Sequence record: OZ035764.1 | Direction: 5' to 3' (one strand) | Length of the DNA stretch: 44,422 nucleotides | Source of the DNA: Kagunavirus 536P11 | In this document: positions 1 to 44,422 of the stretch, one piece after another | How positions within the stretch are numbered: position 1 is the first letter of the stretch | How the letters are laid out: the number at the start of each line of letters is the position of its first letter | The notes under the pieces: model-generated | What the model was told of the DNA's origin: nothing | Databases searched by the model: none | The model's input: only the letters and a program-made list of their open reading frames with translations | Position numbers and translations under genes: made by a program

Positions 1-29
1 GTTACCACGAACATGGGTGAGGTAGGGGA

Positions 30-1280
30 ATGAGTATTCAGCTATCCGCTCCTCAGGCGCTGTTCCTTAACTGCGATAACAAATACAAGGCCTATGTCGG
101 TGGCTTCGGTAGCGGTAAGACGTTTGTTGGCTGTCTGGACCTGCTTACATTCATGCTTAAGCACCCCGGTACGCGCCTTGGTTACTTCGGCCCGACCTAC
201 CCGGCTATCCGCGACATCTTCTACCCGACATTCGAGGAAGCTGCTAACCTCCTGGGCCTTGATGTGCTGGTTAAATCCGGCGACAAAGAGGTCGTCGTTG
301 CGAGAGGTAAGACAGTAATCGGTACAGTAATCTGCCGTTCGATGGATAACCCAGGCTCTATCGTCGGTTTCAAAATAGCCGCGGCGGTCGTTGATGAACT
401 GGACGTTCTGAGCCGCGAGAAAGCGGAACTGGCGTGGAACAAAATCGTAGCCCGTATGCGTCTGGTTATCCCTGGAGTGGTAAACCACATCTCCGTTACC
501 ACGACACCGGAGGGATTCAAGTTCGTCTATGCCAAGTTCAAAGAGAACCCGACACCTAGCTACTCGATGGTGCAGGCTTCCACACACGAGAATGCGCGGT
601 TCCTCCCGCCGGATTACATTAGCTCGCTGACCGAGACTTACCCCGCGCAGCTGATTAACGCGTATCTTAACGGGGAGTTCGTCAACCTGACATCCGGCAG
701 CGTGTATTACGCCTACGACCGGCGCAAGCACCGCAGCAAAGAGACAATTCAACCTGGTGACACTTTGTACATCGGCCAGGACTTCAACGTTACGAAGAAT
801 GCAAGCGCCGTGTATGTGCAACGTAAAGACGGCTGGCACGCAGTAGCAGAACTGAAAGGTCTGTTCGATACGCCGGATACCGTGCGTGTGATTACTGAGA
901 AGTGGAAGTCGCAAGGCCACCGCATCGTCGTGTATCCGGATGCCAGCGGCAAGAACCGCAAAACCAACTCGGCGTCAATCTCCGATATTGCGTTACTACA
1001 GCAGGCAGGGTTTGATGTTCGCGCTAAATCCGCCAACCCCCCTGTTAAAGACCGTGTTTTAGCGGTGAATACCGCGCTGGAAAAAGGTAAGCTGTGGGTT
1101 AACGACCACTTATGCCCTGAGATAGCGAAGACGCTGGAGCAGCAGGCATACGACGATAACGGGGAGCCCGCTAAAGATGGCATCATTGACCATATGGCGG
1201 ATGCTCTCGGCTATCCTGTAGTTTACGAGATGCCGGTGGTTAAACCAGTAATAAACATCCCGGTGACTTTCGCACTTTAA
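30..1280 (+). CDS. terL: terminase large subunit
   Basis: 416 aa ORF; Walker A-like GGFGSGKT near N-terminus; its ATG overlaps the TGA (31-33) that closes the terS frame running in from the window end; portal follows. Confidence 0.85.
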   Translation: MSIQLSAPQALFLNCDNKYKAYVGGFGSGKTFVGCLDLLTFMLKHPGTRLGYFGPTYPAIRDIFYPTFEEAANLLGLDVLVKSGDKEVVVARGKTVIGTVICRSMDNPGSIVGFKIAAAVVDELDVLSREKAELAWNKIVARMRLVIPGVVNHISVTTTPEGFKFVYAKFKENPTPSYSMVQASTHENARFLPPDYISSLTETYPAQLINAYLNGEFVNLTSGSVYYAYDRRKHRSKETIQPGDTLYIGQDFNVTKNASAVYVQRKDGWHAVAELKGLFDTPDTVRVITEKWKSQGHRIVVYPDASGKNRKTNSASISDIALLQQAGFDVRAKSANPPVKDRVLAVNTALEKGKLWVNDHLCPEIAKTLEQQAYDDNGEPAKDGIIDHMADALGYPVVYEMPVVKPVINIPVTFAL

Positions 1281-1292
1281 GAGGATTATTCA

Positions 1293-2774
1293 ATGTTAAC
1301 TATGAACGGTCAGAATCAGGGTGTTAAGACTAAACACCGGGAATGGCTGCATCACTTCGATAAATGGCAGAAGGTACGTCACGCACTGGAAGGCGACCTT
1401 ATCCGCTATCTTCGCAACGTCGGAAAGAACGAACCAGACCCAACCTACGCGGCCCAGCGCCAGGAAGAATATGAGAACGGTGCTATCTGCTACAACTTCA
1501 CTAAACGTACCCTGGCGGGGATGGTCGGCAGTGTCATGCGCAAAGACCCTGAGCAAATTATTCCGCCTGAACTGGAGTACCTGTTGCGTAACGCTGACGG
1601 TTCAGGCGTCGGGCTGTGGCAGCACGCGCAGGATACGTTAATGGAGATTGACTCGGTGGGTCGGGGCGGGTTGCTGGTTGACGCGCCGGAGACAGCCGCG
1701 GCAACGGCTGCAGAGCAGAACGCAGGGTTATTAAACCCGGTCATCGCATTCTACACCGCAGAGAACATCATCAACTGGCGACTGACCCGCGTCGGTTCTG
1801 TTAACCGTGTGACGATGGTCGTGTTGCGTGAAGTGTGGGAATACTCAGAACCTGGAGCAGAGTTCGAAACTAAGTTCGGTGAACAGTACCGCGTCCTTGA
1901 CCTGATTGATGGTCGCTACCGCCAGCGCATTTACCGTTTCGACGCCGAGGGCGGCGCTCAGGGCGAAGTAATCGAAATCTTCCCGAAACTCGGCGAACAG
2001 TTACGCGGCAAAATCCCGTTCACGTTCATTGGGGCGAGCAACAACGATGCCACCATTGACGATGCACCTTTGCTACCGTTAGCTGAGCTTAATATCGGAC
2101 ATTTCCGCAACAGTGCAGACAATGAGGAATCAAGCTTCGTTGTAGGCCAACCCACTCTGTTCATCGCCCCCGGTGAAAACATGAGCATGGAACAGTGGAA
2201 AGAAGCCAACCCCCACGGTGTGCGCATGGGGTCGCGTTCGGGTCATAACATCGGTTACGGCGGCAATGCGTTTCTGGTTCAGGCGGGAGAGAACAACCTC
2301 GCCAAGCAGAACATGCTGGATAAAGAGAATCAGGCAATCCAGATTGGTGCGCAGCTTATCACCCCGACGCAGCAAATCACCGCTGAATCGGCCCGCCTGC
2401 AACGTGGCGCTGATACATCCGTTATGGCGACAATCGCGTGTAACGTAAGCATGGCGTATACAGATGCGCTGCGCTGGGTAGCTGCGATGCTTGGGCTACG
2501 TGAAGATACAGAGATTGAGTTTAAACTTAACATGGAGTTCTTCCTGCAACCGATGACCGCTCAGGACCGTGCTCAGTGGATGGCCGATATTAACGCGGGC
2601 CTGTTACCGGCTACGGCTTATTACGCAGCATTGCGCAAGGCGGGGGTTACTGACTGGACTGACGAGGAGATTAAGACTGCGATTGAGGACGCGCCCCTAC
2701 CGTTAGGTGCTGTTGCTCAGGTGGCAGGGGAGATTCCGCAGTCGGCACGGCAACAAGACGCCGCTCAGCAATAA
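1293..2774 (+). CDS. portal protein
   Basis: 493 aa ORF directly after terL; size and position typical of portal; RBS-like GAGGA upstream. Confidence 0.7.
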   Translation: MLTMNGQNQGVKTKHREWLHHFDKWQKVRHALEGDLIRYLRNVGKNEPDPTYAAQRQEEYENGAICYNFTKRTLAGMVGSVMRKDPEQIIPPELEYLLRNADGSGVGLWQHAQDTLMEIDSVGRGGLLVDAPETAAATAAEQNAGLLNPVIAFYTAENIINWRLTRVGSVNRVTMVVLREVWEYSEPGAEFETKFGEQYRVLDLIDGRYRQRIYRFDAEGGAQGEVIEIFPKLGEQLRGKIPFTFIGASNNDATIDDAPLLPLAELNIGHFRNSADNEESSFVVGQPTLFIAPGENMSMEQWKEANPHGVRMGSRSGHNIGYGGNAFLVQAGENNLAKQNMLDKENQAIQIGAQLITPTQQITAESARLQRGADTSVMATIACNVSMAYTDALRWVAAMLGLREDTEIEFKLNMEFFLQPMTAQDRAQWMADINAGLLPATAYYAALRKAGVTDWTDEEIKTAIEDAPLPLGAVAQVAGEIPQSARQQDAAQQ

Positions 2775-2784
2775 GTCCGCATAT

Positions 2785-2806
2785 AGCCCCGAAAGGGGCT
2801 TTCTTA
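2785..2806 (+). terminator. intrinsic terminator-like hairpin (AGCCCC-GAAA-GGGGCT then TTCTTA)
   Basis: GC stem with GNRA tetraloop followed by T-rich tract, just after portal stop. Confidence 0.45.
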
Positions 2807-2810
2807 TAGT

Positions 2811-3887
2811 ATGCTATTAACTTTAGCACCACAGGGTTTATCTATGAGCTTACTTACATCCCTAATCAGTCACCAGATATGGCTACAACGCACCGCATCT
2901 GGTGAAGTGAAAGACCTTGCGCCATTTCTTCAGGAAATGCGAGACGAAATCAAACGGCAGGTGCTGTTATTCGGTGACGACGGGCGAAGCACTGCACGAC
3001 TGAATAAATTGTTGCGCGACCTCGAAGAAGCACTGGCGGGGCTTACAGGCGACTGGCAGACAAAGCTGACAGAAGACCTTAAGGAACTGGCGGCGTGCGA
3101 GGCGGAGTGGAACGTAAAGACACTTAACGCCAACGTAAATGCGGAATTTGTTACGCCCACCGCCGAACAGGTGTGGGCTGCTGCTGAGTTTCAACCGCTC
3201 TCATTGAGCGGCAAGCCTGTTGATTTCTCTAAGCTGATGACCGGCTGGGGTGAAACCGAAGTCGCGCGCCTCGTAACCGGCGTTAAGATGGGTTTCGTAC
3301 AAGGTCAGACGACACGGCAGATTGTTAAGAATGTCATAGGCGCTGGCGGACTGGCTGACATCTCTGAACGCAACGCCGCTACGGTGATACGCACCGCGTT
3401 GTCGCACGTGTCCAACGAAGCCCGCAACGAGACATACCGACAGAATGACGACATCATCGAGAAATACGAATGGGTGTCAACGCTGGACAGCCGTACCAGT
3501 ACGATTTGCAGAGCCAGAGACGGAATGACGTGGGAAATCGGTAAAGGACCGATGCCCCCGGCCCATTTTGGGTGCAGAAGTACCACGGCCCCTGTAATAA
3601 GTTCAGAGTTCGACTTCCTGGATAAAGGTGCAAAACGGGCGGCTAAAGGCGCAGATGGTGGTACTCAGGTAAGCGCAGACACCACTTATTACGACTTTCT
3701 GAAACAGCAACCGGCATGGTTCGTGGATGAAGCACTCGGACCTACCCGCGGTGCTATATTCAGGAATAGTGGGATATCCCCAGAGGAATTCCGGGTAATA
3801 TCCGTCGACGCTTTTGGTAGACCTTTAACCTTGAAGGAGATGGCGGCGTTAGATAACAGGGTTGCTGAATATCTTAGGTCGGTATAA
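2811..3887 (+). CDS. head morphogenesis / minor capsid protein
   Basis: 358 aa ORF between portal and scaffold-capsid genes; assignment by position only. Confidence 0.45.
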   Translation: MLLTLAPQGLSMSLLTSLISHQIWLQRTASGEVKDLAPFLQEMRDEIKRQVLLFGDDGRSTARLNKLLRDLEEALAGLTGDWQTKLTEDLKELAACEAEWNVKTLNANVNAEFVTPTAEQVWAAAEFQPLSLSGKPVDFSKLMTGWGETEVARLVTGVKMGFVQGQTTRQIVKNVIGAGGLADISERNAATVIRTALSHVSNEARNETYRQNDDIIEKYEWVSTLDSRTSTICRARDGMTWEIGKGPMPPAHFGCRSTTAPVISSEFDFLDKGAKRAAKGADGGTQVSADTTYYDFLKQQPAWFVDEALGPTRGAIFRNSGISPEEFRVISVDAFGRPLTLKEMAALDNRVAEYLRSV

Positions 3888-3945
3888 AGTATATCTAGTA
3901 GCTAGCTTTGGTCGGTGAACTACTAAAAATAGAGAAAGAATATAA

Positions 3946-3996
3946 CCCCATGAAGGTATGCCTATCTCTGGCATCGACCAATCTTCATGGGGTTTT
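3946..3996 (+). terminator. nested stem-loop plus T-tract (terminator-like)
   Basis: 10-bp inverted repeat CCCCATGAAG / CTTCATGGGG (3946-3955 / 3983-3992) enclosing inner stem ATGCC / GGCAT, followed by TTTT. Confidence 0.45.
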
Positions 3997-4011
3997 CTTA
4001 TAGGGTTTAAT

Positions 4012-4581
4012 ATGGGAATTGTTTTTGGTGTGGGTATTAACGATGTTTCACCAATAAGTTGCGGAGGGGTGCATATAGCGTCCTACGCCGTATGGAAGAA
4101 CATGTTAAAGAGGTGCTACGACAAGAAATGGCAGCAAAGAAACAGAACTTATATAGGTTGCCGCGTGTCGGACGATTGGTTGGTGTTCAGTAATTTCAAG
4201 GTCTGGTTTGATGATTTTTATGTACCTGGGTGGCAGATAGATAAGGATTTACTTAACCCGGGAAATAAGGTTTACGATGCTTCTAACTGTGTTTTCATCC
4301 CTAAATCCCTCAATACTTTCCTAACAGCCCACGACGCTCTTCGAGGCGAACACCCACTCGGCGTACATTTCCATAAACAAAAGAAAAGATTCATCGCTCA
4401 AGTATCCGTGGATGGCGTATCTGAACAAATAGGCGCTTACGAAACCGCTCAAGAGGCACACGTAGCATGGTTTCATAGAAAAATTGAATTAGCATATGAA
4501 TACAAAGGTCTTTGCGATAGCATAGACCCACGCCTTTTCGAAGGCGTCTTACGTAAGATTAACTCAATGAAAGAGGTTTAG
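4012..4581 (+). CDS. HNH-AP2 type homing endonuclease-like protein
   Basis: C-terminal AP2-like DNA-binding segment (GVHFHKQKKRFIAQVSV...AHVAWFHRK); ORF-track start 3958 lies inside the upstream hairpin, so ATG 4012 preferred. Confidence 0.5.
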   Translation: MGIVFGVGINDVSPISCGGVHIASYAVWKNMLKRCYDKKWQQRNRTYIGCRVSDDWLVFSNFKVWFDDFYVPGWQIDKDLLNPGNKVYDASNCVFIPKSLNTFLTAHDALRGEHPLGVHFHKQKKRFIAQVSVDGVSEQIGAYETAQEAHVAWFHRKIELAYEYKGLCDSIDPRLFEGVLRKINSMKEV

Positions 4582-4584
4582 TTT

Positions 4585-5043
4585 ATGGGCTTTTTCAAAG
4601 TAACTGATGTGCTGTCACGTCGTGTAGTCCAGTACGCCCGCGTGTCTGGCTCTGGCGAGAACGTGGTATTTATCGAAGATGAAAGTGTACTGGGTACACC
4701 AGTAGACGATATGCCGTTTGCGGATAAAACCGGTATTGCGTTGCCAGCCGCGGGTATGCTTTATGAAATTCCGTATCTGGCTGACGCAGGCGACGTGTAC
4801 TTCTCGGCGCAACCGCAGGACGCTGAACTGGCGGACGGCAGCGCAACTATCACTGTCGAAGTTAAGGCGGGCAAAGCGCCGTATGCTCTTACCTGGTACA
4901 AAGACGGTAAGGAAGTTGTAAACGCACCTGAAGAGGCCTTGTCTCTGACGGTTAACGCAGCAGGTGAATACTTCGTTAAAGTCACCGATGCCGGTGGCGT
5001 AGAGGCCGTCAGTAAAGCGGCGAAGGTAACTAAGCCAGAATGA
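4585..5043 (+). CDS. Ig-like domain protein (possible capsid/virion decoration)
   Basis: 152 aa; C-terminal segment with PYALTWYKDGK Ig-like signature shared with ORF 8161-8511. Confidence 0.45.
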   Translation: MGFFKVTDVLSRRVVQYARVSGSGENVVFIEDESVLGTPVDDMPFADKTGIALPAAGMLYEIPYLADAGDVYFSAQPQDAELADGSATITVEVKAGKAPYALTWYKDGKEVVNAPEEALSLTVNAAGEYFVKVTDAGGVEAVSKAAKVTKPE

Positions 5044-5044
5044 T

Positions 5045-5069
5045 AAAAAGCCCCGTTAAGGGGCTTTTT
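5045..5069. terminator. intrinsic terminator (AAAAAGCCCC-GTTAA-GGGGCTTTTT)
   Basis: perfect GC stem flanked by A-run and T-run immediately after stop at 5043. Confidence 0.7.
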
Positions 5070-5133
5070 AGTGCCTGTGATTATTCCAGTTATTCCACTA
5101 AATTGTAAATGTTGGAATAAACTATTCGAATAG

Positions 5134-5162
5134 TTGACTTTTCACTGAAAATATGATAAGCT
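5134..5162 (+). promoter_or_regulatory. sigma70-like promoter TTGACT-17-TGaTAAGCT (extended -10)
   Basis: TTGACT 5134-5139, TG 5154-5155, TAAGCT 5157-5162; same architecture at 37080-37108; palindrome AACTATTCGAATAGTT (5120-5135) overlaps the -35. Confidence 0.5.
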
Positions 5163-5166
5163 CCAC

Positions 5167-5370
5167 CTGAGCTTGTGAAGTATGAACAAGCGACCGCGGC
5201 GCGGGCAGGTAACGGAGCGGGACGTAAGTCCTGAGTGTAGTTACGCTGACGCGTTCGGAAGGGCCATACTCTATTGCTTGTGTAAAAAGTAACTGGTTTA
5301 CTGAGATTACGCCGTTTCTATGTTTAAATGATAAGGACTAGCGCCCCGCTTTATGGCGGGGCTTTACTTA
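5167..5370 (+). ncRNA. candidate structured small RNA, copy A (boundaries approximate)
   Basis: no conserved ORF; blocks CTGAGCTTGTGA, CAAGCGACCGCGG and GAGTGTAGTTaCGCTGaCGCgTTCGGAAGGGCCA shared with 37112-37349; hairpins GCTTGT/ACAAGC and GGGAC-GUAA-GUCCU; ends in GCCCCGC/GCGGGGC hairpin plus T-tract. Confidence 0.4.
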
Positions 5371-5386
5371 TCGAGAAAGGAGAAAC

Positions 5387-5773
5387 ATGAATCTTAAAGC
5401 AACTGTCGTAGCGGGAGCATGTTTCATCATCCTGGCTTACGCACACGGCATCTACCAGTATCGCAGCGGCTGGAACGAAGGCCGGGCGAATCTCGTTTCG
5501 CAGCAACAGCAGAAAGCACAGGCTGAGTTAGCGAAGAAAACACAACGGCAGCAGCAGGACGAATCAAAGGCCGCAGCCGCTGACAACGAAGGCAAGACGA
5601 AATCAGAGGTGATTACCCGTGAAGTCGTTAAGTACATTAAAACGCCTGGTCGCAGCGTGTGCACTTTTGACACTGAGCGCGTGCAACTCAAGTCCCGCGC
5701 CGTCACCAACGCCAATTCCATCCCCGGATACGACAATGATGCAGCCGCCGTGCAAACTGGCCGCGCCAAGTAG
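5387..5773 (+). CDS. Rz: i-spanin (Rz-like)
   Basis: N-terminal TM helix then charged Q/A/K-rich periplasmic region; encloses start of an overlapping +1-frame lipoprotein ORF. Confidence 0.6.
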   Translation: MNLKATVVAGACFIILAYAHGIYQYRSGWNEGRANLVSQQQQKAQAELAKKTQRQQQDESKAAAADNEGKTKSEVITREVVKYIKTPGRSVCTFDTERVQLKSRAVTNANSIPGYDNDAAAVQTGRAK

Positions 5774-5882
5774 CGATGCCGACGAGGATTTGGCTATCGA
5801 CGTCCAGAACGCCGAATGTGTACGGCAACTGAGGCTGAAAGTGTTCATGTTGCAGGATTACGTGAGGAATATTCTGGAATAG
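5619..5882 (+). CDS. Rz1: o-spanin (Rz1-like lipoprotein)
   Basis: starts inside Rz in another frame; signal peptide with lipobox LSAC; Pro-rich mature region including MQPP. Confidence 0.55.
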   Translation: MKSLSTLKRLVAACALLTLSACNSSPAPSPTPIPSPDTTMMQPPCKLAAPSSDADEDLAIDVQNAECVRQLRLKVFMLQDYVRNILE

Positions 5883-5964
5883 TTGCCTTGCATGTTGGAA
5901 TAATTTATTCTTGACATGTAAATCCGGGCGGCCCGGGTTCCAACGTCCAGGGGACATACTGACT

Positions 5965-6666
5965 ATGAATCGTTTTTTACGTTATCCGTTCCAGGAAGAA
6001 GCTGGAGCAGAAGATAAAGCTGGTGGCGGTGACGCACCAAAAATGTTCACCGCTGAAGAAGTTCAGGCGCTGATTGAGAAAGAAGTTGCCGGGCTTAAGG
6101 CAAATCAGGAAGCGTTGCTGGCGGAGAAGAAAGAAGCCGCTCGCAAAGCAAAAGAGGCCGAAGAACAACGGCAGCGCGCGCACCAGGAGGCGTTAAAGGC
6201 TGCTGGTAAGATGGACGAGTTCGAAAAAACGATTCGTAGCCAGTATGACCCGGTGTTAGCCGAGAAAGATGGTCGCATCTCCAAAATGGCGGAGCGCATC
6301 CTCGGCAGCGAACGTAAAGCGGTGTTAGGCTCTTTTGCGGGTGACTTTATTACCCCGGAAGCAGCGGACATTCTTGCACCGTTCGTCAAGACTGAGTTCG
6401 AAGGTGATGATGTGGTTACTAAGTTTGTCGGCCCAGACGGCAACGTAATCACGACTGACCCGGAACAGTTCCGCAAATACCTGCGCGAACACAAAGCGTT
6501 TTCGCATTTGATTAAAGCAAATGCAGCTTCCGGCGGCGGGGCTTCCGGTAGCAAAGGCGGCGGGGCCGCACCAGCGTTTAAAGACATGAGTGAAGCAGAG
6601 CGTTTAGCCCTGTATAAATCGAACCCTGCCGAATTTGAACGGCAACTTAAAGCCCTGAGGAAATAA
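5965..6666 (+). CDS. scaffolding protein
   Basis: A/E/K-rich coiled-coil-like protein directly upstream of major capsid gene; ATG 5965 preferred over track start 5911. Confidence 0.6.
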   Translation: MNRFLRYPFQEEAGAEDKAGGGDAPKMFTAEEVQALIEKEVAGLKANQEALLAEKKEAARKAKEAEEQRQRAHQEALKAAGKMDEFEKTIRSQYDPVLAEKDGRISKMAERILGSERKAVLGSFAGDFITPEAADILAPFVKTEFEGDDVVTKFVGPDGNVITTDPEQFRKYLREHKAFSHLIKANAASGGGASGSKGGGAAPAFKDMSEAERLALYKSNPAEFERQLKALRK

Positions 6667-6668
6667 TA

Positions 6669-7718
6669 ATGGCAATTACCACTATCGGCGATATCGTAAC
6701 TGGCAACATCCCGGTCCTGGCGTCTTACATGACCGAGGACCCGGTAGAAAAAACTGCGTTCTTCCAGTCCGGTATTCTGACCCCGACTCCGTACGCTGCC
6801 GAGATTGCCCGCGGCCCGTCCAACGTCGCTAATATTCCGTTCTGGAAAGCGATTGACACTTCCATCGAGCCTAACTACTCGAACGACGTATACCAGGACA
6901 TCGCTACCCCGCGTAACGTGCAGACCGGCGAGATGATGGCGCGCGTTGCATACCTGAACGAAGGCTTTGGCCAGGCGGACCTGACCGTTGAACTGACCAG
7001 CCAGAACCCGCTGCAATCTGTGGCTTCTCGCCTGGATAACTTCTGGCAGCGTCAGGCACAACGCCGTCTGATTGCTACCGCGCTCGGTCTGTACAATGAC
7101 AACGTAGCTGCTACCGACGCATACCATGAGCAGAACGACATGGTAATCGACGTGTCCTCTACTCTGGGCTTCGACGCTGGCGCGTTCATCGACGCTACCC
7201 AGACTATGGGTGATGCACTGATGGGTAACGGTGGTGAAGTGCTGGGCGCTATCGCTATGCACAGCTTCGTATACGCGCAGGCGCGTAAGCAGCAGCTCAT
7301 TGACTTCACCAGAGACGCCGACAACGACACCCTGTTTGCCACCTACCAGGGCTACCGTGTGATTGTTGACGACAGCATGACTGTAGTCGGTACCGGCAGC
7401 AGCCGTAAGTTCATCTCCATCATCTTCGGCAACGGCGCTATCGGTTACGGAGAAGGTAACCCGACCAATCCGCTGGCATATGAGCGCGAAGAGTCCCGCG
7501 GCAACGGCGGTGGCGTCGAAACCCTGTGGACACGTAAGACTTGGTTGCTGCACCCACTGGGCTACCGCTTCACCAGCGCGGTGATCACCGGCAACGGCAC
7601 CGAGACCGTCGCACGCTCCGCTTCCTGGCAGGACCTGGCGAACGCCTCCAACTGGAACCGTGTTGTTGGCCGTAAGCACGTACCGATTGCCTTCCTGGTA
7701 ACTGGTGTAGGGGCTTAA
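6669..7718 (+). CDS. major capsid protein
   Basis: 349 aa ORF after scaffold, followed by strong terminator; position and size typical. Confidence 0.75.
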   Translation: MAITTIGDIVTGNIPVLASYMTEDPVEKTAFFQSGILTPTPYAAEIARGPSNVANIPFWKAIDTSIEPNYSNDVYQDIATPRNVQTGEMMARVAYLNEGFGQADLTVELTSQNPLQSVASRLDNFWQRQAQRRLIATALGLYNDNVAATDAYHEQNDMVIDVSSTLGFDAGAFIDATQTMGDALMGNGGEVLGAIAMHSFVYAQARKQQLIDFTRDADNDTLFATYQGYRVIVDDSMTVVGTGSSRKFISIIFGNGAIGYGEGNPTNPLAYEREESRGNGGGVETLWTRKTWLLHPLGYRFTSAVITGNGTETVARSASWQDLANASNWNRVVGRKHVPIAFLVTGVGA

Positions 7719-7733
7719 GGTTAAGCTATAATC

Positions 7734-7758
7734 GAGAGGGACTTCGGTCCCTCTTTTC
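7734..7758 (+). terminator. intrinsic terminator (AGAGGGA-CTTCGG-TCCCTCT-TTTT)
   Basis: GC stem-loop plus T-run right after capsid stop. Confidence 0.7.
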
Positions 7759-7777
7759 ATTTACTAAGAGGTGAATT

Positions 7778-8149
7778 ATGGCTAAGACCGGAAAAGGCTT
7801 GCCGCGCAGCCTTCAGAATGTCGACTTCGGCGACCTGGACATCAGCGTAGGCTGAGGAGAAGTAACAGGTAAACCGGCGGTAATCGCGGCGGGGGCGACC
7901 CAATATGCGGCACGTACCGCTATTGGTGCAGGTACGTCAAGCCTTGCGATCGGAACAACTTCGACTACCGCGATGGCGGGAAATAAGTTCGTTCAGGGTG
8001 CTGCGGTTACAGACGTCGGCACGCAGACCGTTACGGGTGAAGAGGCTGCCGCGGTTGCTACGTCCGCACAGACTGCGGTTAACGCGGTAGGCACTCAACT
8101 TAACGCCTTACTGGCACAACTTCGTGCCGCTAAAATCATCGCATCCTGA
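7778..8149 (+). CDS. small structural protein ORF interrupted by in-frame TGA at 7853-7855
   Basis: strong RBS AAGAGGTG before ATG 7778; frame stays open in same phase after the TGA to 8149; no start codon in frame between 7856 and 7972. Confidence 0.35.
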
Positions 8150-8160
8150 GGAGCTTAAAA

Positions 8161-8511
8161 ATGGTTGATGTAATTAAACGTCGTATTACTGGTGTGTCCG
8201 CCGATACCGTGGGTGCTAAAATCGATATGGCAAATATCTCGCCAGCGTCTTTCTCTTCCGCGCTGGCGGCTACTACCTCCGTTACCGCAGGTGAAACCAT
8301 GACACTGACCGTAACCGTAACGGGCGGTCTGGAGCCGTATTCCTACCAGTGGTACAAGAACAACAACGCTATCGCCGGGGCGAACGCTGCTTCCTATGTG
8401 AAGGCGTCCACTACTACCGCAGATTCCGGTACGTATAAAGTGGTTGTTCGCGATGTGTATGGTAATATTATCTCCAGCAGCACTGTAGCAACTGTAGCAA
8501 CTGTGTCTTAA
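8161..8511 (+). CDS. Ig-like domain protein (possible head decoration)
   Basis: 116 aa with EPYSYQWYKNN...GTYKVVVRD Ig-like signature. Confidence 0.5.
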   Translation: MVDVIKRRITGVSADTVGAKIDMANISPASFSSALAATTSVTAGETMTLTVTVTGGLEPYSYQWYKNNNAIAGANAASYVKASTTTADSGTYKVVVRDVYGNIISSSTVATVATVS

Positions 8512-8547
8512 TGCGACGGCCCTTCGGGGCCGTAATAAGGAAAGGTC

Positions 8548-8727
8548 ATGGCAGATAATTATGTAATCCGCGAAAAATACACCCACGTTGATGTTGTTGA
8601 CGGTCAGGTGATACCAGTTCGCGGTGTTGTAGAAGCGGACGAGCTGGTTGCAACCCAACCGGACAGCGAAGAAGCGCACAACAACGGCGGCGGTACTAAG
8701 CGTCGTCGCCGTAAGTCAGAGGAATAA
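8548..8727 (+). CDS. hypothetical small protein (59 aa, not in ORF track)
   Basis: ATG 8548 with AAGGAAAGG RBS; ends in basic tail KRRRRKSEE; fills gap between annotated ORFs. Confidence 0.45.
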   Translation: MADNYVIREKYTHVDVVDGQVIPVRGVVEADELVATQPDSEEAHNNGGGTKRRRRKSEE

Positions 8728-8730
8728 TTT

Positions 8731-9243
8731 ATGCCGCTAATCGTGGAAACGGGAGAAATCGTACCTGGCGCTGACAGTTACATTAGCCTGGCTGACGCCC
8801 GCGCGTTAGCGGCTAATTATGGCCTTGAGCTACCGGAAGACGATACCGCAGCAGAGGTGGCCTTGCGCAACGGCGCTACTTATGTCGGGCTTGCAGAACC
8901 GCAGATGTGCGGTAGACGCGTGTCGGCAGAACAGTCTCTTGCGTATCCTCGCACCGGCGTAACGTTAAATGGCTTCCCTGTAGCGAACAGTGTTATCCCG
9001 AAACAGATAATTCTTGCGCAGGTAATCGCCGCAGTTACGTATGGCGCAGGCACCGAAGTGCGGGCTAACTCAGACGGCCGTTCCGTGCAGACTGAGCGTG
9101 TCGAGGGTGCAGTGACAGTGACCTACTTCAACAACGGCAACAGTGGCGCTACGACCGCGATTACGGCTGCGGACGACGCCTTACGCCCGTTACTGTGCGG
9201 CGGTCTTAACAATGGCTTCTCGTTTAACGTGTACCGGGGTTAA
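8731..9243 (+). CDS. head-tail connector/adaptor-like protein
   Basis: 170 aa, first gene after head genes; assignment by position. Confidence 0.4.
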   Translation: MPLIVETGEIVPGADSYISLADARALAANYGLELPEDDTAAEVALRNGATYVGLAEPQMCGRRVSAEQSLAYPRTGVTLNGFPVANSVIPKQIILAQVIAAVTYGAGTEVRANSDGRSVQTERVEGAVTVTYFNNGNSGATTAITAADDALRPLLCGGLNNGFSFNVYRG

Positions 9244-9245
9244 AA

Positions 9246-9860
9246 ATGGCGAATACTAAAACAGAGATATTCACGCTAATCGGATCCGAGCTACCGGACA
9301 ACACGACCGGACTTATCACGCCAGCGAAGCTGCGCGGGGTATTAACCCAGATGGCGGACTCACCTATTTACGCCACTCCCGGTGTTAAAGAGGTTGAAGT
9401 TCTCCGCGCAGCGTCAACAGTAGCGCAAGCGCCCGCCGCAGTAGATACAGCATTGCAGTTAACTTTCGGCTCTGCTCAGGGTAGCGCATCTGACCCGGTA
9501 ATGCTTAATGCTGCGGGGCTGGTTACGTTCAACACCGCGGGTAATTATGCCGTCCGCATCAAGTTACAGGCGGGGCGCACTGGAGCGAGCGGTACATCTA
9601 TCCTGTTATCGCGCATCCTCATCAACGGTGCTCAGTACGGCTCTCCCGCTGCCACAAAAATAGTCAGCGCCGACATAACAATTCCTATTGAGTCCCGCGT
9701 CGTTATTAACCCAACCGCAGGCCAGACGTTTGCCGTTCAGATTATGCGGGATAGCGCCGGGGCCAACTTCGGCGGTGTATACCCACAAGCGGCTACAGTA
9801 ACCTCATGGGGCACGGCACCGTCGGCGCTACTGGTTATCTCGAGACTGGAGGCCGCTTGA
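9246..9860 (+). CDS. virion structural protein
   Basis: 204 aa ORF in head-tail junction region. Confidence 0.4.
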   Translation: MANTKTEIFTLIGSELPDNTTGLITPAKLRGVLTQMADSPIYATPGVKEVEVLRAASTVAQAPAAVDTALQLTFGSAQGSASDPVMLNAAGLVTFNTAGNYAVRIKLQAGRTGASGTSILLSRILINGAQYGSPAATKIVSADITIPIESRVVINPTAGQTFAVQIMRDSAGANFGGVYPQAATVTSWGTAPSALLVISRLEAA

Positions 9861-9954
9861 TGAATAAGTTCGCATGTGGTTTAGTTTTTGGTTTTCTTAC
9901 CGCGGTAGTCTTGCACAGTTACGGTGTTCTTTTGACGCTGCAAGAGGTGTTAAA

Positions 9955-10314
9955 ATGAGCACCGCTTTCAGTAAACGTATGCAAGGCGTGGGTACACGTC
10001 TGCTAACCAAATTCGGTAGCACGGTATCTTTGGTTCGTGCTGGCTCGAAAGTGTGGGATGAAGTTCTCGGTGAGTACGTCTGGTCTGCGGATGAAGTGTT
10101 GCCGTTGAAGGCGGTTCCGGTTCCGGTAAACGCGGGACTGGTAAACGGTACGACGATTCAGGCTGGCGACATGATTGTTAAAGCGGATTGCAGTGTTGTA
10201 CCGAAGATGGAAGACAAGGTGCAATTCGGCGGCGAGCAATGGTCTGTCGTAGCCATTGAGAAGAAGATGGTTAACGATGATGTCGTGGCATACTTTATCC
10301 AGGTGAGAAAATGA
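9955..10314 (+). CDS. head-tail joining protein (putative)
   Basis: ATG 9955 with AAGAGGTG RBS preferred over track start 9874; stop overlaps next gene start. Confidence 0.4.
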   Translation: MSTAFSKRMQGVGTRLLTKFGSTVSLVRAGSKVWDEVLGEYVWSADEVLPLKAVPVPVNAGLVNGTTIQAGDMIVKADCSVVPKMEDKVQFGGEQWSVVAIEKKMVNDDVVAYFIQVRK

Positions 10315-10706
10315 GTTTCGCGCTTGATGTCTCTAAGTTCGTGGAAAAGGCGAAGAAGAACCCAGAGAAGGTGATGCGTCAGGTGTCTATCAAGCTGTTT
10401 TCCGCTATTATAAAGGCGAGTCCGGTAGATACAGGCCGATTTCGTATGAACTGGATGGCATCTGGCGGTACTCCTGCTTCCGGGATTACGGACGCTACAG
10501 ATAAATCAGGAAACATAGCAATCGGAAACGCTACAGGTTTCGTACTGAAAGCCACCGACTGGCGCGAGTTCACGCTGACAAATAATCTGCCGTATGCACA
10601 ACGACTGGAGTATGGTTGGTCGCAGCAAGCGCCCGCCGGGATGGTCAGGACTAACGTGTCTCGCTTCCAGCAACTCATTAATGAAGAAGCCAACAAGGTG
10701 AAATAA
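10311..10706 (+). CDS. tail component, HK97 gp10-like
   Basis: 131 aa; PVDTGRFRMNW motif resembles HK97 gp10 family signature; overlapping start/stop with neighbours. Confidence 0.45.
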   Translation: MSFALDVSKFVEKAKKNPEKVMRQVSIKLFSAIIKASPVDTGRFRMNWMASGGTPASGITDATDKSGNIAIGNATGFVLKATDWREFTLTNNLPYAQRLEYGWSQQAPAGMVRTNVSRFQQLINEEANKVK

Positions 10707-11119
10707 TGGGCTACTTTGAGGACTTAACCAAAGCGTTTGATGTGCCGTTGGTAGCCTTCGGGAACGCAAACGGCATCAAGGTTGCGCTTGAAAACATCGA
10801 CGCGCCGACGTCAACCGATACGCCGTATCTGGCGAGTTACATGTTGCTGGCAGATACGGAACAGGCGGATTTGTTCTTCACCGAGCAACGCTCTGGTATC
10901 TATCAGGTCGACATTAACTACGCATCGGCGCAAGGTAGCGCGCCAATCAATAAAATGGCAGACTTACTTAACACGGCGTTTAAAGCAGGCAAGTCATTTT
11001 CACGTAACGACATCTGCGCCGAGGTTCAATCGGTTAGCCTGGGGCCGCTGATTGTAGAAAACGGATGGGCCAAAAGACCATTGTCAATTAACTTTATTGC
11101 ATTCACCAAGAGGCTGTGA
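10706..11119 (+). CDS. tail completion/terminator-like protein
   Basis: 137 aa ORF immediately upstream of major tail gene. Confidence 0.35.
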   Translation: MGYFEDLTKAFDVPLVAFGNANGIKVALENIDAPTSTDTPYLASYMLLADTEQADLFFTEQRSGIYQVDINYASAQGSAPINKMADLLNTAFKAGKSFSRNDICAEVQSVSLGPLIVENGWAKRPLSINFIAFTKRL

Positions 11120-12288
11120 ATATGACTACAACTCCTTTTAAGGGCGCGAATACCGCGCAATTCTATGTGGCGGAAGTTACCCCGGGCGTAACACCGGCTA
11201 ACCCTGTCTGGTCGCCGTTGCGTAACACTGGCGGTGTTCCTGCTATCACCCGCGACACGCTGACCTCCAACGAGCTGGACGGCAGCCGTGAAACTACATC
11301 CATCCGCACCGGTAACAAACAGGTTAGCGGTGAATACGCGATCGAGCTTAGCTCGAAAAGCCAGGACGACTGGCTGGCGGGTGCTTTAGGCGCTACGTGG
11401 CAATCAGGTGTTTCTCTGTCTGGGCTGTCGATTACCGTCGCACCAGCGGGTAAGACGTTCACACGCTCCACCGGCAGCTTTATTACCGACGGCGTTGAAG
11501 TGGGCGACCTGATTGCGTTTACCGACTTAACGGGGGATAACGCCAAACCGTTTATCGTAACCGCAGTAAATGCACTGGTAGTAACCGGGGCGGGTATCCA
11601 ACACACCCTGACCACCGAGAAAAAAACTAGTAAGGCTAAAACCGGCGACACGCTGGAAACCGGTAACACGTGTAAGACGTTCTCTATCCTTACCTGGTAC
11701 AAAGGCCAGTGCGGCGGTACTGACGCGTACACGTTAACCAAAGGCGTGGAAGTTTCTGGTTTTACCATCGAACAGGCTGTTAACGCGATGGTAACTGGCA
11801 GCTTCCCATTCATCGGTCGCAGTCAGGAGATTCTCACTACGCCGCCGACCGGTTCCAACTTCTCATCTGTTACTTTTGGTGATGAGCCGTTCTCTTCGGT
11901 TGACGTTTCCGTGTTCGATGGCTCTACGCCGTTGCGTTGTGATAGCCTTACCATCACCAACGACAACAGCGCGTCCGCGCAGTTCGAACTCGGCAATACT
12001 AATGTGGCGTTTGTGGAGCGTAGCCGCGCGGCTAACACCTTCTCCATCTCCGGCAAGCTGTACGACATGGCTATGATTCAGAAGTTTATCAACGAACAAC
12101 AGGTAGAGATTAACTCTATTCTGGCGGGGGTAAACGGGGCTATGTCTTTCAGTCTGAAACGTGCAGAACTCACGGCGGTTACGCCAGAGATTGGCGGGCC
12201 TGAGTCAATCACTCAGAGCATAGAAGGACAGTCCACAGGCAATCAATACCAATCTTCTATTGTAATACAGCGTATTAGCTACGCGTAA
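11116..12288 (+). CDS. major tail (tube) protein
   Basis: 390 aa ORF upstream of chaperone and tape measure; followed by terminator. Confidence 0.55.
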   Translation: MNMTTTPFKGANTAQFYVAEVTPGVTPANPVWSPLRNTGGVPAITRDTLTSNELDGSRETTSIRTGNKQVSGEYAIELSSKSQDDWLAGALGATWQSGVSLSGLSITVAPAGKTFTRSTGSFITDGVEVGDLIAFTDLTGDNAKPFIVTAVNALVVTGAGIQHTLTTEKKTSKAKTGDTLETGNTCKTFSILTWYKGQCGGTDAYTLTKGVEVSGFTIEQAVNAMVTGSFPFIGRSQEILTTPPTGSNFSSVTFGDEPFSSVDVSVFDGSTPLRCDSLTITNDNSASAQFELGNTNVAFVERSRAANTFSISGKLYDMAMIQKFINEQQVEINSILAGVNGAMSFSLKRAELTAVTPEIGGPESITQSIEGQSTGNQYQSSIVIQRISYA

Positions 12289-12292
12289 GGAA

Positions 12293-12312
12293 AAGGCCCC
12301 GAAAGGGGCCTT
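12293..12312. terminator. bidirectional terminator hairpin AAGGCCCC-GAAA-GGGGCCTT
   Basis: between convergent tail tube (+) and HNH (-) genes; U-tract on minus strand side. Confidence 0.6.
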
Positions 12313-12313
12313 A

Positions 12314-12808
12314 CTATTTACCGTGGTTCTCGTGGAACCCTAAATCTCTTTCAGCAACTCTCCTCGCAGCAACTGCATCTAGTAGCGTTTTAAAGCATCC
12401 GATGTGTGTTTTTACGTTATTGTTGAATATCTGTGCGTACCACAACCTTTCTTTCGCGTTCCAGTAAACCCCGGTTACTCCTGATTTATTATTACGCTGT
12501 TTTGACATATTTTTATGGTTTTCCGCATTGGACTTTTTAGCTAAGTTAAGCGGTCTATTGTTTATTCGGTTATGGTCTAGATGGTCTATTTGATCTGACG
12601 AGGTTAGCTTATCGTTAGGATTGTTTAAGTCCCAAGCTATACGGTGCGCCGCGTGCCATTTACCTCTGAAAAATATCCTTCTATATCCGTCTCGCTGTAC
12701 AGTACCTGCCTCCTCTCCAGCCTTAGCCCTCCCAGAACGTGTTACTCTGTTAAATATCCTTCCTGAAATTAAGTCGTATATGAAAAATTCATTCCAGTCC
12801 ATAATCAT
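12314..12808 (-). CDS. HNH-AP2 homing endonuclease-like protein
   Basis: HNH-like segment IDHLDHNRINNRPLNL and AP2-like segment GVTGVYWNAKERLWYAQI; start at MIMDW (RBS AGGAGA) preferred over track start 12940. Confidence 0.55.
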   Translation of the reverse strand: MIMDWNEFFIYDLISGRIFNRVTRSGRAKAGEEAGTVQRDGYRRIFFRGKWHAAHRIAWDLNNPNDKLTSSDQIDHLDHNRINNRPLNLAKKSNAENHKNMSKQRNNKSGVTGVYWNAKERLWYAQIFNNNVKTHIGCFKTLLDAVAARRVAERDLGFHENHGK

Positions 12809-12845
12809 CTCCTGTTGCGATAAGGCCCCTTTCGGGGCCTTTTTC

Positions 12846-13076
12846 TCACCCATCAATGTTACTTCGATACTCCCGTAACTTCTCCAGACTTTCAATTGCT
12901 TCGTTAAGGTCTGTATCAGCGTCCTTATGCCCTCTACCACCCATACATAACAGTTTCTTTAATGCGTGCTGTAGCGCGGGGTCGTTAATAACGAAGGCCC
13001 TTAGTACATCATAAACATCACATGTAATGGAATCGCCTGCGGTGTTGGTAAGTGTATGGTCGTATTTATTTGTCAC
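12846..13076 (-). CDS. hypothetical protein
   Basis: 76 aa ORF in minus-strand cassette. Confidence 0.4.
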   Translation of the reverse strand: MTNKYDHTLTNTAGDSITCDVYDVLRAFVINDPALQHALKKLLCMGGRGHKDADTDLNEAIESLEKLREYRSNIDG

Positions 13077-13266
13077 TGTTAACCCTCTTAAATCGGGCTA
13101 TGCCTGACTCGTTAATGTTGCCTATTTCAAAGAAGCTGCGATATTTAGGAGAATACATTCTTACGTCGCCATTCTCTAGGGTGATCCCTTCATATACAGC
13201 ACCTACTTCGAACCCATTTTTCTCCGCGTACGGACTCACATCGGTGCATTCATACATGTCTTTCAT
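13066..13266 (-). CDS. hypothetical protein
   Basis: 66 aa ORF in minus-strand cassette; ends overlap neighbours. Confidence 0.4.
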   Translation of the reverse strand: MKDMYECTDVSPYAEKNGFEVGAVYEGITLENGDVRMYSPKYRSFFEIGNINESGIARFKRVNSDK

Positions 13267-14393
13267 CTCAGCATCTCCGGTGAAATAGTTAAACGTGCGA
13301 CCTCGCCATATTCGGCACTATAAGTAATTACATTTGCACTACGGCCTGACATCCATCCGCCGCGGGAGGCGTAGGCGTCTTTAGCCGCTAAGGTGCGGTG
13401 TTGCTCAACAATCATGTTACGGCTTTCTACAATCTTCTGGTGGTGCAGGTGGCCTACGTGGGCGTAGCTGTAGACGCTCTCGCCGAAAGCCTTACGGAAT
13501 TTAGAAATCATTACTGACTCTATGGTATCAAATCTCGCACGGTGCCCATGGTGCATGAATAGTGTAGTTTTTCCATGCTGAACCATCTTGTATACGTCGG
13601 GGGAGGTGTCAACAAATACGCGAGGTTCGTTGTCATACAATGTGCAGAACATTTCGGCAAGCCATACGGAGCCGACAGGGTCGTGGTTACCTTGAACGAT
13701 TAAAAGTTTGACTGTGTGATGTTTAACAAGCGCCATATCAACAACACGGCGCACCATACGAATCATGTAGCGCACAAGTTTCTGATAACGCGTATCTGCG
13801 TCCAACACATGGCGTGACTCAGGGGTAACTGCATCCAGACTATCGAAGTGCGCGAAGTCCCCAAGCAGGTTAATAACCCCAGTTCCCGCGTCCGGTGCTT
13901 TCTGAAATGCAGCATCGAACCAGCGAGAAAACAGGTCTTCCGCAATCTTCATATCCCAGTCGTCTCCGCTCTCGTCTGCCCATGCCAGCATACCGAGATG
14001 AAAATCAGATACCGTGTAAAGATTGAGTAGTTTATCGTCACGTTTGGCCCGAGTCGCTTTAACAGGCGCTACCGGGGTAATCTCCGACTTCATACCCTCG
14101 ATTACGGCGTTCATCAACTCGACCTGACGTTCGGCATCTGTGTCGGTCTTAACCCATTGCAGTTTAGTGTTGCCGAACTCGTCCACAAGTGACGACGTTC
14201 CTTTAATCTTGTAGCCATCTGGTACAAGGTGGCTAACGTCGCGCCCGTGGCCTACGCCTTTCTTTGCCAGCTTCGCTTTACGGATACGAATTACACGGTC
14301 TGAGATGCCATATTTACGGGCTATATCGATAGTTTTAACTCCGGCGTTCAATTCTTCCTGTAACTGTTCGTCGGTTATTTTCTTCCGGGCCAT
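13263..14393 (-). CDS. HTH domain + calcineurin-like metallophosphoesterase
   Basis: N-terminal HTH-like segment (IDIARKYGISDRVIR); phosphoesterase motifs DFH, GDFAHFD, GNHD, HHGH, GHLHH; RBS GAGGAAG. Confidence 0.6.
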   Translation of the reverse strand: MARKKITDEQLQEELNAGVKTIDIARKYGISDRVIRIRKAKLAKKGVGHGRDVSHLVPDGYKIKGTSSLVDEFGNTKLQWVKTDTDAERQVELMNAVIEGMKSEITPVAPVKATRAKRDDKLLNLYTVSDFHLGMLAWADESGDDWDMKIAEDLFSRWFDAAFQKAPDAGTGVINLLGDFAHFDSLDAVTPESRHVLDADTRYQKLVRYMIRMVRRVVDMALVKHHTVKLLIVQGNHDPVGSVWLAEMFCTLYDNEPRVFVDTSPDVYKMVQHGKTTLFMHHGHRARFDTIESVMISKFRKAFGESVYSYAHVGHLHHQKIVESRNMIVEQHRTLAAKDAYASRGGWMSGRSANVITYSAEYGEVARLTISPEMLR

Positions 14394-14431
14394 GCTTACT
14401 TCCTCGTGTTTAGGATTTGTCCTATACTAGC

Positions 14432-14623
14432 TCACTTCTCGTTAACATTCGAGTTGCACGCCCAGATTAAAATAAATACCCACGGCAGCAGAACCCAACC
14501 AAGAAACAGATTAGCCATGAATATCGCCAACTTCGCTTTATGGTTGCGGAAATACGCAACCAGGAAAGGTGTGAAATAAGCGAGAAGTGCAAACAGAATT
14601 AAGGAAATTGGTAAACTTGACAT
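14432..14623 (-). CDS. small membrane protein, superinfection-immunity (Imm)-like
   Basis: 63 aa, two TM helices; FLGWVLLPWVFILIWA resembles Imm-family signature. Confidence 0.45.
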   Translation of the reverse strand: MSSLPISLILFALLAYFTPFLVAYFRNHKAKLAIFMANLFLGWVLLPWVFILIWACNSNVNEK

Positions 14624-14653
14624 TTTAAAACCCTCTATTGTTGGTGTAAGTGA

Positions 14654-14682
14654 ATAGTACGCTATTATATTGGGGTGCGCAA
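14654..14682 (-). promoter_or_regulatory. early promoter with operator (TTGCGC-17-TACTAT, core AATAG-N4-CTATT)
   Basis: minus strand reads CACCCCAATATAATAGCGTACTATTCACTTA, near-identical to 37391-37423. Confidence 0.55.
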
Positions 14683-14789
14683 GTAGTGTGTTAGAATAAT
14701 TTTGCGCCTAGTGTCGCACACGAAAAGCGGGTGGTTCCCGTCTGGCGCATTTCCTTTAACCAGTAACCTCTTAACCAAAGGATTAAAGA

Positions 14790-15206
14790 ATGAAACTTTC
14801 TGATTTTTATTTCGAAGACAAAGCGCTGGTAGGCAAGAAGATGCCGATTCTGCTGCCGAATGGCGAAGACTCCGGTGAGTGGCTTAACGTTGTAAATCCG
14901 GATGCGGACGCCGCCGTTAAAGCCGGGCGTGCTTTCATTATCGCGTACCGCCGCGGTCTGGCGCGTTTTGAAGAACTGGAAAAAGCTGCCAAAGAATCCG
15001 GCGACTATACTGAATATAACCTGGCGGTTAACGAACTGGCGGAAGACCTAAACCGGCAACTCGCGGCAGAAGTCGTAAACGGCTGGAGCTTTGACGAGCC
15101 ATTCTCTAAGGAAGCGTTTAACAAATTGCTCGATCAGTTCAAAGCATTAGGCACACAGGTAGCGGCGTTCCATAACGCTGAGCGCAAAGCATTACAGGAA
15201 AAGTAG
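14790..15206 (+). CDS. tail assembly chaperone (G-like)
   Basis: 138 aa ORF directly upstream of tape measure; -1 frame is open from 15182 through 15571. Confidence 0.6.
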   Translation: MKLSDFYFEDKALVGKKMPILLPNGEDSGEWLNVVNPDADAAVKAGRAFIIAYRRGLARFEELEKAAKESGDYTEYNLAVNELAEDLNRQLAAEVVNGWSFDEPFSKEAFNKLLDQFKALGTQVAAFHNAERKALQEK

Positions 15207-15571
15207 ACGCGCTGTACAGGTTCGCCACCTACGAGTTTGTGGATAAGCATAAAATCAGAGAGTTTGATTCTATAGCTGACGGACACGAACAGGCGCTTAT
15301 CGCGATGGGTGTAATCGATAAGAAAAAACGTGCAGCGCGACGGGGTGGGCCAGAATGCCCGCCCCTTTTTATATCCACCTTTGAGACGTATTGCGACATT
15401 AAGTTTACGCGACACGTGCGCGAGGACGCTGTAGTATTGTTTGCAAGAGAATCCGTTACGTGGCAAGACCTGAAAGCCTATCTCGATGTTACGCAAAAAC
15501 AGCTTAGCCTGTTCGAGATAGACATTATCATGGGCTTAGAAGCAATCTTTGAAGGTAGAAATCATGGCTGA
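15200..15571 (+). CDS. -1 frameshift extension of tail assembly chaperone (T-like)
   Basis: -1 frame open across G stop; GGAAAAG at 15197-15203 two codons before stop; track ORF 15239-15571 is the downstream part. Confidence 0.4.
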   Translation, partial: KVDALYRFATYEFVDKHKIREFDSIADGHEQALIAMGVIDKKKRAARRGGPECPPLFISTFETYCDIKFTRHVREDAVVLFARESVTWQDLKAYLDVTQKQLSLFEIDIIMGLEAIFEGRNHG

Positions 15572-17837
15572 TACCGCTAGCTTGATAGTACGAGTATCAT
15601 CGACCGGCGTCGATAAAACCACATCACAACTGAACGGGCTTACTAAGGCGGCTGGGGCCGCTGCTGCTGCCGTCGTCAGTCTGGAAACCGCTAAGCAGGT
15701 GTTCAGTGCGCTGGTGGACTCTCAGCGCAACTTCGATAAGCTTAACTCCGGACTCATCACAATGACCGGGAGCGCCGAGAACGCGGCAAAGGCTTTCAGC
15801 GTCCTGCAACAGTTTGCTAAAGAAACACCATATGGTCTTAACCAGGCTGTAGAGGGATTTACCAAGCTCGTGGCGCTCGGGCTTAACCCCAGCAAAGAGG
15901 CGTTAATCTCCTACGGCAACACTGCGGCTGCGATGGGTAAAGACCTTAACCAGATGATTGAGGCAGTTGCTGACGCCAGTACATTTGAATTCGAGCGCTT
16001 AAAAGAGTTTGGCATCAAGTCGTCACAGCAGGCTGATACTGTTTCGTTCACGTTCCGCGGTGTAACAACCACGGTTAAGAAGAACTCAGAAGAAATTCAG
16101 AAATACCTCCTTAACATCGGCAACACTGATTTCGCCGGAGCGATGGAGACTCGCTCGAAGACCCTTGACGGGCAGTTGTCGAGCCTTGCTGACTCCTTCG
16201 ATGGTCTTGTTCTTGCAGTAGCGCAGTCTGGTTTCGGTGATGCGGTAGGCGAACAAGCCGCAACAGCAGAAGATGCCATCACGGCGCTCACCGATGCCAT
16301 TGCGTCTAATGAGATAGCGGCCACACTCCAGGATTGGGCGACGCTGTTCAATGAGTCGTTCAAGTTTATTTCTGACGCCTTGAATGATTTGGCGTACGAC
16401 ACAGAAGAAAAATCGGCGAACATGTCAGATTCGCTTGGCACAATCCCTGACGCTATCCGTGAGTGGTTGCCTGACATTCAGCAGACATTCCACGAGGTTA
16501 TTGCATGGTTTCAGCGCATTGATGATTATGCCGTAGCGTTAGGCCAGACTCTTGCCGATGTGTTCGACCCAAGCAAAACGGCAGCACTAACATTTAAAAA
16601 CCTGACCGCGGAGGCCGACGCCGCATATGCCGCCAGCATAAAACGCGCTGAGGCAGAGTCACAGGCTATTACCGACCGGTCGAAACAGCGTAAAAAAGAA
16701 ATTGAGGAACAGCGCAAGCAGTATGACGAGCGCAAGAAGCAAGAAATTGACTTAGCCAGCCTTGTTAATAAAAAGGGTGGAACTGGCGGCACCGGAAACG
16801 CCGACGACAAAGCGACAAAAGCAGCCGCTAAGAAAGCAGAACAATTGCGGAATCAGGCGCAAGACTACCTCGACACTTTGGCCCGTCAGAACAATGACGA
16901 GTTAAAGGCTATTGACGCGCAGGAACAGCAGAAACTGGCTAAAGCGAAAGAGTTCTACAGTCAGGGTGCGCTATCGTTAAAAGAGTACGAACAGGCTAAA
17001 ACCGCAATTGTTCTTGAAGCAGGGCAAAAACGGCAGGATGAACTGGATAAACGCCAGAAGGAGGCCCAGGAAAAGCAACAGAAAGGTGATGATTTCATGG
17101 CTCAGATTATGGGCCAGAACGCCACCGAGCTCGAGCTTCTGGATATTCAGGAACAGCAGAAACTGGCGGTAGCCGATAAGTACAGGGAACAAGGTCTGAT
17201 TAGCGAGAAGCAGTATCAGGCAGCGCTTAACGCCATCAACGAGCAGTACGCGACCAAGCGAGCCGACGCAACGGCAACAGCTTTTGGCAACATGGCTTCT
17301 AACATCGGCTCCGCGTTAGGCGAAGCATCTGGCGCTTATAAAGCGTTCGCTATTGTACAGGCCACTATCGCTACGTACACCGCAGCTATTGAAGCGTATA
17401 AGTCAACGGCGGCTATCCCGGTTGTCGGACCGTTCCTTGCACCGGTAGCCGCTGCCGCTGCCGTTGGCGCAGGCATGGCGCAGGTTTCCGCTATCCGGTC
17501 TGCGCGTGAGCAGGGCGGTCAGTTGTCTGCGGGGCAGGCATCGACCATTGCCGAACGCGGTAAACCTGAGGTAATCATGCCGGCGGGGGCGTCGCGGGTA
17601 CGAACCGCGCAGCAGATGAAAGAGATTATGGGGCAAAACGGGTCTTCTTCCGGCCCATCTAATGTTACCATCGTAAACAACACGAGTTCGCAAATCGGCA
17701 ACGTGTCCACCGAGCAGGATGATGAAGGGCGTCTGCGCATCATCATCGAGGAACAGGTAGCCGCCTCTTTGCAGAATAGTAACAGTAAGATTAGCAAGGC
17801 CCGCAAGGCCACAAGAAACGCGCCGGGGTTCAAATAA
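15564..17837 (+). CDS. tape measure protein
   Basis: ~757 aa, A/Q/E/K-rich coiled coil with Gly/Ala-rich C-terminal part; ATG 15564 (RBS GAAGG) preferred over track start 15549. Confidence 0.75.
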   Translation: MADTASLIVRVSSTGVDKTTSQLNGLTKAAGAAAAAVVSLETAKQVFSALVDSQRNFDKLNSGLITMTGSAENAAKAFSVLQQFAKETPYGLNQAVEGFTKLVALGLNPSKEALISYGNTAAAMGKDLNQMIEAVADASTFEFERLKEFGIKSSQQADTVSFTFRGVTTTVKKNSEEIQKYLLNIGNTDFAGAMETRSKTLDGQLSSLADSFDGLVLAVAQSGFGDAVGEQAATAEDAITALTDAIASNEIAATLQDWATLFNESFKFISDALNDLAYDTEEKSANMSDSLGTIPDAIREWLPDIQQTFHEVIAWFQRIDDYAVALGQTLADVFDPSKTAALTFKNLTAEADAAYAASIKRAEAESQAITDRSKQRKKEIEEQRKQYDERKKQEIDLASLVNKKGGTGGTGNADDKATKAAAKKAEQLRNQAQDYLDTLARQNNDELKAIDAQEQQKLAKAKEFYSQGALSLKEYEQAKTAIVLEAGQKRQDELDKRQKEAQEKQQKGDDFMAQIMGQNATELELLDIQEQQKLAVADKYREQGLISEKQYQAALNAINEQYATKRADATATAFGNMASNIGSALGEASGAYKAFAIVQATIATYTAAIEAYKSTAAIPVVGPFLAPVAAAAAVGAGMAQVSAIRSAREQGGQLSAGQASTIAERGKPEVIMPAGASRVRTAQQMKEIMGQNGSSSGPSNVTIVNNTSSQIGNVSTEQDDEGRLRIIIEEQVAASLQNSNSKISKARKATRNAPGFK

Positions 17838-19234
17838 TGAGCGACTTATATTTTCCACGTAGCCTTAAGCCTATTGTGTCAAAAGGCTACTCAATGACCA
17901 GACGTAACAACGTCTGGAGTGTTGATTTAGCCGGTGGTGGCGTCCGTCAGGGGCGCGACACCTATTATGACGTGTTCCCCGTCAGCGTGACGCTTATCAC
18001 CTCCGCGATGGGGAGACAGGCGTTTCTGTCGTTCCTTGAGAAAGTAGACGGCGGTGCGTCCAGTTTCTGGATGGCCCACGACTTTGGCATGGGTATTGAG
18101 GATTATCAAGTCACCATCACGTCCACCATCGCGGAGTCCACCGAAGATGGCATTAACTGGACGATTACTTTCACAGCAACCGCTGAGAAATCACCGTTCC
18201 AGGACCTTGAGAACCAGTGCCTGATTAACAATCTTCCCGATTTGTACGGTTGCTACGGTGACTGTCTGGGTAGTTTCCTTAAGATATACGCGAACTATGA
18301 GACGACGTTCCCTCGCATCTGGAGTAATGAAGGCCCCGCTGGCTATCCGCCGATTAACCTTCTGGCGTCGGCTCTTGATAGCCGCATTGTTTACGAAGGT
18401 CCACAGATTTACTACATCAACAGAAACGGTAATCTTGTGCAGTCAGCCACTAATGAATGGCCTCTTACGTTTATCGATGGGGTTGCGGTTGGGCGTGTGC
18501 CGCCGGAAGCTGCATCCAGCAATATCCTGATTAAATCGTCGAAATTATCTGACGCATCGTGGTTAAAAAATAGAACAACAGTGTCAGAAGCAGCTGACGG
18601 AATTCTAAACGGCGGTACGTTCTCACTAGTACCAACCACGACAAACGGCGCTCACGTAGTGCAACAATCAGTGTCTTCCGCTTTTGCGGTGGGCGATGTA
18701 TACACCTTTAGTTACGTTGCTAAGGCTTACGGGTATAACTACGCACGATTACGCGCCGCGGATGAATCGGGGCTTATCGGTGACGTTCTTGTCAATTTAG
18801 CGGACGGAACGTTTTCTTCAGGCGCAACAGGAAGCACAGTAGCGTATTTAGGGGACGGGTGGTACAGATTTACGGAAACGGTAACGATAAAAAGCGCGGG
18901 AGCCACTCAGCTATCATTGGGTATATGGGTTTTTCAAACAGCGACAGTATCATCGTTTGCCGGCGATGGTTCCAGCGGAATTCTAGTATCCGCACCACAA
19001 ATAGAAAAATCATCGTTTGCCACATCCCCGATAGTAACAGAGGCGTCACCGGTAACCAGACCTACGCCATCGGCAAAAGTAGCAATGAACGGTGCGACAA
19101 GCATCGGCATTACCTACTCCGACGGTTCTACCATAAACGTACCCGCCGTAGATAACTACGCCACCATCCCACAGGCGGATTCTGCGTGGGGAAGTAAATA
19201 TATCACTCGTATCGACTTTAATGTGGACGGTTAA
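17837..19234 (+). CDS. minor tail protein
   Basis: 465 aa ORF immediately after tape measure with overlapping stop/start. Confidence 0.45.
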   Translation: MSDLYFPRSLKPIVSKGYSMTRRNNVWSVDLAGGGVRQGRDTYYDVFPVSVTLITSAMGRQAFLSFLEKVDGGASSFWMAHDFGMGIEDYQVTITSTIAESTEDGINWTITFTATAEKSPFQDLENQCLINNLPDLYGCYGDCLGSFLKIYANYETTFPRIWSNEGPAGYPPINLLASALDSRIVYEGPQIYYINRNGNLVQSATNEWPLTFIDGVAVGRVPPEAASSNILIKSSKLSDASWLKNRTTVSEAADGILNGGTFSLVPTTTNGAHVVQQSVSSAFAVGDVYTFSYVAKAYGYNYARLRAADESGLIGDVLVNLADGTFSSGATGSTVAYLGDGWYRFTETVTIKSAGATQLSLGIWVFQTATVSSFAGDGSSGILVSAPQIEKSSFATSPIVTEASPVTRPTPSAKVAMNGATSIGITYSDGSTINVPAVDNYATIPQADSAWGSKYITRIDFNVDG

Positions 19235-19237
19235 TGT

Positions 19238-19753
19238 ATGAGCCAGGAATCTGTAGAAGCAGCCTATCGCCGTAAACTGGCCTCTAACCCCGACGGCGAG
19301 ATGGACTATATCACGTTGCAAATCAGCCACCCGTTGCTATCGAAGACGTACTATCTTGTGCGCGGGTTACAGGAGCTAACAGCAACACTGGAGACCGGCG
19401 AAACAATCACGTTTGAGCCAACCCCTATGGAAGCGTCTGGTGCGGCTAATAATAACGATATGGACCAGACTACGACGTTTACACTTCCTGACGTCGGAAA
19501 TTTACTAGACGATGAGCTGGATAATATTCCGATGAATAGTACTGAGTTGCCGAAGTTCATATTTCGCCGTTATGTCAGCACAGACCTGTCTTACCCGGCA
19601 GACGGCCCTGTGGTATACGAGGCGCAGACCATAGCGCAGGACAAGGGGCGATTCTCCGCTAATTTAGGGACACCTATGCTGAACCAACGAAGCACTGGTA
19701 TACTTATGACACCTAAAGAGATACCGTTATTGCGCGGCCTGTTAATCACATGA
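19238..19753 (+). CDS. minor tail protein
   Basis: 171 aa ORF in tail tip cluster. Confidence 0.4.
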   Translation: MSQESVEAAYRRKLASNPDGEMDYITLQISHPLLSKTYYLVRGLQELTATLETGETITFEPTPMEASGAANNNDMDQTTTFTLPDVGNLLDDELDNIPMNSTELPKFIFRRYVSTDLSYPADGPVVYEAQTIAQDKGRFSANLGTPMLNQRSTGILMTPKEIPLLRGLLIT

Positions 19754-20115
19754 ACATTAACGACTACACGGGGATACCTTACGACTTTCGCAAACGCAAT
19801 TGCTGGCATCACGTGCGTATTGTCCGTGCGGATGCCGGGTTAGCTACACCGGCGTTCGACGCTACAAGCCCAACGGCAATTAACGAAGCGTTTGATGAAG
19901 GACATCGTGACACGAAGGGGCTTACGAAAATCGATAAGCCTGAGAACTTGTGCGCGGTTCTTATGGGTAGGCGCCGCGGTGGCAGAATCGTGTGGCACGC
20001 CGGGGTCTACTTTGACGGAATGGTGAGTCATTGCGAAATGGCATCTCGTCAGGTACGGCTTGACCGGCTTGTCGACCTAAGAGACTTATACACGGAGATC
20101 GAATTTTGGCGATAA
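19750..20115 (+). CDS. tail assembly protein with NlpC/P60-like Cys/His motif
   Basis: 121 aa; NCWHHV and HAGVY suggest a Cys-His peptidase-like fold as in lambda gpK-type proteins. Confidence 0.4.
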   Translation: MNINDYTGIPYDFRKRNCWHHVRIVRADAGLATPAFDATSPTAINEAFDEGHRDTKGLTKIDKPENLCAVLMGRRRGGRIVWHAGVYFDGMVSHCEMASRQVRLDRLVDLRDLYTEIEFWR

Positions 20116-22652
20116 TCCTGCACTACACGCGAAATGCTAACGGCGTATTTGACCGCACAAAGCACACCGGGATGCCGATGGAGTTTGTAGTCAACCGTAT
20201 CCCGGACGGTGTGCCCGTGCGCGTCTACCTCGGTGAAATCGGAGAGGATACTGACGTAACCGATGACTTCGATGCGCTTAAAGACGAAGACGCGGTGTAC
20301 CACATAGTAGAAGGGGCAGGTGGTGGCGCGCTTGTAGTAGGTGCGCTTGTTGCTTTGGTCGTCGTCGCAGCGACGGTTTTATTAACCAAGAAACCAAGTC
20401 TCGCGGTAGCAGCGACAAATAACCAAGCAAAATCCGCTAATAACAGCCTCACAGACCGCTCAAACAAGCCGCGTCCGTATGAGCGCTCTTATGACATTTG
20501 TGGCACTGTGCAGACCATCCCGAATGACCTGATGCAGACGTATAAGGCGTTCAACTCCACTGGTGCTTTGCTGGAATATTCGTACTATGACGCAGGGCGT
20601 GGGCATCTGCATATTGAGGCCGATGGCGTTACAGAAGGTGATACCCCGATAAGCGACATCACAGGGTCGTCTGTCGCTGTGTATGCGCCGTACACATCAC
20701 CCAACAATACGACGTCACCGCAGTTGCAAATCGGCGATGTCATTGACCAGAAACTCTATGTGACCTACTCCAACGTCGACGTCAACGGCATCGTACTGAA
20801 AGCGCCTAACGATATCGGGGCTAACCCAAGCGCGGACGGAACAGCCAAGCGTATTTCTAACACCGGGTATATCTACGACCCGTCCGGCGACTCTGCTTTT
20901 TCTGAGTTTCTTAGTGTTGGTGATGTCGCAGTGTTGAGCAATTTTGACGTTAAGGGCGTCACTAACCTAAACGGCTCGTTTGAGGTTTTATATGTCGACG
21001 ACTTCGAAGTAAGACTGGCGGTAAATGGTGCCGCTAACTGGGACGCATTGACCAGCGGGCAAACGTACACGTTAACAGAGCGTTCAGATACGTTTATAGG
21101 CCCGCGCGACACCTATGACGTGTCCCTGACTGGCTGGTACTACATGGTACGTGGAGAGGTTGACCATGTACTTGCTAACGTAGCGGGGCAGAACGGCCTC
21201 TACAAATACGACGGAGGTTATAGTCGCGCCAGCGTAACGGTAGAACTCCAGTACCAGATGATTGATTCTCAGCGCAACCCGATAGGTGATATTTACACGG
21301 TACAGGCTACAATTACAGGCAACAGTACGGATTACGTCGGTACGTCTATCTACGGGCAGTTGCCGACCGCGTCTCGTTTCCGCGCCCGCATGCGCCGTAT
21401 AACTAATTTCGACAAGGACTACGACGGTACAGTAAGCGACGAGATAACGTTCATCAACCTGTACGGTCAGTCACTGGACACTACCCCGCATTACGGCAAC
21501 CGAACTACAGTACATTGCGCCCGTAAACAGACACCACGCGCCGCCAGTATCAATAACCCTGAACTGCGCATGATTGCTACAGAGATGTGCTACAAATACC
21601 TCGGCAATGGGGTATTCGATACAGTAATGTCGCCAAACACTCAGGCCGTGCAGTCGCTAATCAGACTGGCTCGCGACCTGGCGGTGGGCAATCTGGAACT
21701 GACAACGGCAAACATGGATAAGTTGCTTGCCGTGCAGGAAGAAATTGAGTCCTATTTTGGCAGTGAATTAGCCGGACAATTCTGCTACACGTTCGACGAC
21801 TACGATACCACGATGCAGGACATAGTTCAGACCATAGCGGAAGCCGTATTCTGTACTGCGTACCGCAAAGGTGCAGATATTATGCTGCGATTCGACCGTC
21901 CGGTTGCGGGGCCTGAAATGGTGTTCACCCACCGCAGTAAGACGACCGGTACGGAGAAATGGACACGCACGTTCAATGATTCGACAACCTACGATAGCTT
22001 GTCGTTCTCGTACATCGACCCGGATACTAACGTACAGGAAACGATTTATATCCCGGAAGAACTCGGCGCAAACACCGAGGAATACGAATCGAAGGGCGTA
22101 CGTAACTATCAGCAGGCGTATTGGCTGGCGTGGCGGCGCTACCAACGCAACGCGTTAAGTAAAGTTGTCGTAGAGTTTGAAGCTACCGAAGAAGGTGCGC
22201 TCGCTACCCCAGGCGGTGTAATCAGCGTAGTTAAAGGCTCGCGTATTGCGCCACAGGACGGCTATGTTGCTGCCGTTAATGGGCTTACGCTGACACTGTC
22301 ACAGCCGGTTACGTTTACTCCGGGTGACGACCATTCCATCATCCTCAAGAAGCGCGATGGCTCTGTACAGAGTATCTCCGTTATTAAAGGAAGCCACGAC
22401 CGCGAGGTGATTATGCTCTCCGCGCCGGAGGAAGCAATCTACACGGGGAATAGCGCACTAAAAACTGAGTTTTCATTCGGCAACGAAGCAAGGCATAATG
22501 CTCAGAAGATAGTTGTTTCTTCAATCGACCCTGGCGACGACCGCACGGTCAAGATTACGGGCTACAACTATGACGATGGATTCTATAAATACGACGGTGT
22601 CGCGCCATACGGCAGCGGTTTCTCCGACGGATTCAGCAATGGTTTTGATTAA
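20106..22652 (+). CDS. tail tip / host specificity protein (J-like)
   Basis: 848 aa ORF after the small tail assembly genes. Confidence 0.5.
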   Translation: MAIILHYTRNANGVFDRTKHTGMPMEFVVNRIPDGVPVRVYLGEIGEDTDVTDDFDALKDEDAVYHIVEGAGGGALVVGALVALVVVAATVLLTKKPSLAVAATNNQAKSANNSLTDRSNKPRPYERSYDICGTVQTIPNDLMQTYKAFNSTGALLEYSYYDAGRGHLHIEADGVTEGDTPISDITGSSVAVYAPYTSPNNTTSPQLQIGDVIDQKLYVTYSNVDVNGIVLKAPNDIGANPSADGTAKRISNTGYIYDPSGDSAFSEFLSVGDVAVLSNFDVKGVTNLNGSFEVLYVDDFEVRLAVNGAANWDALTSGQTYTLTERSDTFIGPRDTYDVSLTGWYYMVRGEVDHVLANVAGQNGLYKYDGGYSRASVTVELQYQMIDSQRNPIGDIYTVQATITGNSTDYVGTSIYGQLPTASRFRARMRRITNFDKDYDGTVSDEITFINLYGQSLDTTPHYGNRTTVHCARKQTPRAASINNPELRMIATEMCYKYLGNGVFDTVMSPNTQAVQSLIRLARDLAVGNLELTTANMDKLLAVQEEIESYFGSELAGQFCYTFDDYDTTMQDIVQTIAEAVFCTAYRKGADIMLRFDRPVAGPEMVFTHRSKTTGTEKWTRTFNDSTTYDSLSFSYIDPDTNVQETIYIPEELGANTEEYESKGVRNYQQAYWLAWRRYQRNALSKVVVEFEATEEGALATPGGVISVVKGSRIAPQDGYVAAVNGLTLTLSQPVTFTPGDDHSIILKKRDGSVQSISVIKGSHDREVIMLSAPEEAIYTGNSALKTEFSFGNEARHNAQKIVVSSIDPGDDRTVKITGYNYDDGFYKYDGVAPYGSGFSDGFSNGFD

Positions 22653-22664
22653 AGAGGACTCTAT

Positions 22665-24902
22665 ATGTCAAGCGGATGCGGTGACGTTTTAAGCCTGGCG
22701 GATTTACAAACCGCCAAGAAGCACCAGATTTTCGAAGCTGAGGTTATCACCGGTAAATCCGGCGGTGTTGCTACGGGTGCTGATATCGATTACGCGACAA
22801 ATCAGGTTACTGGGCAGACACAGAAGACGTTACCCGCCGTGTTGCGTGATGCTGGTTTTTCTCCTGTATCGTGGGATTTCTCCTCTGGCGGTACGTTAAC
22901 AGTTAATGACCGCGACAAAGTGGTGTACGACCCTGTAAGTAAAACGTGGTACTCGTACGCGGGGACGTTACCAGTTACAGTTCCCGCGAGTTTTAATCCT
23001 GTAGGTAACGCTAACTGGAGTCCACAGACCGATCCTAATTTACGTGGTGAGTTATCCATCATTGAAAACATAGCTGAGCTTATGTCTAAAACGCCAAACC
23101 CAGAACTCACGTACACCGTGAAAGGCTATGCCCCCGGTACGACTTTCGGCGGGGGCATTTTCTACTGGGACGCCACCCTCCCTAAGTCACAACACAACGG
23201 CATCACTGTATTTAGTCCAACGGTGCCATGGGACGGAACCTACACCACTCTCGCGACCTTCTTAGCTGGCACAGGGGAAACCACCCCATCCGGCAGAGGA
23301 TGCTGGGTCCGTATGCAGAACAGCCGCGACATGCTCGTTTCTTGGGGCGGCGTTGACATCACAGGGACGAACGTTGCGGACGCCGCTGTAACCGCTGTTA
23401 TTAAGTATGCTAATACGGTCAAGCGTTCTGTTAGATTTGACTCTGGTGCAAATATTAAATGGGGCTTCTCTACCCTTGTCCAGCACTTTGACAAGTTCAA
23501 TCTTAATGTGCAATGTTCTGTTGTTCTGGAGAATATCAGCGGGATTAAGGTTTACGCGGAGAATGACGTTGAGTTCAACACTGACCACCCTACTTATGCG
23601 GAGCGTGTTGTCTTTCGCCTTAAAAACTGTAGCGAAGTGGAATTCTCTGGATTCAACTTCAACTCCAATTTCGCCGACTATTCGACGACGACATCGGACA
23701 CTACGTACAAGCCCCAAGAATGGTGGCAGGGCTTCACAGCCGAAGGTTGTTCTAATCTAGAAATCACTAAGCATCACGTTAATGCGTGCCAAGTATTTGT
23801 AAGGGCTGATTGTACAAACTTAGCAGCAAACCTTCATAACATAGATATTCATGTTACAGATAACATGTTTAAGTATGTAACGAATTACTGCGTTATTTCC
23901 AGAAACATAAATCTGGTTGAATTCAGCCGCAACAAGGTTTCATTTAACGGGAGGAAATGGCATACCTTTGGTGAAGCGTTCGCTCCAACAACAGGCTCTC
24001 TCAATATAATTGCTAGAGATAATATTTTTACTGACCAGATTGCGCAACAGTCGTGTATAACTCTGACGATAGGCGCTTTATCTGTAACTATTCAGGGTAA
24101 CTATTGCCGCCGGCAGTATGGTATTTTTGTTGAACTCGGTAGTTCAAGCAATGTGTTAATTTCTGGTAATACATCGATAAGTACCGGTGAGCGCGCTGAT
24201 ACAACACACATTCTTTTGGTTGGGGCGGTAGATGGCAATCCGGCAGGTGGGCTTTCAAACGTAAACATTACCGCAAACTATTTTCAAGGCGGTGGTTTTG
24301 CCATTCAAGAATACAATACCGGAAACGCATTGCGCACTGGGTTCAGTATAACTAATAATCATATGATTGACTGCAAATTACCAGCCATCACTAACCAATC
24401 TTACATTGGTGTTGTAGTTCGCGGTAACTATATGGAAGCACCCACTAACTTTCCTGATTTAGCTATCGCAGGACAGAGGCCTGTTATAGACGGTAACATG
24501 TTTGTTGGTGTTAGGGTGCGTGCAAGAGATTTAGGGTATAGCGTAATAGCTCCTAAGGTAACCAACAATGTATGGAGAGCAAACTCCCTGGGGGAATCAT
24601 ATCCAGCACTTATCGACTATACCGAATTCACCGCATTAGTGGCGGATGGCAACGACTCAACAGCAGCGGCGTACACGGACTTCATTGTCCACCCTTCAAA
24701 TTGTAATAATGCAGGGTTCCGTAGGGTAGGCCCAACTGAAGGTTTTAGCGTTAGCCCTTCCGCTCGTTTCGGCGCTAAATTGACGGACGCGCATGTGGGC
24801 GATTTTGTGGCTAATTCATCTCCTACGGCATCGGGTACTTATGCGTGGGTATGCGTTAATCAAACAACAAAAACATTCAGTTCTATCGCATTGAGTGCAT
24901 AA
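22665..24902 (+). CDS. tailspike / receptor-binding protein with beta-helix-like repeats
   Basis: 745 aa; repetitive V/I-x-N/G segments in central and C-terminal part typical of right-handed beta-helix; last structural gene. Confidence 0.55.
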   Translation: MSSGCGDVLSLADLQTAKKHQIFEAEVITGKSGGVATGADIDYATNQVTGQTQKTLPAVLRDAGFSPVSWDFSSGGTLTVNDRDKVVYDPVSKTWYSYAGTLPVTVPASFNPVGNANWSPQTDPNLRGELSIIENIAELMSKTPNPELTYTVKGYAPGTTFGGGIFYWDATLPKSQHNGITVFSPTVPWDGTYTTLATFLAGTGETTPSGRGCWVRMQNSRDMLVSWGGVDITGTNVADAAVTAVIKYANTVKRSVRFDSGANIKWGFSTLVQHFDKFNLNVQCSVVLENISGIKVYAENDVEFNTDHPTYAERVVFRLKNCSEVEFSGFNFNSNFADYSTTTSDTTYKPQEWWQGFTAEGCSNLEITKHHVNACQVFVRADCTNLAANLHNIDIHVTDNMFKYVTNYCVISRNINLVEFSRNKVSFNGRKWHTFGEAFAPTTGSLNIIARDNIFTDQIAQQSCITLTIGALSVTIQGNYCRRQYGIFVELGSSSNVLISGNTSISTGERADTTHILLVGAVDGNPAGGLSNVNITANYFQGGGFAIQEYNTGNALRTGFSITNNHMIDCKLPAITNQSYIGVVVRGNYMEAPTNFPDLAIAGQRPVIDGNMFVGVRVRARDLGYSVIAPKVTNNVWRANSLGESYPALIDYTEFTALVADGNDSTAAAYTDFIVHPSNCNNAGFRRVGPTEGFSVSPSARFGAKLTDAHVGDFVANSSPTASGTYAWVCVNQTTKTFSSIALSA

Positions 24903-24906
24903 AACT

Positions 24907-24930
24907 AAGGCCCCAAACGGGGCCTTTTCT
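24907..24930. terminator. bidirectional terminator AAGGCCCC-AAAC-GGGGCCTT-TTTCT
   Basis: between convergent tailspike (+) and minus-strand operon end. Confidence 0.65.
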
Positions 24931-25068
24931 CTACTCTTCCGATAACTTCTCCAGTACAAACGCCAGTTGCGCATTAGCGGCGTCTCTTTGCTGCCGTAGT
25001 CGTAGAACCTCTTCCTCGAGTTCCTTGATACGTTTTTGCAATGCTGGAATTGGGGATATGATGTTCAT
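24931..25068 (-). CDS. hypothetical small coiled-coil protein (45 aa, not in ORF track)
   Basis: start ATG overlaps stop of upstream gene (ATGA coupling); translation MNIISPIPALQKRIKELEEEVLRLRQQRDAANAQLAFVLEKLSEE. Confidence 0.35.
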   Translation of the reverse strand: MNIISPIPALQKRIKELEEEVLRLRQQRDAANAQLAFVLEKLSEE

Positions 25069-25250
25069 TTATTACCTTCGCTTTTCTTAAAACTGCGCTT
25101 TATATCCGGCAGCGTGTAGCATCGCGACTTTTCGTATTTACCGTCCGCGCTTACCAAAACAAAGCTGTTGCCGTCTTTTGATATGTACTCGATGGTGCAA
25201 GTATTGAATGAATGTACACTGTATATTTCATCGCCAACATTAAGTTTCAT
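25065..25250 (-). CDS. hypothetical protein
   Basis: 61 aa ORF with start/stop overlaps on both sides. Confidence 0.4.
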   Translation of the reverse strand: MKLNVGDEIYSVHSFNTCTIEYISKDGNSFVLVSADGKYEKSRCYTLPDIKRSFKKSEGNK

Positions 25251-26671
25251 TTCTTACCTCGTCTCTTCATGTAATTAAGCAATTCTTCCTGGACCGATTT
25301 CTTCTCGTCAGTACGCGCGGCAACAACCTCGTCCAGCGTGTCTTTAGCAACGATGTGGTAAAGGAATACCGGGCGCTCGTGTCCCGCCTGTTTCTGGCGT
25401 ACCGGGCCTATACGCTCAACGACCTGCAAATAGTGCTCAAGGTTCCAGCCTTGTGAAATAAACGCCAGATGATGCCCACCGTCCTGTAAATTGAGGCCGT
25501 GGCCCGCTGACGCCGGATGTACGCATAAGATTTCGATTTCACCGCGGTTCCACGCTTCCATCTGCTTATTGCCCTTAGCACCTTTTGCAAACGCCTGGGC
25601 TTGAGGGAATCGCTTAAGGATACGTTCCAGTTCGTGCTTGAACTGATAGGCGACCAGTAGCGGTGCGCCCTGTAACTCCTCGACAATGGACTCAAGCGCA
25701 TCCAGTTTCGTATCGTGCACTTTCTCCCAGTCTTTGGTTGCTTCTCCGTCCGGCCCCGACACATACACGGCACCAGATGCAATCTGCAAACACTTCGACG
25801 TCTTCGCCGCTGCGTTAGCTGCTTCAACTTCTCCGCTCTCCAGTTCTGCAAATAGCTTCTCCTCCATATCTATGTACGCCTGACGCGCTTTCTTCGGCAG
25901 GTCGATTTCAACCGGTACGATAATCGGCGCTTCGCAACCGAACCACTCGGCAGCGTCAATCGTGAGACTGATGTCCTTCATCCTCTGATGAATCTCATTA
26001 TCCGCGCCCGGGCGTACCCGATACCTTCGCGCCATAGCCGATTTACCTTCCTGCACCGAGTTAAACCACCGGTCGGTGAACGCAGTGTATGAAGAACCGA
26101 GGCGCTCGCCAGCGTCGATAAACCAGTTCTGCCCCCACAAGTCCTTGAGGCCGTTAGGTGACGGCGTACCGGTCAGGTTGATAAAACGCTTAACCTTACC
26201 GAACGCAACTTTACTTAGCGCCTTTGCTCGCTTGCTTCCACCTGAACGGCTGCGGAATGATTTCAGCTTCGTGCTCTCATCGGCAACGATGACCGTAAAA
26301 GGCCAGTCGTCTTTGCCATAGTAGTCAATCAGCCACTCGATAACTTCGTAGTTGGTGCACACCACGTTAGCGTCCGACTCCAGCGCCGCGATGCGGCGCT
26401 TCTCTGAACCGGTTGCATCTACGACACTCAGGCACGGGAAACCCCACTTAGTTTGTTCTGCGGGCCACGTGCCGGACGCAACACGTAACGGGGCTAGGAT
26501 TAACACGCGGTCCTCTTCTGTAAGTTGCCCATTGCGAAACAGGCGGTTGAGTACCCACATCGTTGCGGAACTTTTGCCCGCACCCATCGAAGCCCAAATA
26601 TTACAGCGAGGGTGTTTCAACATGAACGAAGTCATTAGCTTCTGGTATTCACGCCTTTGAAACTTACTCAT
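25247..26671 (-). CDS. SNF2-family / DExx-box helicase
   Basis: Walker A GAGKSS, DEST box, helicase C-terminal-like region. Confidence 0.65.
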   Translation of the reverse strand: MSKFQRREYQKLMTSFMLKHPRCNIWASMGAGKSSATMWVLNRLFRNGQLTEEDRVLILAPLRVASGTWPAEQTKWGFPCLSVVDATGSEKRRIAALESDANVVCTNYEVIEWLIDYYGKDDWPFTVIVADESTKLKSFRSRSGGSKRAKALSKVAFGKVKRFINLTGTPSPNGLKDLWGQNWFIDAGERLGSSYTAFTDRWFNSVQEGKSAMARRYRVRPGADNEIHQRMKDISLTIDAAEWFGCEAPIIVPVEIDLPKKARQAYIDMEEKLFAELESGEVEAANAAAKTSKCLQIASGAVYVSGPDGEATKDWEKVHDTKLDALESIVEELQGAPLLVAYQFKHELERILKRFPQAQAFAKGAKGNKQMEAWNRGEIEILCVHPASAGHGLNLQDGGHHLAFISQGWNLEHYLQVVERIGPVRQKQAGHERPVFLYHIVAKDTLDEVVAARTDEKKSVQEELLNYMKRRGKK

Positions 26672-27617
26672 TTACCACCCCCATGAATGCCTTTATAAAT
26701 TCAGCGGCTACTTGCGGGATGATGGCATTGCCGTAACCGCGCAATCGTCCCACTCTGGCGGGTATCCCATTAGCCAGCGGGAATGTGCCGGGTTCAACTG
26801 GCCTGAATTTCCCATCCCGGCATCCGAGCCAGTCAGCATCTGACCAGAAGCTGTGGTGCGTATTGGCCGCGATATTTTCAGTCCCTGCTCCGTTGAGTAG
26901 TCCAGCCTGTCGAATGTTCTGTCTTTTCCGTCCTTGCGAATAACTGTCTCTCCGCTCCCTCTGTAATCGTTCGCTGTTGGGGTCGGCCATGCCAAAAGGT
27001 ATTGTGCGTGCGTCGCCAGATTGCAATTCGCATTCGGTCTGTTGAAGCGTTTTTCCGCGTAGGCTTGTGGGTCTTTCGCTCTGCTGTTGTTGTCGTCCGC
27101 AACCGCTGGCGTCGGCCAGGTTGTACGCGCCGAAGAACAGTCTGTCGCGTTTGTGCGGGGCACCGACGCTACAAGCTGGGAGTACGGCAAACCCGACGGA
27201 GTAGTCTTCTCCTTCCAGATGAGTTTGTAAATCGCACATCCACGATTTTGCAATTGCTGGTGCAACCTGTTCCCCAAAGAGGACTGGAGGGCGGCACTCG
27301 CTGATGAGGTCGAGGAAGACTGGCGCGAGGTGTCTCGGGTCAAACTGCCCGAGTTGCTTTCCTGCCGCGCTAAACGGTTGGCAAGGCGGGCTTCCCGTCC
27401 AGCAAGGCGTATCTTCCGAAACTCCCGCAAGTCTGAGCGCGAGAGGCCAGCCGCCGATACCAGCGAAAAAATGACACTGGGTGAACCCGTCAAGGTCTTC
27501 TGGCTTAACTTCGGTAATGCTTCTTTCATCTACAACTCCAAAAGGTATGTGACCCTGCTTTATTAATTCACGCAGCCACGCTGCCGCGCTTTTATCCCAT
27601 TCATTGTAGTAATTCAT
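26664..27617 (-). CDS. DNA (cytosine-5)-methyltransferase
   Basis: motif I FFAGIGG and motif IV GSPPCQPFSAAGK (catalytic PCQ). Confidence 0.8.
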   Translation of the reverse strand: MNYYNEWDKSAAAWLRELIKQGHIPFGVVDERSITEVKPEDLDGFTQCHFFAGIGGWPLALRLAGVSEDTPCWTGSPPCQPFSAAGKQLGQFDPRHLAPVFLDLISECRPPVLFGEQVAPAIAKSWMCDLQTHLEGEDYSVGFAVLPACSVGAPHKRDRLFFGAYNLADASGCGRQQQQSERPTSLRGKTLQQTECELQSGDARTIPFGMADPNSERLQRERRDSYSQGRKRQNIRQAGLLNGAGTENIAANTHHSFWSDADWLGCRDGKFRPVEPGTFPLANGIPARVGRLRGYGNAIIPQVAAEFIKAFMGVVNE

Positions 27618-27805
27618 TTCGCCACCAGAACTAACTCTTTACGCCCGAACGCCGTAACGTTACCGGTTACGTCTTCGATAACCAGTTTACCGTTCGACTC
27701 GACGAACACCGTATCAACGGCAACAGGACGACGGGTCTTAACGTTGAAAATCATGTCGCCCGGTACGATGTCACGTGCGGGTTTGCGGTCATATTCGTGT
27801 TTCAT
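27614..27805 (-). CDS. hypothetical protein
   Basis: 63 aa ORF downstream of internal promoter 27839-27867. Confidence 0.4.
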   Translation of the reverse strand: MKHEYDRKPARDIVPGDMIFNVKTRRPVAVDTVFVESNGKLVIEDVTGNVTAFGRKELVLVAK

Positions 27806-27835
27806 TTCTCAATTCCTTATATTGTTGGTGTAGGA

Positions 27836-28120
27836 CTAACTATAATAGTTCGCTATTAGGTCGTCAACCTGTTTAAACGAACCAACGACAAAAACATTTG
27901 CACCACGTTTACGCATCCGCTCATGCTCCCGTAACTGGTGCGGGTCAGGCTTCGTGTTCTCGTCTTTCTTCACCTCGACGAACCAGATGACGCCGCCGGG
28001 GAGAATTATCAGCAGGTCAGGAGCGCCCACTCTATTTTCGTACGACAATTTGCGTACAAGGCCCCCCAGGGCCTCGAATCGGTCTTTTGCGTATTTCTGA
28101 ATCTTGCCTTCCGGGGTCAT
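27836..28120 (-). CDS. VRR-NUC domain nuclease
   Basis: PD-(D/E)XK-like GAPDLL...VEVKK signature; ATG at 28120 (M6 of track ORF) overlaps stop of upstream micro-ORF. Confidence 0.6.
   Translation of the reverse strand: MTPEGKIQKYAKDRFEALGGLVRKLSYENRVGAPDLLIILPGGVIWFVEVKKDENTKPDPHQLREHERMRKRGANVFVVGSFKQVDDLIANYYS
27839..27867 (-). promoter_or_regulatory. early promoter with operator (minus strand TTGACG-17-TATAGT, core AATAG-N4-CTATT)
   Basis: plus strand TATAATAGTTCGCTATTAGG at 27841-27860; lies inside the 3' end of the VRR-NUC ORF. Confidence 0.5.
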
Positions 28121-28269
28121 GACCGCAGAACCCAAGTTATAAACGCCCCGCCGAGAACGGCAACGCCAACAAACTTAAAGAACAGGCCATAACAGAACAT
28201 CGCGGCTATCCCCGCACCGAGTAACAGTGCGAGCATGGTTACTATCGTCCAAAATACAAACATTGTCAT
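28117..28269 (-). CDS. small hydrophobic membrane protein (50 aa, not in ORF track)
   Basis: MTMFVFWTIVTMLALLLGAGIAAMFCYGLFFKFVGVAVLGGAFITWVLRS; ATGA overlaps at both ends. Confidence 0.4.
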   Translation of the reverse strand: MTMFVFWTIVTMLALLLGAGIAAMFCYGLFFKFVGVAVLGGAFITWVLRS

Positions 28270-28355
28270 AATACGCACCCCTCCCGTTTTGTATGCTCAA
28301 TGCCACAGCGCGGACAGATTCGGCAGTCTTCTTCGTAGAACCAGTAAATTTTCAT
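28266..28355 (-). CDS. micro-ORF, 29 aa CxxC peptide (not in ORF track)
   Basis: MKIYWFYEEDCRICPRCGIEHTKREGCVL; ATGA coupling to both neighbours. Confidence 0.3.
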   Translation of the reverse strand: MKIYWFYEEDCRICPRCGIEHTKREGCVL

Positions 28356-28504
28356 TCCAGCACCCACAGATAAATTGCGACTAACATACCCAATACGGCG
28401 ACTAACATACCCAATACGGCGACCATCATGCCGTATTGACCCTCGTGGCAGTAGACACCGGCGGTGAATCCCGCCAGTACTGCGATAATCAGTTTACTTA
28501 GCAT
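28352..28504 (-). CDS. small membrane protein with internal tandem repeat (50 aa, not in ORF track)
   Basis: RBS AGGAG 8 nt upstream; MLSKLIIAVLAGFTAGVYCHEGQYGMMVAVLGMLVAVLGMLVAIYLWVLE; overlaps 3' end of DNA polymerase gene. Confidence 0.4.
   Translation of the reverse strand: MLSKLIIAVLAGFTAGVYCHEGQYGMMVAVLGMLVAVLGMLVAIYLWVLE
28382..28423. repeat. perfect 21-bp tandem direct repeat x2 (TAACATACCCAATACGGCGAC)
   Basis: in-frame duplication giving VAVLGML twice in the small membrane ORF. Confidence 0.8.
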
Positions 28505-30695
28505 AGCGTTTTAACTCCTGCCCTTCCGCTACAAGAGGGAACCCCTCGGCCCACTCAGGCAGAGAACACATTAATTTTTCCAGTTCGGCCACCGTGTACT
28601 CAGGGGTATCTGGGGTTTCACATACCAGTTCATCGTGTACCGAAAGCACGATAGGATACCCGCCACGCTCAACGTTAATCATCGCATATGCCAGTAAATC
28701 ACGGCACAGCGCCTGGACAATGTTTTCACATGCTTTACCGCCGTGGGTGTATAGAGTTGTCCATTGGCGGGTTAACTGGTTTTCGCCCTGATACTTGATT
28801 CGGACATTCGTGTTTACCCGTCCATCTTCGTCTGTTTCCTTTGTCACACTAACGCCGATTCCCGGATACGAGAGGATACGGCCTGACGGCAACTCCATAC
28901 ACAACCACCAGCCAGGAACCTTCCTGCCCGACGAATCAAATTCTACGGTACGCCATATGCGGATAGCCCTTTCACCATTCCGGCGCAAGTGTGCCCCGGC
29001 CCAAAATTCACGACCAGGATTACGAACAGCGGCTAAAATTCCGTCTTTAAGGTCGCGCCAGAACGCTACTGTTTCCGGGTGTGACTCGCGCCACATACGC
29101 TTGATTGCATCACATGTGCGCCACACTTTCTTGTCCAGAATATATGATGGTCGGTCATCCTTTTCACCTGGATGCGGTGGTCGCTTGGCTTCCTGAATAC
29201 GCGCCCACTCATACCCACGTGCGGTAGCAGCCCAGATGTGGTCGGGGAAAGTCCCGTCCATTGTTTTTGCCATCTCAATAAGGTCAAGACCTAAGTTTTT
29301 AGCAAACGTAACGAACGCTCCGACGCCGCCCTCGTAGCCGAGACCCAGTTCGCATGCTTTGCCTATCTGTCTGATTTCCTTAAAGTTTTTCTTAATATCG
29401 TCGGGGTCCATGCCAAACATCTTACCTGCGGTTACACAGTAAATATCCAGTCCGGCACGGAACGTATCGAGCGCGGTTTCTTCTCCTGCTAACCACGCTA
29501 ACCCACGACCTTCGACGTTAGAGTAATCAGCTACGACAAACTTGTGCCCGGCTTCCGGTATGATGCAGCTACGGACCGTCGATGCCGTCAGCTTGGCTAC
29601 GTCAAATCGGCGGTGAGCACGACCCTTAAGTAACGCTGAAATGCCTTTATCCAGTTCATCATCGTGATAGTAACCGCGCGCCAGGTTCTGCGGCTGAAAG
29701 CCTTTACCCGCCCATCGCAGAGTGCGTTTTGCCCCGCCGTACTGCAAGCAACCACGACGGCGGTCGTCAGACGAGCGGCCCAACAGAAGCGGGTTATATT
29801 TCGTGGACGCTGTTGACGCGGCACCGAGGCGCATTTCGATAATCGTCCGGGCGTCGTCCGGTAAATCATCATCTGCCAACAGGTCGTTAAGCGTAGACTT
29901 CTGCGCGTTGTGAATACGGTGCGCAGGCGCAAGTTCACGCAGAATCGGCAGAAAGTCCTTACCCGTAAGCGAGCCTCCGTATTTGCGCTGGGCTTCTTCC
30001 TGTAACTGCGCTTTATGTTTCTCTACGGCATCAATAGCGGCTTCCGCCAGTGCGACGTCAACCTTAAACCCGCGGTCATTAATTAACTGGTCCAGTTCCA
30101 GTACGCGGTCCTCGAACTCGGAGTTACCCCAACGCGGCAGCTTATGGAAGACTTCACGCATCGCAGTGATGTCGCTCACGGCGTACTTGATGAACAGCGC
30201 CCACTCATCAGGGTGTGTTTCGGCGGTGTAGCGTCTGATTTTGTAGTTCTTCGGCGTCGGCTTAGAGAAACGCTGAATCAGCGCCTTGCCGCGTTTATCT
30301 TTCGCATTGTCAGCGGACACGCCCAGCACTTCGCACAACGCATCAAGTGACCCCGGCAGCGCGTGACGAAACGCCCAAATCATTGTATCAATGGTGTTGC
30401 TTACCGGAATATCAAAGTCCCAACAGTGCTTCATGATGAGCCTGTCGAACATTGATCCGTTGTGCCATACCATCTTAATGCGACTGTTTGGCTTAACCAG
30501 GCGGCGTAACGCACGATGCAAATCACCCGGCATGTCGCTGCCGTCGGTGCAATCCCACACCCGCACAGGCTCGTCGTCAAAAGCATAGGTACAGATAAGC
30601 ACTTCGGTTGACGGGTGTTCGGCGTAAGCGTAGGAACCGACTTTCTTTAAATCGGCTTCGGAGAATGTTTCAAAGTCCAGGTATAAGTAGCTCAT
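28494..30695 (-). CDS. DNA polymerase I-like (family A) with 3'-5' exonuclease domain
   Basis: exo motif LDFETF; pol motifs DYSNVEGR, RQIGKACELGLGYEGG, VHDELV; start at M19 (ATG 30695, RBS AAGGA) preferred over track start 30749. Confidence 0.8.
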   Translation of the reverse strand: MSYLYLDFETFSEADLKKVGSYAYAEHPSTEVLICTYAFDDEPVRVWDCTDGSDMPGDLHRALRRLVKPNSRIKMVWHNGSMFDRLIMKHCWDFDIPVSNTIDTMIWAFRHALPGSLDALCEVLGVSADNAKDKRGKALIQRFSKPTPKNYKIRRYTAETHPDEWALFIKYAVSDITAMREVFHKLPRWGNSEFEDRVLELDQLINDRGFKVDVALAEAAIDAVEKHKAQLQEEAQRKYGGSLTGKDFLPILRELAPAHRIHNAQKSTLNDLLADDDLPDDARTIIEMRLGAASTASTKYNPLLLGRSSDDRRRGCLQYGGAKRTLRWAGKGFQPQNLARGYYHDDELDKGISALLKGRAHRRFDVAKLTASTVRSCIIPEAGHKFVVADYSNVEGRGLAWLAGEETALDTFRAGLDIYCVTAGKMFGMDPDDIKKNFKEIRQIGKACELGLGYEGGVGAFVTFAKNLGLDLIEMAKTMDGTFPDHIWAATARGYEWARIQEAKRPPHPGEKDDRPSYILDKKVWRTCDAIKRMWRESHPETVAFWRDLKDGILAAVRNPGREFWAGAHLRRNGERAIRIWRTVEFDSSGRKVPGWWLCMELPSGRILSYPGIGVSVTKETDEDGRVNTNVRIKYQGENQLTRQWTTLYTHGGKACENIVQALCRDLLAYAMINVERGGYPIVLSVHDELVCETPDTPEYTVAELEKLMCSLPEWAEGFPLVAEGQELKRYAK

Positions 30696-30847
30696 TTCTT
30701 TTTCCTTAAATCCAGTGCCTTCGTTTCGCTTAATCGTATTTTCATACAATCACGGCAAATCCACACATGCCTGTACCCAGCCCGGTACTCATCTGCGTAC
30801 CAAGGAAGCGGTTTCATATAGCGGTATACGTGCTTACAGAAAATCAT
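30692..30847 (-). CDS. hypothetical small Cys-containing protein (51 aa, not in ORF track)
   Basis: stop TGA overlaps polymerase ATG (ATGA); MIFCKHVYRY...WICRDCMKIR; alternative is that the region is polymerase N-terminal extension. Confidence 0.3.
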   Translation of the reverse strand: MIFCKHVYRYMKPLPWYADEYRAGYRHVWICRDCMKIRLSETKALDLRKKK

Positions 30848-30861
30848 TATTTTGACCCTTA

Positions 30862-30886
30862 GTAAAAAGGCCCAATAAAGGGCCTT
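30862..30886 (-). terminator. terminator hairpin (AAGGCCC-AATAAA-GGGCCTT) with U-tract on minus strand
   Basis: directly after stop of 30906-31535 gene. Confidence 0.5.
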
Positions 30887-30905
30887 AATTAAACAGATTC
30901 AGATA

Positions 30906-31535
30906 TTAACCACGGCGGCGACGTTCGCGGCGCGGTGCTTCATCTTCTTCGTCGTCTTCCAGGTCATTGACACTGGCTGCAACTTTAGAACCGCCGAACG
31001 CTTTACCTTCGCCTACGTATTTAATTGCCAGCAGGTTAATACCGAGAACTTTGTACTTCTGGCTGAACCAGATTTCAACGCTTACGTTAGCGACGCAGCC
31101 GCTGTAAACCTGTTCACCTTCAATCTGCTCGCCGTCTACATTGAAGTCCTGCTCTACCTGAGTCTCGCCTTTTTTGGAGGTTACAATCAGTGGCTGTTTC
31201 TGAGCTTTCGCTTTGAAGTAGAAGCCTTCCGGGAAGTCTTCAAACGGATTGTCGCGCTCGGCAATGTCCTTAATAGCACATTTATCCATGTGCTTACCTT
31301 CGCCGTAGTTGGACTTCATCCATTTCTCGGCGGCGGCTGCACCTAACGCTTCTTCAACTACAGCGTAAACGGTGTCGTAGAGAGCGTCGATTTGAGCATG
31401 GTCAGACGGCAGGATAATAGTCGCGCTGTACTGGCCTTTAGTGATTGAGCCATCATCGTTTTCACGGTCTTTTTCGCGTTCAAATACGTTAACCCATGCA
31501 GTGTTTACTTTACGCAGATTTAATTTCAGTCCCAT
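30906..31535 (-). CDS. DUF2815-like protein (possible ssDNA-binding)
   Basis: 209 aa with acidic C-terminal tail; conserved neighbour of the nuclease and polymerase genes. Confidence 0.4.
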   Translation of the reverse strand: MGLKLNLRKVNTAWVNVFEREKDRENDDGSITKGQYSATIILPSDHAQIDALYDTVYAVVEEALGAAAAEKWMKSNYGEGKHMDKCAIKDIAERDNPFEDFPEGFYFKAKAQKQPLIVTSKKGETQVEQDFNVDGEQIEGEQVYSGCVANVSVEIWFSQKYKVLGINLLAIKYVGEGKAFGGSKVAASVNDLEDDEEDEAPRRERRRRG

Positions 31536-31588
31536 TTGATTTCTCGCTTTTCAGTTTACTCCGGGAAGCTGCCCGGCCAGTGATTAGA

Positions 31589-31617
31589 ACTATAATAGCT
31601 AACTATTCAGGTGTCAA
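31589..31617 (-). promoter_or_regulatory. early promoter with operator (minus strand TTGACA-17-TATAGT, core AATAG-N4-CTATT)
   Basis: plus strand TATAATAGCTAACTATTCAG at 31591-31610. Confidence 0.55.
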
Positions 31618-31621
31618 CACT

Positions 31622-32884
31622 TTATTCTAAATCTTCTTCACTAACCTGATTCCACTCAGGACGTTTGTCGTCTGCCGTTGCGACACATGGCGCACCGGGC
31701 TTACGGGTAATGAAGTCTTTCAGTTCTTCTTCCGGTATAACTTTAACGGCCTCGGTCGGCGTCATAAGCACTTCTTTAGTCAGCTTGTCGCCGTACTTCT
31801 CGAATACCGCATCGGAATCTTTCCACGCACGGTTGCCCATCTTACCCTCAACCAGCTTGTACCCCGGCACTTTCTTACCGGAATGCAACGCGGCAGCCAT
31901 AGCTTTCTCAACCTTGTCGATGTGTTGACGCAACAACGGCAACTTCTCATACTCGGTTACGAGTTGCTCTGGTGTCAGTTCCAGTGCAAAATCGTCCTCC
32001 AGTTCTTCCGCCAGTACAGAATTAACGGTTTTTGTACGTGCGGCACATTGTTCAGAGAACCGACACCACTGACAGCCATCGACCGACGGCTTGAAGTCCG
32101 ACGCTTTAAGGTTCTTTTTACCACGGAAATACGCATCTAATGCTAACAGTGCACGTTTCCGTGCGAACTTAGCGAACAGTTCCAGACCTTCAACCGAGAT
32201 GTCCCACTCCGACGCGCCCCCAGCGTACGGCTGGAAGATGACCAGACGAACAACTGTGATGTTATATCGTCTCTTGAGTCGGCGATAAACACCGAGAGCA
32301 TAAAGCATAAGCTGCTTGTTTTCTTTCGCTTCAACACGGTGCCGTCCTGTTTTAAGGTCTCCAATAATGAGCATGTGCTCGTCAGTGTTAGCCAGTTCCT
32401 GCACGGCAACAAGGTCAGCGGTCCCGAACGTCTCAACGCCTTCATATCCCGGATGCAGCACCTCTGTAAGATTGACGCGCATTTCCAGCTTAGCGTAAGT
32501 CGCCACGTCTATAATCGCCTTGCAGTAGTCGGTATACTTGCGCACCTGCTCAATCATGTCAGCCGTGATTAGTACAGCGCCTTTCATCGGACTAATTAGC
32601 GCCTTAATCTGGCCTTTACCCTCGTCCAGCACGTAAGCGCCGACTTCACGCTCTAGTGGCAGTGCATTGCCGCGGATATAGGCGTTGAGATGTACCTCAG
32701 CTATGGTGTGCATAGCCGTGCCTAATACCGCGGCTTTACCGGACGTGTTGGGGATATCTTTCTCACAGGCCAGTGATGCGGCGCAGCTTAGCCACTTTTT
32801 AGCCCCGGACGGCGATAGTAAAGCGTGTACGTCGTTATTGCCACCGCGTTCTTTTAGTTTCATGCTCTTAAACTCCCACCCCAT
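31622..32884 (-). CDS. PD-(D/E)XK nuclease (DUF2800 / Cas4-RecB-like) with C-terminal Cys cluster
   Basis: 420 aa; IGDLK...E.K nuclease-like core; C-terminal CQWCRFSEQC. Confidence 0.5.
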   Translation of the reverse strand: MGWEFKSMKLKERGGNNDVHALLSPSGAKKWLSCAASLACEKDIPNTSGKAAVLGTAMHTIAEVHLNAYIRGNALPLEREVGAYVLDEGKGQIKALISPMKGAVLITADMIEQVRKYTDYCKAIIDVATYAKLEMRVNLTEVLHPGYEGVETFGTADLVAVQELANTDEHMLIIGDLKTGRHRVEAKENKQLMLYALGVYRRLKRRYNITVVRLVIFQPYAGGASEWDISVEGLELFAKFARKRALLALDAYFRGKKNLKASDFKPSVDGCQWCRFSEQCAARTKTVNSVLAEELEDDFALELTPEQLVTEYEKLPLLRQHIDKVEKAMAAALHSGKKVPGYKLVEGKMGNRAWKDSDAVFEKYGDKLTKEVLMTPTEAVKVIPEEELKDFITRKPGAPCVATADDKRPEWNQVSEEDLE

Positions 32885-33058
32885 TTAACTTTACGCGTTT
32901 TGCGTTTATATGCGCACGTGTCGCCGCTACGGTTGAATATAATCAGCCAAGTCGAGTTGCTTACTCGAAAAGGCTGGTGGCGTTTAATAAAGAGAAGTCG
33001 CGCTTTACGGTTCGTCATTCTGTAAACTCCTAAATCCACGCGAAATCAGAATACATAA

Positions 33059-33337
33059 TTACAAACATGCTCTGTTCTCCCACTGGTCAATTAAATGCCG
33101 TGTCTTATGGTCGCAGTGCATAGCCCATCCATACATAGACTCGAAGACATAAAAGTCAGGTTTGGCGAAAGTCGTGCGCTTAATCTGCGACACGTGACGG
33201 CCAATATCTTTGGGCCTCGGTGCTTTCCCTAAGTACGCCATCTCGTCCATCTGGTGCGCACCGGACGGCGCACGTAATAGCCATAGCGCCTCTGCGTTAT
33301 CCCGCCTGTCAACGGCGCGGTAGAGTTGGTAAATCAT
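33059..33337 (-). CDS. hypothetical protein
   Basis: 92 aa ORF. Confidence 0.4.
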   Translation of the reverse strand: MIYQLYRAVDRRDNAEALWLLRAPSGAHQMDEMAYLGKAPRPKDIGRHVSQIKRTTFAKPDFYVFESMYGWAMHCDHKTRHLIDQWENRACL

Positions 33338-33380
33338 AATTCCGACCCTCAGTTAAAGCGGCCCGAAGGCCGCGGGATAG

Positions 33381-33833
33381 TTATTCTTCTTCGAAATACT
33401 TGTTCTTGATTGCCGTCAGGCGTTCCAGGTACTCGGCCAGGTCTTCGTCTTTAATCGCAGCAATCTTCATCTTCTTACCCGTGAACTCCTCCAGCAGTTC
33501 ATCAGAATCGTCGCACGCGGCGTCGCTCGGGCCTTCGTTAATCGCATCGTCGATAGCCTGAATCTGGTCACGAAGAGACTGATAATCGACTTCTTCTTCC
33601 GGCTCTGGCGTAGGTTCCTCTACTTTAGCTTTACGCGGTTTGCGTTTCGGCTTCTCTTCTTCCGCCGGTTTAGTGTCAACGAGGTCTTCACCTTCAACCG
33701 GGATTTCTTTTGTTGCAACAGTAGGTGTGATTGTTGCAGTTTCAGCAACGACAACTTGTTTCACACTGTTCGTGGCAATTAGTTCATGCGCAACTACGAA
33801 ACGTTCCAGTAATACTAAGAATTTCTCTAACAT
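33381..33833 (-). CDS. acidic hypothetical protein
   Basis: 150 aa, D/E-rich with central basic patch; RBS GAGGAG; first gene after promoter 33865-33893. Confidence 0.45.
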   Translation of the reverse strand: MLEKFLVLLERFVVAHELIATNSVKQVVVAETATITPTVATKEIPVEGEDLVDTKPAEEEKPKRKPRKAKVEEPTPEPEEEVDYQSLRDQIQAIDDAINEGPSDAACDDSDELLEEFTGKKMKIAAIKDEDLAEYLERLTAIKNKYFEEE

Positions 33834-33864
33834 TTGTTTCTCTCCTCTCGTTTGGCATGGGCTA

Positions 33865-33893
33865 AATATAATAGCTAACTATTCACATGTCAA
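33865..33893 (-). promoter_or_regulatory. early promoter with operator (minus strand TTGACA-17-TATATT, core AATAG-N4-CTATT)
   Basis: plus strand TATAATAGCTAACTATTCAC at 33867-33886; divergent from 33913-33930. Confidence 0.6.
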
Positions 33894-33912
33894 TGGGCTT
33901 TTCTAAAATAAT

Positions 33913-33930
33913 TAATATGGTACTATTCAC
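33913..33930 (+). promoter_or_regulatory. operator-bearing extended -10 promoter (TGgTACTAT)
   Basis: TAATATGGTACTATTCAC about 30 nt upstream of the XRE-like gene start. Confidence 0.45.
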
Positions 33931-33957
33931 ATATCAACTAACTAAGGAGTAACTGAC

Positions 33958-34173
33958 ATGCAACCATCTGAGCTAGGCATCCGTGTAGAACAACGCCGTA
34001 AAGAACTCGGCATATCCCAGCGCCGTCTGGCTGTTCTGGCTGGCGTTTCCCAGGGCGCGATTAACCAGCTGGCACTCGGAGTAACTCAGGACGTCCGCCC
34101 GGCAACGCTGTTTAAACTGGCGGAAGTGCTGCAAGTAGACGCTAAGTGGCTGGCGTTCGGTGAAGGGGCTTAA
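33958..34173 (+). CDS. XRE/Cro-like helix-turn-helix transcriptional regulator
   Basis: 71 aa; HTH ISQRRLAVLAGVSQGAINQL; plus-strand gene inside minus-strand module, flanked by operators. Confidence 0.75.
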   Translation: MQPSELGIRVEQRRKELGISQRRLAVLAGVSQGAINQLALGVTQDVRPATLFKLAEVLQVDAKWLAFGEGA

Positions 34174-34190
34174 CGCCCCTTTCTTTTTAC

Positions 34191-36500
34191 CTACTCCAAA
34201 TCCTCCTCTGTCACTGTCAACATTTCATTCGGTTCGTATATTGTCTTCGGAATCTTGTTATCCGTTATTCGGGTGTTAAGCCTGTAACGGCCTGGGATTA
34301 TCTGGTTGTTTTCGTCAGTCCCAGGCACAAGATACCCGGCCTCAACCATTTTCTTAATCTTCCCGCGTTCTATGGCTTCTTTGGAGTTAAACGCCTTCGC
34401 GTTGGGGTCGGACTGTGCGAGTTTATTCGCGGCAGCTACCGTGATACCTTCGTTGCCGTTGTAGGTTCCTTCCGCCAGTTCAAACGCCGCCAGTATCGTG
34501 GCCTCTGAACTGTTGACGGCGTTCTCTACGGTTTTACGTACGTTTTCTTTACCTCCCTTTGTCAGCCCTTCTTCCCGCTCTTTCTCCTCGTCGGTCTTGA
34601 ATGGCTCGAAACCCCACGGCATCAATACAAGCGCCTTATGCGGTTCCGGCAGGTCGAGGTTTACTATTGTGCCGTATTCCTCTGTGCTACCGAGGAACTC
34701 AACAGCGCGGTACTCTTTCGGCGGCGGAGCTTCGCGGAACTGTACAGACTCGAGCACCATACCAACCGTCTTCTGTTGAGGGCCATGCTTAAATTTCGAG
34801 TGGTATACGTTTATCTGGCGGTCGGTTGCACGTTCAATTGTCAGTTCCACGTCGACGCCCGCATACAGCGCCCCACTACCACGGGCTTTCTTTCCGCCCT
34901 TCGGGGTATGATGGACAACGCCCACCGCAGCTTTAGTCGCGTCACGTACTTCTTTCAGGATGGCGATAACTTTACCCATGCCGATTGCCGTCGATGAACT
35001 GTTCTCGTCGAACTTATCAATCGTCAGCGCCAACGTCTGGTTAAGGGTATCGAACGCAACCATGCCAATTGGCTCGTCGCCAGCAGTTTCACGCATCAGC
35101 TTAATCAGGCTTTTCAGTTTGCCGACTTCACCCATATCGATAACGTGGATGTAGTTCTTCCCCTCCTCGCCATATTTAGCCGCGAGTGCGTCGATACGTG
35201 TGCATGTAGCTGCGCCACCCTCACCGTCGATATAGAAATGGTGGCAACGCTGGGTATCGGCCCCCGCAAACCGGTATCCAGCGGCGCTCAGGTACATCAT
35301 CCCCAGCGTATAGAAGGATTTGTACGTGCCGGATTCCCCAACAATATCCCATATGCAATCCGAGGGCATGTACCCCTCAACGACGAAATCAGCCTTTACC
35401 GGTTCCGGTAACTCGTCCTCCTCTGAGTCCTCGTCGTCTTCCAGGTCATCGAGGCTGCATTCGACCGTCTCACGCGCGCCCCAGCCGATGGCCTCAGCGA
35501 CTTCACTGAACGGTAGACCGGTCGCCTCGCAGGCATATTTCCATACCTCTTTCGGCGACATACCCTCTGTTGCCGTCAGGTCGGTGTCGTGAATCATGGT
35601 TACGTTAGGCGCGGCGTAACCCTCTCGCGGAAAGCACAGCAGGAAATCATCCGGGCGCGGTGTCGGGTCGCTGTAGTTCTCGGCGTGCTCAGGCGTCGCG
35701 GGCATCTTCAGGCCGCGCGGTGTGATGACACCACCATACTCGAACGCCAGCGCTTCGAAGGCGTCCGTAAACGCGGTGCGCAGTTCTTCCGGTATCTGGT
35801 AGTCCGATGCGCTGCTTACCTCGTAATCCGGGATGCCTTCCAGCAGGCGGTCAGGGTCTATCAGGTCATTGCGGCGCGACCAGACGACCTCAGAGTTAAC
35901 CGGCGGCAGGTACATCGGCTGAGACAGGGTGAACCCGCTGCGGTCTGCGCCCATGCCTTTAAAGAAATGCTCCAGCAGACCGTGACGGACGCGGATGATA
36001 TCACCGCCTTCTACCGGGCGCGCCAGCGGCATGACGACACGGAAACGCGGCGATTCGTCGGTGTGCGATGCCGTGGTGTAAATGCACATGGCTTTACGAC
36101 TGCGCTTAACCAGGCGCACAGCTTCCTGATACTCTTCCGGCGTCGCACTGTCGAAGTCCAGATAAGCGAGCGACGATTTGCTTACAGACGCGTCGCAGCG
36201 ATAGAAGAAGCCTTTACGCGCCTGCTTAAAGTCACTGGTTTCCGGGTCTTTTACGGTGCTGTGCGTTGAGTCACACGCCGCGGTGATATAACCGGGAGCG
36301 GTCTTCGGGTTAACCCCATCGCGAACGGCATCGAGTGGCTGAATTAGCTCTTTCAGGTCGTCCAGTGTTGCCGTGTGGGTTGTTCTGACGTTTATATCCT
36401 TTTTCTCTGCCCGCGCGTTGCGACGAGACCACGAGTAGGATAAAATTACATCGGACATGTTGTATATTCCTTCAGCAAGTAATTTAGCCTCGGCGTTCAC
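34191..36500 (-). CDS. DNA primase / helicase (P-loop NTPase domain)
   Basis: 769 aa; Walker A-like GESGTYKS; largest gene of the replication module. Confidence 0.55.
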   Translation of the reverse strand: MNAEAKLLAEGIYNMSDVILSYSWSRRNARAEKKDINVRTTHTATLDDLKELIQPLDAVRDGVNPKTAPGYITAACDSTHSTVKDPETSDFKQARKGFFYRCDASVSKSSLAYLDFDSATPEEYQEAVRLVKRSRKAMCIYTTASHTDESPRFRVVMPLARPVEGGDIIRVRHGLLEHFFKGMGADRSGFTLSQPMYLPPVNSEVVWSRRNDLIDPDRLLEGIPDYEVSSASDYQIPEELRTAFTDAFEALAFEYGGVITPRGLKMPATPEHAENYSDPTPRPDDFLLCFPREGYAAPNVTMIHDTDLTATEGMSPKEVWKYACEATGLPFSEVAEAIGWGARETVECSLDDLEDDEDSEEDELPEPVKADFVVEGYMPSDCIWDIVGESGTYKSFYTLGMMYLSAAGYRFAGADTQRCHHFYIDGEGGAATCTRIDALAAKYGEEGKNYIHVIDMGEVGKLKSLIKLMRETAGDEPIGMVAFDTLNQTLALTIDKFDENSSSTAIGMGKVIAILKEVRDATKAAVGVVHHTPKGGKKARGSGALYAGVDVELTIERATDRQINVYHSKFKHGPQQKTVGMVLESVQFREAPPPKEYRAVEFLGSTEEYGTIVNLDLPEPHKALVLMPWGFEPFKTDEEKEREEGLTKGGKENVRKTVENAVNSSEATILAAFELAEGTYNGNEGITVAAANKLAQSDPNAKAFNSKEAIERGKIKKMVEAGYLVPGTDENNQIIPGRYRLNTRITDNKIPKTIYEPNEMLTVTEEDLE

Positions 36501-36516
36501 GCGTCGGGGCTTTCTT

Positions 36517-36807
36517 TTATCTTTTGGCCAGACATTCCATCAAATGCGCGTACTTACGGTAATAATCTACGACAATCTCATCGCCGAAATACTGATAAAT
36601 GTACGCTAAGTGGTCAGAGACACCGATGGAGGCCGACATTGTGCTGAGTCTTCGGAGACTAATCAACTGCAATTCTTCTGTAACGCAAAACGGTGAATAA
36701 GAGTCCAGCTTACAAGAAACGTTAAAGCACAACGCGTACTCGCCTTGCGCTAAATAAACCATATAAGCATTGTCGTTCTCTTTATCGTGGAAAATTACAC
36801 CTTTCAT
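36517..36807 (-). CDS. hypothetical protein
   Basis: 96 aa ORF. Confidence 0.4.
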   Translation of the reverse strand: MKGVIFHDKENDNAYMVYLAQGEYALCFNVSCKLDSYSPFCVTEELQLISLRRLSTMSASIGVSDHLAYIYQYFGDEIVVDYYRKYAHLMECLAKR

Positions 36808-36974
36808 TTCACGTTCTCCTTAATCCACGCTTCAACTTTATTACGGTCAAATGTTCCCGGTAAACGGCGGCCCATTACTTTAACGCTGCAATCAGGAAAC
36901 TTTCCACTCTTAATCCAGTTATTAATCGTCTGGCGGGTGACGCCAATTAATTCTGCGACTTCATTGATAGTCAT
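36804..36974 (-). CDS. small HTH DNA-binding protein (AlpA/excisionase-like fold)
   Basis: MTINEVAELIGVTRQTINNWIKSGKFP; RBS AGGAGA; track start 37064 would place the upstream inverted repeat inside the coding region. Confidence 0.55.
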   Translation of the reverse strand: MTINEVAELIGVTRQTINNWIKSGKFPDCSVKVMGRRLPGTFDRNKVEAWIKENVK

Positions 36975-37014
36975 TTCACGCTCTCCTGTGTAAGATGTAT
37001 CGAAGTATAAGGCG

Positions 37015-37054
37015 GTAACTTTGTAAAAGCAACCAAAACCGAACACAAAGTTAC
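37015..37054. promoter_or_regulatory. 10-bp perfect inverted repeat GTAACTTTGT-N20-ACAAAGTTAC (putative operator)
   Basis: upstream of the minus-strand HTH gene and next to the divergent promoter at 37080. Confidence 0.45.
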
Positions 37055-37079
37055 TAAGATACAAAAGATGCTACTGGTA

Positions 37080-37108
37080 TTGACTTTTACTTAAAAATAT
37101 GCTAAGCT
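37080..37108 (+). promoter_or_regulatory. sigma70-like promoter TTGACT-17-TGcTAAGCT (extended -10)
   Basis: same architecture as 5134-5162. Confidence 0.5.
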
Positions 37109-37111
37109 TCA

Positions 37112-37349
37112 CTGAGCTTGTGAGATATCGCAAGCGACCGCGGAGCGGCAGGGAACGCAACGCGTGCCATTAGGCACTTGAGTGTAGTTCCGCTGGCGCT
37201 TTCGGAAGGGCCAAAGTCTATTGTTAATCCCGCCTAAATACCCAAGCCACTGATAATTAAAAGTTTCTATAGTTGCCGCAAGCAAGGTAGAGAGTACTTC
37301 ACTCCGCTGGGGTGGGCTAACGCCCACCCACTGCGTTGCGTACTCTTTT
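37112..37349 (+). ncRNA. candidate structured small RNA, copy B (boundaries approximate)
   Basis: shares three sequence blocks with copy A; hairpins GCTTG/CAAGC and GUGCC-AUUA-GGCAC (compensatory to copy A); terminal hairpin GGTGGGC/GCCCACC; no ORF conserved between copies. Confidence 0.4.
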
Positions 37350-37388
37350 AAGAAACGAAAGAATCACAACGGCATCGTAACTATTCTC

Positions 37389-37421
37389 TTGCACACCCCA
37401 ATATAATAGGATACTATTCAC
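37389..37421 (+). promoter_or_regulatory. early promoter with operator (TTGCAC-17-TACTAT, core AATAG-N4-CTATT)
   Basis: CACCCCAATATAATAGGATACTATTCACTTA, 29/31 identical to the minus-strand promoter at 14651-14682. Confidence 0.6.
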
Positions 37422-37451
37422 TTATCGGAACGAGACAGAGGAGTGAGGGTT

Positions 37452-37643
37452 ATGTTTAAGAAGGGTCAGTTGGCGAAAACGAAACGCGGCGGACAATATG
37501 TATTAGTGATACAGGACGAGAATAAGTATGACGAGGATAATCTTGTCGACGTATGGGGTCTGGTGAGAAAGAAAAACGGGTTCGCCTTTCGCGATAACCT
37601 GGAATTAATCGGCAACAATTTTAAATTCAAAGGGGCGAAGTGA
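37452..37643 (+). CDS. hypothetical small protein
   Basis: ATG 37452 with RBS GGAGTGAGGG; stop overlaps next start (TGATG). Confidence 0.5.
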   Translation: MFKKGQLAKTKRGGQYVLVIQDENKYDEDNLVDVWGLVRKKNGFAFRDNLELIGNNFKFKGAK

Positions 37644-37834
37644 TGGAAGAATTAATTTACGACGTATACGTCGACGGGGTTATCTCAGAGACGACAAGTA
37701 ATAAAGATTACGCAATAAAGTTGTATGTGTATTATGCCGCAGTGTTAGGAAGGATGGTAGAAGTGCGGGAGCGAACGGCATCGAATCATGAGGCGAAGAT
37801 ATACACAACGGCATCGGATAAAGAGGCGAAGTGA
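37643..37834 (+). CDS. hypothetical small protein with C-terminal RTASNHEAK motif
   Basis: coupled TGATG junctions at both ends; contains 22-nt repeat GAACGGCATCGAATCATGAGGC. Confidence 0.5.
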   Translation: MEELIYDVYVDGVISETTSNKDYAIKLYVYYAAVLGRMVEVRERTASNHEAKIYTTASDKEAK

Positions 37835-38037
37835 TGCAAGAATTATTTGAAGAACTGAAACATCATGAACTAGAAGAAGTGCATTTCATAATTGACCATT
37901 ACAAAGTCACTTTATTAGACGGTACAACCATTTCTTCAGGGGCAAGTGACGATTTGTTGAAATTTTTACTTTTACTACGAACGGCATCGAATCATGAGGC
38001 TCGTGCCGACGACTCTGAGGGAGGTTGCCGTGAATAA
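37834..38037 (+). CDS. hypothetical small protein with C-terminal RTASNHEAR motif
   Basis: second copy of the 22-nt repeat at 37979-38000. Confidence 0.5.
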   Translation: MQELFEELKHHELEEVHFIIDHYKVTLLDGTTISSGASDDLLKFLLLLRTASNHEARADDSEGGCRE

Positions 38038-38097
38038 TTACCCGTTCATTTTAATTGTCAGCGCCGTTTATGTGGTGCACGCGTTGTGGGGGTTGGT

Positions 38098-38298
38098 ATG
38101 AGTGTGTGGATTAAGTGTAGCGAGCAGGTTCCGTGCAGCGAGCCTGGCCGATGGTCAAAAGATGTTATCGCGCTAAGTGATACTGGGGATGTGTTTCGTC
38201 TGGCCTGTCAAGGTGAATACTGGCAAAGAACGTCAGCGTTTGTCGAATCCGGTTCCGAAAAAGTGGTTGCATGGGCGCCGTTACCCGAGGAGGACTAA
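38098..38298 (+). CDS. DUF551-like protein
   Basis: MSVWIKCSEQ...AWAPLPE; paralogous to 38449-38640. Confidence 0.55.
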   Translation: MSVWIKCSEQVPCSEPGRWSKDVIALSDTGDVFRLACQGEYWQRTSAFVESGSEKVVAWAPLPEED

Positions 38299-38301
38299 GT
38301 T

Positions 38302-38445
38302 ATGAGAGAAGCATTCGAACGGTGGGCCGTAGTCGAGGGTCTGCCGGTTAACAAGGGTTCGAAGAAAGAGTACCTGAACGTTAAGACGCGTCTCGCGTGG
38401 CGGGCGTGGAAAGCTGGTGTGCTGTTTATCGCGAATCAGAGGTGA
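38302..38445 (+). CDS. hypothetical small protein (47 aa, not in ORF track)
   Basis: RBS GAGGAGGA before ATG 38302; fills gap between the two DUF551-like genes. Confidence 0.4.
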   Translation: MREAFERWAVVEGLPVNKGSKKEYLNVKTRLAWRAWKAGVLFIANQR

Positions 38446-38448
38446 TTT

Positions 38449-38640
38449 ATGGGTGAGTGGATTAAGTGTAGTGAGCGGATGCCGGAAAAGCTTGATGATG
38501 TGCTGGTTACTGATGGCGAGCATGTCGAGGTTAAATGGTGGAACGGTAATATTTGGGGTTGTTGGTCACCGCGTAACTCAGATATTGGTTACAAAGATGT
38601 AACTCACTGGATGCCGTTACCGCAGCCGCCAGAATTGTGA
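38449..38640 (+). CDS. DUF551-like protein
   Basis: MGEWIKCSERMPEK...HWMPLPQPP. Confidence 0.55.
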   Translation: MGEWIKCSERMPEKLDDVLVTDGEHVEVKWWNGNIWGCWSPRNSDIGYKDVTHWMPLPQPPEL

Positions 38641-38682
38641 TGTTATATTGTAACAATAGTTTGAGATTTTACTGAGTGACTT

Positions 38683-38720
38683 ACGCTGCTACACAGCAGC
38701 GTATCATTTTTCTCATTTTT
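38683..38720 (+). terminator. intrinsic terminator (ACGCTGCT-ACAC-AGCAGCGT then T-rich tract)
   Basis: after DUF551-like gene stop. Confidence 0.6.
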
Positions 38721-38797
38721 GTTCTATTTCACGAAACGCAACAATCGAAGCGACTATTGCAGGAGATGCAACAATACACAACACCAATAAAATTTAC

Positions 38798-38830
38798 TTG
38801 CACACTAGGATAGAATAGGCTACTATTCAT
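38798..38830 (+). promoter_or_regulatory. early promoter with operator (TTGCAC-17-TACTAT, core AATAG-N4-CTATT)
   Basis: TTGCAC 38798-38803, TACTAT 38821-38826. Confidence 0.55.
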
Positions 38831-38857
38831 TTACACAAACGAGGGGGAGAGATAGAG

Positions 38858-38989
38858 ATGAAATACGAAATTTTAGACGTATTTGGATTAGCAAAGATTT
38901 ATGCGACACTCGGCTGGGTTATTGTTTGTGATGGGGACACAAAACGCGCCCACACTGAGGGTATTGAGGTGCAAGAAGATGAACAATAA
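38858..38989 (+). CDS. hypothetical small protein (43 aa, not in ORF track)
   Basis: RBS GAGGGGGAGAG before ATG 38858. Confidence 0.4.
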   Translation: MKYEILDVFGLAKIYATLGWVIVCDGDTKRAHTEGIEVQEDEQ

Positions 38990-39320
38990 AAACGAAGTAT
39001 TCGAGTACCTGATTGACCAGCTACGGCAGCAGGTAAATAACGACCAGTGCGAAGACCTGGCGCACGAGGTGTTGTCACTTAAGAATCAGTTACGTGATAC
39101 GTCGGAGCTGGTGGATGAGCTACTTGGGACAATAACGCTAATGAACGGGGATACGGTTGCCGTAAGGGAAATGCCCGCGAGTGCTGCCATAACTGGCGAT
39201 TCGTTAATGGCAAGGCTCCCGCCGTATGTATTAATTGCGGCGTGGCTAAATCCGGAGAGTGCAAACACGAGTGGGAGTATTATTACCCAAACGGCAGGCG
39301 TTGTACCAAATGCGGGGTGA
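38979..39320 (+). CDS. hypothetical protein; 3' part may continue in the -1 frame (Cys-rich, ending 39331)
   Basis: ATG 38979 with RBS GAGGTG; alternate frame 39119-39331 encodes a Cys-rich zinc-ribbon-like segment whose stop overlaps the next ATG. Confidence 0.4.
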   Translation: MNNKNEVFEYLIDQLRQQVNNDQCEDLAHEVLSLKNQLRDTSELVDELLGTITLMNGDTVAVREMPASAAITGDSLMARLPPYVLIAAWLNPESANTSGSIITQTAGVVPNAG

Positions 39321-39327
39321 TAAACTT

Positions 39328-39531
39328 ATGACCAGCATTCTTTTTATCTGGGTACTGTCCGCGGGCCAGATGCAACTCGCGGCATCAGAAACGTTTTACT
39401 CGATGGAGGCGTGCCAGTCGGCGGCACGCGCCGCAGAGAACGCGCACTTCCTGTTCCAGAGCGACAAGCCAAATGATTCAGAGGTACGCGCTATTTGCTC
39501 ACCTAAGCGACTTGGTAAACAGGAGAAGTGA
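39328..39531 (+). CDS. small secreted/membrane-like protein
   Basis: hydrophobic N-terminus MTSILFIWVLSA; ATG 39328 preferred over track start 39259. Confidence 0.45.
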   Translation: MTSILFIWVLSAGQMQLAASETFYSMEACQSAARAAENAHFLFQSDKPNDSEVRAICSPKRLGKQEK

Positions 39532-39533
39532 TT

Positions 39534-39800
39534 ATGGTACAGAGATATGAGTTATCGGAAAAATGGGGCCAGCCAGAGATGGCGAAGTATGACTACGGCG
39601 ACTATGTAGAGTACAACAGCTATAAGGAACTGGACGACTATTACCAGGAACGCATCGCCGATGCCAACGAGGAAATAGAGGTTCTCGTCGCAAGACTGGC
39701 GGAAGTAAACGCCGAGTTACAGAAATACAAAGACCAGTTCCCGGATTACGTCGAGTGTGCGAACTGTGGGTCAATTACACATGTGGAAGGGTTGGAGTAA
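39534..39800 (+). CDS. hypothetical protein
   Basis: ATG 39534 with RBS AGGAG preferred over track start 39528. Confidence 0.45.
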   Translation: MVQRYELSEKWGQPEMAKYDYGDYVEYNSYKELDDYYQERIADANEEIEVLVARLAEVNAELQKYKDQFPDYVECANCGSITHVEGLE

Positions 39801-40105
39801 TGATTGATGTGTATATCTATTGGAGCGGGATAGTTTTTAATTTTACCATTATCCCCGTGATTCTTTGGGTGCTTTGGTGTTTGGTACTGTTCCCCGCCGT
39901 AGAAGCCGTCAGCATGGCGCGGTACTACAGAAGAATCGGGAAAGTGCACGGGGTTAAAGTGCACAACTGGTTCAGGCTATTCCTCGCTAACTATGAGTTG
40001 TTCGGGCGCACATTCACGGCACAGCGGTGCTCTTACGGCTACTGGGAAGGGGTAGGGCAATGGGAAGTATTTCCTGCGGAGGCTGAAAATGAGCCTTGCA
40101 ACTGA
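39800..40105 (+). CDS. membrane protein
   Basis: hydrophobic N-terminal helix FNFTIIPVILWVLWCLVLFPA; ATG overlaps previous stop. Confidence 0.45.
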   Translation: MIDVYIYWSGIVFNFTIIPVILWVLWCLVLFPAVEAVSMARYYRRIGKVHGVKVHNWFRLFLANYELFGRTFTAQRCSYGYWEGVGQWEVFPAEAENEPCN

Positions 40106-40382
40106 CATCCTGAAACGAAGCGGCCTTGCGCCGCTGTCACCGAGAGCTAGAACACAGATATACAAGCGCCGCCATAACGCGCTGTACCCCGAGATTCAGG
40201 CCAGACGCAAAGCGGTCCGCGCCTGTGGATTCCAGAACGGGAAGGCCGTTAACCTCGGTGAGTTTAAAACACAGGAACGGGCAGCTATTGCGAACCGGCT
40301 ATTTAATTACTGGAAATCGCTGGGATACGATGATATTCCGACGAAACCACAGAGGCGACAATACATCTGGAGACATAAATAA
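40089..40382 (+). CDS. hypothetical basic protein
   Basis: 97 aa ORF with RBS GGAGG. Confidence 0.45.
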   Translation: MSLATDILKRSGLAPLSPRARTQIYKRRHNALYPEIQARRKAVRACGFQNGKAVNLGEFKTQERAAIANRLFNYWKSLGYDDIPTKPQRRQYIWRHK

Positions 40383-40457
40383 ACCGTTATTAGGATAATT
40401 CCTACCCGTGGTATCCTCCAGTTACTGCATACTTAATACGCACCTGGAGGATTCATC

Positions 40458-40766
40458 TTGGATAAATTTACTGAAACAGTGACAGGCTGGCTTCTCGCTG
40501 CCGCGCTAGCCGGAGGGGTAATCGGGCTAAGGCAACATAAGTCCGTTATTTCAGGCCCTATTGATGGCTTCTGCTTTATCGCAACTGGCTTCACTTGCGC
40601 CGTATTTGGCGCACCTCTCGCAGCTCAATGGTTTGGCATTACCGGTGAGCGTGAGATAGCTGGCCTCGGATTCATCCTCGCCATTCTCTGGATGCCTATC
40701 TATTCCCGCCTTTCTGGCATCGTATCGGGTGGCGATATTGCACGCCCGGGAGGACCGCATGACTGA
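40458..40766 (+). CDS. holin (multi-TM small membrane protein), TTG start
   Basis: three hydrophobic segments; GGAGG RBS 7 nt before TTG; directly upstream of endolysin. Confidence 0.55.
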   Translation: MDKFTETVTGWLLAAALAGGVIGLRQHKSVISGPIDGFCFIATGFTCAVFGAPLAAQWFGITGEREIAGLGFILAILWMPIYSRLSGIVSGGDIARPGGPHD

Positions 40767-41031
40767 GCTATTCTGGTTTGTCGTAATGCTGGCAATGGGC
40801 GCTTCGTCCCTGTTCAACGTGTATAATGAACGCGTGGACGACGGGCTATTTGGTCGGGTGCTCTATATCCTGACTGCTATTGTCTGCGCCGCCGGATGTA
40901 TCCACCTGTTACAAGGCAGCATGTCGCCTACGCTGCCTGAAACATTAATAACATTAGTTGCGCTGCGCCAGATTCGCCAGGCGTGGCTGTCGTACGGAGG
41001 ACATAAGCGTGTCTCGAAACATTTCAGATAA
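40759..41031 (+). CDS. second small membrane protein of lysis cassette (holin/antiholin-like)
   Basis: two TM segments; ATG overlaps holin stop (ATGACTGA); RBS GGGAGGA. Confidence 0.45.
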   Translation: MTELFWFVVMLAMGASSLFNVYNERVDDGLFGRVLYILTAIVCAAGCIHLLQGSMSPTLPETLITLVALRQIRQAWLSYGGHKRVSKHFR

Positions 41032-41497
41032 TGGGCTGCATTTTACCGCTGCGTTCGAGGGATTCCGTGGCACTGCGTACCGCGCTACGCCGAGTGAGAA
41101 GTACCTGACAATAGGCTACGGAAGCTACGGCCCCCATGTGTATGAAGGACAGAAGATTACACCGGGGCAGGGCCTCCTGTTACTGAATCGCGATATGGCT
41201 AAGGCGGTAGCTGCGGTTGACGCAGCAGCACACCATTCACTGGCACAGGCGCAGTTCGATGCAGTGTGCGACCTGGTGTATAACGCGGGTGCTGGTGTGA
41301 TTGCAGCTACTACAGGCACGGGTAAGGCGCTGCGTTCCGGTGATATTGCGACTCTGCGGGATAAGCTGGCACTGTTCATCAACCAGAACGGCAAACCGTT
41401 ACTCGGCCTGCGCCGTCGAACAGCGGGTCGTCTTGCATTGTTTGATGGCAAACCGTGGCAGGAGGCAGAGGCTATCGGACGCGCGGTGAAAGGTTGA
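41009..41497 (+). CDS. endolysin (lysozyme-like)
   Basis: lysozyme-like motif GLHFTAAFEGFRGTAYR...YLTIGYG; GTG start 41009 with RBS GGAGGA, overlapping previous gene. Confidence 0.6.
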   Translation: MSRNISDNGLHFTAAFEGFRGTAYRATPSEKYLTIGYGSYGPHVYEGQKITPGQGLLLLNRDMAKAVAAVDAAAHHSLAQAQFDAVCDLVYNAGAGVIAATTGTGKALRSGDIATLRDKLALFINQNGKPLLGLRRRTAGRLALFDGKPWQEAEAIGRAVKG

Positions 41498-41563
41498 CAC
41501 CTAAGACTAATCCGACGATACTTAAATCACCTCCTGTTCCATCCCTCTGCTCTCCAGTTTTAT

Positions 41564-41594
41564 CCCGGCCCTGACCCAGCCGGGATTTTTTTTA
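41564..41594 (+). terminator. intrinsic terminator (CCCGGC-N9-GCCGGG then T8)
   Basis: stem-loop followed by TTTTTTTT downstream of endolysin. Confidence 0.6.
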
Positions 41595-41614
41595 TCTATT
41601 TCTGCAATGACTAG

Positions 41615-41643
41615 TTGACTATTACCGTCGACCCTATTATATT
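41615..41643 (+). promoter_or_regulatory. sigma70-like promoter TTGACT-17-TATATT
   Basis: spacing 17; about 35 nt upstream of ATG 41678. Confidence 0.5.
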
Positions 41644-41677
41644 TACTCCATCGACAACGAGAACGGGGTAGAGAGAA

Positions 41678-41866
41678 ATGATGACTAAGATTAAGCATAC
41701 CGATAACTGGGGTGATTTCATGGAGATAGAGAAATGCCGTGACGGGACATTACTTATAATTTGTACAGACGGAGATACCGACGAATCAGTTAGTGTTAAC
41801 GTGAGTATGGATGATTTTATGATTATTGTTGAGCAAGTGGCGGCTTTTTACGGAGATGATAAATGA
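41678..41866 (+). CDS. hypothetical small protein
   Basis: 62 aa; first of a run of translationally coupled small ORFs. Confidence 0.45.
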   Translation: MMTKIKHTDNWGDFMEIEKCRDGTLLIICTDGDTDESVSVNVSMDDFMIIVEQVAAFYGDDK

Positions 41867-42012
41867 AAATCACAGATATCGAAGCATTCAAAGACGCACA
41901 ACTGATGGCGCGCATCGCCGTTAGTAACCTGAGCAACAGCATTCCCGCGGACGCGTTCTGGTTCGCTGCAATGCAGACACTGAAAGCAGCTTATGCAGGA
42001 GAGAAGAAATGA
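41863..42012 (+). CDS. hypothetical small protein (49 aa, not in ORF track)
   Basis: ATGA overlaps at both ends. Confidence 0.4.
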   Translation: MKITDIEAFKDAQLMARIAVSNLSNSIPADAFWFAAMQTLKAAYAGEKK

Positions 42013-42167
42013 GCGAACACGGTGAAGTAAGCCAACCCTTACGAGTAGGCCGTAAAGTCAGTCACACCCCGTTCCCGACACGCGAGGAACTGATGAAACG
42101 TAACAGTTTCCCGGGACCGGACAAGAACAAGTATCTCAATCGCATGTGGGGAGAGCGTAAAGAATGA
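42009..42167 (+). CDS. hypothetical small protein (52 aa, not in ORF track)
   Basis: ATGA overlaps at both ends. Confidence 0.4.
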   Translation: MSEHGEVSQPLRVGRKVSHTPFPTREELMKRNSFPGPDKNKYLNRMWGERKE

Positions 42168-42382
42168 AAAAGTATAAATTCATAATTGGTGACAATCTTA
42201 TGTATAACTCAACCCATTTGCGCCGTGTCCGTTGGTACAATCTACTATTTGTACGTGCAGGATTAGTTAACGTTATTGAGTGGGAGGGCATTGAGTCTGA
42301 CGTTAAGGTGGCGGAGGGTTTTGCGCGCTTGTACTTCAAGAAACGCGGCATGACACCGCATGTTATGGGGCACGAGTTATGA
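42164..42382 (+). CDS. hypothetical protein
   Basis: 72 aa ORF, coupled. Confidence 0.45.
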   Translation: MKKYKFIIGDNLMYNSTHLRRVRWYNLLFVRAGLVNVIEWEGIESDVKVAEGFARLYFKKRGMTPHVMGHEL

Positions 42383-42624
42383 CCGACCGTGAATACGAAA
42401 AGATGATGGTAGAGGCTGTTAACGGCGGCGTAGACATCGGTCGCGTGATGCACGTCCTGAATACTAAAATCGCGGTAGCGGAGCAAATGGTTGAGTCGCT
42501 CTATGAGACACGCCGTGAACTGATTAACCGCTTCAACCTGAACAAGTGCGAACATAAGTTCGACTACAATCCGAAAGATATGTGCGGCCAGTGTGTTAAA
42601 TGTGGGGTACAGAGACATGCCTAA
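42379..42624 (+). CDS. hypothetical protein with C-terminal CGQCVKCG motif
   Basis: 81 aa ORF. Confidence 0.45.
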   Translation: MTDREYEKMMVEAVNGGVDIGRVMHVLNTKIAVAEQMVESLYETRRELINRFNLNKCEHKFDYNPKDMCGQCVKCGVQRHA

Positions 42625-42820
42625 AATCACAATCGCATCACTCGAGCGCCGTATCCTGGTGCTTGAGTCTGAGAAACAGACGTTAGGCGGACAACTGTCA
42701 ATTAACGGTGAGTTTCAACTGGAGGCGTTTAAGTTGTTGCTCGTGAAATTGAAGGAAGAAGAGCAGAAGCTACTACTTTCCCCTGAGTTCGATTACGGTG
42801 TTGACGATGAAAGCGCCTGA
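42617..42820 (+). CDS. hypothetical coiled-coil protein
   Basis: ATG 42617 preferred over internal track start 42593. Confidence 0.4.
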   Translation: MPKITIASLERRILVLESEKQTLGGQLSINGEFQLEAFKLLLVKLKEEEQKLLLSPEFDYGVDDESA

Positions 42821-42989
42821 GCCAGTAGTTATCGATGACGTCCTGTGGAAACCTTACTCGGTTAACCACATCGACGCCGACGGGAAGAAGTTCAGCTTCT
42901 ACATTTTTGCAATTAGCCGTGAACACGCCGCTTGTGTGGTCGACGATATACGAGAAACGGCGTGGCTCGGTGATGAGATAGTGGGGTGA
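42807..42989 (+). CDS. hypothetical protein
   Basis: ATG 42807 (track start 42798 is GTG). Confidence 0.4.
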   Translation: MKAPEPVVIDDVLWKPYSVNHIDADGKKFSFYIFAISREHAACVVDDIRETAWLGDEIVG

Positions 42990-42993
42990 GAGT

Positions 42994-43224
42994 ATGTTTC
43001 ACGAACTAAAGATATTACCTGAGCATTTTGAACCTGTTATGGCAGGAATCAAGCTGGCGGAACTGCGATTAAACGACCGCGATTTCAAGGAAGACGACAC
43101 TCTGTGCCTGCGAGAATACGAAAACGGTGAATACACAGGCCGTATCGTTTACCGCCGCGTTATTCATGTTGCGGACGTAGGTGCTTACCTGCCTGGATAC
43201 GTGCTATTAAGTATGGAGGATTGA
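42994..43224 (+). CDS. hypothetical protein
   Basis: 76 aa ORF with RBS GTGGGGTGAG. Confidence 0.45.
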   Translation: MFHELKILPEHFEPVMAGIKLAELRLNDRDFKEDDTLCLREYENGEYTGRIVYRRVIHVADVGAYLPGYVLLSMED

Positions 43225-43226
43225 TT

Positions 43227-43397
43227 ATGTTCAGTGACATTAACGCAGCAATAGAAGAAGCAATCTGGCGCCGGTACAACGGCGATCAACAACGGCACTT
43301 CTGCCTGGTGCAGCGCGGTAACATGATTGCCGTAGTGCAGGACCGCGATAATAAATACCCAAATGCAATGTGGACGACGAGGGATTTCTTAGGATGA
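43227..43397 (+). CDS. hypothetical small protein (56 aa, not in ORF track)
   Basis: RBS GGAGGA; stop overlaps next ATG. Confidence 0.4.
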   Translation: MFSDINAAIEEAIWRRYNGDQQRHFCLVQRGNMIAVVQDRDNKYPNAMWTTRDFLG

Positions 43398-43630
43398 TTA
43401 CCAGCATTCCGAACCTGATTAAAGAATTTGGCACGATGGCCGAGACATGCCGACAAACCGGCCTCAACGAAATGACGATTGCGAAGTACAGTAAAGACGT
43501 TAACTGTGAGCGCCACGTAATTTATAACAACCGTCTCATGACGCACGTTAAGACAAGCCCTGTGTTATTCACCCGCCGGGGTATCACTAAAACTGAGCAA
43601 CGTATCGCACGAGAGGAGGGTGATGTATGA
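43394..43630 (+). CDS. hypothetical protein
   Basis: ATG 43394 (ATGA overlap) preferred over track start 43370. Confidence 0.4.
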   Translation: MITSIPNLIKEFGTMAETCRQTGLNEMTIAKYSKDVNCERHVIYNNRLMTHVKTSPVLFTRRGITKTEQRIAREEGDV

Positions 43631-43782
43631 AAAAGTTAACGGTGTACTGGAAGACAGGCGCTACATCAGAACTTGATGTTTTCAGCGTAACGCAATGTGA
43701 GAAGTTCTGGTACGCCGAAACATTCAACGGTGAAGTGAGAATCCCGTTAGCACTGGTAGACGGCGGAGATATCACCGGGTAA
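43627..43782 (+). CDS. hypothetical small protein (51 aa, not in ORF track)
   Basis: ATGA overlap with previous gene; followed by terminator. Confidence 0.4.
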   Translation: MKKLTVYWKTGATSELDVFSVTQCEKFWYAETFNGEVRIPLALVDGGDITG

Positions 43783-43792
43783 CCAACCATCA

Positions 43793-43815
43793 AGCCCTCT
43801 ACGGAGGGCTTTTCT
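43793..43815 (+). terminator. intrinsic terminator (AGCCCTC-TACG-GAGGGCT-TTTCT)
   Basis: right after stop at 43782. Confidence 0.65.
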
Positions 43816-43850
43816 GTACATCCAGCCCAATCCCCTTATATAATCCCTTT

Positions 43851-43892
43851 AGACGCGTAGGGCGCGTCTGATGCGCTCTGATGGTCAGACGC
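43851..43892 (+). promoter_or_regulatory. overlapping inverted repeats in terS leader
   Basis: AGACGCG/CGCGTCT (43851-43869) and GCGTCTGA/TCAGACGC (43864-43892) share the central arm; TATAAT at 43839-43844 upstream. Confidence 0.4.
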
Positions 43893-43909
43893 ATATGTCA
43901 GGGGGTTAT

Positions 43910-44422
43910 ATGAAACTTACACTTAAGCAACCATCACCTGAGGTGGTGCAAGCTGCACATGAAGAGGCTGTTAGTGCCAACCGTCGCCGTAAACGACCGC
44001 GGGGTAAACAGAGCCTTTACCAGTCATCCCGTAATTCTGCGGCATTGTGGGACCCGGACTATTGCGACGAGTTAATCCGGTTCTTTGACCGCAACTCATG
44101 GGAACTCGTACCTACGTCCAAGGGTGACGAACGTCCGCTGATTCAGGATAAACCCCCGTCACTGGCCCGCTTCGCCTTACACATCGGCGTAACTACCCCT
44201 ATTATTAAGCTGTGGTTGCGTGAGATTCCGGCGTTTGCAGAAGCCTATGAAACCGCTCAGGCGCTGGAAGAGGCGTATTTCACTGAGACAGGCGCTGCCG
44301 GTATCTCCGCTACGTTTGCTGCGGCTAAGCTGGGCTTAAGCAAAGAGAAACCTGTTGAATCCTCCGAAGAAACTGCGCCGACTGAGATTGTGTTCACCGT
44401 AGCGGAGCCGGTAGGTAAAATC
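43910..44422 (+). CDS. terS: terminase small subunit (3'-truncated by window end; frame closes at 31-33)
   Basis: RBS GGGGG before ATG 43910; open for all 171 codons to window end; HTH-like LARFALHIGVTTPIIKLW; frame 1 from window start reaches TGA at 31-33 overlapping terL ATG. Confidence 0.65.
   Translation, partial: MKLTLKQPSPEVVQAAHEEAVSANRRRKRPRGKQSLYQSSRNSAALWDPDYCDELIRFFDRNSWELVPTSKGDERPLIQDKPPSLARFALHIGVTTPIIKLWLREIPAFAEAYETAQALEEAYFTETGAAGISATFAAAKLGLSKEKPVESSEETAPTEIVFTVAEPVGKI

Follow-up and report, generated by a model that had tools for sequence, protein, structure and literature searches.

The genome of Kagunavirus 536P11 (OZ035764.1; Guernseyvirinae), whose 44,422 nt make up the whole stretch of DNA analysed here (the window), very probably contains a conserved, non-coding, structured 5' leader RNA which travels with its own promoter. 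The element is present as copy A (5134-5276) and copy B (37080-37223), both composed of a common sigma-70-type promoter and an RNA of about 105 nt, and this leader RNA is a new RNA family. Its conserved fold, its position and its distribution are described below, together with a tentative reading, to which we give somewhat less than an even chance, of the leader as a cis-acting anti-termination RNA analogous to the put RNAs of phage HK022.

The gene layout was derived from the ORF map and from the annotation of the relatives Shashou and Jersey. Genes for terminase, portal, head morphogenesis and an Ig-like protein (30-5043, + strand) are followed by the Rz/Rz1, scaffold, capsid and head-tail genes (5387-12288, +), a short reverse-strand block (12314-14393, -), the tail genes (14790-24902, +), the replication genes (25247-36974, -) and a run of small genes on the + strand from 37453. 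Upstream of copy A lies the terminator of the Ig-like gene (5050-5075), and downstream the operon headed by the leader, which according to the Shashou annotation starts with an Rz-like spanin (5387-5773, +) and continues with Rz1, the scaffold (5911-6666, +) and the major capsid protein (6669-7718, +). Further along the + strand, terminator-like sites with good stems are found at 15342 and, 3' of the capsid gene, at 7734-7755. An unbroken operon of all late genes does not exist, as they are split at the - strand block (12314-14393) and by a further promoter region, near 14640; the second late-gene block is headed by the int-alpA RNA motif (Rfam RF02996; 14701-14765).

The promoter of copy A, P_A (5134-5162, +), comprises a TTGACT hexamer at 5134-5139, a 17-nt spacer and the extended -10 sequence TGaTAAGCT at 5154-5162, with G5169 or A5170 as predicted start. 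The promoter TTGACT-17-TGnTAAGCT proposed in an earlier, sequence-only reading of this DNA was located exactly there, and copy B has a promoter of identical design, P_B (TTGACT-17-TGcTAAGCT; 37080-37108, +), divergent from an HTH_17 gene at 36804-36974 (- strand). The pattern occurs exactly twice in the window against 0.00 expected from shuffles, and an alignment of nine A and B copies shows no variation in the -35 hexamer, the TG, the -10 hexamer or the spacing. A consensus promoter scan misses P_A, because TAAGCT fits the consensus at only three of six positions. Several near-consensus promoters are found in the - strand replication block, in contrast to the + strand, where sigma-70-like promoters are rare.

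At the upstream edge of P_A a perfect palindrome, AACTATTCGAATAGTT (5120-5135, without strand), is centred at -41.5 from the predicted start at 5169 and overlaps a second inverted repeat, GAATAaacTATTC (5114-5127). It had been described as overlapping the -35 region, and the palindrome is indeed present, sharing merely 2 nt with the -35 hexamer; it is probably the binding site of a dimeric regulator of P_A. The sequence AACTATTC, of a motif class given as a repeated 'phage promoter' motif (PMC9825357), occurs seven times in the window against 1.3 expected.

By BLAST the two copies (5134-5276 versus 37080-37223) are 79% identical over 147 nt, from the -35 hexamer through CTATTG. All sequence blocks previously quoted as shared are found in both, and the 34-nt block has exactly two occurrences in the window against 0.00 expected from shuffles. 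The spacing of blocks 2 and 3, 32 versus 35 nt, does differ by 3 nt; such a difference keeps the reading frame, however, and had been wrongly taken to break it, so that the argument against a shared frame should instead be based on blocks 1 and 2, whose spacing differs by 1 nt, and on the ORF test given below. A third copy is absent from the window when searched by pattern, BLAST and a covariance model with filters off, the latter giving 135.7 and 110.9 bits for copies A and B and 7.8 bits for the next match. The unit common to A and B extends from the -35 hexamer to CUAUUG, and the hairpins further 3' lie outside it.

Folded as single sequences, copies A and B adopt the same architecture: a 5' hairpin (P1), an interrupted helix (P2) capped by a second hairpin (P3), and a single-stranded tail. 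P1 (5171-5191, +) begins 1-2 nt past the predicted +1 and pairs GCUUGU (5171-5176) with ACAAGC (5186-5191) around a variable loop of 9 nt. The P2-P3 domain (5194-5258, +), defined by folds and covariation, is a long irregular helix composed of P2a (CCG/CGG, 5194-5196 with 5256-5258), P2b (GGCGCG/CGCGUU, 5198-5203 with 5250-5255), P2c (CAG/CUG, 5206-5208 with 5246-5248), P2d (GUAAC/GUUAC, 5209-5213 with 5240-5244) and P3 (GGGAC-GUAA-GUCCU, 5219-5232), all on the + strand, with a conserved internal loop that has GGAG(C) on one side and (G)AGUGUA on the other. The conserved single-stranded tail, AAGGGCCAUACUCUAUUG (5259-5276, +), ends where the homology of A and B ends, at CUAUUG. In copy B the RNA spans 37116-37223 (+), with P1 at 37116-37121 and 37130-37135, the P2-P3 domain at 37138-37205 (+), P3 as GUGCC-AUUA-GGCAC at 37164-37177 and the tail at 37206-37223 (+). 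The hairpins GCUUGU/ACAAGC and the two forms of P3 had been correctly predicted; as an account of the structure these two small hairpins were incomplete, for the P2 helix enclosing P3 (5194-5258) had been missed. Fold energies are below those of shuffled sequences (z -2.1 to -3.8), with a minimum free energy of -49.3 kcal/mol for copy B (z = -3.76).

In order to examine covariation, variants were collected from IMG/VR (by pattern), from GenBank phages with divergent B copies and from the Jersey group, giving 40 distinct sequences. Two alignments, a hand-made structural one of 28 rows and a model-made one of 29 rows, were fitted to the structure. In the hand-made alignment standard pairs fill 95.5% of cells, versus 80.4% in shuffles, both partners have changed in 10 of 23 pairs, and the alignment reaches a covariation score of 0.397, versus 0.115 in shuffles (0/500 reach the observed value), part of this signal stemming from the Kagunavirus/Jerseyvirus split. 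The model-made alignment, to which the same applies, gives 94.9% versus 79.9%, changes on both sides in 13 of 28 pairs, and a score of 0.401 versus 0.124 (0/500). When the 3' partners are slid by 1-3 columns, pairing falls to 23-44% and the score to at most 0.085. RNAalifold, run on the model-made alignment, independently recovers P1, P2a, P2c, P2d and P3, with compensatory change in 12 of 21 pairs. The proposal of a structured RNA with compensatory changes is thus borne out, with pairing at 95% versus 80% in shuffles and 10-13 pairs changed on both sides.

Within Kagunavirus alone, one P2b pair varies between C-G, U-A and A-U and one P2d pair between U-A, G-C and A-U, and P3 takes the forms GGGAC/GUCCU, CGGAC/GUCCG, GUGCC/GGCAC, GGUGC/GCACU, GGGGC/GCCCU and CACG(U)/(A)CGUG. 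Two G-U pairs of P2b, which would be C-A mismatches on the complementary strand, are kept in 24 of 28 rows; because of these the fold is assigned to the + strand transcript and the complementary strand is ruled out. Judged from the aligned variants, the structure is under selection on the transcribed strand. It is the internal loops (GGAGC, GAGUGUA) and the tail (AAGGGCC..UCUAUUG) that hold the near-invariant nucleotides; the hairpin loops are free to vary, that of P3 being GUAA, AUUA, GUCA, GUUAA, UGUAG, CUCG, CUCA or CACA. No credible pseudoknot emerged from an all-against-all search for co-varying columns, which was swamped by the Kagunavirus/Jerseyvirus split, and none of the resemblances to a K-turn, a loop-E, CsrA sites (GGA) or boxA that can be read from the sequence is conserved in all variants.

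The best match of the copy A region among GenBank phages is Escherichia phage K1ind3 (BLAST, 100% identity). The same search returned 180 records with at least 90% identity, all of them Guernseyvirinae, mostly Kagunavirus plus 65 Salmonella phages. The neighbouring scaffold protein is found in 495 phage records, of which 180 carry the Kagunavirus-type element and 269 a diverged Jerseyvirus version. The element always lies between the terminator of the Ig-like gene and Rz. A paralogous copy B does exist, as had been noted, but the A site is universal in the subfamily and a B-site copy is limited to a minority of genomes (42 of the 180 Kagunavirus-type records). Nothing else in the neighbourhood is as conserved as the leader, at 98-100% identity against 80-96% in the flanking genes. 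Among A-type relatives the whole of 5167-5386 (RNA, spacer and hairpin) is 94.5-100% identical, spacer and hairpin being conserved like the RNA.

The Jerseyvirus version is present once per record, and in Salmonella phage Jersey it occupies the same A site. Its promoter has TTGACT or TAGACT, a 17-nt spacer and TGnTACGCT. P1 becomes UACGCU-UUC-AGCGUA, in which all six pairs differ from GCUUGU/ACAAGC and the hairpin is kept; the CCG-C-GGUGCG...CGCAUU-CGG frame is retained, P3 is GGGCGU/ACGCCC, and the tail (AAGGGYCGAGYUAUAUUG) is followed by a hairpin, the ribosome-binding site and Rz. At the B site of the Jersey and K1G genomes the element is absent, and other promoters and leaders are found there; that of K1G carries the same GC hairpin as the copy B leader, without the RNA module. 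The cores also swap sites: one IMG/VR contig has a B2-type core at the A site and a B1-type core at the B site.

Searches of related phages with covariance models reached the Jerseyvirus version (model R1, 41.3 bits, E about 1e-9) and stopped short of the remote leaders of phages TS6, Otaku and TS33: model R2 matched TS6 weakly and without significance (9 bits, E = 1.1) and had no hit in the leaders of Serratia phage Otaku and Hafnia phage TS33. These three phages have structured A-site leaders, and those of Otaku and TS33, which model R2 does not detect, have a 5' hairpin and a CUAUU-like tail. No match to the element was obtained by blastn in 5,426 complete E. coli genomes. In metagenome and genome contigs the loose pattern CAAGCGACCG-N5-9-GGCAGG gave 240 matches, nearly all due to chance in GC-rich genomes; only two contigs, both A-type, were true matches. 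Seven viral contigs matching CCGCGGNGCG-N35-65-TTCGGAAGGG were likewise discarded as chance matches to unrelated sequences.

The region contains a 36-aa ORF (5182-5292), which is annotated as a CDS ('hypothetical protein') in Shashou, fKuEco01 and other GenBank records. That its peptide is the functional product is, these annotations notwithstanding, extremely improbable. Natural 1-nt indels shorten the ORF to 9, 17, 19 or 22 aa (9 aa in K1ind1-type variants), its start codon is missing in copy B, in variant L037 (ATG to GTG) and in every Jersey-type version, and the substitutions preserve base pairs, not codons. A small protein gene was rejected, neither frame nor start codon being conserved across homologues, and the region does lack a conserved ORF, as initially supposed.

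The element could not be matched to an RNA family in the sequence-only reading, and the Rfam scans agree. Rfam 15 at gathering threshold assigns no family to it, the sole hit in the whole window being int-alpA at 14701-14765, and permissive scans with both copy types gave nothing above 18 bits. Neither in Rfam nor in the literature that could be searched did we find this RNA described.

Past CTATTG the similarity of A and B is weaker and includes one spacer motif, ACTGA-N9-GTTTCTAT, at 5300-5321 (+) in the copy A leader and at 37249-37270 (+) in the copy B leader, here 26 nt 3' of the tail; it has two matches in the window against 0.06 expected. The copy A leader ends in a GC-rich hairpin, GCCCCGC-UUUAU-GGCGGGGC, followed by UUUACUU (5343-5369, +; hairpin proper 5343-5362), 17 nt ahead of the Rz start codon. 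This GC hairpin before Rz had been described with a T-tract, which proves to be interrupted. The structure has the appearance of a weak intrinsic terminator; in the annotation of phage Shashou it is not listed as one. In the copy B leader the corresponding hairpin, CGCUGGGGUGGGC-UAAC-GCCCACCCACUGCG (37305-37335, +; hairpin proper 37309-37329), has no U-tract and is separated by about 118 nt of further leader from the first gene (ATG at 37453). In every version the tail is followed, after 56-84 nt, by a GC hairpin whose stem has changed in a compensatory way (GCCCAGC/GCTGGGC, GCCCGGC/GCCGGGC and GCCCGAC/GTCGGGC in relatives) and whose U-tract is poor: interrupted in A, poor in Jersey and absent in B.

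Between the hairpin at 5343-5369 and the Rz start at 5387, inspection of the sequence and the promoter scan revealed no promoter and only a ribosome-binding site, and the scan gave no sigma-70-like promoter of their own for Rz, scaffold or capsid. Given the terminator of the Ig-like gene upstream and the lack of a promoter past the hairpin, transcription of Rz, scaffold and capsid must pass through the leader. The same lack of a promoter between hairpin and Rz makes the element the 5' leader to the Rz-scaffold-capsid operon and not necessarily a free-standing RNA. The order terminator, promoter, RNA, hairpin, gene is kept.

In the put-like reading, which we tentatively prefer, the element would be a portable cassette of promoter and leader RNA. 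Host sigma-70 RNA polymerase would initiate at TTGACT-17-TGnTAAGCT, and the first 105 nt or so would fold while emerging into P1, the P2a-d/P3 hairpin with its conserved internal loops and the single-stranded tail. The RNA would then act in cis on the elongation complex that made it, as HK022 put RNA does, and the complex would withstand the GC hairpin or weak terminator that follows after 56-84 nt, Rho on the 220-340 nt of untranslated leader and later terminators, such as that after the capsid gene at 7734-7755; the Rz, scaffold, capsid and head-tail genes could thereby be expressed from one promoter. We infer, that is, a transcription start at 5169, termination by the hairpin and suppression of termination by the RNA, with or without a protein partner. 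The reading is suggested by an RNA which abuts the start site and has a two-hairpin form with conserved internal loops, by the hairpin and terminators downstream, by the cassette behaviour and by the failure to recognise an antiterminator protein, in that none of seven small proteins scanned showed a Q-, N- or AlpA-type domain. A shared unit lacking the 3' hairpin, and cores that swap sites, fit a module conferring a property on whatever follows. Against it count U-tracts so weak or absent that the hairpins may not terminate, the absence of sequence or model similarity to HK022 putL and putR, and late genes that do not form one uninterrupted operon. Read-through at the B site in K1G and Jersey does not need this RNA, because the same kind of leader and hairpin occurs there without it. 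The conserved spacer and hairpin of the A site would also fit a discrete RNA of about 195 nt. The sole Kagunavirus transcriptome is at gene level only (PMC12645636).

The properties of the leader may be explained in other ways, each of which accounts for a part of them. That it is a 5' stabilising or processing element of the late mRNA is unlikely, though the hairpins without good U-tracts speak for it, as does an operon that encodes the most abundant virion proteins. P1 would shield the 5' end from RNase E, the P2-P3 domain of about 23 bp would be a site of RNase III or a protection, and the downstream hairpin would serve processing or stability and not termination. 5' stabilisers such as the ompA leader have a hairpin at the 5' end whose sequence is free as long as it is paired, and P1, 1-2 nt from the predicted 5' end, is likewise free in sequence if pairing is kept. 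Neither a simple stabiliser nor an RNase III site requires internal loops that hardly vary and a tail that is invariant across two genera, however, and it would remain unexplained why the promoter always travels with the RNA. These same conserved nucleotides, in internal loops and tail and with hairpin loops left free, form a pattern typical of a protein-recognition surface, and would suit a nut-like loading site at which a phage protein or host factors travelling with polymerase (an N-like peptide, a NusB/E-type complex or another factor) bind. The architecture would be that of the put-like reading, and yet we consider the loading site quite unlikely: there is no boxA, the nearest sequence, ACUCUAUUG, fitting CUCUUUAA at five of eight positions as read by eye; no hairpin resembles boxB in having a conserved loop, P3 loops being variable; and no antiterminator domain turned up in the seven small proteins scanned, with profiles that cannot detect N-like peptides.

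A discrete trans-acting sRNA of about 195 nt, comparable to the short pR'-tR' transcript ('6S') of lambda, would arise if P_A transcripts mostly ended at 5343-5369, the downstream genes being expressed by leakage; its targets would be those of host or phage, or it would affect a host protein or a defence system. The element has its own promoter and its own hairpin, 5167-5386 is conserved at 94.5-100% among A-type relatives, and the fold energies are lower than those of shuffles (z -2.1 to -3.8). We regard an sRNA as distinctly improbable nonetheless, since past CUAUUG A and B share one short motif and nothing strong, their 3' hairpins differ and that of copy B is without U-tract, a separate promoter is lacking for Rz, scaffold and capsid, and blastn against the 5,426 E. 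coli genomes revealed no complementarity to the host. The order promoter, structured domain, hairpin and gene is also that of a riboswitch, in which P2-P3 would be a metabolite or ion aptamer controlling the downstream hairpin. Such an attenuator is very improbable: no Rfam family matches, the hairpin is 56-84 nt distant, the tail as read from the sequence cannot pair with either hairpin arm in the A, B or Jersey versions, and K1G has the same hairpin without the domain.

Among known systems the HK022 put RNAs are the closest analogue. Put RNA brings about protein-independent antitermination and antipausing via the beta' zinc-binding domain. Like the leader RNA, the put RNAs are phage-borne and lie directly 3' of a sigma-70 promoter, putL beginning right after +1 and the leader doing so with respect to its predicted start (PMC9378689). 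Both have two stem-loops with conserved bulges or internal loops, both may occur twice per genome before long terminator-containing operons, and for neither is a dedicated protein recognised (PMC9378689). They differ in length (about 105 nt versus about 70 nt for put), in the conserved single-stranded tail of the leader RNA, in host phage (virulent Guernseyvirinae versus lambdoid phages) and in position, the universal copy of the leader heading a late structural and lysis operon and put the early PL and PR operons. With filters off, models R1 and R2 gave no hit at putL (4240-4312, -) or putR (5460-5530) in the HK022 immunity region, and direct reading revealed no blocks shared with the leader RNA. 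Membership in the put family itself was therefore rejected, there being no sequence or covariance-model similarity to HK022 putL or putR. If the proposed mechanism is right, the leader RNA is a new variant of the put kind.

The arrangement is also that of lambda pR'-qut-tR', with a late promoter, a hairpin or terminator within about 200 nt and then lysis and head genes, and it shares with the Q and AlpA systems (PMC9371919) a regulator-binding site at the promoter, putative in our case. Those systems depend on a DNA element together with a -10-like pause element and on no conserved RNA structure, whereas the RNA structure of the leader is conserved and co-varying. A -10-like repeat is exact only in Jerseyvirus (TACGCT-ACC-TACGCT), the downstream TGAGCT being without the essential A at position 2; a Q/AlpA-type domain was not found in the seven small proteins scanned, a subset of the phage ORFs, and the palindrome is present at the promoter. 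The HTH gene next to P_B was discarded as a candidate for an antiterminator like Pseudomonas AlpA, its product being a plain HTH_17 protein of 56 aa, far smaller than the eight-helix AlpA and without significant match in the PDB. With the lambda nut and rrn leaders (boxB-boxA-boxC) our leader has in common a promoter-proximal hairpin, a conserved linear element and, per phage genome, two copies; it differs in having no boxA or boxB consensus, unconserved hairpin loops and a much larger structured domain. Neither the CGCUCUUUA-like boxA nor the 15-nt boxB with GNRA-like loop of lambda nut is found, the nearest linear element being A/GC/UUCUAUUG. The int-alpA RNA motif (RF02996) is another structured leader with function unassigned in the same genome, unrelated in sequence and fold to the leader RNA.

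Whatever the mechanism, an undescribed RNA family with strong covariation is present in phages which are widely used for therapy and biocontrol, and many GenBank records wrongly annotate the element as a 'hypothetical protein'. To our knowledge, the put RNA of HK022 and close lambdoid relatives is the only RNA so far known to reprogram bacterial RNA polymerase alone. It is doubtful, but would be of consequence, that the leader RNA represents a second, evolutionarily independent family of RNAs which bind their own RNA polymerase without protein, borne by virulent siphoviruses of E. coli and Salmonella in about 450 sequenced genomes as a promoter-plus-RNA cassette of about 145 bp movable before different operons. 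If this were true, the cassette would provide a small and transferable part, promoter plus leader, with which expression in E. coli and Salmonella could be made terminator-proof, and a second family unrelated to the first would mean that the protein-free solution arose more than once.

The A site, which precedes the Rz-scaffold-capsid operon, and the B site, which precedes the run of small genes, do not always carry their own type of RNA core. In the IMG/VR contig 3300045988_039442 (loci L048 and L003) the A site is composed of a B2-type core within A-type flanks, and apart from this A site the B2-type core was seen only at B sites. The same contig carries a B1-type core at its own B site, and the combination is evidence for a swapping of cores between the A and B sites.

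A further element common to both leaders is the spacer motif ACTGA-N9-GTTTCTAT, located 3' of the structured domain at 5300-5321 and 37249-37270; by chance 0.06 matches would be expected, and there are two. Its core, UCUAU, recurs in the conserved single-stranded tail of the RNA (GUCUAUUG) and is similar to the operator half-site CTATT. The motif and its recurrence may represent candidate sites in the RNA or candidate sites in the DNA. The B-site leader of Escherichia phage K1G (locus L331, 3180-3500) is devoid of the RNA module and has a consensus promoter, TTGACA-17-TAAAAT. Also present in it are the A-site hairpin in inverted form (AAAGCCCCGCCATAAAGCGGGGCGCT) and a GUCUAUU that resembles the tail; then come two features shared with the window, the motif ACTGA-N9-GTTTCTAT and the hairpin GGGGTGGGC.

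At the promoter of copy A, P_A, GAATA/TATTC half-sites make up two inverted repeats that overlap each other, GAATAaacTATTC and AACTATTCGAATAGTT (5114-5135). The centre of AACTATTCGAATAGTT is at -41.5 relative to the predicted P_A start, where class II activators classically bind. The sequence AACTATTC occurs seven times in the window (1.3 expected), including minus-strand promoters at 31589-31617 and 33865-33893. Divergent from P_B, the promoter of copy B, is a minus-strand gene (36804-36974) for a 56 amino acid protein with an HTH_17 domain (excisionase/MerR-like), which is a candidate for the factor binding the GAATA/TATTC sites. In the transcriptome of the Kagunavirus K1B4 just four genes were "early", one of them encoding a helix-turn-helix protein (PMC12645636).

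At copy A, the -10 region together with the initial bases of the transcript makes up an inverted repeat, AAGCTC-CACCT-GAGCTT (5158-5174). In Salmonella phage Jersey, which has a diverged A-site version, the -10 hexamer TACGCT has an exact repeat after a gap of 3 nt (locus L304, 1772-1795). This second TACGCT is the 5' arm of the first hairpin, P1, and is a possible sigma-dependent pause element.

Another repeated sequence of the window is the approximately 35-nt motif TTGCRCACCCCAATATAATAGNRTACTATTCAC, which contains a consensus TATAAT and an ACTATTC box and is found at 37388-37425 (plus strand), 14647-14683 (minus strand), 38753-38843 (plus strand) and 33865-33950. In the two copies read, 37388-37425 and 14647-14683, a start codon follows the motif after about 30 nt, with motif and gene in the same orientation. 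Its counterpart in fBC-Eco01 is a reported "phage promoter" motif, tgAATAGTa-ccTATTat-T (PMC9825357). The B-site copy is a putative second promoter between the leader RNA and the first gene. The small-gene block 3' of P_B includes two paralogous DUF551 genes on the plus strand (38086-38298 and 38449-38640).

Many deposited genomes, among them Shashou, fKuEco01 and ORH_001, annotate the leader RNA (window 5182-5292) as a CDS for a "hypothetical protein", and in the Snoke record a CDS is called on the strand opposite copy B; these calls are probably annotation artefacts. The record OR594183.1 (phage vB_EcoM_SHAK7858, locus L040) has Autographiviridae; Kayfunavirus in its taxonomy line; at this locus it has the sequence and the gene order of a Kagunavirus.

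The only Rfam match in the window is the int-alpA RNA motif (RF02996) at 14701-14765 on the plus strand, which scores 36.6 bits where the gathering score is 35.8. It is the leader of the first tail-block gene, which starts at 14790 on the plus strand, so that the second late-gene block, too, starts with a structured RNA.

Follow-up and report, generated by a model that had tools for sequence, protein, structure and literature searches.

The locus examined occupies positions 7778–8149 on the plus strand of the Kagunavirus 536P11 sequence OZ035764.1; the window is the whole stretch of DNA that was analyzed, 44,422 nt in length. Phage 536P11 is a Kagunavirus/Jersey-like siphophage of the Guernseyvirinae, and its relatives infect E. 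coli and Salmonella. The locus is flanked on one side by the gene for the major head protein (6669–7718, PHROG 247) and on the other by the gene for a Hoc-like Ig decoration protein (8161–8511, PHROG 4069). These neighbors confirm the placement between capsid and decoration genes that had been proposed in the initial annotation. A terminator-like hairpin on the plus strand (7734–7765) separates the major capsid gene from the head-fibre gene discussed here. It consists of GAGAGGGAC-TTCG-GTCCCTCTT and a T-rich tail, and its stem (7734–7755) has 9 pairs. The hairpin sequence is kept upstream of the head-fibre gene in all IMG/VR relatives and provides context for the expression level of the gene.

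The start of the gene is as had been claimed. The Shine-Dalgarno sequence AAGAGGTG lies at 7766–7773, 4 nt before the ATG at 7778, and its counterpart in the relatives, AAGAGGT(G/A), is conserved. From this ATG, 25 sense codons (7778–7852) are translated into MAKTGKGLPRSLQNVDFGDLDISVG. They form an N-terminal module, beginning with MAKTGKGLPRSLQNVDF, that is common to three allelic forms of the gene. Codon 26 is a premature opal TGA at 7853–7855, and in the ancestral gene it was TGG (Trp26); the private substitution is G7855A. As was also noted earlier, the same frame stays open past this stop. Codons 27–123 (7856–8146), which amount to 97 further sense codons, encode the W-G-E-V-T-G-K-P / AARTAIGAGTS module and a C-terminal helix (LNALLAQLRAAKIIAS). 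The frame is then closed by the natural TGA stop of the gene at 8147–8149, whose position is the same in relatives and which is followed by the ribosome-binding site and the ATG (8161) of the Hoc-like gene. Two further features lie in the downstream part. A run of five G at codons 38–40 (7891–7895) is intact here and is a ±1 indel hot spot in six other backgrounds. Codon 43 (7904–7906) is a private TAT (Tyr); the nine closest relatives that were compared have GAG (Glu) here. The interval 7778–8149 is to be read as one gene, which encodes a 123-residue head-fibre (capsid decoration) protein.

Two small open reading frames overlap this gene on the plus strand. In agreement with the initial annotation, the stretch 7856–7972 offers no in-frame ATG, GTG or TTG, and the earliest in-frame start is the ATG at 7973 (Met66). 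The remnant that opens there (7973–8149) is 58 aa long and has neither a Shine-Dalgarno sequence nor the N-terminal anchor module. It is what gene callers report whenever the 5′ part of the head-fibre gene is broken, and its product is probably not functional. The second, at 7905–8090, is an ORF of 61 aa in the +1 frame that is Arg-rich, as had been described, and spurious. Its out-of-frame ATG at 7905 was made by the private GAG to TAT change at 7904–7906.

The identity of the protein can be assessed through its family. When residues 27–123 are taken by themselves, they match PHROG 1954 (“virion structural protein”, head and packaging) with E = 2e-40, and they are 98–100% identical to those of relatives. 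Because of this match, the open frame downstream of the stop is not a product of chance, and the suspicion that it is coding was justified. The Trp-repaired protein matches PHROG 1954 from residue 2 to residue 123, spanning the stop, with E = 2.5e-46. Trp26 starts the motif W-G-[ED]-[VI]-T-G-K-P-A-V-I...AARTAIGAGTS. Klebsiella phage proteins also carry this motif, preceded there by unrelated N-terminal domains, and in other proteins, it forms an internal repeat. The gene occurs in three allelic types: type A, the form of 536P11, with 123 aa; type B, with 99 aa; and type C, with 84 aa and without any Trp module. All three share the N-terminal ~17–24 residues (MAKTGKGLPRSL...DF...) and the C-terminal helix. 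Since the shared N-terminus accompanies a shared capsid, the module encoded by codons 1–25 is a putative capsid anchor.

Similarity to the head fibre of phage phi29 is confined to the C-terminal part. Residues 40–122 of the family profile align with residues 217–280, the last 64, of phi29 gp8.5 (hhalign E = 5e-5, 39% identity, probability 67.5%). The Pfam family PF11133 (Phage_head_fibr) is matched by 3 of 61 family members, with a best E of 7.5e-9, and the 536P11 protein itself gives no Pfam match at E ≤ 0.01. A single-sequence PDB search with the head-fibre protein returned no match. In the profile search of the PDB, a capsid decoration protein, a tail fibre and phi29 gp8.5 were matched weakly (E ~0.1), in each case through the C-terminal helix; the match to 3qc7 had E = 0.13. 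The AF2 monomer model is of low confidence overall (pLDDT 68, pTM 0.35), and only the helix at 89–117 is confidently predicted (pLDDT 84–92). A model that is confident for this helix alone would fit a subunit of an oligomeric fibre, and no folded N-terminal domain is seen in it. The family profile shows no similarity to gp8.5 residues 1–216, and only ~25 residues precede the shared module. The order of the genes is alike in the two systems. The head-fibre gene is located directly downstream of the major capsid gene, as gene 8.5 follows gene 8 in phi29, and phi29 gene 8.5 and the fibre gene of Goe1 resemble it in that they adjoin the major capsid gene; the C-terminal 64 residues of gp8.5 are homologous. 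In contrast, gp8.5 has 280 aa, with a beta-tulip base and a long helix-turn-helix supercoil, whereas the Kagunavirus protein has 123 aa and lacks both. Judging from these alignments, the protein appears to be a small protein akin to the C-terminal portion of phi29-type head fibres, without the base domain of gp8.5.

Codon 26 is a sense codon in the relatives of 536P11. A 501-nt query around the locus found 534 phage records, the best of them at 99.2% identity; most are from phages of Salmonella and Escherichia. In ORH_001, fFiEco02, Ent2, SF4, LSPA1 and TU03, one uninterrupted CDS starts at the equivalent of position 7778. This CDS is 372 nt long and co-extensive with 7778–8149 in five of the six; in LSPA1, its end lies three codons further downstream, for a length of 381 nt. 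The annotated names are head fiber protein, virion structural protein and, incorrectly, tail fiber protein. The codon is TGG (Trp) in each of these six intact annotated relatives and in all type-A IMG/VR loci, and none of the 21 related IMG/VR loci carries a stop there. Among diverse homologues, aligned as a set of 61 drawn from 449 matches, position 26 is Trp in 58 and Tyr in 2. Thus, the comparison with homologous phage genes that had been suggested for the codon shows it to be sense (TGG, Trp) in all intact relatives. At position 43, 60 homologues have A, E, T or S, and Tyr is seen only in 536P11. The intact alleles evolve under purifying selection, with dN/dS values of 0.07–0.19. The difference between 536P11 and its nearest relative in the head-fibre gene is limited to G7855A and the two-base change of Glu43 to Tyr, with no synonymous differences. 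The lack of synonymous differences, together with these dN/dS values, indicates that a constrained functional gene was hit very recently.

The best reading of the locus, to which we assign a probability of about 0.6, is that of a genuine and leaky opal mutation (TGG to TGA) in a non-essential, phi29 gp8.5-like head fibre. The picture is that expected of an opal mutation: the sense codon of the relatives is one substitution away, the downstream frame is intact and homologous, and the standard code is used. The G7855A transition would convert the only Trp codon of the gene to an opal TGA. RF2 would then end most ribosomes at the UGA, and a 25-residue peptide that comprises the N-terminal module only would be freed. 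A small fraction of ribosomes may continue by means of Trp-tRNA(Trp), on the order of 1–4%, a level that comes from E. coli K-12 reporters and thus from another context and host. In wild-type E. coli K-12, a reporter in which Trp-tRNA(Trp) competes with RF2 showed UGA readthrough of ~2% at 37 °C and ~4% at 25 °C (PMC10570021), and the main residue inserted at UGA is Trp (PMC11903333). Because the original residue was Trp, the readthrough product would be the wild-type head fibre. For this reason, the allele would act as a leaky knock-down and not as a clean null.

The loss of most of the protein would be tolerated if such head fibres are accessory adhesion ornaments that are dispensable for assembly and infectivity. 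Phi29-type head fibres are non-essential, and fibre loss leaves viable phage (PMC7602432; PMC5977234); in phage Goe1, viability was kept after deletion of the head-fibre gene (PMC5977234). Since the fibres of Goe1 and of the phi29 type are non-essential, a fibre-poor phage can be expected to grow. By analogy with phi29-like phages, and in view of the natural null alleles described below, the fibre is likely to be dispensable in Kagunavirus-like phages. The mechanism would be that of a classical leaky opal mutant, and its biology would parallel that of fibre-less phi29 and Goe1 mutants. The classical leaky opal mutants of E. coli and coliphages likewise involve a UGG to UGA transition, competition between Trp-tRNA(Trp) and RF2, and restoration of the original residue. 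They differ in that they are selected laboratory mutants, whereas the 536P11 allele is found in a natural or deposited genome.

A recent nonsense mutation and a sequencing error had both been named as options in the initial annotation. As a pair, they are supported by the single G-to-A change in a near-invariant Trp codon; sequence alone cannot separate the two. The lesion would accordingly be either recent or an error of the consensus. An error would mean that the true codon is TGG, perhaps with GAG at codon 43, and that the deposit is wrong at 7855 and possibly at 7904 and 7906. We regard this as an unlikely explanation, although one that deserves serious attention. The rarity of the TGA allele speaks for it, as the allele is a singleton across every collection searched. 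A strict pattern for the TGA version gave 0 matches in IMG/VR, compared with 3 for the TGG version of the same pattern, and the TGA allele also had 0 matches in the JGI metagenome contigs and 0 in the GTDB genomes. The 60-mer around the TGA had no 100% match among 50,697 phage records, the best matches having a single mismatch.

The distribution of the private changes also favors an error. Between 7300 and 8500, three bases are absent from nine relatives, namely, 7855 G>A, 7904 G>T and 7906 G>T. When the 5.8-kb head module was compared with five relatives, one further private site was found, at 10030; as the protein encoded there matches that of ORH_001 at 100% identity, this change has to be synonymous. 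Of the four private sites in this module, three are therefore clustered within 52 nt (P ~0.001, by simulation), as would be the case for a locally poor consensus, and all three depart from G on the same strand. However, no sequence motif common to the three sites points to a systematic artefact of base calling. Consensus errors are mostly homopolymer indels, yet the G5 run 36 nt downstream is correct. The rest of the genome also argues against poor sequence quality. Of 49 ORH_001 proteins, the head fibre is the only one with a stop in its alignment to the 536P11 genome, none of the other genes compared shows a stop or a frameshift, for all but three of the other proteins the alignment covers 95% of the length or more, and the long ORFs are unbroken throughout the genome. 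Finally, real null alleles, including a stop at the identical codon, recur in independent assemblies. Given these recurrent null alleles elsewhere, a genuine mutation in 536P11 is biologically unremarkable.

Two further sources of the clustered changes were considered. A gene-conversion patch from elsewhere in the genome was rejected: only chance 9-mers recur, and there is no template for the three bases. A diversity-generating retroelement was rejected by reasoning, as the ancestral bases are G and not A and no such element was seen.

Another option named for the stop was programmed UGA readthrough, in which selection would maintain both the 25-aa product and a low-abundance full-length fibre, in the manner of the Qbeta A1 protein. 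In Qbeta, a UGA in a structural gene, that of the coat protein, is decoded as Trp by the host tRNA-Trp, and the extended protein that results is a minor component of the capsid. That stop is conserved, each of the two products has a function, and the longer one is essential. The 536P11 locus resembles this case in having a UGA in a phage structural gene that would be read as Trp by the host tRNA-Trp. It differs from it in that the stop is a private mutation within a gene that is otherwise uninterrupted, and its short product is a stub of 25 residues. A UGA followed by G, as here, is not the strongest terminator, which counts in favor of readthrough. The position of the stop also coincides exactly with the junction at which the family-specific N-terminal module gives way to the widely shared W-G-E-V-T-G-K-P module, and a second lineage has another stop, TAG, at codon 26. 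That tRNA-Trp reads UGA at the percent level (PMC10570021) also favors it.

Several observations speak against a programmed event. The stop is not conserved, since all intact relatives have TGG and Trp is found in 58 of 61 homologues. The upstream 25 aa are a stub of one protein, as the match to PHROG 1954 spans residues 2–123, and the sequence downstream of the stop is the same in the relatives with TGG, so it has not evolved as a readthrough signal. No stimulatory RNA structure was detected: the segment 7845–7945 folds no better than its shuffles (z = 0.19), and Rfam at E ≤ 10 returned no element and no SECIS for 7600–8300. The recurrence of stops at codon 26 is explained by mutation, given that Trp26 accounts for two of the four transition routes to a stop before Met66, and the remaining lesions elsewhere are frameshifts. 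Programmed readthrough with short and long products was therefore not upheld, and we consider it extremely doubtful.

Other forms of recoding were examined as well. Selenocysteine insertion was rejected, since there is no Rfam match and the homologues carry Trp or Tyr at the site. The use of genetic code 4 or of a suppressor tRNA was also rejected: ARAGORN found no tRNA genes in the whole 44,422-nt sequence, an in-frame stop is present in only one of 49 genes, and TGA is a normal terminator in this phage. It ends both the head-fibre gene and the gene at 4585–5043 at conserved positions.

Termination might also be followed by reinitiation, with a C-terminal fragment from Met66 (7973) or from a non-canonical start as the functional product. 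The mutation creates a Shine-Dalgarno-like GAGGAG at 7854–7859, and the 58-aa ORF from the ATG at 7973 persists. However, no ATG, GTG or TTG in any frame lies at a normal spacing from GAGGAG, and the nearest start in this frame comes 114 nt further downstream and has no Shine-Dalgarno sequence of its own. The resulting fragment would also be devoid of the N-terminal module that all three allele types possess and of most of the Trp-motif module. Reinitiation is barely credible on these grounds, and even when programmed readthrough and reinitiation are taken jointly, they are very improbable.

The reading as a leaky opal mutation gains biological context from the recurrent disruption of the same gene elsewhere. 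Lesions were searched for by an exact lookup of the 58-aa remnant ORF in a large assembly collection, by a search with the remnant, and through short protein matches. Besides phage fEg-Eco19, thirteen further contigs or records have a disrupted 5′ part of the type-A allele. Codon 26 is changed from TGG to TAG in four ENA assemblies (L037, L038, L042 and L043). A 1-nt (G) deletion in codon 24, which leads to an immediate TAG, is found in three Logan runs (L039, L044 and L045). One G is lost from the run at 7891–7895 in fEg-Eco19, L041, L033, L047 (a Salmonella Jersey-type phage) and L049, and one G is gained in this run in L048. The 58-aa ORF is present on nine contigs, all of them with 5′ lesions, and in the annotation of fEg-Eco19, only this remnant was called. 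A few of the lesions may be assembly errors, as some contigs have ~2x coverage, but it is unlikely that the same TAG in four separate assemblies arose in this way. The recurrent lesions, as far as the assembled sequences can tell, support the view that fibre loss is tolerated.

The sites of these lesions are those at which mutations would be expected. The protein has a single Trp, which provides two of the four transition routes to a stop upstream of Met66, and G5 is the longest homopolymer in the same region. Because codon 26 and the G5 run are the most mutable positions of the gene, the recurrence at codon 26 needs no special mechanism.

The correct description of the locus has practical consequences. 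The interval 7778–8149 should be recorded as a single, disrupted head-fibre gene or, after a check of the reads, be corrected to TGG. It would be wrong to annotate it as a 25-aa ORF and a 58-aa hypothetical protein, or as a recoding site, and fEg-Eco19 has already been misannotated in the former way. The repeated knock-outs argue that head fibres are dispensable, or at times disadvantageous, in this widely used group of coliphages and Salmonella phages that are candidates for therapy. The TGA allele offers a ready-made natural variant, fibre-less or fibre-poor, with which the function of the fibre can be tested. The mutation adds one more example to a familiar kind of event, and what is worth following up is the recurrent, independent disruption of a constrained decoration gene across the Guernseyvirinae.

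The lesions also raise the question of dosage. Intact copies of the gene evolve under purifying selection, yet independent lesions have struck it repeatedly, with UGA or UAG at Trp26 and ±1 changes in the G5 run. At least two of the lesion classes would be of a leaky or reversible kind, namely, the UGA that is read as Trp and the G-deletion alleles that would permit a −1 slip. From the sequence of the run, a −1 slip of tRNA-Gly on G-GGG in the latter alleles would restore the wild-type peptide. It might be speculated that such leaky lesions serve as a recurrent, selectable “dimmer” on head-fibre dosage in the Guernseyvirinae, although we judge this to be improbable. If it were true, lineages might switch their fibres down when these are costly, e.g., when they are sensed by host defence or bind at a non-productive site. 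This would amount to contingency-locus-like behavior in a virulent coliphage.

The G run itself may behave like a weak contingency tract. In structural genes of Campylobacter phages, hypermutable, phase-variable poly-G tracts of ~G9 or longer are known, and the likeness is that ±1 changes in a G run repeatedly inactivate the head-fibre gene of the relatives. The Campylobacter tracts are longer, whereas the head-fibre run is only G5 and is in frame in 536P11.

The Trp26 codon of the head-fibre gene (7778-8149, plus strand), which is replaced by TGA in the window (7853-7855), is also interrupted in a related phage lineage. In four separate metagenome assemblies, a stop codon is found exactly at this position, but it is TAG, unlike the stop of the window. 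The contigs concerned (L037, L038, L042 and L043; ENA ERZ1689157, ERZ1690027, ERZ1689913 and ERZ1690229) have a low coverage of about 2x, and the four assemblies probably come from one study.

A second site of disruption lies in codons 38-40, where a run of five G residues (7891-7895) is a hot spot for ±1 indels. The gene is frameshifted at this run in six independent backgrounds, which include both E. coli and Salmonella phages. One G is missing from the run in the records L029/L040, L041, L033, L047 and L049, and L048 has one G more. With a G lost, a -1 slip on G-GGG would give back the wild-type peptide.

The head-fibre gene also exists in at least three allelic modules, as can be seen when the window gene is compared with the contigs L012-L028 and the homologous proteins P0125-P0158. 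The longest, of 123 aa, carries the Trp motif; the other two are 99 and 84 aa long. All three have the N-terminal ~17-24 residues in common, as well as an LN.LL..L+.AG.I.S helix at the C-terminus, and this arrangement implies module swapping with a junction right around codons 18-25. Additionally, head-fibre::Hoc-like fusion proteins and head-fibre genes with in-frame internal deletions are present in public assemblies (Logan short contigs P0040, P0111, P0036 and P0095). These forms represent either genuine deletion variants or artefacts of assembly across repeated Thr/Ala-rich sequence. Upstream of the gene, the major capsid gene is followed directly, ahead of the head-fibre RBS, by a terminator-like hairpin (7734-7765) that is conserved and has a T tract. 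Transcription that runs on into the decoration genes is probably attenuated by this hairpin.

The head module contains two separate Ig/Hoc-like decoration genes (4585-5043 and 8161-8511), and the motif (E/A)PY(S/A)(Y/L)(Q/T)WYK(N/D) occurs in both. In a related IMG/VR contig (L017, IMGVR_UViG_3300045988_026856), the Hoc-like gene that follows the head-fibre gene has an in-frame TAG (…TAVTAG*TMTLT…), a further case of a disrupted decoration gene in this family. An inserted 207-aa ORF (3958-4581) separates the head morphogenesis gene from the 152-aa Hoc-like gene. ORH_001 lacks it at this place (alignment gap 3875-4584). The ORF shares 39% identity with an HNH endonuclease that ORH_001 encodes elsewhere and is probably a mobile homing endonuclease. 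The scaffold and major capsid genes are overlapped by a 551-aa antisense ORF (6105-7760, minus strand). The ORH_001 record lists this spurious ORF as a CDS ("hypothetical protein") and lacks an annotation of the real major capsid gene.

The stretch 5300-12280 has 24 sites that are private to the window, and 20 of them are located within 11100-12280 (tail tube gene). This concentration suggests that an unsampled lineage contributed a recombinant patch to a block that is otherwise 97-99% ORH_001-like. In the fFiEco02 record, a joined "putative frameshift product" is annotated across FE2_016/FE2_017, for which a programmed frameshift is possible; the window homologues of these two genes lie at 9955-10311 and 10311-10706 (region ~9955-10706).

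Follow-up and report, generated by a model that had tools for sequence, protein, structure and literature searches.

The five minus-strand genes located between the tail tube and tail-chaperone genes of Kagunavirus 536P11 (Guernseyvirinae; OZ035764.1) probably constitute a conserved leftward island of the Guernseyvirinae, by which a single operon, linked to the early and replication genes and coregulated with them through a shared palindrome, would provide superinfection exclusion (an Imm-family protein) and DNA processing (a metallophosphoesterase, MPE), and would also carry a homing HNH endonuclease. Positions refer to the window, namely the whole 44,422-nucleotide stretch that was analysed. 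The features of the locus are as follows:

12293-12312, both strands: GC-rich hairpin AAGGCCCC-GAAA-GGGGCCTT, a bidirectional terminator common to the tail-tube gene and the cassette.
12314-12802, minus strand: free-standing HNH (HNH_3) endonuclease, 162 aa (alternative ATG at 12808).
12822-12841, both strands: second terminator hairpin, an inverted copy, between the 76-aa ORF and the HNH gene.
12846-13076, minus strand: 76-aa ORF with a GTG start (phrog_2452, 1.7e-33), a widespread small phage protein.
13066-13266, minus strand: 66-aa ORF, the start of which overlaps the MPE stop (ATGA).
13263-14393, minus strand: helix-turn-helix (HTH)-MPE, 376 aa, the invariant core of the cassette.
14432-14623, minus strand: Imm-family (T4 superinfection immunity) protein, 63 aa, the first gene of the operon and a swappable slot.
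14653-14666: palindrome AATAG-TACG-CTATT, a presumed operator, overlapping the -10 of the cassette promoter.
14654-14682, minus strand: cassette promoter (-35 TTGCGC, 14682-14677; 17-nt spacer; -10 TACTAT, 14659-14654).
14669-14697, plus strand: candidate divergent promoter of the tail-chaperone/tape-measure operon (-10 TAGAAT, 14692-14697; weak -35 TTGGGG, 14670-14675).
14701-14765, plus strand: int-alpA-family structured RNA, leader of the tail-chaperone gene (ATG 14790), beside the cassette and not part of it.

All five ORFs named in the preliminary description are present in the ORF list, each with a Shine-Dalgarno-like sequence 5' of it, as read from the sequence. They are flanked by the tail tube gene (PF18906, 3e-40; stop codon 12286-12288) and, on the other side, by the tail assembly chaperones (ATG 14790). 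The cassette had been described as a single oppositely oriented transcription unit, and this is upheld: like a moron or accessory cassette, it starts at a promoter and ends at a terminator of its own, separately from the operon around it, and it lies on the opposite strand. Hundreds of Guernseyvirinae genomes already have annotations for its genes, and it is largely an ordinary unit.

An operon with an MPE gene occupies this exact site in all of the 47 Guernseyvirinae loci examined, across genera; thus, its insertion predates the subfamily. As a whole, the unit does not show the distribution of a moron, which is present in some close relatives and absent in others. Variation is found at two exchangeable positions: the first gene, which encodes Imm or a different envelope protein, and the distal end. 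In relatives, the first position is taken by a different Imm allele, a TM protein, or a signal-peptide protein of approximately 108 aa, and the distal end has 19 architectures in the 47 loci. The corresponding block of K1G/K1ind1-3, SETP3, vB_SenS-Ent1, and BASEL Bas74 has the same site (tail tube/tail assembly chaperone) and orientation as that of the window, and shares with it both Imm and the 376-aa MPE (at 55-96% identity), as well as the promoter palindrome and the terminator hairpin. The distal content differs: K1ind2 has a P-loop kinase and a HAD phosphatase, which are replaced in the window by 12313-13255; Ent1 has another HNH gene and a Rha/KilAC 'anti-repressor'; and Bas74 has the 76-aa ORF alone. 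The combination of the 66-aa and 76-aa ORFs with the HNH gene is found, besides the window, only in KMB36 and two metagenomic contigs.

The cassette promoter had been said to carry the same operator as the early promoters, and the palindrome is indeed shared. Positions 14647-14683 are complementary to the rightward early promoter at 37388-37424 (34/37 = 92%), and the window contains six copies of AATAG-N4-CTATT, all at promoter-like sites 5' of early/replication gene clusters; one of these is the cassette promoter, and five are early/replication promoters. Within the window, AATAG-N4-CTATT is the most over-represented palindrome of the 5-N4-5 type, and the extended motif GTGAATAGnnnnCTATTATA has five matches with at most two mismatches, vs. 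0.01 expected. The arrangement extends to the Salmonella phage Ent1 (genus Jerseyvirus), which has four palindromes, one of them at the cassette promoter, and to Bas74; in both phages, the palindrome is found at replication/early promoters as well as at the cassette promoter. Kagunavirus and Jerseyvirus loci have one copy each at the cassette-promoter site, and Dhillonvirus has none. The position of the cassette promoter is fixed in Kagunavirus loci with a recognisable TAC gene. Because the register of the palindrome relative to the -35 and -10 differs among promoter classes and genera, it is better accounted for as a distinct site for protein binding than as part of the promoter.

We infer that host sigma-70 RNA polymerase initiates leftward at 14654-14682, and that expression of the cassette follows that of the early/replication genes, not that of the late genes around it. 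Because the replication and rightward early clusters have the palindrome at their promoters as well, a single phage regulator acting on AATAG-N4-CTATT could switch all of these promoters jointly; a candidate is the HTH_17 Xis/AlpA-like protein encoded at about 36.8-37.0 kb. According to RNA-seq of Kagunavirus K1B4, the Imm gene belongs to the temporal class of DNA polymerase and the methylases, and the adjacent tail chaperone and tail genes belong to a different class (PMC12645636). That study labels the Imm-containing class 'late', with a peak after 100 min (PMC12645636); because the time points span several infection cycles, these data support co-regulation with replication genes, not early timing. 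In the literature searched, just one low-resolution RNA-seq study was found for this phage group.

Transcription of the cassette would cross all five genes and stop at 12293-12312, where opposing tail-tube transcription would also end. The proposal of a bidirectional terminator at this position is supported both by folding and by the annotation of a relative: the 8-bp stem folds with -20.4 kcal/mol on the minus strand and -22.8 kcal/mol on the plus strand (z = -3.6 and -4.6), none of 200 shuffles folds as well, UUUUCCUU directly follows the stem-loop on the minus strand, and the Ent1 GenBank record has terminators annotated on both strands at the hairpin site. A consensus terminator scanner run over the window made no call at 12293-12312, likely because the full 8-bp stem leaves just four T in the tail (judged by eye).

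Relatives that lack the HNH gene have a single hairpin copy at this site. In the window, an inverted repeat (12285-12313 vs. 12821-12849; 29 nt, 93%) includes the second hairpin at 12822-12841, with fold energies of -18.8 and -17.1 kcal/mol; on the plus strand, this hairpin is followed by UUUUUCUC, and on the minus strand, it has no U-tract (UUAUCGC), so read-through into the HNH gene is plausible. Relative to relatives without the HNH gene, the insertion is exactly 12313-12842, as delimited by comparison with DUEC01 and loci L021, L029, L031, and L035; these four loci, as well as L004 and L009, lack the insertion and keep one hairpin. It is carried by four of the 47 loci and by only three phages in GenBank; copies of the HNH gene of at least 95% identity occur in only four of 50,697 phage records, with the next best at 47% or less. 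Among carriers, the HNH protein is 98-100% identical, vs. 79-82% for the neighbouring 76-aa ORF. The gene is thus sporadic at one precise site, which is empty and intact in close relatives, as is characteristic of homing endonucleases; these sequence comparisons fit a rare, near-identical insertion of a homing endonuclease gene that duplicated the terminator hairpin. By this account, a selfish element would have inserted into the terminator, and its expression would depend on read-through of the crippled upstream hairpin copy. Regarding the protein itself, the first part of the label 'HNH-AP2' is supported: HNH_3 scores 26.3 bits (cut-off 24.8), with further matches to phrog_99 (6.7e-50) and to the PADLOC 'homing endonuclease' model (0.0011). 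A C-terminal DNA-binding domain of AP2 type is a tentative assignment; Pfam AP2, searched with the isolated C-terminus, reaches 15.5 bits (E = 0.022), below the cut-off of 33.3. The ORF had been delimited as 12314-12808; it is present, but ATG 12802 is the better start, preceded by GGAG 7 nt upstream, giving 162 aa, and matching the Ro145clw annotation.

The other two small ORFs would represent accessory genes. The 76-aa ORF is found in 27 of the 47 related loci, and has tblastn matches in 770 phage records, from Guernseyvirinae and beyond; searches against Pfam and NCBIfam gave no match. The 66-aa ORF, which had no match in PHROG, Pfam, or NCBIfam, is an orphan limited to Kagunavirus (25 phage records, all of this genus, at least 94% identity), and is replaced in Ro145clw by a second HNH gene.

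The first gene of the operon, described previously as encoding an Imm-like protein with two TM segments, encodes a bona fide member of PF14373 (48 bits vs. a cut-off of 27.9; E = 1.2e-12; profile positions 2-42 of 42), which also matches phrog_1039 'immunity to superinfection' (6e-22). Hydrophobic stretches at about residues 4-24 and 31-54, with the basic loop RNHKAK between them, can be read from the sequence. In a Jerseyvirus, the Imm annotation was reached independently (PMC9409062). By analogy with T4 Imm, the protein is predicted to function in superinfection exclusion, most likely as an inner-membrane protein that stops DNA entry of superinfecting phages.

The HTH-MPE comprises a three-helix HTH (about residues 8-44), a beta-hairpin/helix linker (about residues 57-105), and a binuclear metallophosphoesterase domain. 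The five metal-binding motifs (DxH, GD, GNH[D/E], H, and GHxH) are all present; in 75 homologues (32-49% identity), no substitution is seen at D130, H132, G178, D179, N236, H237, H282, G314, or H317, and conservation of H315 is 90% or more. The predicted model is confident and shows the four-layer alpha/beta sandwich fold. Matches to the Pfam families Metallophos (23.0 vs. 27) and Metallophos_2 (19.1 vs. 21.5) are both under the gathering score, and sequence and profile searches of PDB gave no significant match; because the family is too divergent for the Pfam models, the superfamily assignment was decided by structure and motifs. By a small margin, the nearest folds to the predicted structure are those of nuclease MPEs, and we infer that the HTH-MPE belongs to the nuclease-like branch (DP1/Mre11/SbcD) and is active as a binuclear phosphodiesterase. 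Its most likely task, separate from that of Imm, would be DNA-end processing or DNA degradation while the phage replicates or takes over the host; this model predicts a DNA-end nuclease expressed with the replication genes. A Rad50/SbcC-type partner ATPase was sought in the cassette (ORFs, Pfam, and PHROGs) and none was found; relatives carry just a 184-aa P-loop kinase-like protein. The HTH-MPE family is large (about 4,500 clusters at 50% identity; about 2,000 GenBank phages), and the literature searched contained no functional work on it. Drexlerviridae and Dhillonvirus have the HTH-MPE without Imm; in Dhillonvirus, its gene stands between those for lysis and terminase and shares their strand, so the timing of MPE expression may differ between families. 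The constant presence of the MPE suggests an important role that is worth testing.

The preliminary description had proposed an acquired unit with Imm and an enzymatic partner; read as a recent, two-component acquisition, the two would cooperate in superinfection exclusion or counter-defence. The two genes adjoin, are co-transcribed, and are oriented against the tail module; the cassette region has a lower GC content (0.45-0.48) than its flanks (about 0.53); and a counter-defence MPE exists in mycobacteriophages (PMC12287305). We nevertheless consider this explanation unlikely, given that the operon is at the same site in every relative, in several genera, with just its ends varying, that Imm can give way to unrelated envelope proteins without loss of the MPE, and that Imm does not accompany the MPE family in Dhillonvirus, Drexlerviridae, or Era103; a PADLOC scan also gave no match. 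The MPE is therefore the fixed core of the cassette and not a dedicated partner of Imm. Overall, the observation of the cassette, its coordinates, its promoter, and its terminator have been sustained, but recent acquisition and the Imm/MPE partnership have not. Presence in all relatives, together with location inside the tail module, would also suit tail-morphogenesis factors that happen to be inverted, and the preliminary description had named essential morphogenesis genes in all relatives as the outcome that would speak against it; the cassette is in all relatives, but it encodes no morphogenesis genes. None of the five proteins looks structural or matches structural families in Pfam or PHROGs, and the MPE, the sole one folded, is nearest to enzymes. 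Moreover, the promoter belongs to the early class, the genes other than the MPE vary greatly among loci, and other phage families encode the MPE outside their structural modules; a morphogenetic role is extremely unlikely.

Two further explanations concern the MPE itself. It might serve, as the nuclease/phosphodiesterase arm, in polynucleotide end healing, whereby breaks made by host nucleases in phage DNA or host tRNA are repaired; the phage would then have lost the other two arms, kinase and phosphatase. Among the 47 relatives, 17 encode, next after the MPE, a HAD 3'-phosphatase of the PNKP type (PF25109, 6.7e-20) together with a P-loop kinase; Era103 has the same trio 5' of an ATP-dependent DNA ligase, and locus L068 has an MPE-phosphatase pair. 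This adjacency in separate lineages suggests a functional link, but it could also reflect the hot-spot nature of the site, with its 19 architectures. The kinase and phosphatase are absent from the window and from most relatives that are not K1-type, so that the locus lacks the composition of a T4 Pnkp-type module and the MPE must have a function without them; there is also no ligase in or adjoining the cassette. End healing is thus a possible role, although not a likely one. The HTH of the MPE could alternatively bind AATAG-N4-CTATT itself; the cassette would then regulate its own expression, and the MPE would act as a master regulator at the early promoters. The three-helix HTH at the N-terminus of the MPE is indeed predicted with confidence and weakly resembles LuxR/GerE-type domains (E 0.03-0.11), and the MPE gene is transcribed from a palindrome-bearing promoter. 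However, Dhillonvirus slur05 has a very similar HTH (KITDEQL...IAKKYGI...) and zero AATAG-N(2-8)-CTATT sites in 43.9 kb, and the palindrome is in none of the non-Guernseyvirinae MPE loci; the palindrome thus does not travel with the HTH-MPE, and regulation by this protein is highly improbable. We retain the reading of a conserved island in which Imm and the MPE would act separately.

Adjacent to the cassette, the candidate divergent promoter interdigitates with the cassette promoter, as read by eye from the sequence, and a -10-like hexamer (TAGAAT, TATTCT, or TAAACT) lies 6 nt 5' of the RNA motif in all genera; this promoter may drive the tail-chaperone/tape-measure operon. The RNA motif is the sole copy of RF02996 in the window (36.6 bits vs. 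a gathering score of 35.8; E = 4.7e-4). At the same site, Bas74 and Ent1 score 27.8 and 26.2 bits, respectively, which is under threshold, but RF02996 is the top family there. Covariation supports an int-alpA-family RNA at 14701-14765: across 16 sequences, 94.2% of cells are paired (34-55% in slid controls), and four of 14 pairs change on both sides, with G-U intermediates on this strand. The palindrome is about 43-45 bp 5' of the presumed divergent start, and the divergent transcript would begin exactly with the int-alpA RNA. Tentatively, and at a low probability, 14647-14790 could be a compact bidirectional temporal switch, in which one regulator (e.g., the HTH_17 Xis/AlpA-like protein) silences early-class promoters and activates the tail genes, with the leader RNA acting in cis on the late transcript; this action may be antitermination or translation control, for example. 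If true, the switch would be the first concrete functional setting for the orphan int-alpA RNA family, and would explain re-initiation of a tail operon that is split by an inverted island.

The cassette site is a defined hot spot: two exchangeable positions flank the invariant enzyme gene, and the 47 loci show 19 different distal architectures. As such, it is a natural tolerated insertion point for the engineering of Kagunavirus and Jerseyvirus therapy phages. The shared palindrome offers a testable handle on temporal control in this phage group, and the int-alpA-like leader RNA beside the cassette constitutes a new context for an orphan RNA family.

Lambdoid morons (e.g., HK97 gp15) are autonomous promoter-gene-terminator units inside late operons. 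The window unit resembles them in having its own promoter and terminator, a site in the structural module, and a membrane protein presumably aimed at superinfection; it differs in being inverted, multi-gene, subfamily-wide, equipped with a core enzyme, and under a promoter of the early class in a virulent phage. Its Imm protein and that of phage T4 are both small inner-membrane proteins with two hydrophobic helices from virulent phages, and the Pfam match here is above threshold; the window protein has 63 aa vs. 83 aa in T4 (PMC9409062), and its gene is one of several interchangeable envelope-protein alleles that head the operon.

The MPE shares 12-17% identity with archaeal PolD DP1 and Mre11/SbcD; non-nuclease MPEs score almost as well (LpxH at 13.7), and the N-terminal HTH and beta-hairpin linker are without counterpart in these proteins. 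Gp48 of mycobacteriophage A10ZJ24, an MPE of the early phase of infection, damages host DNA and weakens defence (PMC12287305). Both phage MPEs have all five motifs, and Gp48 is reported to be early-expressed and required on some hosts; the likeness is at the superfamily level, Gp48 belongs to another host and phage lineage, and no HTH fusion has been reported for it (PMC12287305). The MPE of the Erwinia podophage Era103 is of the same HTH-MPE family (48% identity, full length); it is encoded without Imm and adjoins an exonuclease, endonuclease VII, Pnk, and DNA ligase. Era103 gp26-gp28 (MPE, polynucleotide kinase/phosphatase, and P-loop protein), adjoining the ligase, equal the trio of K1-type Kagunaviruses, but the Era103 block lies in a DNA-metabolism module, on the same strand as its neighbours, and the window lacks the kinase and phosphatase.

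The RNA motif has in common with Rfam RF02996 the three-helix architecture and the conserved CUAG, CGAAAAGCGGG, and CCCGcCUGGCGC blocks. As with the bacterial copies identified, it lies in a leader just 5' of an ORF. The location expected of the family is between the integrase and alpA genes of an integrative element; among 11 betaproteobacterial matches, the ones inspected are 3' of a candidate integrase-like ORF of about 430-470 aa, as judged by eye. In contrast, the window element lies between the cassette promoter and the tail-chaperone gene, and heads the tail-chaperone/tape-measure operon of a virulent enterobacterial siphophage.

The cassette inverted within the tail module of Kagunavirus 536P11 is a fixed feature of Guernseyvirinae, made up of an invariant enzyme and swappable ends, and not a recently acquired pair of an Imm protein and an enzyme. 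All five of its minus-strand open reading frames (ORFs) are present in the window and lie, in order of transcription, as follows:

Right flank: two tail assembly chaperones (TACs)
14654-14682 (-): cassette promoter
14432-14623 (-): Imm-like protein
13263-14393 (-): 376-aa metallophosphoesterase (MPE) with an N-terminal helix-turn-helix (HTH)
13066-13266 (-): 66-aa ORF
12846-13076 (-): 76-aa ORF
12314-12802 (-): HNH protein
12293-12312 (both strands): terminator hairpin
Left flank: tail tube protein (PF18906, 3e-40)

The first gene is Imm-like, as the preliminary description held: Pfam Imm_superinfect scores 48 bits against a cut-off of 27.9, PHROG 1039 also matches, and a Jerseyvirus study has already reported this reading (PMC9409062). 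For the last gene, described as HNH-AP2, the HNH part stands (HNH_3 above threshold) and AP2 is suggestive only (E = 0.022); its start is better placed at the ATG at 12802, giving a 162-aa protein, as annotated in Ro145clw. The terminator does appear bidirectional, folding at -20 to -23 kcal/mol on each strand and beating all shuffles, and the annotation of the Salmonella Jerseyvirus Ent1 has a terminator on each strand at the equivalent site. A consensus scan for promoters and terminators detected neither of these two elements of the cassette, and returned no more sites than in shuffled sequence; both therefore rest on comparative evidence instead. The cassette has no match in NCBIfam, and nothing defence-related in PADLOC.

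By megablast, positions 11000-16000 match 464 phage records, the best being Escherichia coli siphophages of Kagunavirus (Guernseyvirinae) at 87-91% identity, including K1G, K1ind1-3, Ro145clw, KMB36, and BASEL Bas74, followed by Salmonella Jerseyviruses. The window shares the gene layout of the fully annotated relative Bas74, in which the packaging, head, and tail genes occupy about the first 24 kb and read rightward, the replication genes read leftward from ~24 to 37 kb, and small early and lysis genes read rightward from ~37 kb. The rightward early region of the window contains two paralogous DUF551 genes, at 38086-38298 (+) and 38449-38640 (+), which share a repeat of 84% over 37 nt (Pfam 2.8e-5 and 2.4e-16). 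Separately, an element of ~150 nt occurs in two copies with a 45-nt core 89% identical, one in a head-module intergenic region (5126-5290, +) and one just upstream of the 37.39-kb early promoter (37081-37230, +). Each copy starts with the strong promoter-like sequence TTGACT-N17-(TG)-TAAGCT, and neither has a convincing ORF or an Rfam match; the element may be a duplicated small RNA gene.

The cassette had been thought an acquired unit, but acquisition on any recent timescale is contradicted by its conservation. When 72 metagenomic viral loci around MPE relatives were fetched and typed with GenBank phages by tblastn, the same arrangement was found in all 47 loci with tail genes, even at 50-70% tail-protein identity: the chaperone gene points one way; then come the promoter, first gene, MPE, and variable genes; and the terminator and a tube gene pointing back complete the order. 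The gene content of the cassette is already annotated in many genomes. The literature on Guernseyvirinae/Jerseyvirinae, Kagunavirus, BASEL, and CM001 yielded annotations but no study of cassette function.

The distal end varies, with 19 architectures among the 47 loci. A HAD phosphatase and a P-loop kinase occupy it in 17 of these and the 76-aa ORF alone in eight; other contents are the 76-aa ORF with a Rha/KilAC protein, three different HNH genes, small membrane proteins, or nothing recognisable. The combination seen in the window recurs in KMB36 and two metagenomic contigs. Neither the 66-aa nor the 76-aa ORF matches Pfam or NCBIfam; the former is an orphan present in 25 records, all Kagunavirus, and the latter belongs to PHROG 2452 and is carried by 770 phage records. 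PHROG matches to the C-terminus of longer profiles prompted the reading of the 76-aa ORF as the remnant of an ATPase gene, which is rejected because the ORF does not resemble the P-loop protein of K1ind2 and is itself intact, small, and widespread.

The HNH gene carries the signature, at sequence level, of a recently spreading homing endonuclease. Positions 12313-12842 are extra in the window relative to DUEC01 and four metagenomic relatives, in which a single terminator hairpin separates the 76-aa ORF from the tube gene at the empty site. In the window the gene is flanked by two inverted copies of this hairpin (29 nt, 93%). On the cassette strand the U-tract is kept in the downstream copy and lost in the upstream copy, so that read-through can express the HNH gene. 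The protein is 98-100% identical among carriers, against ~80% for the neighbouring ORF; copies at least 95% identical occur in only four phage records, from three phages, and the next relatives (at most 47% identical) are located elsewhere in these genomes. In Ent1 the helicase and DNA polymerase genes (25253-31410) contain inteins, one with a LAGLIDADG homing endonuclease, and free-standing HNH genes occur as well, which underlines the heavy colonisation of these phages by selfish endonucleases.

The first-gene slot holds the Imm family (in three alleles), an unrelated signal-peptide protein of ~108 aa, or another membrane protein. Among the related loci compared, the ~108-aa protein (MRKLVLALGFMSFATFGSPCEQ...) replaces Imm in L013, L016, L019, L022, L024, L034, L037, L038, L041, L046, and L048, and has no Pfam match; L043-L045 and L077 have more divergent secreted proteins in this slot. 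Both kinds are presumably alternative exclusion proteins. Across L001-L064 the first-gene allele tracks the allele of the adjacent TAC and tape measure (TMP) genes (identity classes of ~95% vs. ~52-56%), which could reflect linkage alone or a fit of each exclusion protein to the tape measure that it blocks. The association is strong, but L012 and L063 break it, and the distance between the genes is 170 bp. Linkage accounts for the tracking, and the reading as cognate exclusion is set aside.

The cassette promoter was said to bear the operator of the early promoters, and the shared sequence is borne out. A repeat finder showed 14647-14683 to be 92% complementary to 37388-37424, at the start of the rightward early genes, and the core of this repeat is the palindrome AATAG-N4-CTATT. 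Six copies occur in the window, each promoter-like in context and upstream of a gene cluster, in two classes:

Class 1, cassette (-), 37.4 kb (+), and 38.8 kb (+): TTGCRC-N10-palindrome, with the -10 TACTAT overlapping the right arm
Class 2, 27.85, 31.6, and 33.87 kb (all -): TTGACA-N4-palindrome-ATAGT, with the palindrome within the spacer

Class 2 copies precede the methylase/helicase, SSB/polymerase, and exonuclease clusters. Five matches to the extended motif are present against 0.01 expected, and of all 5-N4-5 palindromes AATAG is the one most over-represented in the window (six copies), in Bas74 (seven), and in Ent1 (four). In Ent1, of a different genus and with a different host, one of the four lies at the cassette promoter in a third register, TTGCAT-N7-palindrome. 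A palindrome that is conserved as its register to the -35 and -10 shifts has the look of a separate protein-binding site, and would act as an operator. The HTH of the MPE was considered as its binding protein and rejected, since Dhillonvirus slur05 lacks the palindrome despite a near-identical HTH. The first leftward early gene (36804-36974, -) encodes a 56-aa HTH_17 protein (Xis/MerR/AlpA-type, E = 3.2e-10), which is a candidate for the palindrome-binding regulator; an HTH protein is also the sole annotated early gene in the transcriptome of K1B4, the only one found for a Kagunavirus (PMC12645636). That study places the Imm gene in one class with the DNA polymerase and methylases, and the adjacent tail chaperone outside it; its time points are too coarse for the class to be labelled early (PMC12645636), and no per-gene expression table was found in its supplements. 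Other inverted islands were observed in structural modules: Bas74 has a second reverse-strand small gene in its head module (4908-5111), with a palindrome at 5138 of the cassette's promoter class, and Ent1 has an inverted amidase gene behind the portal gene. Such islands seem to be a habit of Guernseyvirinae.

The stretch from the cassette promoter to the start codon of the chaperone contains a single-copy RNA motif, the only Rfam match above gathering score in the window:

14701-14765 (+): int-alpA RNA (RF02996)

At the equivalent place in Bas74 and Ent1 it is the top match, sub-threshold, and eight related loci or genomes have no Rfam match at the gathering threshold. Across 16 sequences drawn from several Guernseyvirinae genera, 94% of the alignment cells are paired and compensatory changes are seen at four pairs; the G-U intermediates are compatible with the plus strand only, and pairing collapses in slid controls. 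A -10-like hexamer lies 6 nt upstream of the motif in all genera (TAGAAT, 14692-14697, in the window), and its position suggests that a transcript begins with the int-alpA structure. The weak -35 of this rightward promoter would lie inside the cassette-promoter spacer, and vice versa, so that the two promoters would interdigitate, with the palindrome ~43-45 bp upstream of the putative rightward start. The distance from the cassette promoter to the TAC gene start is constant in the Kagunavirus loci examined with a recognisable TAC gene. There are 11 betaproteobacterial matches, and in those inspected the motif lies downstream of an integrase-like ORF and just before another ORF; by blastn, the leader is not matched in any of 5,426 E. 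coli genomes. This bidirectional control region with its leader RNA, and the function of the HTH-MPE family, are where the potential interest of the cassette lies.

The MPE is the invariant gene of the cassette. It matches PHROG 704 ('DNA repair exonuclease') from end to end (1.7e-162), and scores below threshold against Pfam Metallophos. The family is very large: 2007 of 50,697 phage records have a member (1955 full length), and it forms 4486 clusters at 50% identity, mostly of ~375-400 aa and with alignments that begin close to the N-terminus. Across 75 homologues (32-49% identity) every metal-binding residue is invariant, from which an active enzyme is predicted. The AlphaFold model is confident (pLDDT 93), and in it a beta-hairpin/helix linker joins a three-helix domain at the N-terminus to the MPE sandwich; against the PDB a sequence search returned nothing, and a profile search only non-significant matches to SbcD and GerE. 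The proposed partnership with Imm is not supported, given that outside Guernseyvirinae the MPE has no Imm neighbour and within it the ends swap around an invariant MPE. In Dhillonvirus it lies between lysis and terminase genes; in a T1-like phage, among small genes downstream of helicase and nuclease genes and beside a holin gene; and in the podophage Era103, with endonuclease VII on one side and, on the other, a phosphatase/kinase pair and then DNA ligase. Three lineages show a link between the MPE and end-healing enzymes; those enzymes are absent from the window. The best reading of the MPE is as a putative DNA-end nuclease or phosphodiesterase of DNA metabolism. There is a published precedent in mycobacteriophages, where an MPE expressed early is reported to attack the DNA of the host (PMC12287305), and the likeness of that enzyme to the MPE of the window is known at the superfamily level only.

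Follow-up and report, generated by a model that had tools for sequence, protein, structure and literature searches.

M.EcoHK31I of E. coli HK31 is a heterodimeric C5 methyltransferase (Lee, Kam and Shaw 1995, as described in PMC2836561 and PMC3404938). Its beta polypeptide is encoded wholly inside the alpha gene in the other frame, and both polypeptides are needed for activity (PMC2836561, PMC3404938). Motifs I–VIII and X lie in alpha and motif IX lies in beta, and the first ~42 residues of beta were reported to be unnecessary for activity in vitro (PMC2836561, PMC3404938). Published accounts place the recognition domain of the enzyme in alpha, not in beta, and no structure of M.EcoHK31I is present in the PDB. 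Another two-subunit C5 methyltransferase, M.AquI, is split in the variable region, separating motifs I–VIII from motifs IX–X (PMC3404938).

We analyzed a 44,422-nt stretch of Kagunavirus 536P11 DNA (sequence record OZ035764.1; hereafter the window, to which all positions refer). The gene for a 317-aa C5-cytosine methyltransferase chain, the putative large subunit alpha (26664–27617, on the minus strand like all features located below), wholly contains a 273-aa ORF in the +1 frame, beta (26708–27529), which covers 86% of alpha. Both frames are conserved, purifying selection acts on each in segments that complement those of the other, and beta possesses start signals of its own. The two genes are part of an operon in which a 63-aa ORF, the methylase, an SNF2-type helicase, a 61-aa ORF, and a 45-aa ORF follow each other with successive overlaps of 4–8 nt. 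The stop codon of the 63-aa ORF (27614–27805; phrog_4879), which is syntenic across Guernseyvirinae-like loci, overlaps the start codon of alpha (ATGA), and the methylase stop and the start of the 474-aa helicase (25247–26671), a gene of the replication module, share 8 nt (ATGAGTAA). Small overlapping ORFs lie 3′ of the helicase (25065–25250 and 24931–25068), and downstream of both, a terminator-like hairpin with a T-run (24907–24926) ends the operon.

Alpha scored 61.2 bits against Pfam PF00145 (cut-off 22), with only residues 74–167 in the aligned part, and matched phrog_363, annotated as “DNA methyltransferase”, over its full length; the NCBIfam dcm model gave 37.5, below its cut-off of 100.65. 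By direct reading we located motif I (FFAGIGG, 27450–27470), motif IV (PPCQPFS, 27369–27389), motif VI (GEQV, 27264–27275), motif VIII (KRDR, within 27138–27155), and motif X (GNAI, 26721–26732), none of which varies among the aligned relatives of alpha. The catalytic motifs align to those of the monomeric C5 methyltransferase M.HhaI (phmmer E = 7.6e-8 across motifs IV–VIII). Unlike monomeric enzymes of the M.HhaI type, however, alpha carries neither a conserved recognition domain nor motif IX in its frame, and its motif II-like NEWD sequence lies upstream of motif I instead of after it. The place of the target-recognition domain of a single-chain enzyme is taken in alpha by a spacer (codons 166–255, 26853–27122); because this segment evolves neutrally, alpha appears to be without a conserved recognition element, and a motif IX-like sequence is found in the +1 frame. 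An AlphaFold2 model of alpha, made from a 36-sequence alignment, had a mean pLDDT of 35 and was unusable. The preliminary description of this DNA had recognized a C5 methyltransferase with motifs I and IV, which is borne out by the Pfam score and the intact catalytic motifs, but it took the methylase as one polypeptide and overlooked the second ORF of 273 codons.

In six ORFs from 25065 to 28135 (alpha, beta, the 63-aa ORF, the 61-aa ORF, the helicase, and a VRR-NUC-type nuclease), scans with Pfam and PHROGs gave no match to a restriction-endonuclease family. Because of this result, and because the ORF next upstream resembles a family-A DNA polymerase, the methylase is probably an orphan enzyme lacking a cognate restriction enzyme, as judged from gene content.

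Beta starts with an ATG (27529) at alpha codon 30, and its internal ribosome-binding site and start codon (GGAG-ttgtag-ATG, 27527–27539) have a GGAG-N6 spacing, both being written inside the alpha codons for F-G-V-V-D-E. The GGAG-N6-ATG arrangement is common to almost all Guernsey-like loci, with GGGG in one, and in a distant clade (more than 20 loci) AGGAG-N8-ATG occurs at alpha codon 36, encoded through the synonymous choices AGG-AGY. Beta shows no constraint over its first ~70 residues, and this part of the chain is predicted to be disordered. The rest of the chain contains a conserved block (SASAALQSSL...IYKLIWKEKTTPSGLPYSQLVAS, 27137–27304), WPTP modules at 27107–27118 and 26978–26989, and a motif IX-like segment (GQLNPAHSRWLMGYPPEWD, 26747–26803). 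In the predicted structure of beta (mean pLDDT 57), confident predictions were limited to residues 76–122, which form a helix and a beta-hairpin, and to the motif IX helix. The beta profile matched no PDB sequence and no Pfam entry, and alpha and beta each matched a phage family annotated as DNA methyltransferase (phrog_1008 in the case of beta). The peptide TTPSGLPYSQLVASVPR is an example of a sequence specific to beta. A chimera of the alpha N-terminus, the beta C-terminus, and the alpha motif X scored 62.2 bits with PF00145 versus 61.2 bits for alpha alone, and the match was not extended; this result lends no support to a canonical enzyme restored by two frameshifts.

The same locus is present in Kagunavirus K1G, K1H, and K1ind1–3 with about 90% nucleotide identity. 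Both ORFs are already annotated in the K1G-type records: the GenBank/RefSeq records of K1G/K1ind list a “putative C-specific methylase” and a “putative Mte8-like protein”, giving names only. The newer record of phage Ivi annotates alpha and omits beta, and annotation pipelines miscall some relatives as broken pseudogenes. In the searchable literature we found no statement on the function or selection of the K1G-type ORF pair, nothing specific on the nested phage gene, and no origin of the name “Mte8-like”.

Of the ~125 phage and prophage copies that we examined, almost all retain the two-frame arrangement. All 50 distinct viral loci showed the nesting, even where alpha identity fell to 42%, as did about 73/77 loci from genomes of Gamma-, Beta-, and Alphaproteobacteria and Desulfovibrio. 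In all 50 viral loci the +1 ORF was open over 203–424 codons, where synonymous shuffling gave 3–9 expected stop codons (P ≤ 0.03 per locus, mostly < 0.001), and the +2 frame of the same loci contained 9–33. In an overlapping-gene selection test, whose statistics are based on uncorrected distances and non-independent sequence pairs, alpha was under purifying selection in codons 1–165 and 256–317 and neutral in codons 166–255 (dNN/dSN 0.9–1.03, confidence intervals spanning 1), and the constraint on beta (dNN/dNS 0.55–0.78) ran from alpha codon ~101 as far as the beta stop, except in codons 151–165. The C-terminus of alpha was under strong purifying selection, also past the beta stop. The spacer of alpha ranged in length from 50 to 236 codons and contained no stop codon, as compared with 2–12 expected conditional on the beta protein; across 46 loci, the chance of an open frame had a per-sequence median of 0.013. 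The neutral N-terminus of beta was also stop-free far beyond chance.

We consider it moderately likely that the region encodes an orphan phage C5 methyltransferase of two polypeptides, written in two frames of one DNA in the manner of M.EcoHK31I. The likeness is drawn from published descriptions: the phage beta lies wholly within alpha in the +1 frame, motifs I, IV, VI, VIII, and X are in alpha, and beta contains a segment that may correspond to motif IX. When the beta profile was compared with M.HhaI by hhalign, using an M.HhaI sequence that agrees in parts with the phmmer output, the sole alignment fell on motif IX, with an E-value (0.16) that is not significant. The ~40 N-terminal residues that M.EcoHK31I beta is reported not to need in vitro have a counterpart in the ~70 unconstrained residues of the phage protein. 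M.EcoHK31I alpha has ~309 aa and its beta about 176 aa; the phage alpha is of nearly the same size (317 aa here, 309 aa in K1ind2 and K1ind3), whereas the phage beta is longer (273 aa). The phage gene also differs from M.EcoHK31I in residing in a replication operon with no restriction enzyme matched among the six scanned ORFs, and, unlike in the M.EcoHK31I literature, where the recognition domain is in alpha, selection here puts conserved, presumably recognition-related sequence in beta. As with M.AquI, the C5 methyltransferase is proposed to be made of two polypeptides, but instead of a sequential split, the phage beta is nested in alpha, and motif X reappears in alpha beyond the spacer.

In the proposed two-polypeptide enzyme, alpha would supply motifs I, IV, VI, and VIII for AdoMet binding and catalysis, followed by ~90 unconstrained stop-free codons and then motif X. 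Beta, translated from its own GGAG-N6-ATG, would consist of a dispensable disordered N-terminus and then the helix-hairpin block, the WPTP modules, and the motif IX-like segment. The two chains may assemble as in M.EcoHK31I, with beta providing the small-domain or recognition part missing from alpha; target recognition is probably a task of beta. The assembled enzyme would methylate phage DNA, and host restriction may be blunted as a consequence.

The nested ORF could in principle be a non-coding accident of codon usage, as beta contains no known domain and its predicted structure is mostly of low confidence. However, the absence of stop codons in 50/50 diverged loci, the purifying selection on the beta frame, and the number of relatives (more than 10,000 cluster representatives in 50% identity clusters, more than 6,500 of them at E ≤ 1e-10) effectively refute this explanation. 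A programmed +1 ribosomal frameshift near motif VIII, which would join alpha(1–165) and the C-terminal part of beta into a single chain, is very unlikely. A few database proteins are such in-frame fusions (e.g., P0254 and P0251), but the fusion sites differ, being near motif I (L015, L029), after motif IV (L133, P0251), or after motif VIII (P0254), and do not mark one fixed shift position. Because the positions vary and P0254 goes back to one contig in a single sample, with a 1-nt deletion relative to K1ind3, the fusions look like indels or sequencing errors, and after inspection of the DNA we rejected them as evidence of frameshifting. The beta frame is moreover open for ~70 codons upstream of any shift site, with its own Shine-Dalgarno sequence and ATG, and a fusion would drop motif X, yet the C-terminus of alpha is strongly constrained even beyond the end of beta. 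It is also rather unlikely that beta is a real but unrelated overprinted gene, for example for a DNA-binding or anti-defence factor, and that alpha alone is a complete methyltransferase. Overprinted genes of such origin are common in viruses, no Pfam or PDB entry is significantly similar to beta, and alpha possesses motifs I, IV, VI, VIII, and X together with a C-terminus (G-I-P...GNAI) bearing a superficial resemblance to motifs IX–X. On the other hand, the alpha segment at the recognition-domain position is neutral, which leaves alpha with no conserved recognition element, and the constraint on beta falls precisely where alpha is free of it. Nesting of beta in the alpha gene was also seen at nearly every locus examined, and M.EcoHK31I offers a precedent for a nested beta as an obligate subunit.

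A different partner for the methylase was suggested by the preliminary description, in which a single-polypeptide methylase and the SNF2 helicase might form a coupled modification or anti-restriction unit; we regard such a unit as highly improbable. The identity of the helicase itself as a DExx/SNF2-family protein was confirmed by PF00176, the SNF2-related domain (43.7 bits, cut-off 24.9), by the Walker A sequence GAGKS and the DEST sequence read directly, and by a full-length match within phrog_62, with Helicase_C at 20.1, slightly under its cut-off of 23.5. The two genes are co-oriented, their order is kept in Guernseyvirinae-like loci, and the 8-nt overlap agrees with the translational coupling that had been described. 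However, because every gene in the operon overlaps its neighbor by 4–8 nt, joining all five, this overlap is generic. Among 62 viral loci with the methylase, a helicase was directly downstream only in the Guernseyvirinae-like ones; it was upstream in L014, L016, and L018, and none was within 2.5 kb in most of the remaining loci. In one E. coli prophage an opposite-strand gene separates the methylase from the helicase, and in a lambdoid prophage the methylase adjoins bet/exo/gam, a recombination module of the lambda type. PolA, VRR-NUC, and the helicase make up a replication module into which the methylase looks inserted. A partnership with the methylase is thus not supported for the helicase, which appears to be a separate, co-transcribed gene of the replication module placed next to the methylase by ordinary gene order. 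The operator-bearing promoter that had been noted upstream of the methylase was also recovered, as a sigma-70-like site (TTGACG-17-TATAGT, 27839–27867, 10/12 consensus positions) whose −10 box overlaps the final codons of the VRR-NUC gene and whose spacer contains the palindrome AATAGCGAACTATT (27844–27857). Promoter-like matches in the region were not in excess (5 versus 4.7 expected from shuffled sequence), and the palindrome had 17 matches versus 3.6 expected and recurred at six or more further promoter-like sites of the window.

Returning to the two-polypeptide enzyme, we tentatively raise a further possibility, about which we are more doubtful, that beta is the entire target-recognition subunit, composed of the helix-hairpin block, 0–8 WPTP modules of ~35–40 residues each, and motif IX, and that the alpha spacer is an open tether free of sequence requirements. 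If this is true, gain or loss of modules would reprogram or multiply specificity while leaving the catalytic chain untouched, and textbooks would be wrong to assign the recognition domain of EcoHK31I-type enzymes to alpha. At 0.7–1.3 kb, the pair would then also be among the longest, and among the most widespread, of the gene pairs that overlap on one strand in phages and Proteobacteria.

Our observations indicate that the phage methylase should be annotated as two genes and that alpha cloned alone may yield an inactive enzyme. The locus is a clean natural case of long same-strand dual coding in which selection alternates between the frames, and two of its segments are kept open without sequence constraint. 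Relatives are encoded in at least 529 stretches of bacterial genomes; together with the more than 10,000 clusters matching beta, they therefore make this gene pair a good system in which to study the persistence of overlapping genes and DNA recognition by split methyltransferases.

The methyltransferase gene lies in a minus-strand series in which a 751-aa ORF that reads as a DNA polymerase of family A (the annotation is DNA polymerase for matching ORFs in related records) is followed by small ORFs, a VRR-NUC-type nuclease gene (27836-28135), a 63-aa ORF (27614-27805), the methyltransferase (26664-27617), an SNF2-type helicase (25247-26671) and two small ORFs, with a terminator-like hairpin at 24907-24926 closing the series. 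Five successive genes at 24931-27805 share 4-8 nt with their neighbours where stop meets start (ATGA or ATGAGTAA), which points to a single operon with translational coupling. Identity of the region to the Kagunavirus phages K1G, K1H, K1ind1-3 and Ivi (Guernseyvirinae) is about 90%, and 485 phage records matched it.

The 317-aa product of the methyltransferase frame, alpha, scored 61.2 bits against Pfam PF00145 (cut-off 22) and matched phrog_363 over its full length, and the M.HhaI match spanned motifs IV-VIII. Five motifs were placed by coordinate (I, FFAGIGG; IV, PPCQPFS; VI, GEQV; VIII, KRDR; X, GNAI), so that the identification of a C5 methyltransferase from motifs I and IV in the preliminary description is borne out. 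At the extreme N-terminus, YYNEWD (residues 3-8, 27594-27611) contains a motif II-like NEWD resembling SNEWDK of M.HhaI, but about 45 residues ahead of motif I instead of behind it; position 25 of the NCBIfam dcm profile aligned with alpha residue 3. The order of motifs I and II may be permuted in this gene family. A chimera with the canonical motif order restored gave no better Pfam match.

The preliminary description treated the methylase as a single polypeptide and overlooked a second ORF of 273 codons, beta, nested in the +1 frame of the gene (26708-27529, minus strand). Beta matched phrog_1008, also labelled "DNA methyltransferase". Both ORFs are already annotated in database records: the beta equivalent is a "putative Mte8-like protein" in the K1G and K1ind GenBank records and a second "DNA methyltransferase" in RefSeq, and the phage Ivi record has no beta annotation. 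Among 50%-identity cluster representatives, beta had more than 10,000 matches at E <= 0.001, of which 6,531 remained at E <= 1e-10. In bacteria, scanned with one genome per species, at least 529 stretches encoded beta relatives (Gamma-, Beta- and Alphaproteobacteria, Desulfovibrio and others). Of the 77 best bacterial loci, about 73 had the relative nested within an ORF bearing PC, ENV-type and GNA motifs, again in its +1 frame.

The +1 frame was open for 203-424 codons in each of 50 distinct viral gene copies, whose alpha identity falls as low as 42%. When the alpha protein was held fixed and synonymous codons were shuffled, 3-9 stop codons fell in the span of this open run, and no more than 3% of shuffles, mostly fewer than 0.1%, produced a run as long as that observed. 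Stop codons numbered 9-33 in the +2 frame of the same copies.

We classified substitutions as non-synonymous or synonymous in each frame in an OLGenie-style overlapping-gene test, bootstrapping over codons. The alpha frame was under purifying selection in codons 1-165 (dNN/dSN 0.2-0.5) and again in codons 256-317 (0.25-0.57), including the stretch past the beta stop, but was neutral in the spacer of codons 166-255 (0.9-1.03, intervals including 1), the position of the target-recognition domain in single-chain enzymes. Beta was under purifying selection across this spacer (dNN/dNS 0.65-0.78) and from there to its own stop (0.55-0.67), as well as in alpha codons 101-150 (about 0.6); its first ~70 residues, opposite alpha codons 31-100, were unconstrained (about 1) where alpha was under purifying selection. 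For codons 151-165 the beta measure was ambiguous, with dNN/dNS about 1.05 but dSN/dSS 0.42. The codon-position diversity profile was consistent with these results. The alpha spacer contained no stop codon in 46/46 loci against 2-12 expected given the beta protein (median per-locus chance 0.013), and the beta N-terminal stretch contained none in 50/50 loci against ~1.4 expected given the alpha protein (median chance 0.19 per locus). Both unconstrained stretches are thus kept open.

A few database proteins fuse the alpha N-terminus to beta in one frame, as frameshifting would produce. However, the switch point differs between them, and the source of one, P0254, was a lone contig of one sample with a 1-nt deletion relative to K1ind3. 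We therefore rejected them as evidence for frameshifting; indels or sequencing errors explain them best. In the window and most Guernsey-like loci, GGAG-N6-ATG for beta is embedded in alpha codons F-G-V-V-D-E; in more than 20 loci of a distant clade, AGGAG-N8-ATG at alpha codon 36 arises from Arg-Ser being consistently encoded as AGG-AGY and Asp as GAT-G. Because these start signals are conserved and the stretch upstream is open, the sequences argue for independent initiation of beta, not frameshifting. In assembled contigs (L015, L029, L066, L133), which come from metagenomes, a sequencing run and a metagenome-derived genome, 1-nt indels at differing positions fuse the two frames, one of them in the T-run of the motif I codons. 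Sequencing or assembly error is the probable cause, and the outcome is misleading "fusion" proteins in protein databases.

No Pfam or PDB sequence match was found for beta. AlphaFold2 predicted disorder for residues 1-73, a helix for 76-95 and a confident beta-hairpin for 102-122 (pLDDT ~90); the WPTP regions came out poorly defined, and a short helix was predicted at LNPAHSRWLMGYP. The only hhalign alignment of the beta profile with M.HhaI set GQLNPAHSRWLMGYPPEWD against motif IX (RKLHPRECARVMGYPDSYK), with an E-value of just 0.16. The WPTP module is a repeated segment of ~35-40 residues, roughly WPTPxxxDxxG...LA, found in the window at 27107-27118 and 26978-26989; beta relatives carry 0 to 8 copies (8 in the database protein P0326, 6 each in P0264 and P0339). 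The alpha spacer varies from 50 to 236 codons, tracking gain and loss of these modules. In two IMG/VR contigs (L022, 599-2045; L023, 2491-3937), the alpha gene of a relative contains, in its +1 frame directly past the beta stop, an ORF resembling an HNH endonuclease. Alpha still stays open through this insertion (481 aa) and carries motif X beyond it. One gene thus has three predicted proteins, which is further evidence that the middle of alpha only needs to stay open. In an E. coli ECCTRSRTH03 prophage (L147, 2863-4032), the NCBI pipeline splits a homologue into two fragments labelled pseudogenes, one "missing C-terminus" and the other "missing N-terminus", probably because similarity at the protein level is interrupted by the neutral alpha spacer. 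In that case, annotation is presenting intact members of this family as broken genes.

An SNF2 domain in the helicase scored above its cut-off, alongside Walker A GAGKS and DEST, and the helicase start shares 8 nt with the methylase stop. The adjacency described previously therefore stands, but the proposed pairing is not special: such overlaps are generic in the operon, and among 62 viral methylase loci the order PolA, VRR-NUC, 63-aa ORF, methylase, helicase was limited to Guernseyvirinae-like loci. The helicase was upstream in three loci (L014, L016, L018), and none was found within 2.5 kb of the methylase in most others. In an E. coli O103:H2 prophage copy an opposite-strand gene stands between the two, and in a lambdoid prophage the methylase comes after gam/bet/exo. 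From these contexts, the methylase behaves as a mobile accessory gene placed in the replication module.

Upstream, TTGACG-17-TATAGT (27867-27839, minus strand) resembles a promoter. By hexamers alone, promoter-like sites in the region were not in excess over shuffled sequence. Its spacer holds the palindrome AATAG-N4-CTATT, which matched the window 17 times with up to 3 mismatches (3.6 expected), including 27844-27857, 31594-31607, 33870-33883, 14653-14666, 37405-37418 and 38814-38827. Three minus-strand sites have it as the spacer that separates TTGAC(A/G) from TATA(G/T)T, and at three more sites it lies immediately 3' of a TATAAT-like box. Since it recurs at promoter-like sites, "operator-bearing promoter" was a reasonable description of what is seen, and the palindrome looks like a shared operator or a phage promoter family.

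Judged from sequence, the feature is a conserved two-frame methyltransferase gene of EcoHK31I-type architecture. Only M.AquI and M.EcoHK31I have been characterised as two-polypeptide C5 methyltransferases (PMC3404938), and only the latter is a precedent for a nested beta, which the phage locus fits by architecture. [quoted passage not shown] The two methylase-annotated genes of the related phage vB_Eco_K1B4 are transcribed during infection (PMC12645636). We found no functional or evolutionary study of the phage two-frame gene in the searchable literature.

Alpha would be the large-domain chain that binds AdoMet and carries out catalysis, and translation of motif X would require its frame to remain open over the variable region; beta would contribute motif IX. 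We infer that the recognition part also comes from beta; the published view places that of M.EcoHK31I in alpha, whereas the corresponding part of alpha is neutral in the present family. Orphan phage methyltransferases generally protect phage DNA against host restriction, and from this general role the proposed two-chain enzyme would likewise shield the DNA of these phages.

Follow-up and report, generated by a model that had tools for sequence, protein, structure and literature searches.

Small inner-membrane regulators of bacteria, such as AcrZ, MgrB, MgtS and SgrT (≤50 aa), bind a larger membrane protein and act through it. Phages encode superinfection-exclusion proteins of the T4 Imm and HK97 gp15 type, which are small, membrane-embedded and dispensable, and which are expressed before the late genes. 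We analysed a 44,422-nt stretch of DNA from Kagunavirus 536P11 (OZ035764.1; the window), which in length and gene order corresponds to a complete genome of this genus (subfamily Guernseyvirinae), and in which three very short genes on the minus strand, here called o1, o2 and o3, separate a family A DNA polymerase from a VRR-NUC nuclease. The predicted products of o1 and o3 resemble the bacterial regulators in size, in their one or two hydrophobic helices and in having no enzymatic domain. The two groups have no sequence relationship, and the regulators offer an analogy for a possible mechanism and not for membership. With the exclusion proteins, o1 and o3 share small size, predicted membrane embedding, dispensability and a presumed expression ahead of the late genes. 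No match of o1, o2 or o3 to superinfection immunity or exclusion families was found in Pfam or PHROGs at E ≤1, and the closest relative of the window has a separately annotated 'superinfection immunity protein' elsewhere in its genome, not at this locus.

This closest relative is Escherichia phage vB_EcoM_SHAK7693 (91.6% over 83% of a 24-kb query), and the region as a whole matches 408 phage records, nearly all of them Salmonella and Escherichia Guernseyvirinae (Jerseyvirus, Kagunavirus). The taxonomy line of the SHAK7693 record (OR594180.1; L001 and L096 in our set) reads Autographiviridae; Studiervirinae; Kayfunavirus, and its name contains 'EcoM'. Since both its sequence and its gene order are Kagunavirus-like, the GenBank record is probably mislabelled.

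The five genes follow one another on the minus strand. The polymerase occupies 28494..30695 (733 aa when counted from the ATG that relatives use; SHAK7693_0046, 2202 nt), and a Logan gene identical to it gives a PF00476 match. The start of o1 overlaps the end of the polymerase gene, whose stop (28494) lies 11 nt downstream of the o1 ATG. o1 encodes a microprotein of 50 aa (28352..28504; ATG 28504, stop 28352) and is preceded at 10 nt by an AGGAG Shine-Dalgarno-like motif (28515..28519) within the polymerase coding sequence, for which relatives have purine-rich equivalents. It is followed by o2, which encodes a Cys-rich microprotein of 29 aa, MKIYWFYEEDCRICPRCGIEHTKREGCVL (28266..28355; ATG 28355, stop 28266), and by o3, which encodes a hydrophobic microprotein of 50 aa (28117..28269; ATG 28269, stop 28117). 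A GGAGG motif (28280..28284) lies within o2, 10 nt upstream of the o3 ATG, and its GAGGGG context is kept in relatives. The chain ends with a VRR-NUC or Holliday-junction-resolvase-like nuclease of 94 aa (27836..28120; phrog_93, phrog_5702). No good Shine-Dalgarno motif was found ahead of the starts of o2 and the VRR-NUC gene. Reading the minus strand from 27900 to 28700 together with the ORF listing places ATGA overlaps at the o1/o2, o2/o3 and o3/VRR-NUC junctions. A previous sequence-only reading had proposed this arrangement, and we find its coordinates and lengths for the three ORFs exact to the base; the ATGA-linked chain, with the o3 stop overlapping the VRR-NUC ATG, the AGGAG motif and the CxxC peptide are all present as it described them. 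The motif lies at 28519-28515, and the cysteines of o2 are arranged as C11-x2-C14-x2-C17...H21...C27.

The same reading called the three ORFs unannotated. That is correct for the ORF track it worked from and wrong elsewhere, as the genes appear among GenBank hypothetical proteins, in PHROGs and in public protein sets. In SHAK7693, fPoEco01, fBC-Eco01 and Salmonella phage S100, ORFs between polymerase and nuclease are annotated as hypothetical proteins. SHAK7693_0045, SHAK7693_0044 and SHAK7693_0043 (WVW77724.1, WVW77723.1 and WVW77722.1), as well as PE1_039, PE1_038 and PE1_037 of fPoEco01, have the same position, order and overlaps as o1, o2 and o3. For the products of o2 and o3, deposited proteins with 100% identity exist; that of o1 is the SHAK7693 protein plus an inserted heptad, and an exact look-up showed that o2, o3 and even the 50-aa form of o1 are already in public protein collections. 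Thus, o1, o2 and o3 are catalogued hypothetical proteins and not new, although the 29-aa o2 is left without annotation in many GenBank records. Among the PHROG families, o3 matches phrog_14925 over positions 1-50 of the 50-position profile (E = 5.3e-34) and is full-length at 50 aa, and o2 matches phrog_38225 (E = 2.5e-22), with C14, C17 and C27 conserved as in the family. The match of o1 to phrog_10404 (E = 8.9e-31) is split in two stretches because a heptad is duplicated. Its position after the polymerase with an 11-nt overlap fits that family; its length does not, as the Kagunavirus and Jerseyvirus members have 43 aa whereas o1 of the window has 50 aa. o1 of the window is a length variant of the PHROG 10404 family.

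Database searches give no hint of what the three proteins do. A Pfam scan of o1, o2 and o3 returned nothing above noise, and all homologues of o1 and o3 returned by a search of a collection of 5.8 billion proteins are on ~43-kb Salmonella and E. coli phage contigs, none with an informative name. For o2, tblastn against phage genomes gave 444 phage records, all from this phage group. Since no homologue occurs outside this phage subfamily, no function can be transferred to o1, o2 or o3. The literature that we found on these genes consists of genome announcements alone, with no transcriptomic, proteomic or genetic data. Database entries DAL23273.1 and DAL23272.1 and the record of phage JSSK01 show that some automatic annotations name o2 '3-hydroxyanthranilate 3,4-dioxygenase' and o3 'intrinsic membrane protein PufX'. 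Both labels look like spurious transfers: the Pfam PufX hit has E = 0.45, and no support was found for either label.

We next compared the reading frames across relatives. Using the VRR-NUC protein, 79 IMG/VR loci were fetched and the peptides placed in them by tblastn; 54 loci belong to Guernseyvirinae, or 55 with the window. Among the 54 relatives, o1 is found in 47 loci and is 43 aa long in all 47, o2 is found in every locus (54 of 54; 29 aa, or variants of 32-36 aa), and o3 is found in 26 and is 50 aa long in each. Start contexts and ATGA junctions are also kept. Nei-Gojobori estimates of pN/pS are 0.24 for o1, 0.12 for o2 and 0.21 for o3 in frame; the two shifted frames give 1.0 and 1.9, 2.3 and 1.4, and 0.8 and 1.5, respectively. 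From the same loci, the VRR-NUC gene gives 0.17 and the C-terminus of the polymerase 0.13. The antisense frame that shares wobble positions with o1-o3 also has a low pN/pS (0.13-0.31), which is a known artefact of such frames, so that pN/pS alone cannot fix the strand. The strand is instead fixed by the conservation of open frames on the minus strand; in the ORF listing of the window, the wobble-sharing antisense frame contains no ORF of ≥20 aa. The sequence-only reading had staked its proposal on conservation of these frames in relatives, and they are open in 47, 54 and 26 loci with pN/pS of 0.12-0.24. From these comparisons we conclude that o1, o2 and o3 are, by all sequence indications, real protein-coding genes under purifying selection.

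The polymerase, o1, o2, o3 and VRR-NUC genes would be read as one chain within the replication operon. No convincing terminator was found between polymerase and nuclease; the sole coding-strand site is inside o3 and has a 5-bp stem, and terminator-like sites in the region are fewer than in shuffled sequence. Promoter-like sites on the minus strand lie outside the chain, at 31617 and 27867, and a minimum-score match lies within it (28269-28241). Rfam has no match in the o1-o3 region. The sole Rfam match in the window is an int-alpA RNA (RF02996) at 14701-14765 on the plus strand, with 36.6 bits against a gathering score of 35.8. Because the starts overlap the preceding stops, ribosomes that end one gene probably restart on the next. 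The ATGA junctions are kept across different architectures of the interval, including those with alternative cassettes after o2, and the conserved overlaps point to translational coupling of o1, o2, o3 and VRR-NUC.

o1 contains two apolar runs, at residues 5-19 and 24-49 (24-42 in the 43-aa form), which are separated by a nearly invariant polar loop, Y-C-H-E-G-Q-Y-G. An AlphaFold model built with 69 sequences has helices at 2-17 and 25-49 with moderate confidence (mean pLDDT 72.7), and the duplicated heptad is modelled inside one continuous helix. The model suggests a hairpin for o1, its two helices joined by the conserved polar loop. The apolar runs of o3 span residues 1-31 and 33-48, and its model is one helix from 2 to 49 (mean pLDDT 91). 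As a helix of 48 residues is too long for one membrane span, o3 may span the membrane once or twice. Homologues of o3 form 103 clusters, nearly all of 50 aa. The sequence-only reading took o1 and o3 for membrane proteins, and both their hydrophobicity and their modelled helices fit this; most likely, the two proteins insert in the host inner membrane.

The third protein is of a different kind. o2 is hydrophilic, and its motif I-C-P-R-C-G corresponds to a CPxCG zinc-ribbon knuckle. Columns E8, E9, D10, R12, I13, C14, R16, G18, T22-G26 and C27 are invariant among relatives; C17 is nearly invariant, C11 varies, and H21 ranges from nearly invariant to variable. The I/F-C-P-R-C-G sequence is common to o2 and the zinc-ribbon knuckles of ribosomal protein S27ae, RNA polymerase subunit M and Nop10. 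However, a zinc ribbon has four Cys/His ligands in two knuckles, whereas o2 has one knuckle together with C27 and a variable C11 or H21. Searched against solved structures, the o2 profile aligned over the CPRCG hexapeptide alone (E ≥0.7), with no significant match. A complete four-ligand metal site is plausible from the conserved residues, and o2 is most likely a soluble peptide that binds a metal ion. It is also the sole member of the three that is present in every relative compared.

Between the polymerase stop and the nuclease start, the interval has 17 distinct forms across the 55 loci. All three genes are present in 25 of the loci and o1 and o2 in 23; five have o2 alone, and two have o2 and o3. 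Thus, o1 is absent in 7 of 55 loci and o3 in 28 (present in 27), and both are dispensable cassettes in a mosaic, recombination-prone interval. In the loci without o1 (L015, L034, L038, L044, L047, L050 and L053, at about 1754-2008), the o1 N-terminus is fused in frame to o2 as MLSKLI-IYYFREEDC..., and the start overlapping the polymerase stop is retained. The fusion resembles the product of a microhomology deletion. The cassettes that follow o2 at the same ATGA junction are o3, a soluble protein of 63 aa, single-helix peptides of 23-25 aa, or an HNH homing endonuclease or its remnant. HNH genes lie at ORF junctions of the interval in L049 and L051 (1499-2005), L028 (1265-1780) and L013 (941-1648), with a decayed remnant in L052 (1861-1992), and in two loci an HNH gene lies between the polymerase and o1. 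The peptide in the o3 slot of L011 resembles an internally deleted o3. More distant phages, whose VRR-NUC is 40-53% identical, keep the polymerase followed by VRR-NUC, with unrelated ORFs or none between them.

Within o1, the unit GTCGCCGTATTGGGTATGTTA occurs twice in tandem, at 28382-28402 and 28403-28423, in frame and with zero mismatches, so that V28-L34 is duplicated as V35-L41 (VAVLGML). The perfect 21-bp repeat at 28382-28423 and its doubled heptapeptide had been described from the sequence alone, and we confirm them. Tandem Repeats Finder reports a period of 21, 2.2 copies and 100% match, and its score of 94 is the window's top. No further copy of the unit was found in the window even at 3 mismatches, and 100 shuffles gave no match. 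The 2.2 copies result from a trailing GTCGC (28377-28381), a 5-nt microhomology that bounds the unit. Over 28330-28530 (201 nt), SHAK7693 is identical to the window apart from a 21-nt gap; its single copy reads ATGATG-GTCGC-CGTATTGGGTATGTTA-GTCGC-AATT, with GTCGC direct repeats 21 nt apart. Direct repeats of 5 nt that flank a unit are a classic substrate for slipped mispairing. Slipped mispairing between these two GTCGC microhomologies would have produced the in-frame tandem duplication. In helix 2 of o1, the apolar stretch would thereby grow from about 19 residues to about 26, an increase close to two helical turns. The earlier suggestion of recent slippage is therefore supported, both by nearest relatives that are identical bar the 21-nt indel and by the GTCGC repeats in the single-copy allele. 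The locus does not behave as a contingency (phase-variable) locus: one-copy and two-copy alleles alone were seen, and since the unit is a multiple of three, the reading frame is kept and there is no switching.

Other length changes of o1 were also seen. Contigs L097-L100 (601-741; in L099 631-648) from Salmonella-associated phages carry a perfect 9-nt tandem duplication, two copies of GCGGGATTC, which turns AGF into AGFAGF in helix 1 and yields an o1 of 46 aa; it occurs in at least 4 samples and is independent of the 21-nt event. In the database proteins P0061, P0099, P0104, P0037 and P0010, o1 has become joined to o2 by a frameshift (72-73 aa) or lacks its stop (73 and 109 aa), and the 109-aa stop-loss variant sits on the duplicated allele. 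These frameshift and stop-loss proteins may be real variants or sequencing errors.

The comparison of repeat copy number among related phages, proposed in the sequence-only reading, gave one copy in 47 of 47 related loci and in each of the 60 best of 446 matching GenBank records, which span 179-181 nt of the 201-nt query. Among 73 clusters of o1 homologues, 66 have a 43-aa representative and none a 50-aa one, and the duplication junction, searched for as an exact match, is absent from IMG/VR, from JGI metagenomes and from GTDB genomes. At least 7 contigs encode the exact 50-aa o1; they come from 5 runs (ERR12949609, SRR22877823, SRR22877990, SRR12978842 and SRR12978828). The ERR12949609 contig shares 100% identity with the window over 4 kb and probably represents the same phage. 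When the window and two duplicated contigs are compared with three single-copy contigs, about 915 nt around o1 contain 0 substitutions, and the near-identical block around o1 extends over roughly 3 kb with very few substitutions before mosaic divergence sets in. As duplicated and single-copy genomes differ by no substitutions nearby, the duplication is recent when measured against point substitutions. A second duplicated haplotype has 19-20 substitutions, mostly in VRR-NUC, and an HNH gene downstream where the window has a methylase. Thus, the two-copy allele is not private to one genome; it is rare and circulates in natural Kagunavirus populations, having either been spread by recombination or arisen more than once at the same microhomology.

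The methylase of the window is a 317-aa ORF at 26664-27617 on the minus strand with a C-5 cytosine DNA methylase match (PF00145, E = 1.5e-16). A 273-aa ORF on the same strand (26708-27529) overlaps it almost fully in a different frame and has no Pfam match; this 273-aa frame is an automatic gene call on the related Logan contigs L084 and L089.

Taken together, we consider it likely that o1, o2 and o3 are three genuine genes of the Kagunavirus replication operon, arranged in a coupled chain, with accessory o1 and o3 and with a slippage-made 21-nt allele that segregates in o1. The part of this reading that leaves most room for another account is the duplication, which might be a neutral or mildly harmful loss-of-function allele, the seven added helix-2 residues disabling a protein that is itself dispensable. 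Such an allele would fit the natural absence of o1 in 7 of 55 loci, the rarity of the two-copy form (not seen in the 47 loci, the 60 best of 446 GenBank matches or the three collections) and the frameshifted and stop-loss variants that are also in databases. Nevertheless, we think it unlikely. The inserted residues are in frame and all apolar, and the model places them in one continuous helix; as seven residues are close to two helical turns, the helix faces are nearly preserved; and two haplotypes, sampled in 5 runs, carry the allele. The independent 9-nt in-frame duplication in helix 1 likewise persists in Salmonella phages. At the other extreme, the membrane-helix length of o1 could be under diversifying selection, with the 21-nt and 9-nt duplications as adaptive retunings to a host membrane target, a proposal that we regard as highly doubtful. 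If true, the two events would represent, for example, escape from a host defence or a match to a different host, and not neutral slippage scars. That the repeat instead acts as a DNA or RNA element, such as paired protein-binding sites or a structured RNA, or that it is an assembly artefact, is extremely improbable: although two turns of B-DNA correspond to the 21-nt period, a single copy is present in the 47 loci and in the 60 best of 446 GenBank matches, GTCGCCGTATTGGGTATGTTA occurs nowhere else in the genome, Rfam has no match in the region, and independent assemblies of 5 runs, which belong to three accession series, contain the same junction.

The remaining alternatives concern the proteins themselves. 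The ORFs might be mere translational relays from the polymerase to VRR-NUC, with inert peptides, since overlaps of 4 to 14 nt chain the ORFs together in all architectures of the interval, irrespective of which ORFs are present, and since in phages without o1 the o1 start fused to o2 keeps the overlap with the polymerase stop. However, inert relays are very unlikely: o1-o3 have fixed lengths and experience purifying selection as strong as that on the flanking enzymes, hardly any variation is seen in the o1 polar loop or at the Cys and charged positions of o2, and the shortest natural architecture requires o2 alone. Given their small size, their hydrophobicity and their one or two predicted membrane helices, either or both of o1 and o3 could also be taken for holins, antiholins, pinholin-like proteins or membrane-depolarising toxins. 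We find this still harder to accept: the lysis cassette of SHAK7693 (two holins, endolysin and spanin) is elsewhere, at 41.9-43.0 kb and 5.5 kb, and o1 and o3 belong to the replication operon, are both dispensable in natural relatives and have no charged hydrophilic C-terminal tail as holins do, ending in ...YLWVLE and ...TWVLRS, respectively.

We therefore return to the reading of three genuine operon genes. Since o1 and o3 are optional and lie in a mosaic interval, an accessory role is most likely for them, and our best inference is that o1-o3 encode accessory membrane and metal-binding microproteins. By analogy with the bacterial regulators and the exclusion proteins, o1 and o3 may modulate a host envelope protein or the susceptibility of the host to other phages.

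The finding is one of ordinary phage biology, in which the duplication is a minor polymorphism, and its value lies mainly in annotation hygiene. For experiments on microproteins, o1 offers a handy start, as alleles of 43, 46 and 50 aa and deletions occur naturally in near-isogenic genomes. For the phage group, which is in wide use and includes therapeutic candidates, ORFs of 29-50 aa that length-thresholded ORF tracks miss are real conserved genes, and the junction between polymerase and VRR-NUC is a hot spot of cassette exchange.

Follow-up and report, generated by a model that had tools for sequence, protein, structure and literature searches.

Two Operator-like Sites Precede a Cro-like Gene

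The window (the whole stretch of 44,422 nucleotides that was analyzed) is the genome of a virulent E. coli phage of the genus Kagunavirus (Guernseyvirinae), and is approximately 90% identical to phage fFiEco02. One of its intergenic regions, from which two transcription units diverge, is bordered by the gene for an XRE-type regulator and contains two candidate operators:

33870-33883, minus strand: O1, operator AATAGCTAACTATT, in the spacer of a leftward promoter, PL (-35 TTGACA at 33893-33888, -10 TATATT at 33870-33865), which leads from 33381-33833 through the PD-(D/E)XK nuclease gene at 31622-32884
33914-33927, plus strand: O2, a weaker operator, AATATGGTACTATT
33958-34173, plus strand: candidate repressor gene, encoding a 71-residue HTH_3 protein that is 434-Cro-like; monocistronic, then a terminator at 34162-34182

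A preliminary description of this DNA placed two copies of the element back to back around the XRE gene; in fact the two copies are direct repeats, 44 bp apart, and the divergent intergenic region that contains them is upstream of the gene. O2 holds an extended -10 sequence, TGgTACTAT (33918-33926), for a rightward XRE promoter, and with an alternative XRE promoter (TTCACA at 33882, a 16 bp spacer and TAAAAT at 33904) the start would fall inside O2. With two copies of the palindrome ahead of the XRE gene, autoregulation of this gene is plausible. The gene divergent from it (33381-33833) had no match in Pfam, and in PHROG matched only a family of unknown function.

The Palindrome Recurs in σ70-like Promoters on Both Strands

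O1 and O2 belong to a family of 14 bp palindromes, AATAG-N4-CTATT, with six exact copies in the window (at 14653, 27844, 31594, 33870, 37405 and 38814) and a copy at 33914 that has one mismatch. These are the seven sites originally reported, all of which are present; the total is, however, at least eight, including a copy at 41610-41623 (ACTAGTTGACTATT) that has one mismatch, covers the -35 hexamer of a promoter and is kept in relatives. When up to one mismatch was allowed there were 11 matches, compared with 1.24 ± 0.99 in 100 dinucleotide shuffles of the window, none of which reached 11. Of all 5-N-5 palindromes in the window, AATAG-N4-CTATT was also the commonest, ahead of terminator stems. 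As first described, the copies are intergenic or at a gene end, the sole exception to intergenic placement being that at 27844, which overlaps the final codons of the open reading frame 27836-28135. A one-mismatch match at 2805 had no convincing promoter in its surroundings, and an Rfam search gave no match overlapping any operator.

Each copy sits in a σ70-like promoter, i.e., one with TTGACA-like and TATAAT-like hexamers and a 17 bp spacer, which bears out the proposal that the palindrome lies over core promoter elements on either strand. Apart from PL and the XRE promoter, these are:

14653-14666, minus strand: operator AATAGTACGCTATT, class A; -35 TTGCGC at 14682-14677, -10 TACTAT at 14659-14654; leads to an accessory cassette (superinfection immunity, 14432-14623; metallophosphoesterase-like, 13263-14393; small open reading frames)
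27844-27857, minus strand: operator AATAGTTCGCTATT, class B, in the spacer; -35 TTGACG at 27867-27862, -10 TATAGT at 27844-27839; downstream are 27614-27805, a C5-methylase open reading frame (26664-27617) and an SNF2 helicase (25247-26671)
31594-31607, minus strand: operator AATAGCTAACTATT, class B, in the spacer; -35 TTGACA at 31617-31612, -10 TATAGT at 31594-31589; downstream are the single-stranded DNA-binding protein (30906-31535) and DNA polymerase (28494-30749)
37405-37418, plus strand: operator AATAGGATACTATT, class A; -35 TTGCAC at 37389-37394, -10 TACTAT at 37412-37417; leads to a small-gene operon (37443-38640)
38814-38827, plus strand: operator AATAGGCTACTATT, class A; -35 TTGCAC at 38798-38803, -10 TACTAT at 38821-38826; leads to an operon reaching the lysis genes (lysozyme, 40958-41497)
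41610-41623, plus strand: operator-like copy, centered on the -35 of TTGACT (41615)-17-TATATT (41638); precedes small genes leading to the terminase and structural module

Apart from that at 41610, the promoters thus listed, together with PL, fall into class A, TTGC(A/G)C-17-TACTAT (37389/37412 and 38798/38821 on the plus strand, 14682/14659 on the minus strand), and class B, TTGAC(A/G)-17-TATAGT or TATATT (27867/27844, 31617/31594 and 33893/33870, all on the minus strand). The three class B promoters scored 10-11 out of 12, and were among the best in a promoter scan of 25000-44422. The two classes share 14-20 bp, in opposite orientation and in a different register relative to the hexamers. 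With +1 set 7 nt past the -10 hexamer, the palindrome occupies -19 to -6 in class A, -25 to -12 in class B, -40 to -27 at 41610 and -2 to +12 at the alternative XRE promoter. All four are classic repressor positions. A MerR-type spacer-binding activator was rejected, since it needs spacers of 19-20 bp around the palindrome and all of those here are 17 bp. Where the AT-rich half-sites overlap -10-like sequence, part of their conservation is promoter constraint.

The preliminary description had also proposed that the element drives the accessory cassette inside the tail module, and the superinfection-immunity and metallophosphoesterase-like genes do lie behind the promoter at 14653. Its term "early regulon" is too narrow in scope: the set takes in the replication genes and also the promoter in front of a block of small genes running into the packaging genes.

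The Motif Is Conserved across Guernseyvirinae

AATAG-N4-CTATT occurs at orthologous promoters of Kagunavirus fFiEco02 and Jerseyvirus SE2; conservation at equivalent positions in related phages, on which the original proposal had been staked, is therefore seen in both genera. In fFiEco02, which was annotated independently, 11 of the 12 matches with no more than one mismatch fell wholly in non-coding DNA, which makes up 7.3% of the genome. Copies in that phage precede a lineage-specific sliding-clamp gene (5591) and a GIY-YIG gene (19578). The degenerate form TAWTAS-N4-STAWTA was found eight times in Cornellvirus FSL SP-031 (1.0 expected), all intergenic and including the region upstream of XRE, and eight times in SE2 (1.5 expected). 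Cornellvirus-like groups carry the variants A[AT]TA[GC] and AATAC at the same promoters, and in group E (L065) the site is AATAC-N4-GTATT, a change that is symmetric across both half-sites.

Within Kagunavirus the region upstream of XRE is highly conserved throughout its length, and phylogenetic footprinting there is of limited power. We aligned 36 distinct Kagunavirus XRE-upstream regions by position, having dropped as circular an information-content logo built from sites selected by the motif. The half-sites of O1 were invariant, while its central N4 varied (CTAA, CGAA, TGAA, CAAA, CGAG or CTAG), and a 1 nt indel adjoined O1. Two operators lie 5' of XRE in every motif-bearing group (K, J, C, D and E), at spacings of 44, 55, 64 or 65 bp, i.e., 4.2, 5.2, 6.1 or 6.2 helical turns, so that the paired operators keep phase. 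Taken together, the invariant half-sites, the drifting center and the four registers over core elements favor a repressor operator over an element of the promoter itself.

The repeat itself is already published, as "phage promoters" of two Kagunaviruses, and the regulatory circuit considered below is a fairly ordinary one. The PHIRE "phage-specific promoters" of VB_EcoS-Golestan (PMC7203180, Table S4) and the PHIRE promoters of fBC-Eco01, which were assigned to a phage RNA polymerase (PMC9825357, Table S2), are the same 20-mers. Both tables give seven copies per genome, at positions as here, and those before the XRE gene are TAATAGCGAACTATTCACAT and TAATATGGTACTATTCACAT (PMC7203180, PMC9825357); fBC-Eco01 also has two identical extra copies (PMC9825357). 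In contrast to the present analysis, neither paper mentions the palindrome, the two promoter classes, σ70 hexamers or a repressor (PMC7203180, PMC9825357). The searchable literature yielded no description of a repressor-operator system in Guernseyvirinae, subscription-journal papers on Jersey-like phages being outside this scope. One RNA-seq paper on a Kagunavirus gives coarse time classes with uncertain gene identities, from which no promoter assignment is possible.

The XRE Protein Is the Most Likely Binder

The 71-residue product of 33958-34173 matched Pfam HTH_3 with an E-value of 1.2e-12 and a score of 48 bits (cut-off, 23 bits), and its PHROG is annotated "transcriptional repressor". By sequence, the best solved homologue was 434 Cro, also of 71 residues (E = 4.9e-7). 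An AlphaFold2 model (pLDDT 79), containing five helices, likewise gave 434 Cro (2cro) as the best match, with TM scores of 0.73/0.79 and 40% identity. 434 Cro binds 14 bp palindromic operators as a dimer, and the palindrome here is of the same length. A homologue of XRE was present in all motif-bearing groups sampled and was the only clear HTH regulator common to them all; among 20 small proteins of FSL SP-031 that were checked, there was no other clear HTH besides XRE. The group F contigs (L088 and L094) keep the XRE homologue and have at most one good palindrome.

The recognition helix reads SQGAINQ in Kagunavirus and SQSLITH in Jerseyvirus, with 51% overall identity and the same core motif; the latter looks closer to TQSAISH of Cornellvirus, whose motif differs. 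When helix and half-site were compared over six groups (K, J, C, D, E, F), specificity varied from group to group but followed no clean residue-to-base rule; Kagunavirus and Jerseyvirus differ in the helix yet share the motif. The closest homologue outside Guernseyvirinae, at 45% identity, was the Cro protein of a lambdoid Klebsiella phage; its operators are ACAAG/CTTGT-like. Lambdoid Cro relatives thus use unrelated operators, and the site is not predictable from homology. Among 12 loci with distant bacterial XRE homologues, one was a Jerseyvirus contaminant and the others had unrelated palindromes upstream. A word-indexed protein search with XRE recovered only relatives of at least 77% identity, with an identical recognition helix and no covariation signal. 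As judged from its sequence, predicted fold, distribution and paired upstream operators, the 71-residue protein is nevertheless the most likely binder of the palindrome.

Alternative Explanations for the Palindrome

Among the alternatives, the one that survives best, although we consider it unlikely, dispenses with a dedicated repressor: a few promoter cassettes would have spread by common descent and exchange, AT-rich -10 regions would add their intrinsic near-symmetry, and the palindrome would be a by-product, or a recombination hot-spot serving mosaic exchange. Copies of the same class are indeed paralogous beyond the palindrome, 14647-14683 and 37388-37424 being 92% complementary over 37 nt and the copies at 31588 and 33864 80% alike over 44 nt. 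In class B the left flank of the palindrome is the -10 hexamer itself, extra copies go with lineage-specific accessory genes, and the conservation of the Kagunavirus XRE-upstream region extends throughout. However, simple descent of a cassette does not readily account for the opposite orientation and different registers of classes A and B, or for the copy over the -35 hexamer at 41610. Nor does it sit well with half-sites at O1 that stay fixed while N4 drifts, with the symmetric AATAC/GTATT changes of group E, or with operator pairs that keep helical phase at differing distances; the spacer sequence of a σ70 promoter is normally unconstrained.

A second alternative accepts the palindrome as an operator and assigns it to another regulator:

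36804-36974, minus strand: gene for a 56-residue HTH_17 (excisionase/AlpA-like) protein

The promoter of this gene (TTGCTT at 37032-37027, a 17 bp spacer and TATACT at 37009-37004) is without the AATAG palindrome, so that the HTH_17/primase operon has a palindrome-free promoter of its own, as it does in both Kagunavirus and Jerseyvirus. HTH_17, made from such an operator-free early promoter, would then set early-to-middle timing. The protein occurs in these two genera, which carry the strict AATAG-N4-CTATT, was found in no other phage group in the database (442 records), and is missing from FSL SP-031 and St162, both without the strict motif. Its identity between Kagunavirus and Jerseyvirus (65-79%) is higher than that of XRE, and an HTH gene that we equate with it, by inference from gene order, was called "early" in phage K1B4. 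Against this, a Kagunavirus contig (L043) has two unrelated open reading frames in place of HTH_17 and still carries six exact operators in 20 kb, and within Kagunavirus the identity of HTH_17 ranges from 49 to 95%, in contrast to a constant motif and XRE. Moreover, the Cornellvirus-like groups (C, D and E), from which HTH_17 is absent (tblastn), have closely related palindromes at these promoters too. Its nearest solved relative (E = 0.08) is a monomeric excisionase, and a 56-residue HTH_17 protein has no evident dimerization module for a perfect 5-N4-5 palindrome. The comparative evidence thus leaves HTH_17 disfavored as the binder, and we regard this explanation as improbable. A 10 bp inverted repeat around the HTH_17 promoter was considered as its own operator, and set aside as confined to the closest relatives.

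It seems very improbable that the palindrome is recognized by an enterobacterial DNA-binding protein, e.g., one like TrpR, which the phages exploit. The motif-bearing phages all infect Enterobacteriaceae, and the copy at 41610 and that at 15716 in SE2 each have one TrpR-like half-site; the TrpR operator, which we take to be ACTAG-N4-CTAGT, is one base per half-site away from AATAG-N4-CTATT. A host factor would, however, predict a single motif, whereas Cornellvirus-like phages of the same hosts have different half-sites, and in every group two operators stand precisely 5' of the phage's own HTH gene.

Finally, the view that a phage-encoded RNA polymerase uses the 20-mers as its promoters, which rests on their recovery by PHIRE in Golestan and in fBC-Eco01 (PP1-PP7, "Phage RNAP promoter"), is hardly credible, given that PHIRE detects repeated 20-mers and nothing more, that none of the 77 annotated genes of fFiEco02 is an RNA polymerase, that the largest open reading frames of the window match, by position, fFiEco02 tail proteins, DNA polymerase and primase-helicase (the last two confirmed by Pfam) and leave no unassigned frame of fitting size, and that every copy has a σ70-type -35/17/-10 frame.

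A Probable Cro-style Feedback Circuit

The explanation that we consider probable is that the copies are host σ70 promoters under a single operator, with the 434-Cro-like XRE protein as the most likely binder. Each promoter would carry one 14 bp operator, AATAG-N4-CTATT (in extended form, TATAATAG-N4-CTATTCAC), and a dimer of a phage-encoded HTH repressor, most likely the product of 33958-34173, would occupy it and block RNA polymerase. The promoter of the repressor gene would lie inside the weaker O2, beside the strong O1 of the divergent replication-gene promoter. Because its own promoter adjoins O1 in this way, the accumulating protein would turn down not only itself but the whole set, i.e., the replication, recombination, accessory, small-gene/lysis and pre-packaging operons. 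The result would be Cro-style negative feedback in a phage without a CI repressor or lysogeny module. Accessory genes inserted on the strand opposite to the structural genes would come with, or gain, this promoter-operator cassette and so fall under the same control. Operator binding, repression, dimer stoichiometry, transcription starts and timing are all things that we infer from the patterns described above.

A broader reading, for the whole of the strictly virulent Guernseyvirinae, is put forward more tentatively, at somewhat less than even chances. A lone Cro-like autorepressor without CI would run nearly every host-type promoter by means of one operator, the promoter-operator units would be portable, and specificity would have diverged by genus. 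As parts of that same tentative proposal, the operator specificities would be AATAG, AATAC and A[AT]TA[GC], and genes for superinfection immunity, the sliding clamp and the GIY-YIG nuclease would join one feedback loop. On this reading, the dimer at certain sites might in addition influence a neighboring promoter on the other strand, e.g., the promoter ahead of an int-alpA-like RNA and the tail genes at 14690-14765.

Few phages are isolated more often for therapy and food safety than Kagunavirus and Jerseyvirus, which are also being adopted as small engineering chassis. If one repressor and one 14 bp operator govern almost all of their promoters, these would provide a handle to tune or insulate engineered payloads. 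If the proposal is true, the "transcriptional repressor" gene, a concern in safety assessment, would be a feedback regulator of the lytic cycle rather than a lysogeny gene, and a recurring annotation, that of "phage RNAP promoters" in phages without an RNA polymerase, would be corrected.

Comparison with Known Systems

The proposed mechanism is of the textbook repressor-operator kind. The C proteins of restriction-modification systems (C.AhdI and C.BclI) are also small HTH_3 dimers of similar fold, and their C-boxes likewise comprise two adjacent palindromic operators 5' of the protein's own gene, with autoregulation. They differ in that the XRE gene here has no adjacent restriction-modification pair and is monocistronic with its own terminator, and in that the present regulon spans many operons. 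The only methylase open reading frame, at 26664-27617, lies 6 kb from the XRE gene and is missing from fFiEco02, which keeps the circuit. P22 c2/Cro, SinR and HipB belong to the same five-helix fold class as the 71-residue protein, and their operators have a 5-N4-5-like geometry in which the outer bases are contacted and the center is not. However, their sequence identity to it is lower, and the targets of SinR and HipB are host operons or toxin-antitoxin loci.

The 434 system is the closest parallel: it too has a 71-residue regulator, a 14 bp palindrome over σ70 core promoter elements and two sites in a divergent promoter region beside the regulator gene. The half-site differs, being AATAG here and ACAA in 434. 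The present phage is virulent and has no CI partner, tripartite OR, integrase or lysogeny module. A lambdoid immunity region, with lysogeny functions and a divergent CI-type repressor that has a cleavable C-terminal domain, was rejected: the annotation of fFiEco02, 90% identical to the window, lists neither CI nor integrase nor cII. L005, a relative that is truly lambdoid, has CI-Cro-cII. Lastly, in place of OR and OL there are here at least eight operator-bearing promoters, distributed genome-wide and including one in the structural module.

Results

A sequence search with the 8-kb stretch 28494-36500 matched 458 phage records, the top matches being E. coli Kagunavirus genomes of ~90% identity, e.g., vB_EcoS_fFiEco02 (fFiEco02). 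The window has the same gene order as the annotated fFiEco02, i.e., plus-strand packaging and structural genes, a replication block read leftward (helicase, polymerase, ssDNA-binding protein, nuclease), a single gene annotated as "transcriptional repressor" that points right, a primase-helicase operon pointing left, and operons for small genes and lysis pointing right; that annotation contains no RNA polymerase, integrase or CI. Because of this match, gene order and annotation, we regard the window as an essentially full-length genome, that of a virulent phage in the Guernseyvirinae.

The preliminary description had reported seven copies of the palindrome AATAG-N4-CTATT within sigma70-like promoters. 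All seven are present, six exact (14653, 27844, 31594, 33870, 37405, 38814) and one with a single mismatch (33914), with -35/17/-10 hexamers around them, and an eighth copy adds to the count. Orienting the copies by their downstream genes gave two promoter classes. The three class B promoters were among the top scorers in a promoter scan of 25000-44422, and the class A copies 14647-14683 and 37388-37424 are 92% complementary over 37 nt.

Promoters with the putative operator, and candidate regulators (paired numbers, -35/-10 hexamers)
37389/37412, plus strand: class A, TTGC(A/G)C-17-TACTAT, right half-site overlapping the -10
38798/38821, plus strand: class A, same arrangement
14682/14659, minus strand: class A, same arrangement
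27867/27844, minus strand: class B, TTGAC(A/G)-17-TATAGT or TATATT, palindrome filling the spacer and touching the -10
31617/31594, minus strand: class B, same arrangement
33893/33870, minus strand: class B, same arrangement; its copy is termed O1
33914: one-mismatch copy, termed O2
41610: eighth copy, ACTAGTTGACTATT, one mismatch, over the -35 of TTGACT-17-TATATT
33958-34173, plus strand: XRE, 71-residue HTH_3 protein
36804-36974, minus strand: HTH_17, 56-residue protein

With up to one mismatch allowed, there were 11 matches in the window, compared with 1.24 ± 0.99 in shuffled sequences (0 of 100 shuffles reached 11), and this was the commonest 5-N-5 palindrome in the genome, with terminator stems ranking behind. 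In the independently annotated fFiEco02, where non-coding DNA makes up only 7.3% of the genome, 11 of 12 matches fell entirely within that fraction and the remaining one within the final codons of a gene. We regard the observation as confirmed and its statistics as solid. Besides the addition of the eighth copy, one detail had to be corrected: O1 and O2 had been described as flanking the XRE gene, but both lie upstream of it, as tandem direct repeats 44 bp apart.

Four features, i.e., register, half-sites versus centre, conservation with variation, and helical phase, argue for a protein-binding module separate from the promoter. With +1 set 7 nt past the -10, the palindrome occupies -19 to -6 in class A, -25 to -12 in class B, -40 to -27 at 41610 (an arrangement also present in relatives), and -2 to +12 at an alternative XRE promoter, TTCACA-16-TAAAAT. 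A promoter-intrinsic element would be expected to keep one register. The asymmetric flanks (TAT-AATAG ... CTATT-CAC) also reverse their direction relative to transcription between the classes. When 36 distinct Kagunavirus XRE-upstream regions were aligned by position, the half-sites of O1 were invariant in all 36, whereas its central four bases varied (CTAA, CGAA, TGAA, CAAA, CGAG, CTAG) and a 1-nt indel directly adjoined it.

The motif passes a check named in the preliminary description, conservation at equivalent positions in related phages: it occurs in the orthologous promoters of fFiEco02 and of Jerseyvirus SE2. The strict form was not found in Cornellvirus FSL SP-031 or in St162. The relaxed form TAWTAS-N4-STAWTA matched FSL SP-031 eight times (1.0 expected), always in intergenic DNA, at the corresponding promoters and ahead of the XRE gene; SE2 had 8 matches (1.5 expected) and the window 6 (1.1 expected). 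An XRE alignment served to retrieve 80 IMG/VR loci, which were compared by group. Of these groups, the Cornellvirus-like group E (L065) carries AATAC-N4-GTATT, both halves having changed symmetrically, and group D has AATA[GCT] half-sites. The two XRE-upstream sites are 44 bp apart in Kagunavirus, 55 in Jerseyvirus, and 64 and 65 in groups C/D and E, i.e., 4.2, 5.2, 6.1 and 6.2 helical turns. With no more than three independent distances, this phasing is only suggestive.

XRE carries an HTH_3 domain (E = 1.2e-12), and a sequence comparison with solved structures ranked 434 Cro first (E = 4.9e-7). An AlphaFold2 model (pLDDT 79, five helices) also matched 434 Cro best, followed by 434 repressor, HipB, SinR, C-proteins and P22 c2. 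The gene is monocistronic, with its own terminator. In Kagunavirus, O2 deviates at one position (AATAT-GG-TACTATT), creating an extended -10, TGgTACTAT; the XRE promoter would then sit wholly within O2. Elsewhere, in Jerseyvirus and in groups C-E, O2 overlaps the -10 and follows a standard -35 (TTGCGT and similar).

HTH_17 is the alternative candidate for binding the palindrome. Its phyletic pattern looked better at first, since it occurs in Kagunavirus and Jerseyvirus but not in FSL SP-031 or St162, which lack the strict motif. However, related palindromes persist in groups C, D and E, where the protein is absent; its identity within Kagunavirus ranges from 49 to 95%, while motif and XRE stay fixed; and in one Kagunavirus contig (L043, IMGVR_UViG_3300045988_014597) it is replaced by two unrelated ORFs, yet six exact operators remain in 20 kb. 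Among solved structures, a mycobacteriophage excisionase comes closest to HTH_17 (E = 0.08), and the promoter of its operon with primase (37004-37054, minus strand; TTGCTT-17-TATACT, Jerseyvirus counterpart TTGATT-17-TATACT) has no AATAG palindrome. A 10-bp inverted repeat, GTAACTTTGT (37015) and ACAAAGTTAC (37045), shared by the closest relatives only, brackets its -35. The L043 replacement (12559-13144) comprises a 149-residue ORF without a Pfam or PHROG match and a 47-residue CxxC-rich ORF without a Pfam match; this natural replacement should be useful for probing the role of HTH_17.

Since HTH_17 is missing from some groups, and no other clear HTH protein was seen among 20 small FSL SP-031 proteins (a weak NinH-like match is common to FSL SP-031 and the window), XRE is left as the one recognisable sequence-specific regulator that every motif-bearing group sampled has. 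Its candidacy has weak points: Kagunavirus and Jerseyvirus XRE are only 51% identical, with recognition helices SQGAINQ and SQSLITH, yet share the motif; group F (two contigs) keeps an XRE homologue while palindromes are almost absent; and the operators of the nearest lambdoid Cro are unrelated.

Other elements lie near these sites or elsewhere in the window. An int-alpA RNA (Rfam RF02996; 14701-14765, plus strand; 36.6 bits, barely above the gathering threshold of 35.8) separates the 14653 operator from the tail-assembly-chaperone gene. It is preceded by a plus-strand extended -10, TGtTAGAAT (~14689-14697), abutting the minus-strand class A promoter. The operator centre would be near -44 of that start, so that a bound protein could influence this promoter too. 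Paralogous ~230-nt non-coding elements (5134-5365 and 37080-37345, both plus strand; 78% identical; no Rfam match) each follow a promoter-like TTGACT-17-TAAGCT and are predicted to share a long helix in which 2-3 pairs are compensatory, the first element ending at a terminator (5343-5362). The two may represent phage small RNAs, and ORF 37109-37327, overlapping the second, is probably spurious. An HNH endonuclease ORF (12314-12940, minus strand) between inverted terminator hairpins (12285-12313 and 12821-12849, 93% complementary; third copy at 24901-24934) resembles a mobile homing-endonuclease gene that has inserted between two bidirectional terminators. ORF 26664-27617 (minus strand), in the operon of the 27844 promoter, has a C-5 cytosine DNA methylase domain (E = 1.5e-16) and is absent at the equivalent position in fFiEco02. 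Downstream of the DNA polymerase gene, in a small-ORF region, GCGACTAACATACCCAATACG (21 nt) is exactly duplicated in tandem (28377-28418). A 19-kb Taishania pollutisoli scaffold (L006, NZ_JACVEL010000022.1), whose Jerseyvirus-type XRE gene and upstream region are nearly identical to those of Salmonella phage SE2, is probably phage contamination of a bacterial assembly.

Discussion

The interpretation in the preliminary description is partly supported, and its operator reading stands as the best explanation: the palindrome is likely to be the operator of some phage-encoded repressor. That XRE is the binder we infer from the comparative sequence evidence, and consider reasonably probable.

The repeat itself has been published for two Kagunaviruses. 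In VB_EcoS-Golestan, the same 20-mers, including TAATAGCGAACTATTCACAT and TAATATGGTACTATTCACAT "before ORF48", are listed as PHIRE-predicted promoters (Table S4; PMC7203180), and in fBC-Eco01 PHIRE yielded PP1-PP7, with consensus tgAATAGTa-ccTATTat-T, labelled "Phage RNAP promoter" (Table S2; PMC9825357). Neither genome paper mentions the palindrome, sigma70 hexamers or a repressor. The phage RNA polymerase label is unsupported, because PHIRE detects repeated 20-mers only, the fFiEco02 annotation contains no RNA polymerase, and each copy has a host-type -35/17/-10 frame.

We propose that, on infection, host RNA polymerase would initiate at all operator-bearing promoters, and the Cro-like protein would build up from its own operator-embedded promoter until XRE dimers occupied the operators and lowered transcription. 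Repression would extend to operons for replication and recombination (27844, 31594, 33870), to those for small genes and lysis (37405, 38814), to the promoter preceding the packaging region (41610), to the tail-module accessory cassette, which encodes superinfection immunity and a metallophosphoesterase-like protein (14653), and to XRE itself, the primase/HTH_17 operon remaining outside. Each step beyond a promoter with an embedded palindrome is one that we infer.

The promoter-operator unit seems to behave as a portable module, since near-identical class A cassettes accompany lineage-specific accessory genes (sliding-clamp and GIY-YIG in fFiEco02); fBC-Eco01 has two extra copies (PMC9825357). 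After most operator-bearing promoters, a leader, (C)AACGAGA(G)GAG, lies just 5' of the start codon (33834-33860, 37425-37452, 38835-38857, 41650-41677); it is a shared 5'-UTR/ribosome-binding-site module travelling with the cassette.

The repeat was thus known under a different label, wrong in one case, and the type of system is classical. The proposed circuit would be a Cro-type negative feedback with no lysogenic alternative. The 434 Cro dimer binds 14-bp palindromic operators; the protein has 71 residues, the same length as XRE, and its operators equal AATAG-N4-CTATT in length and symmetry.
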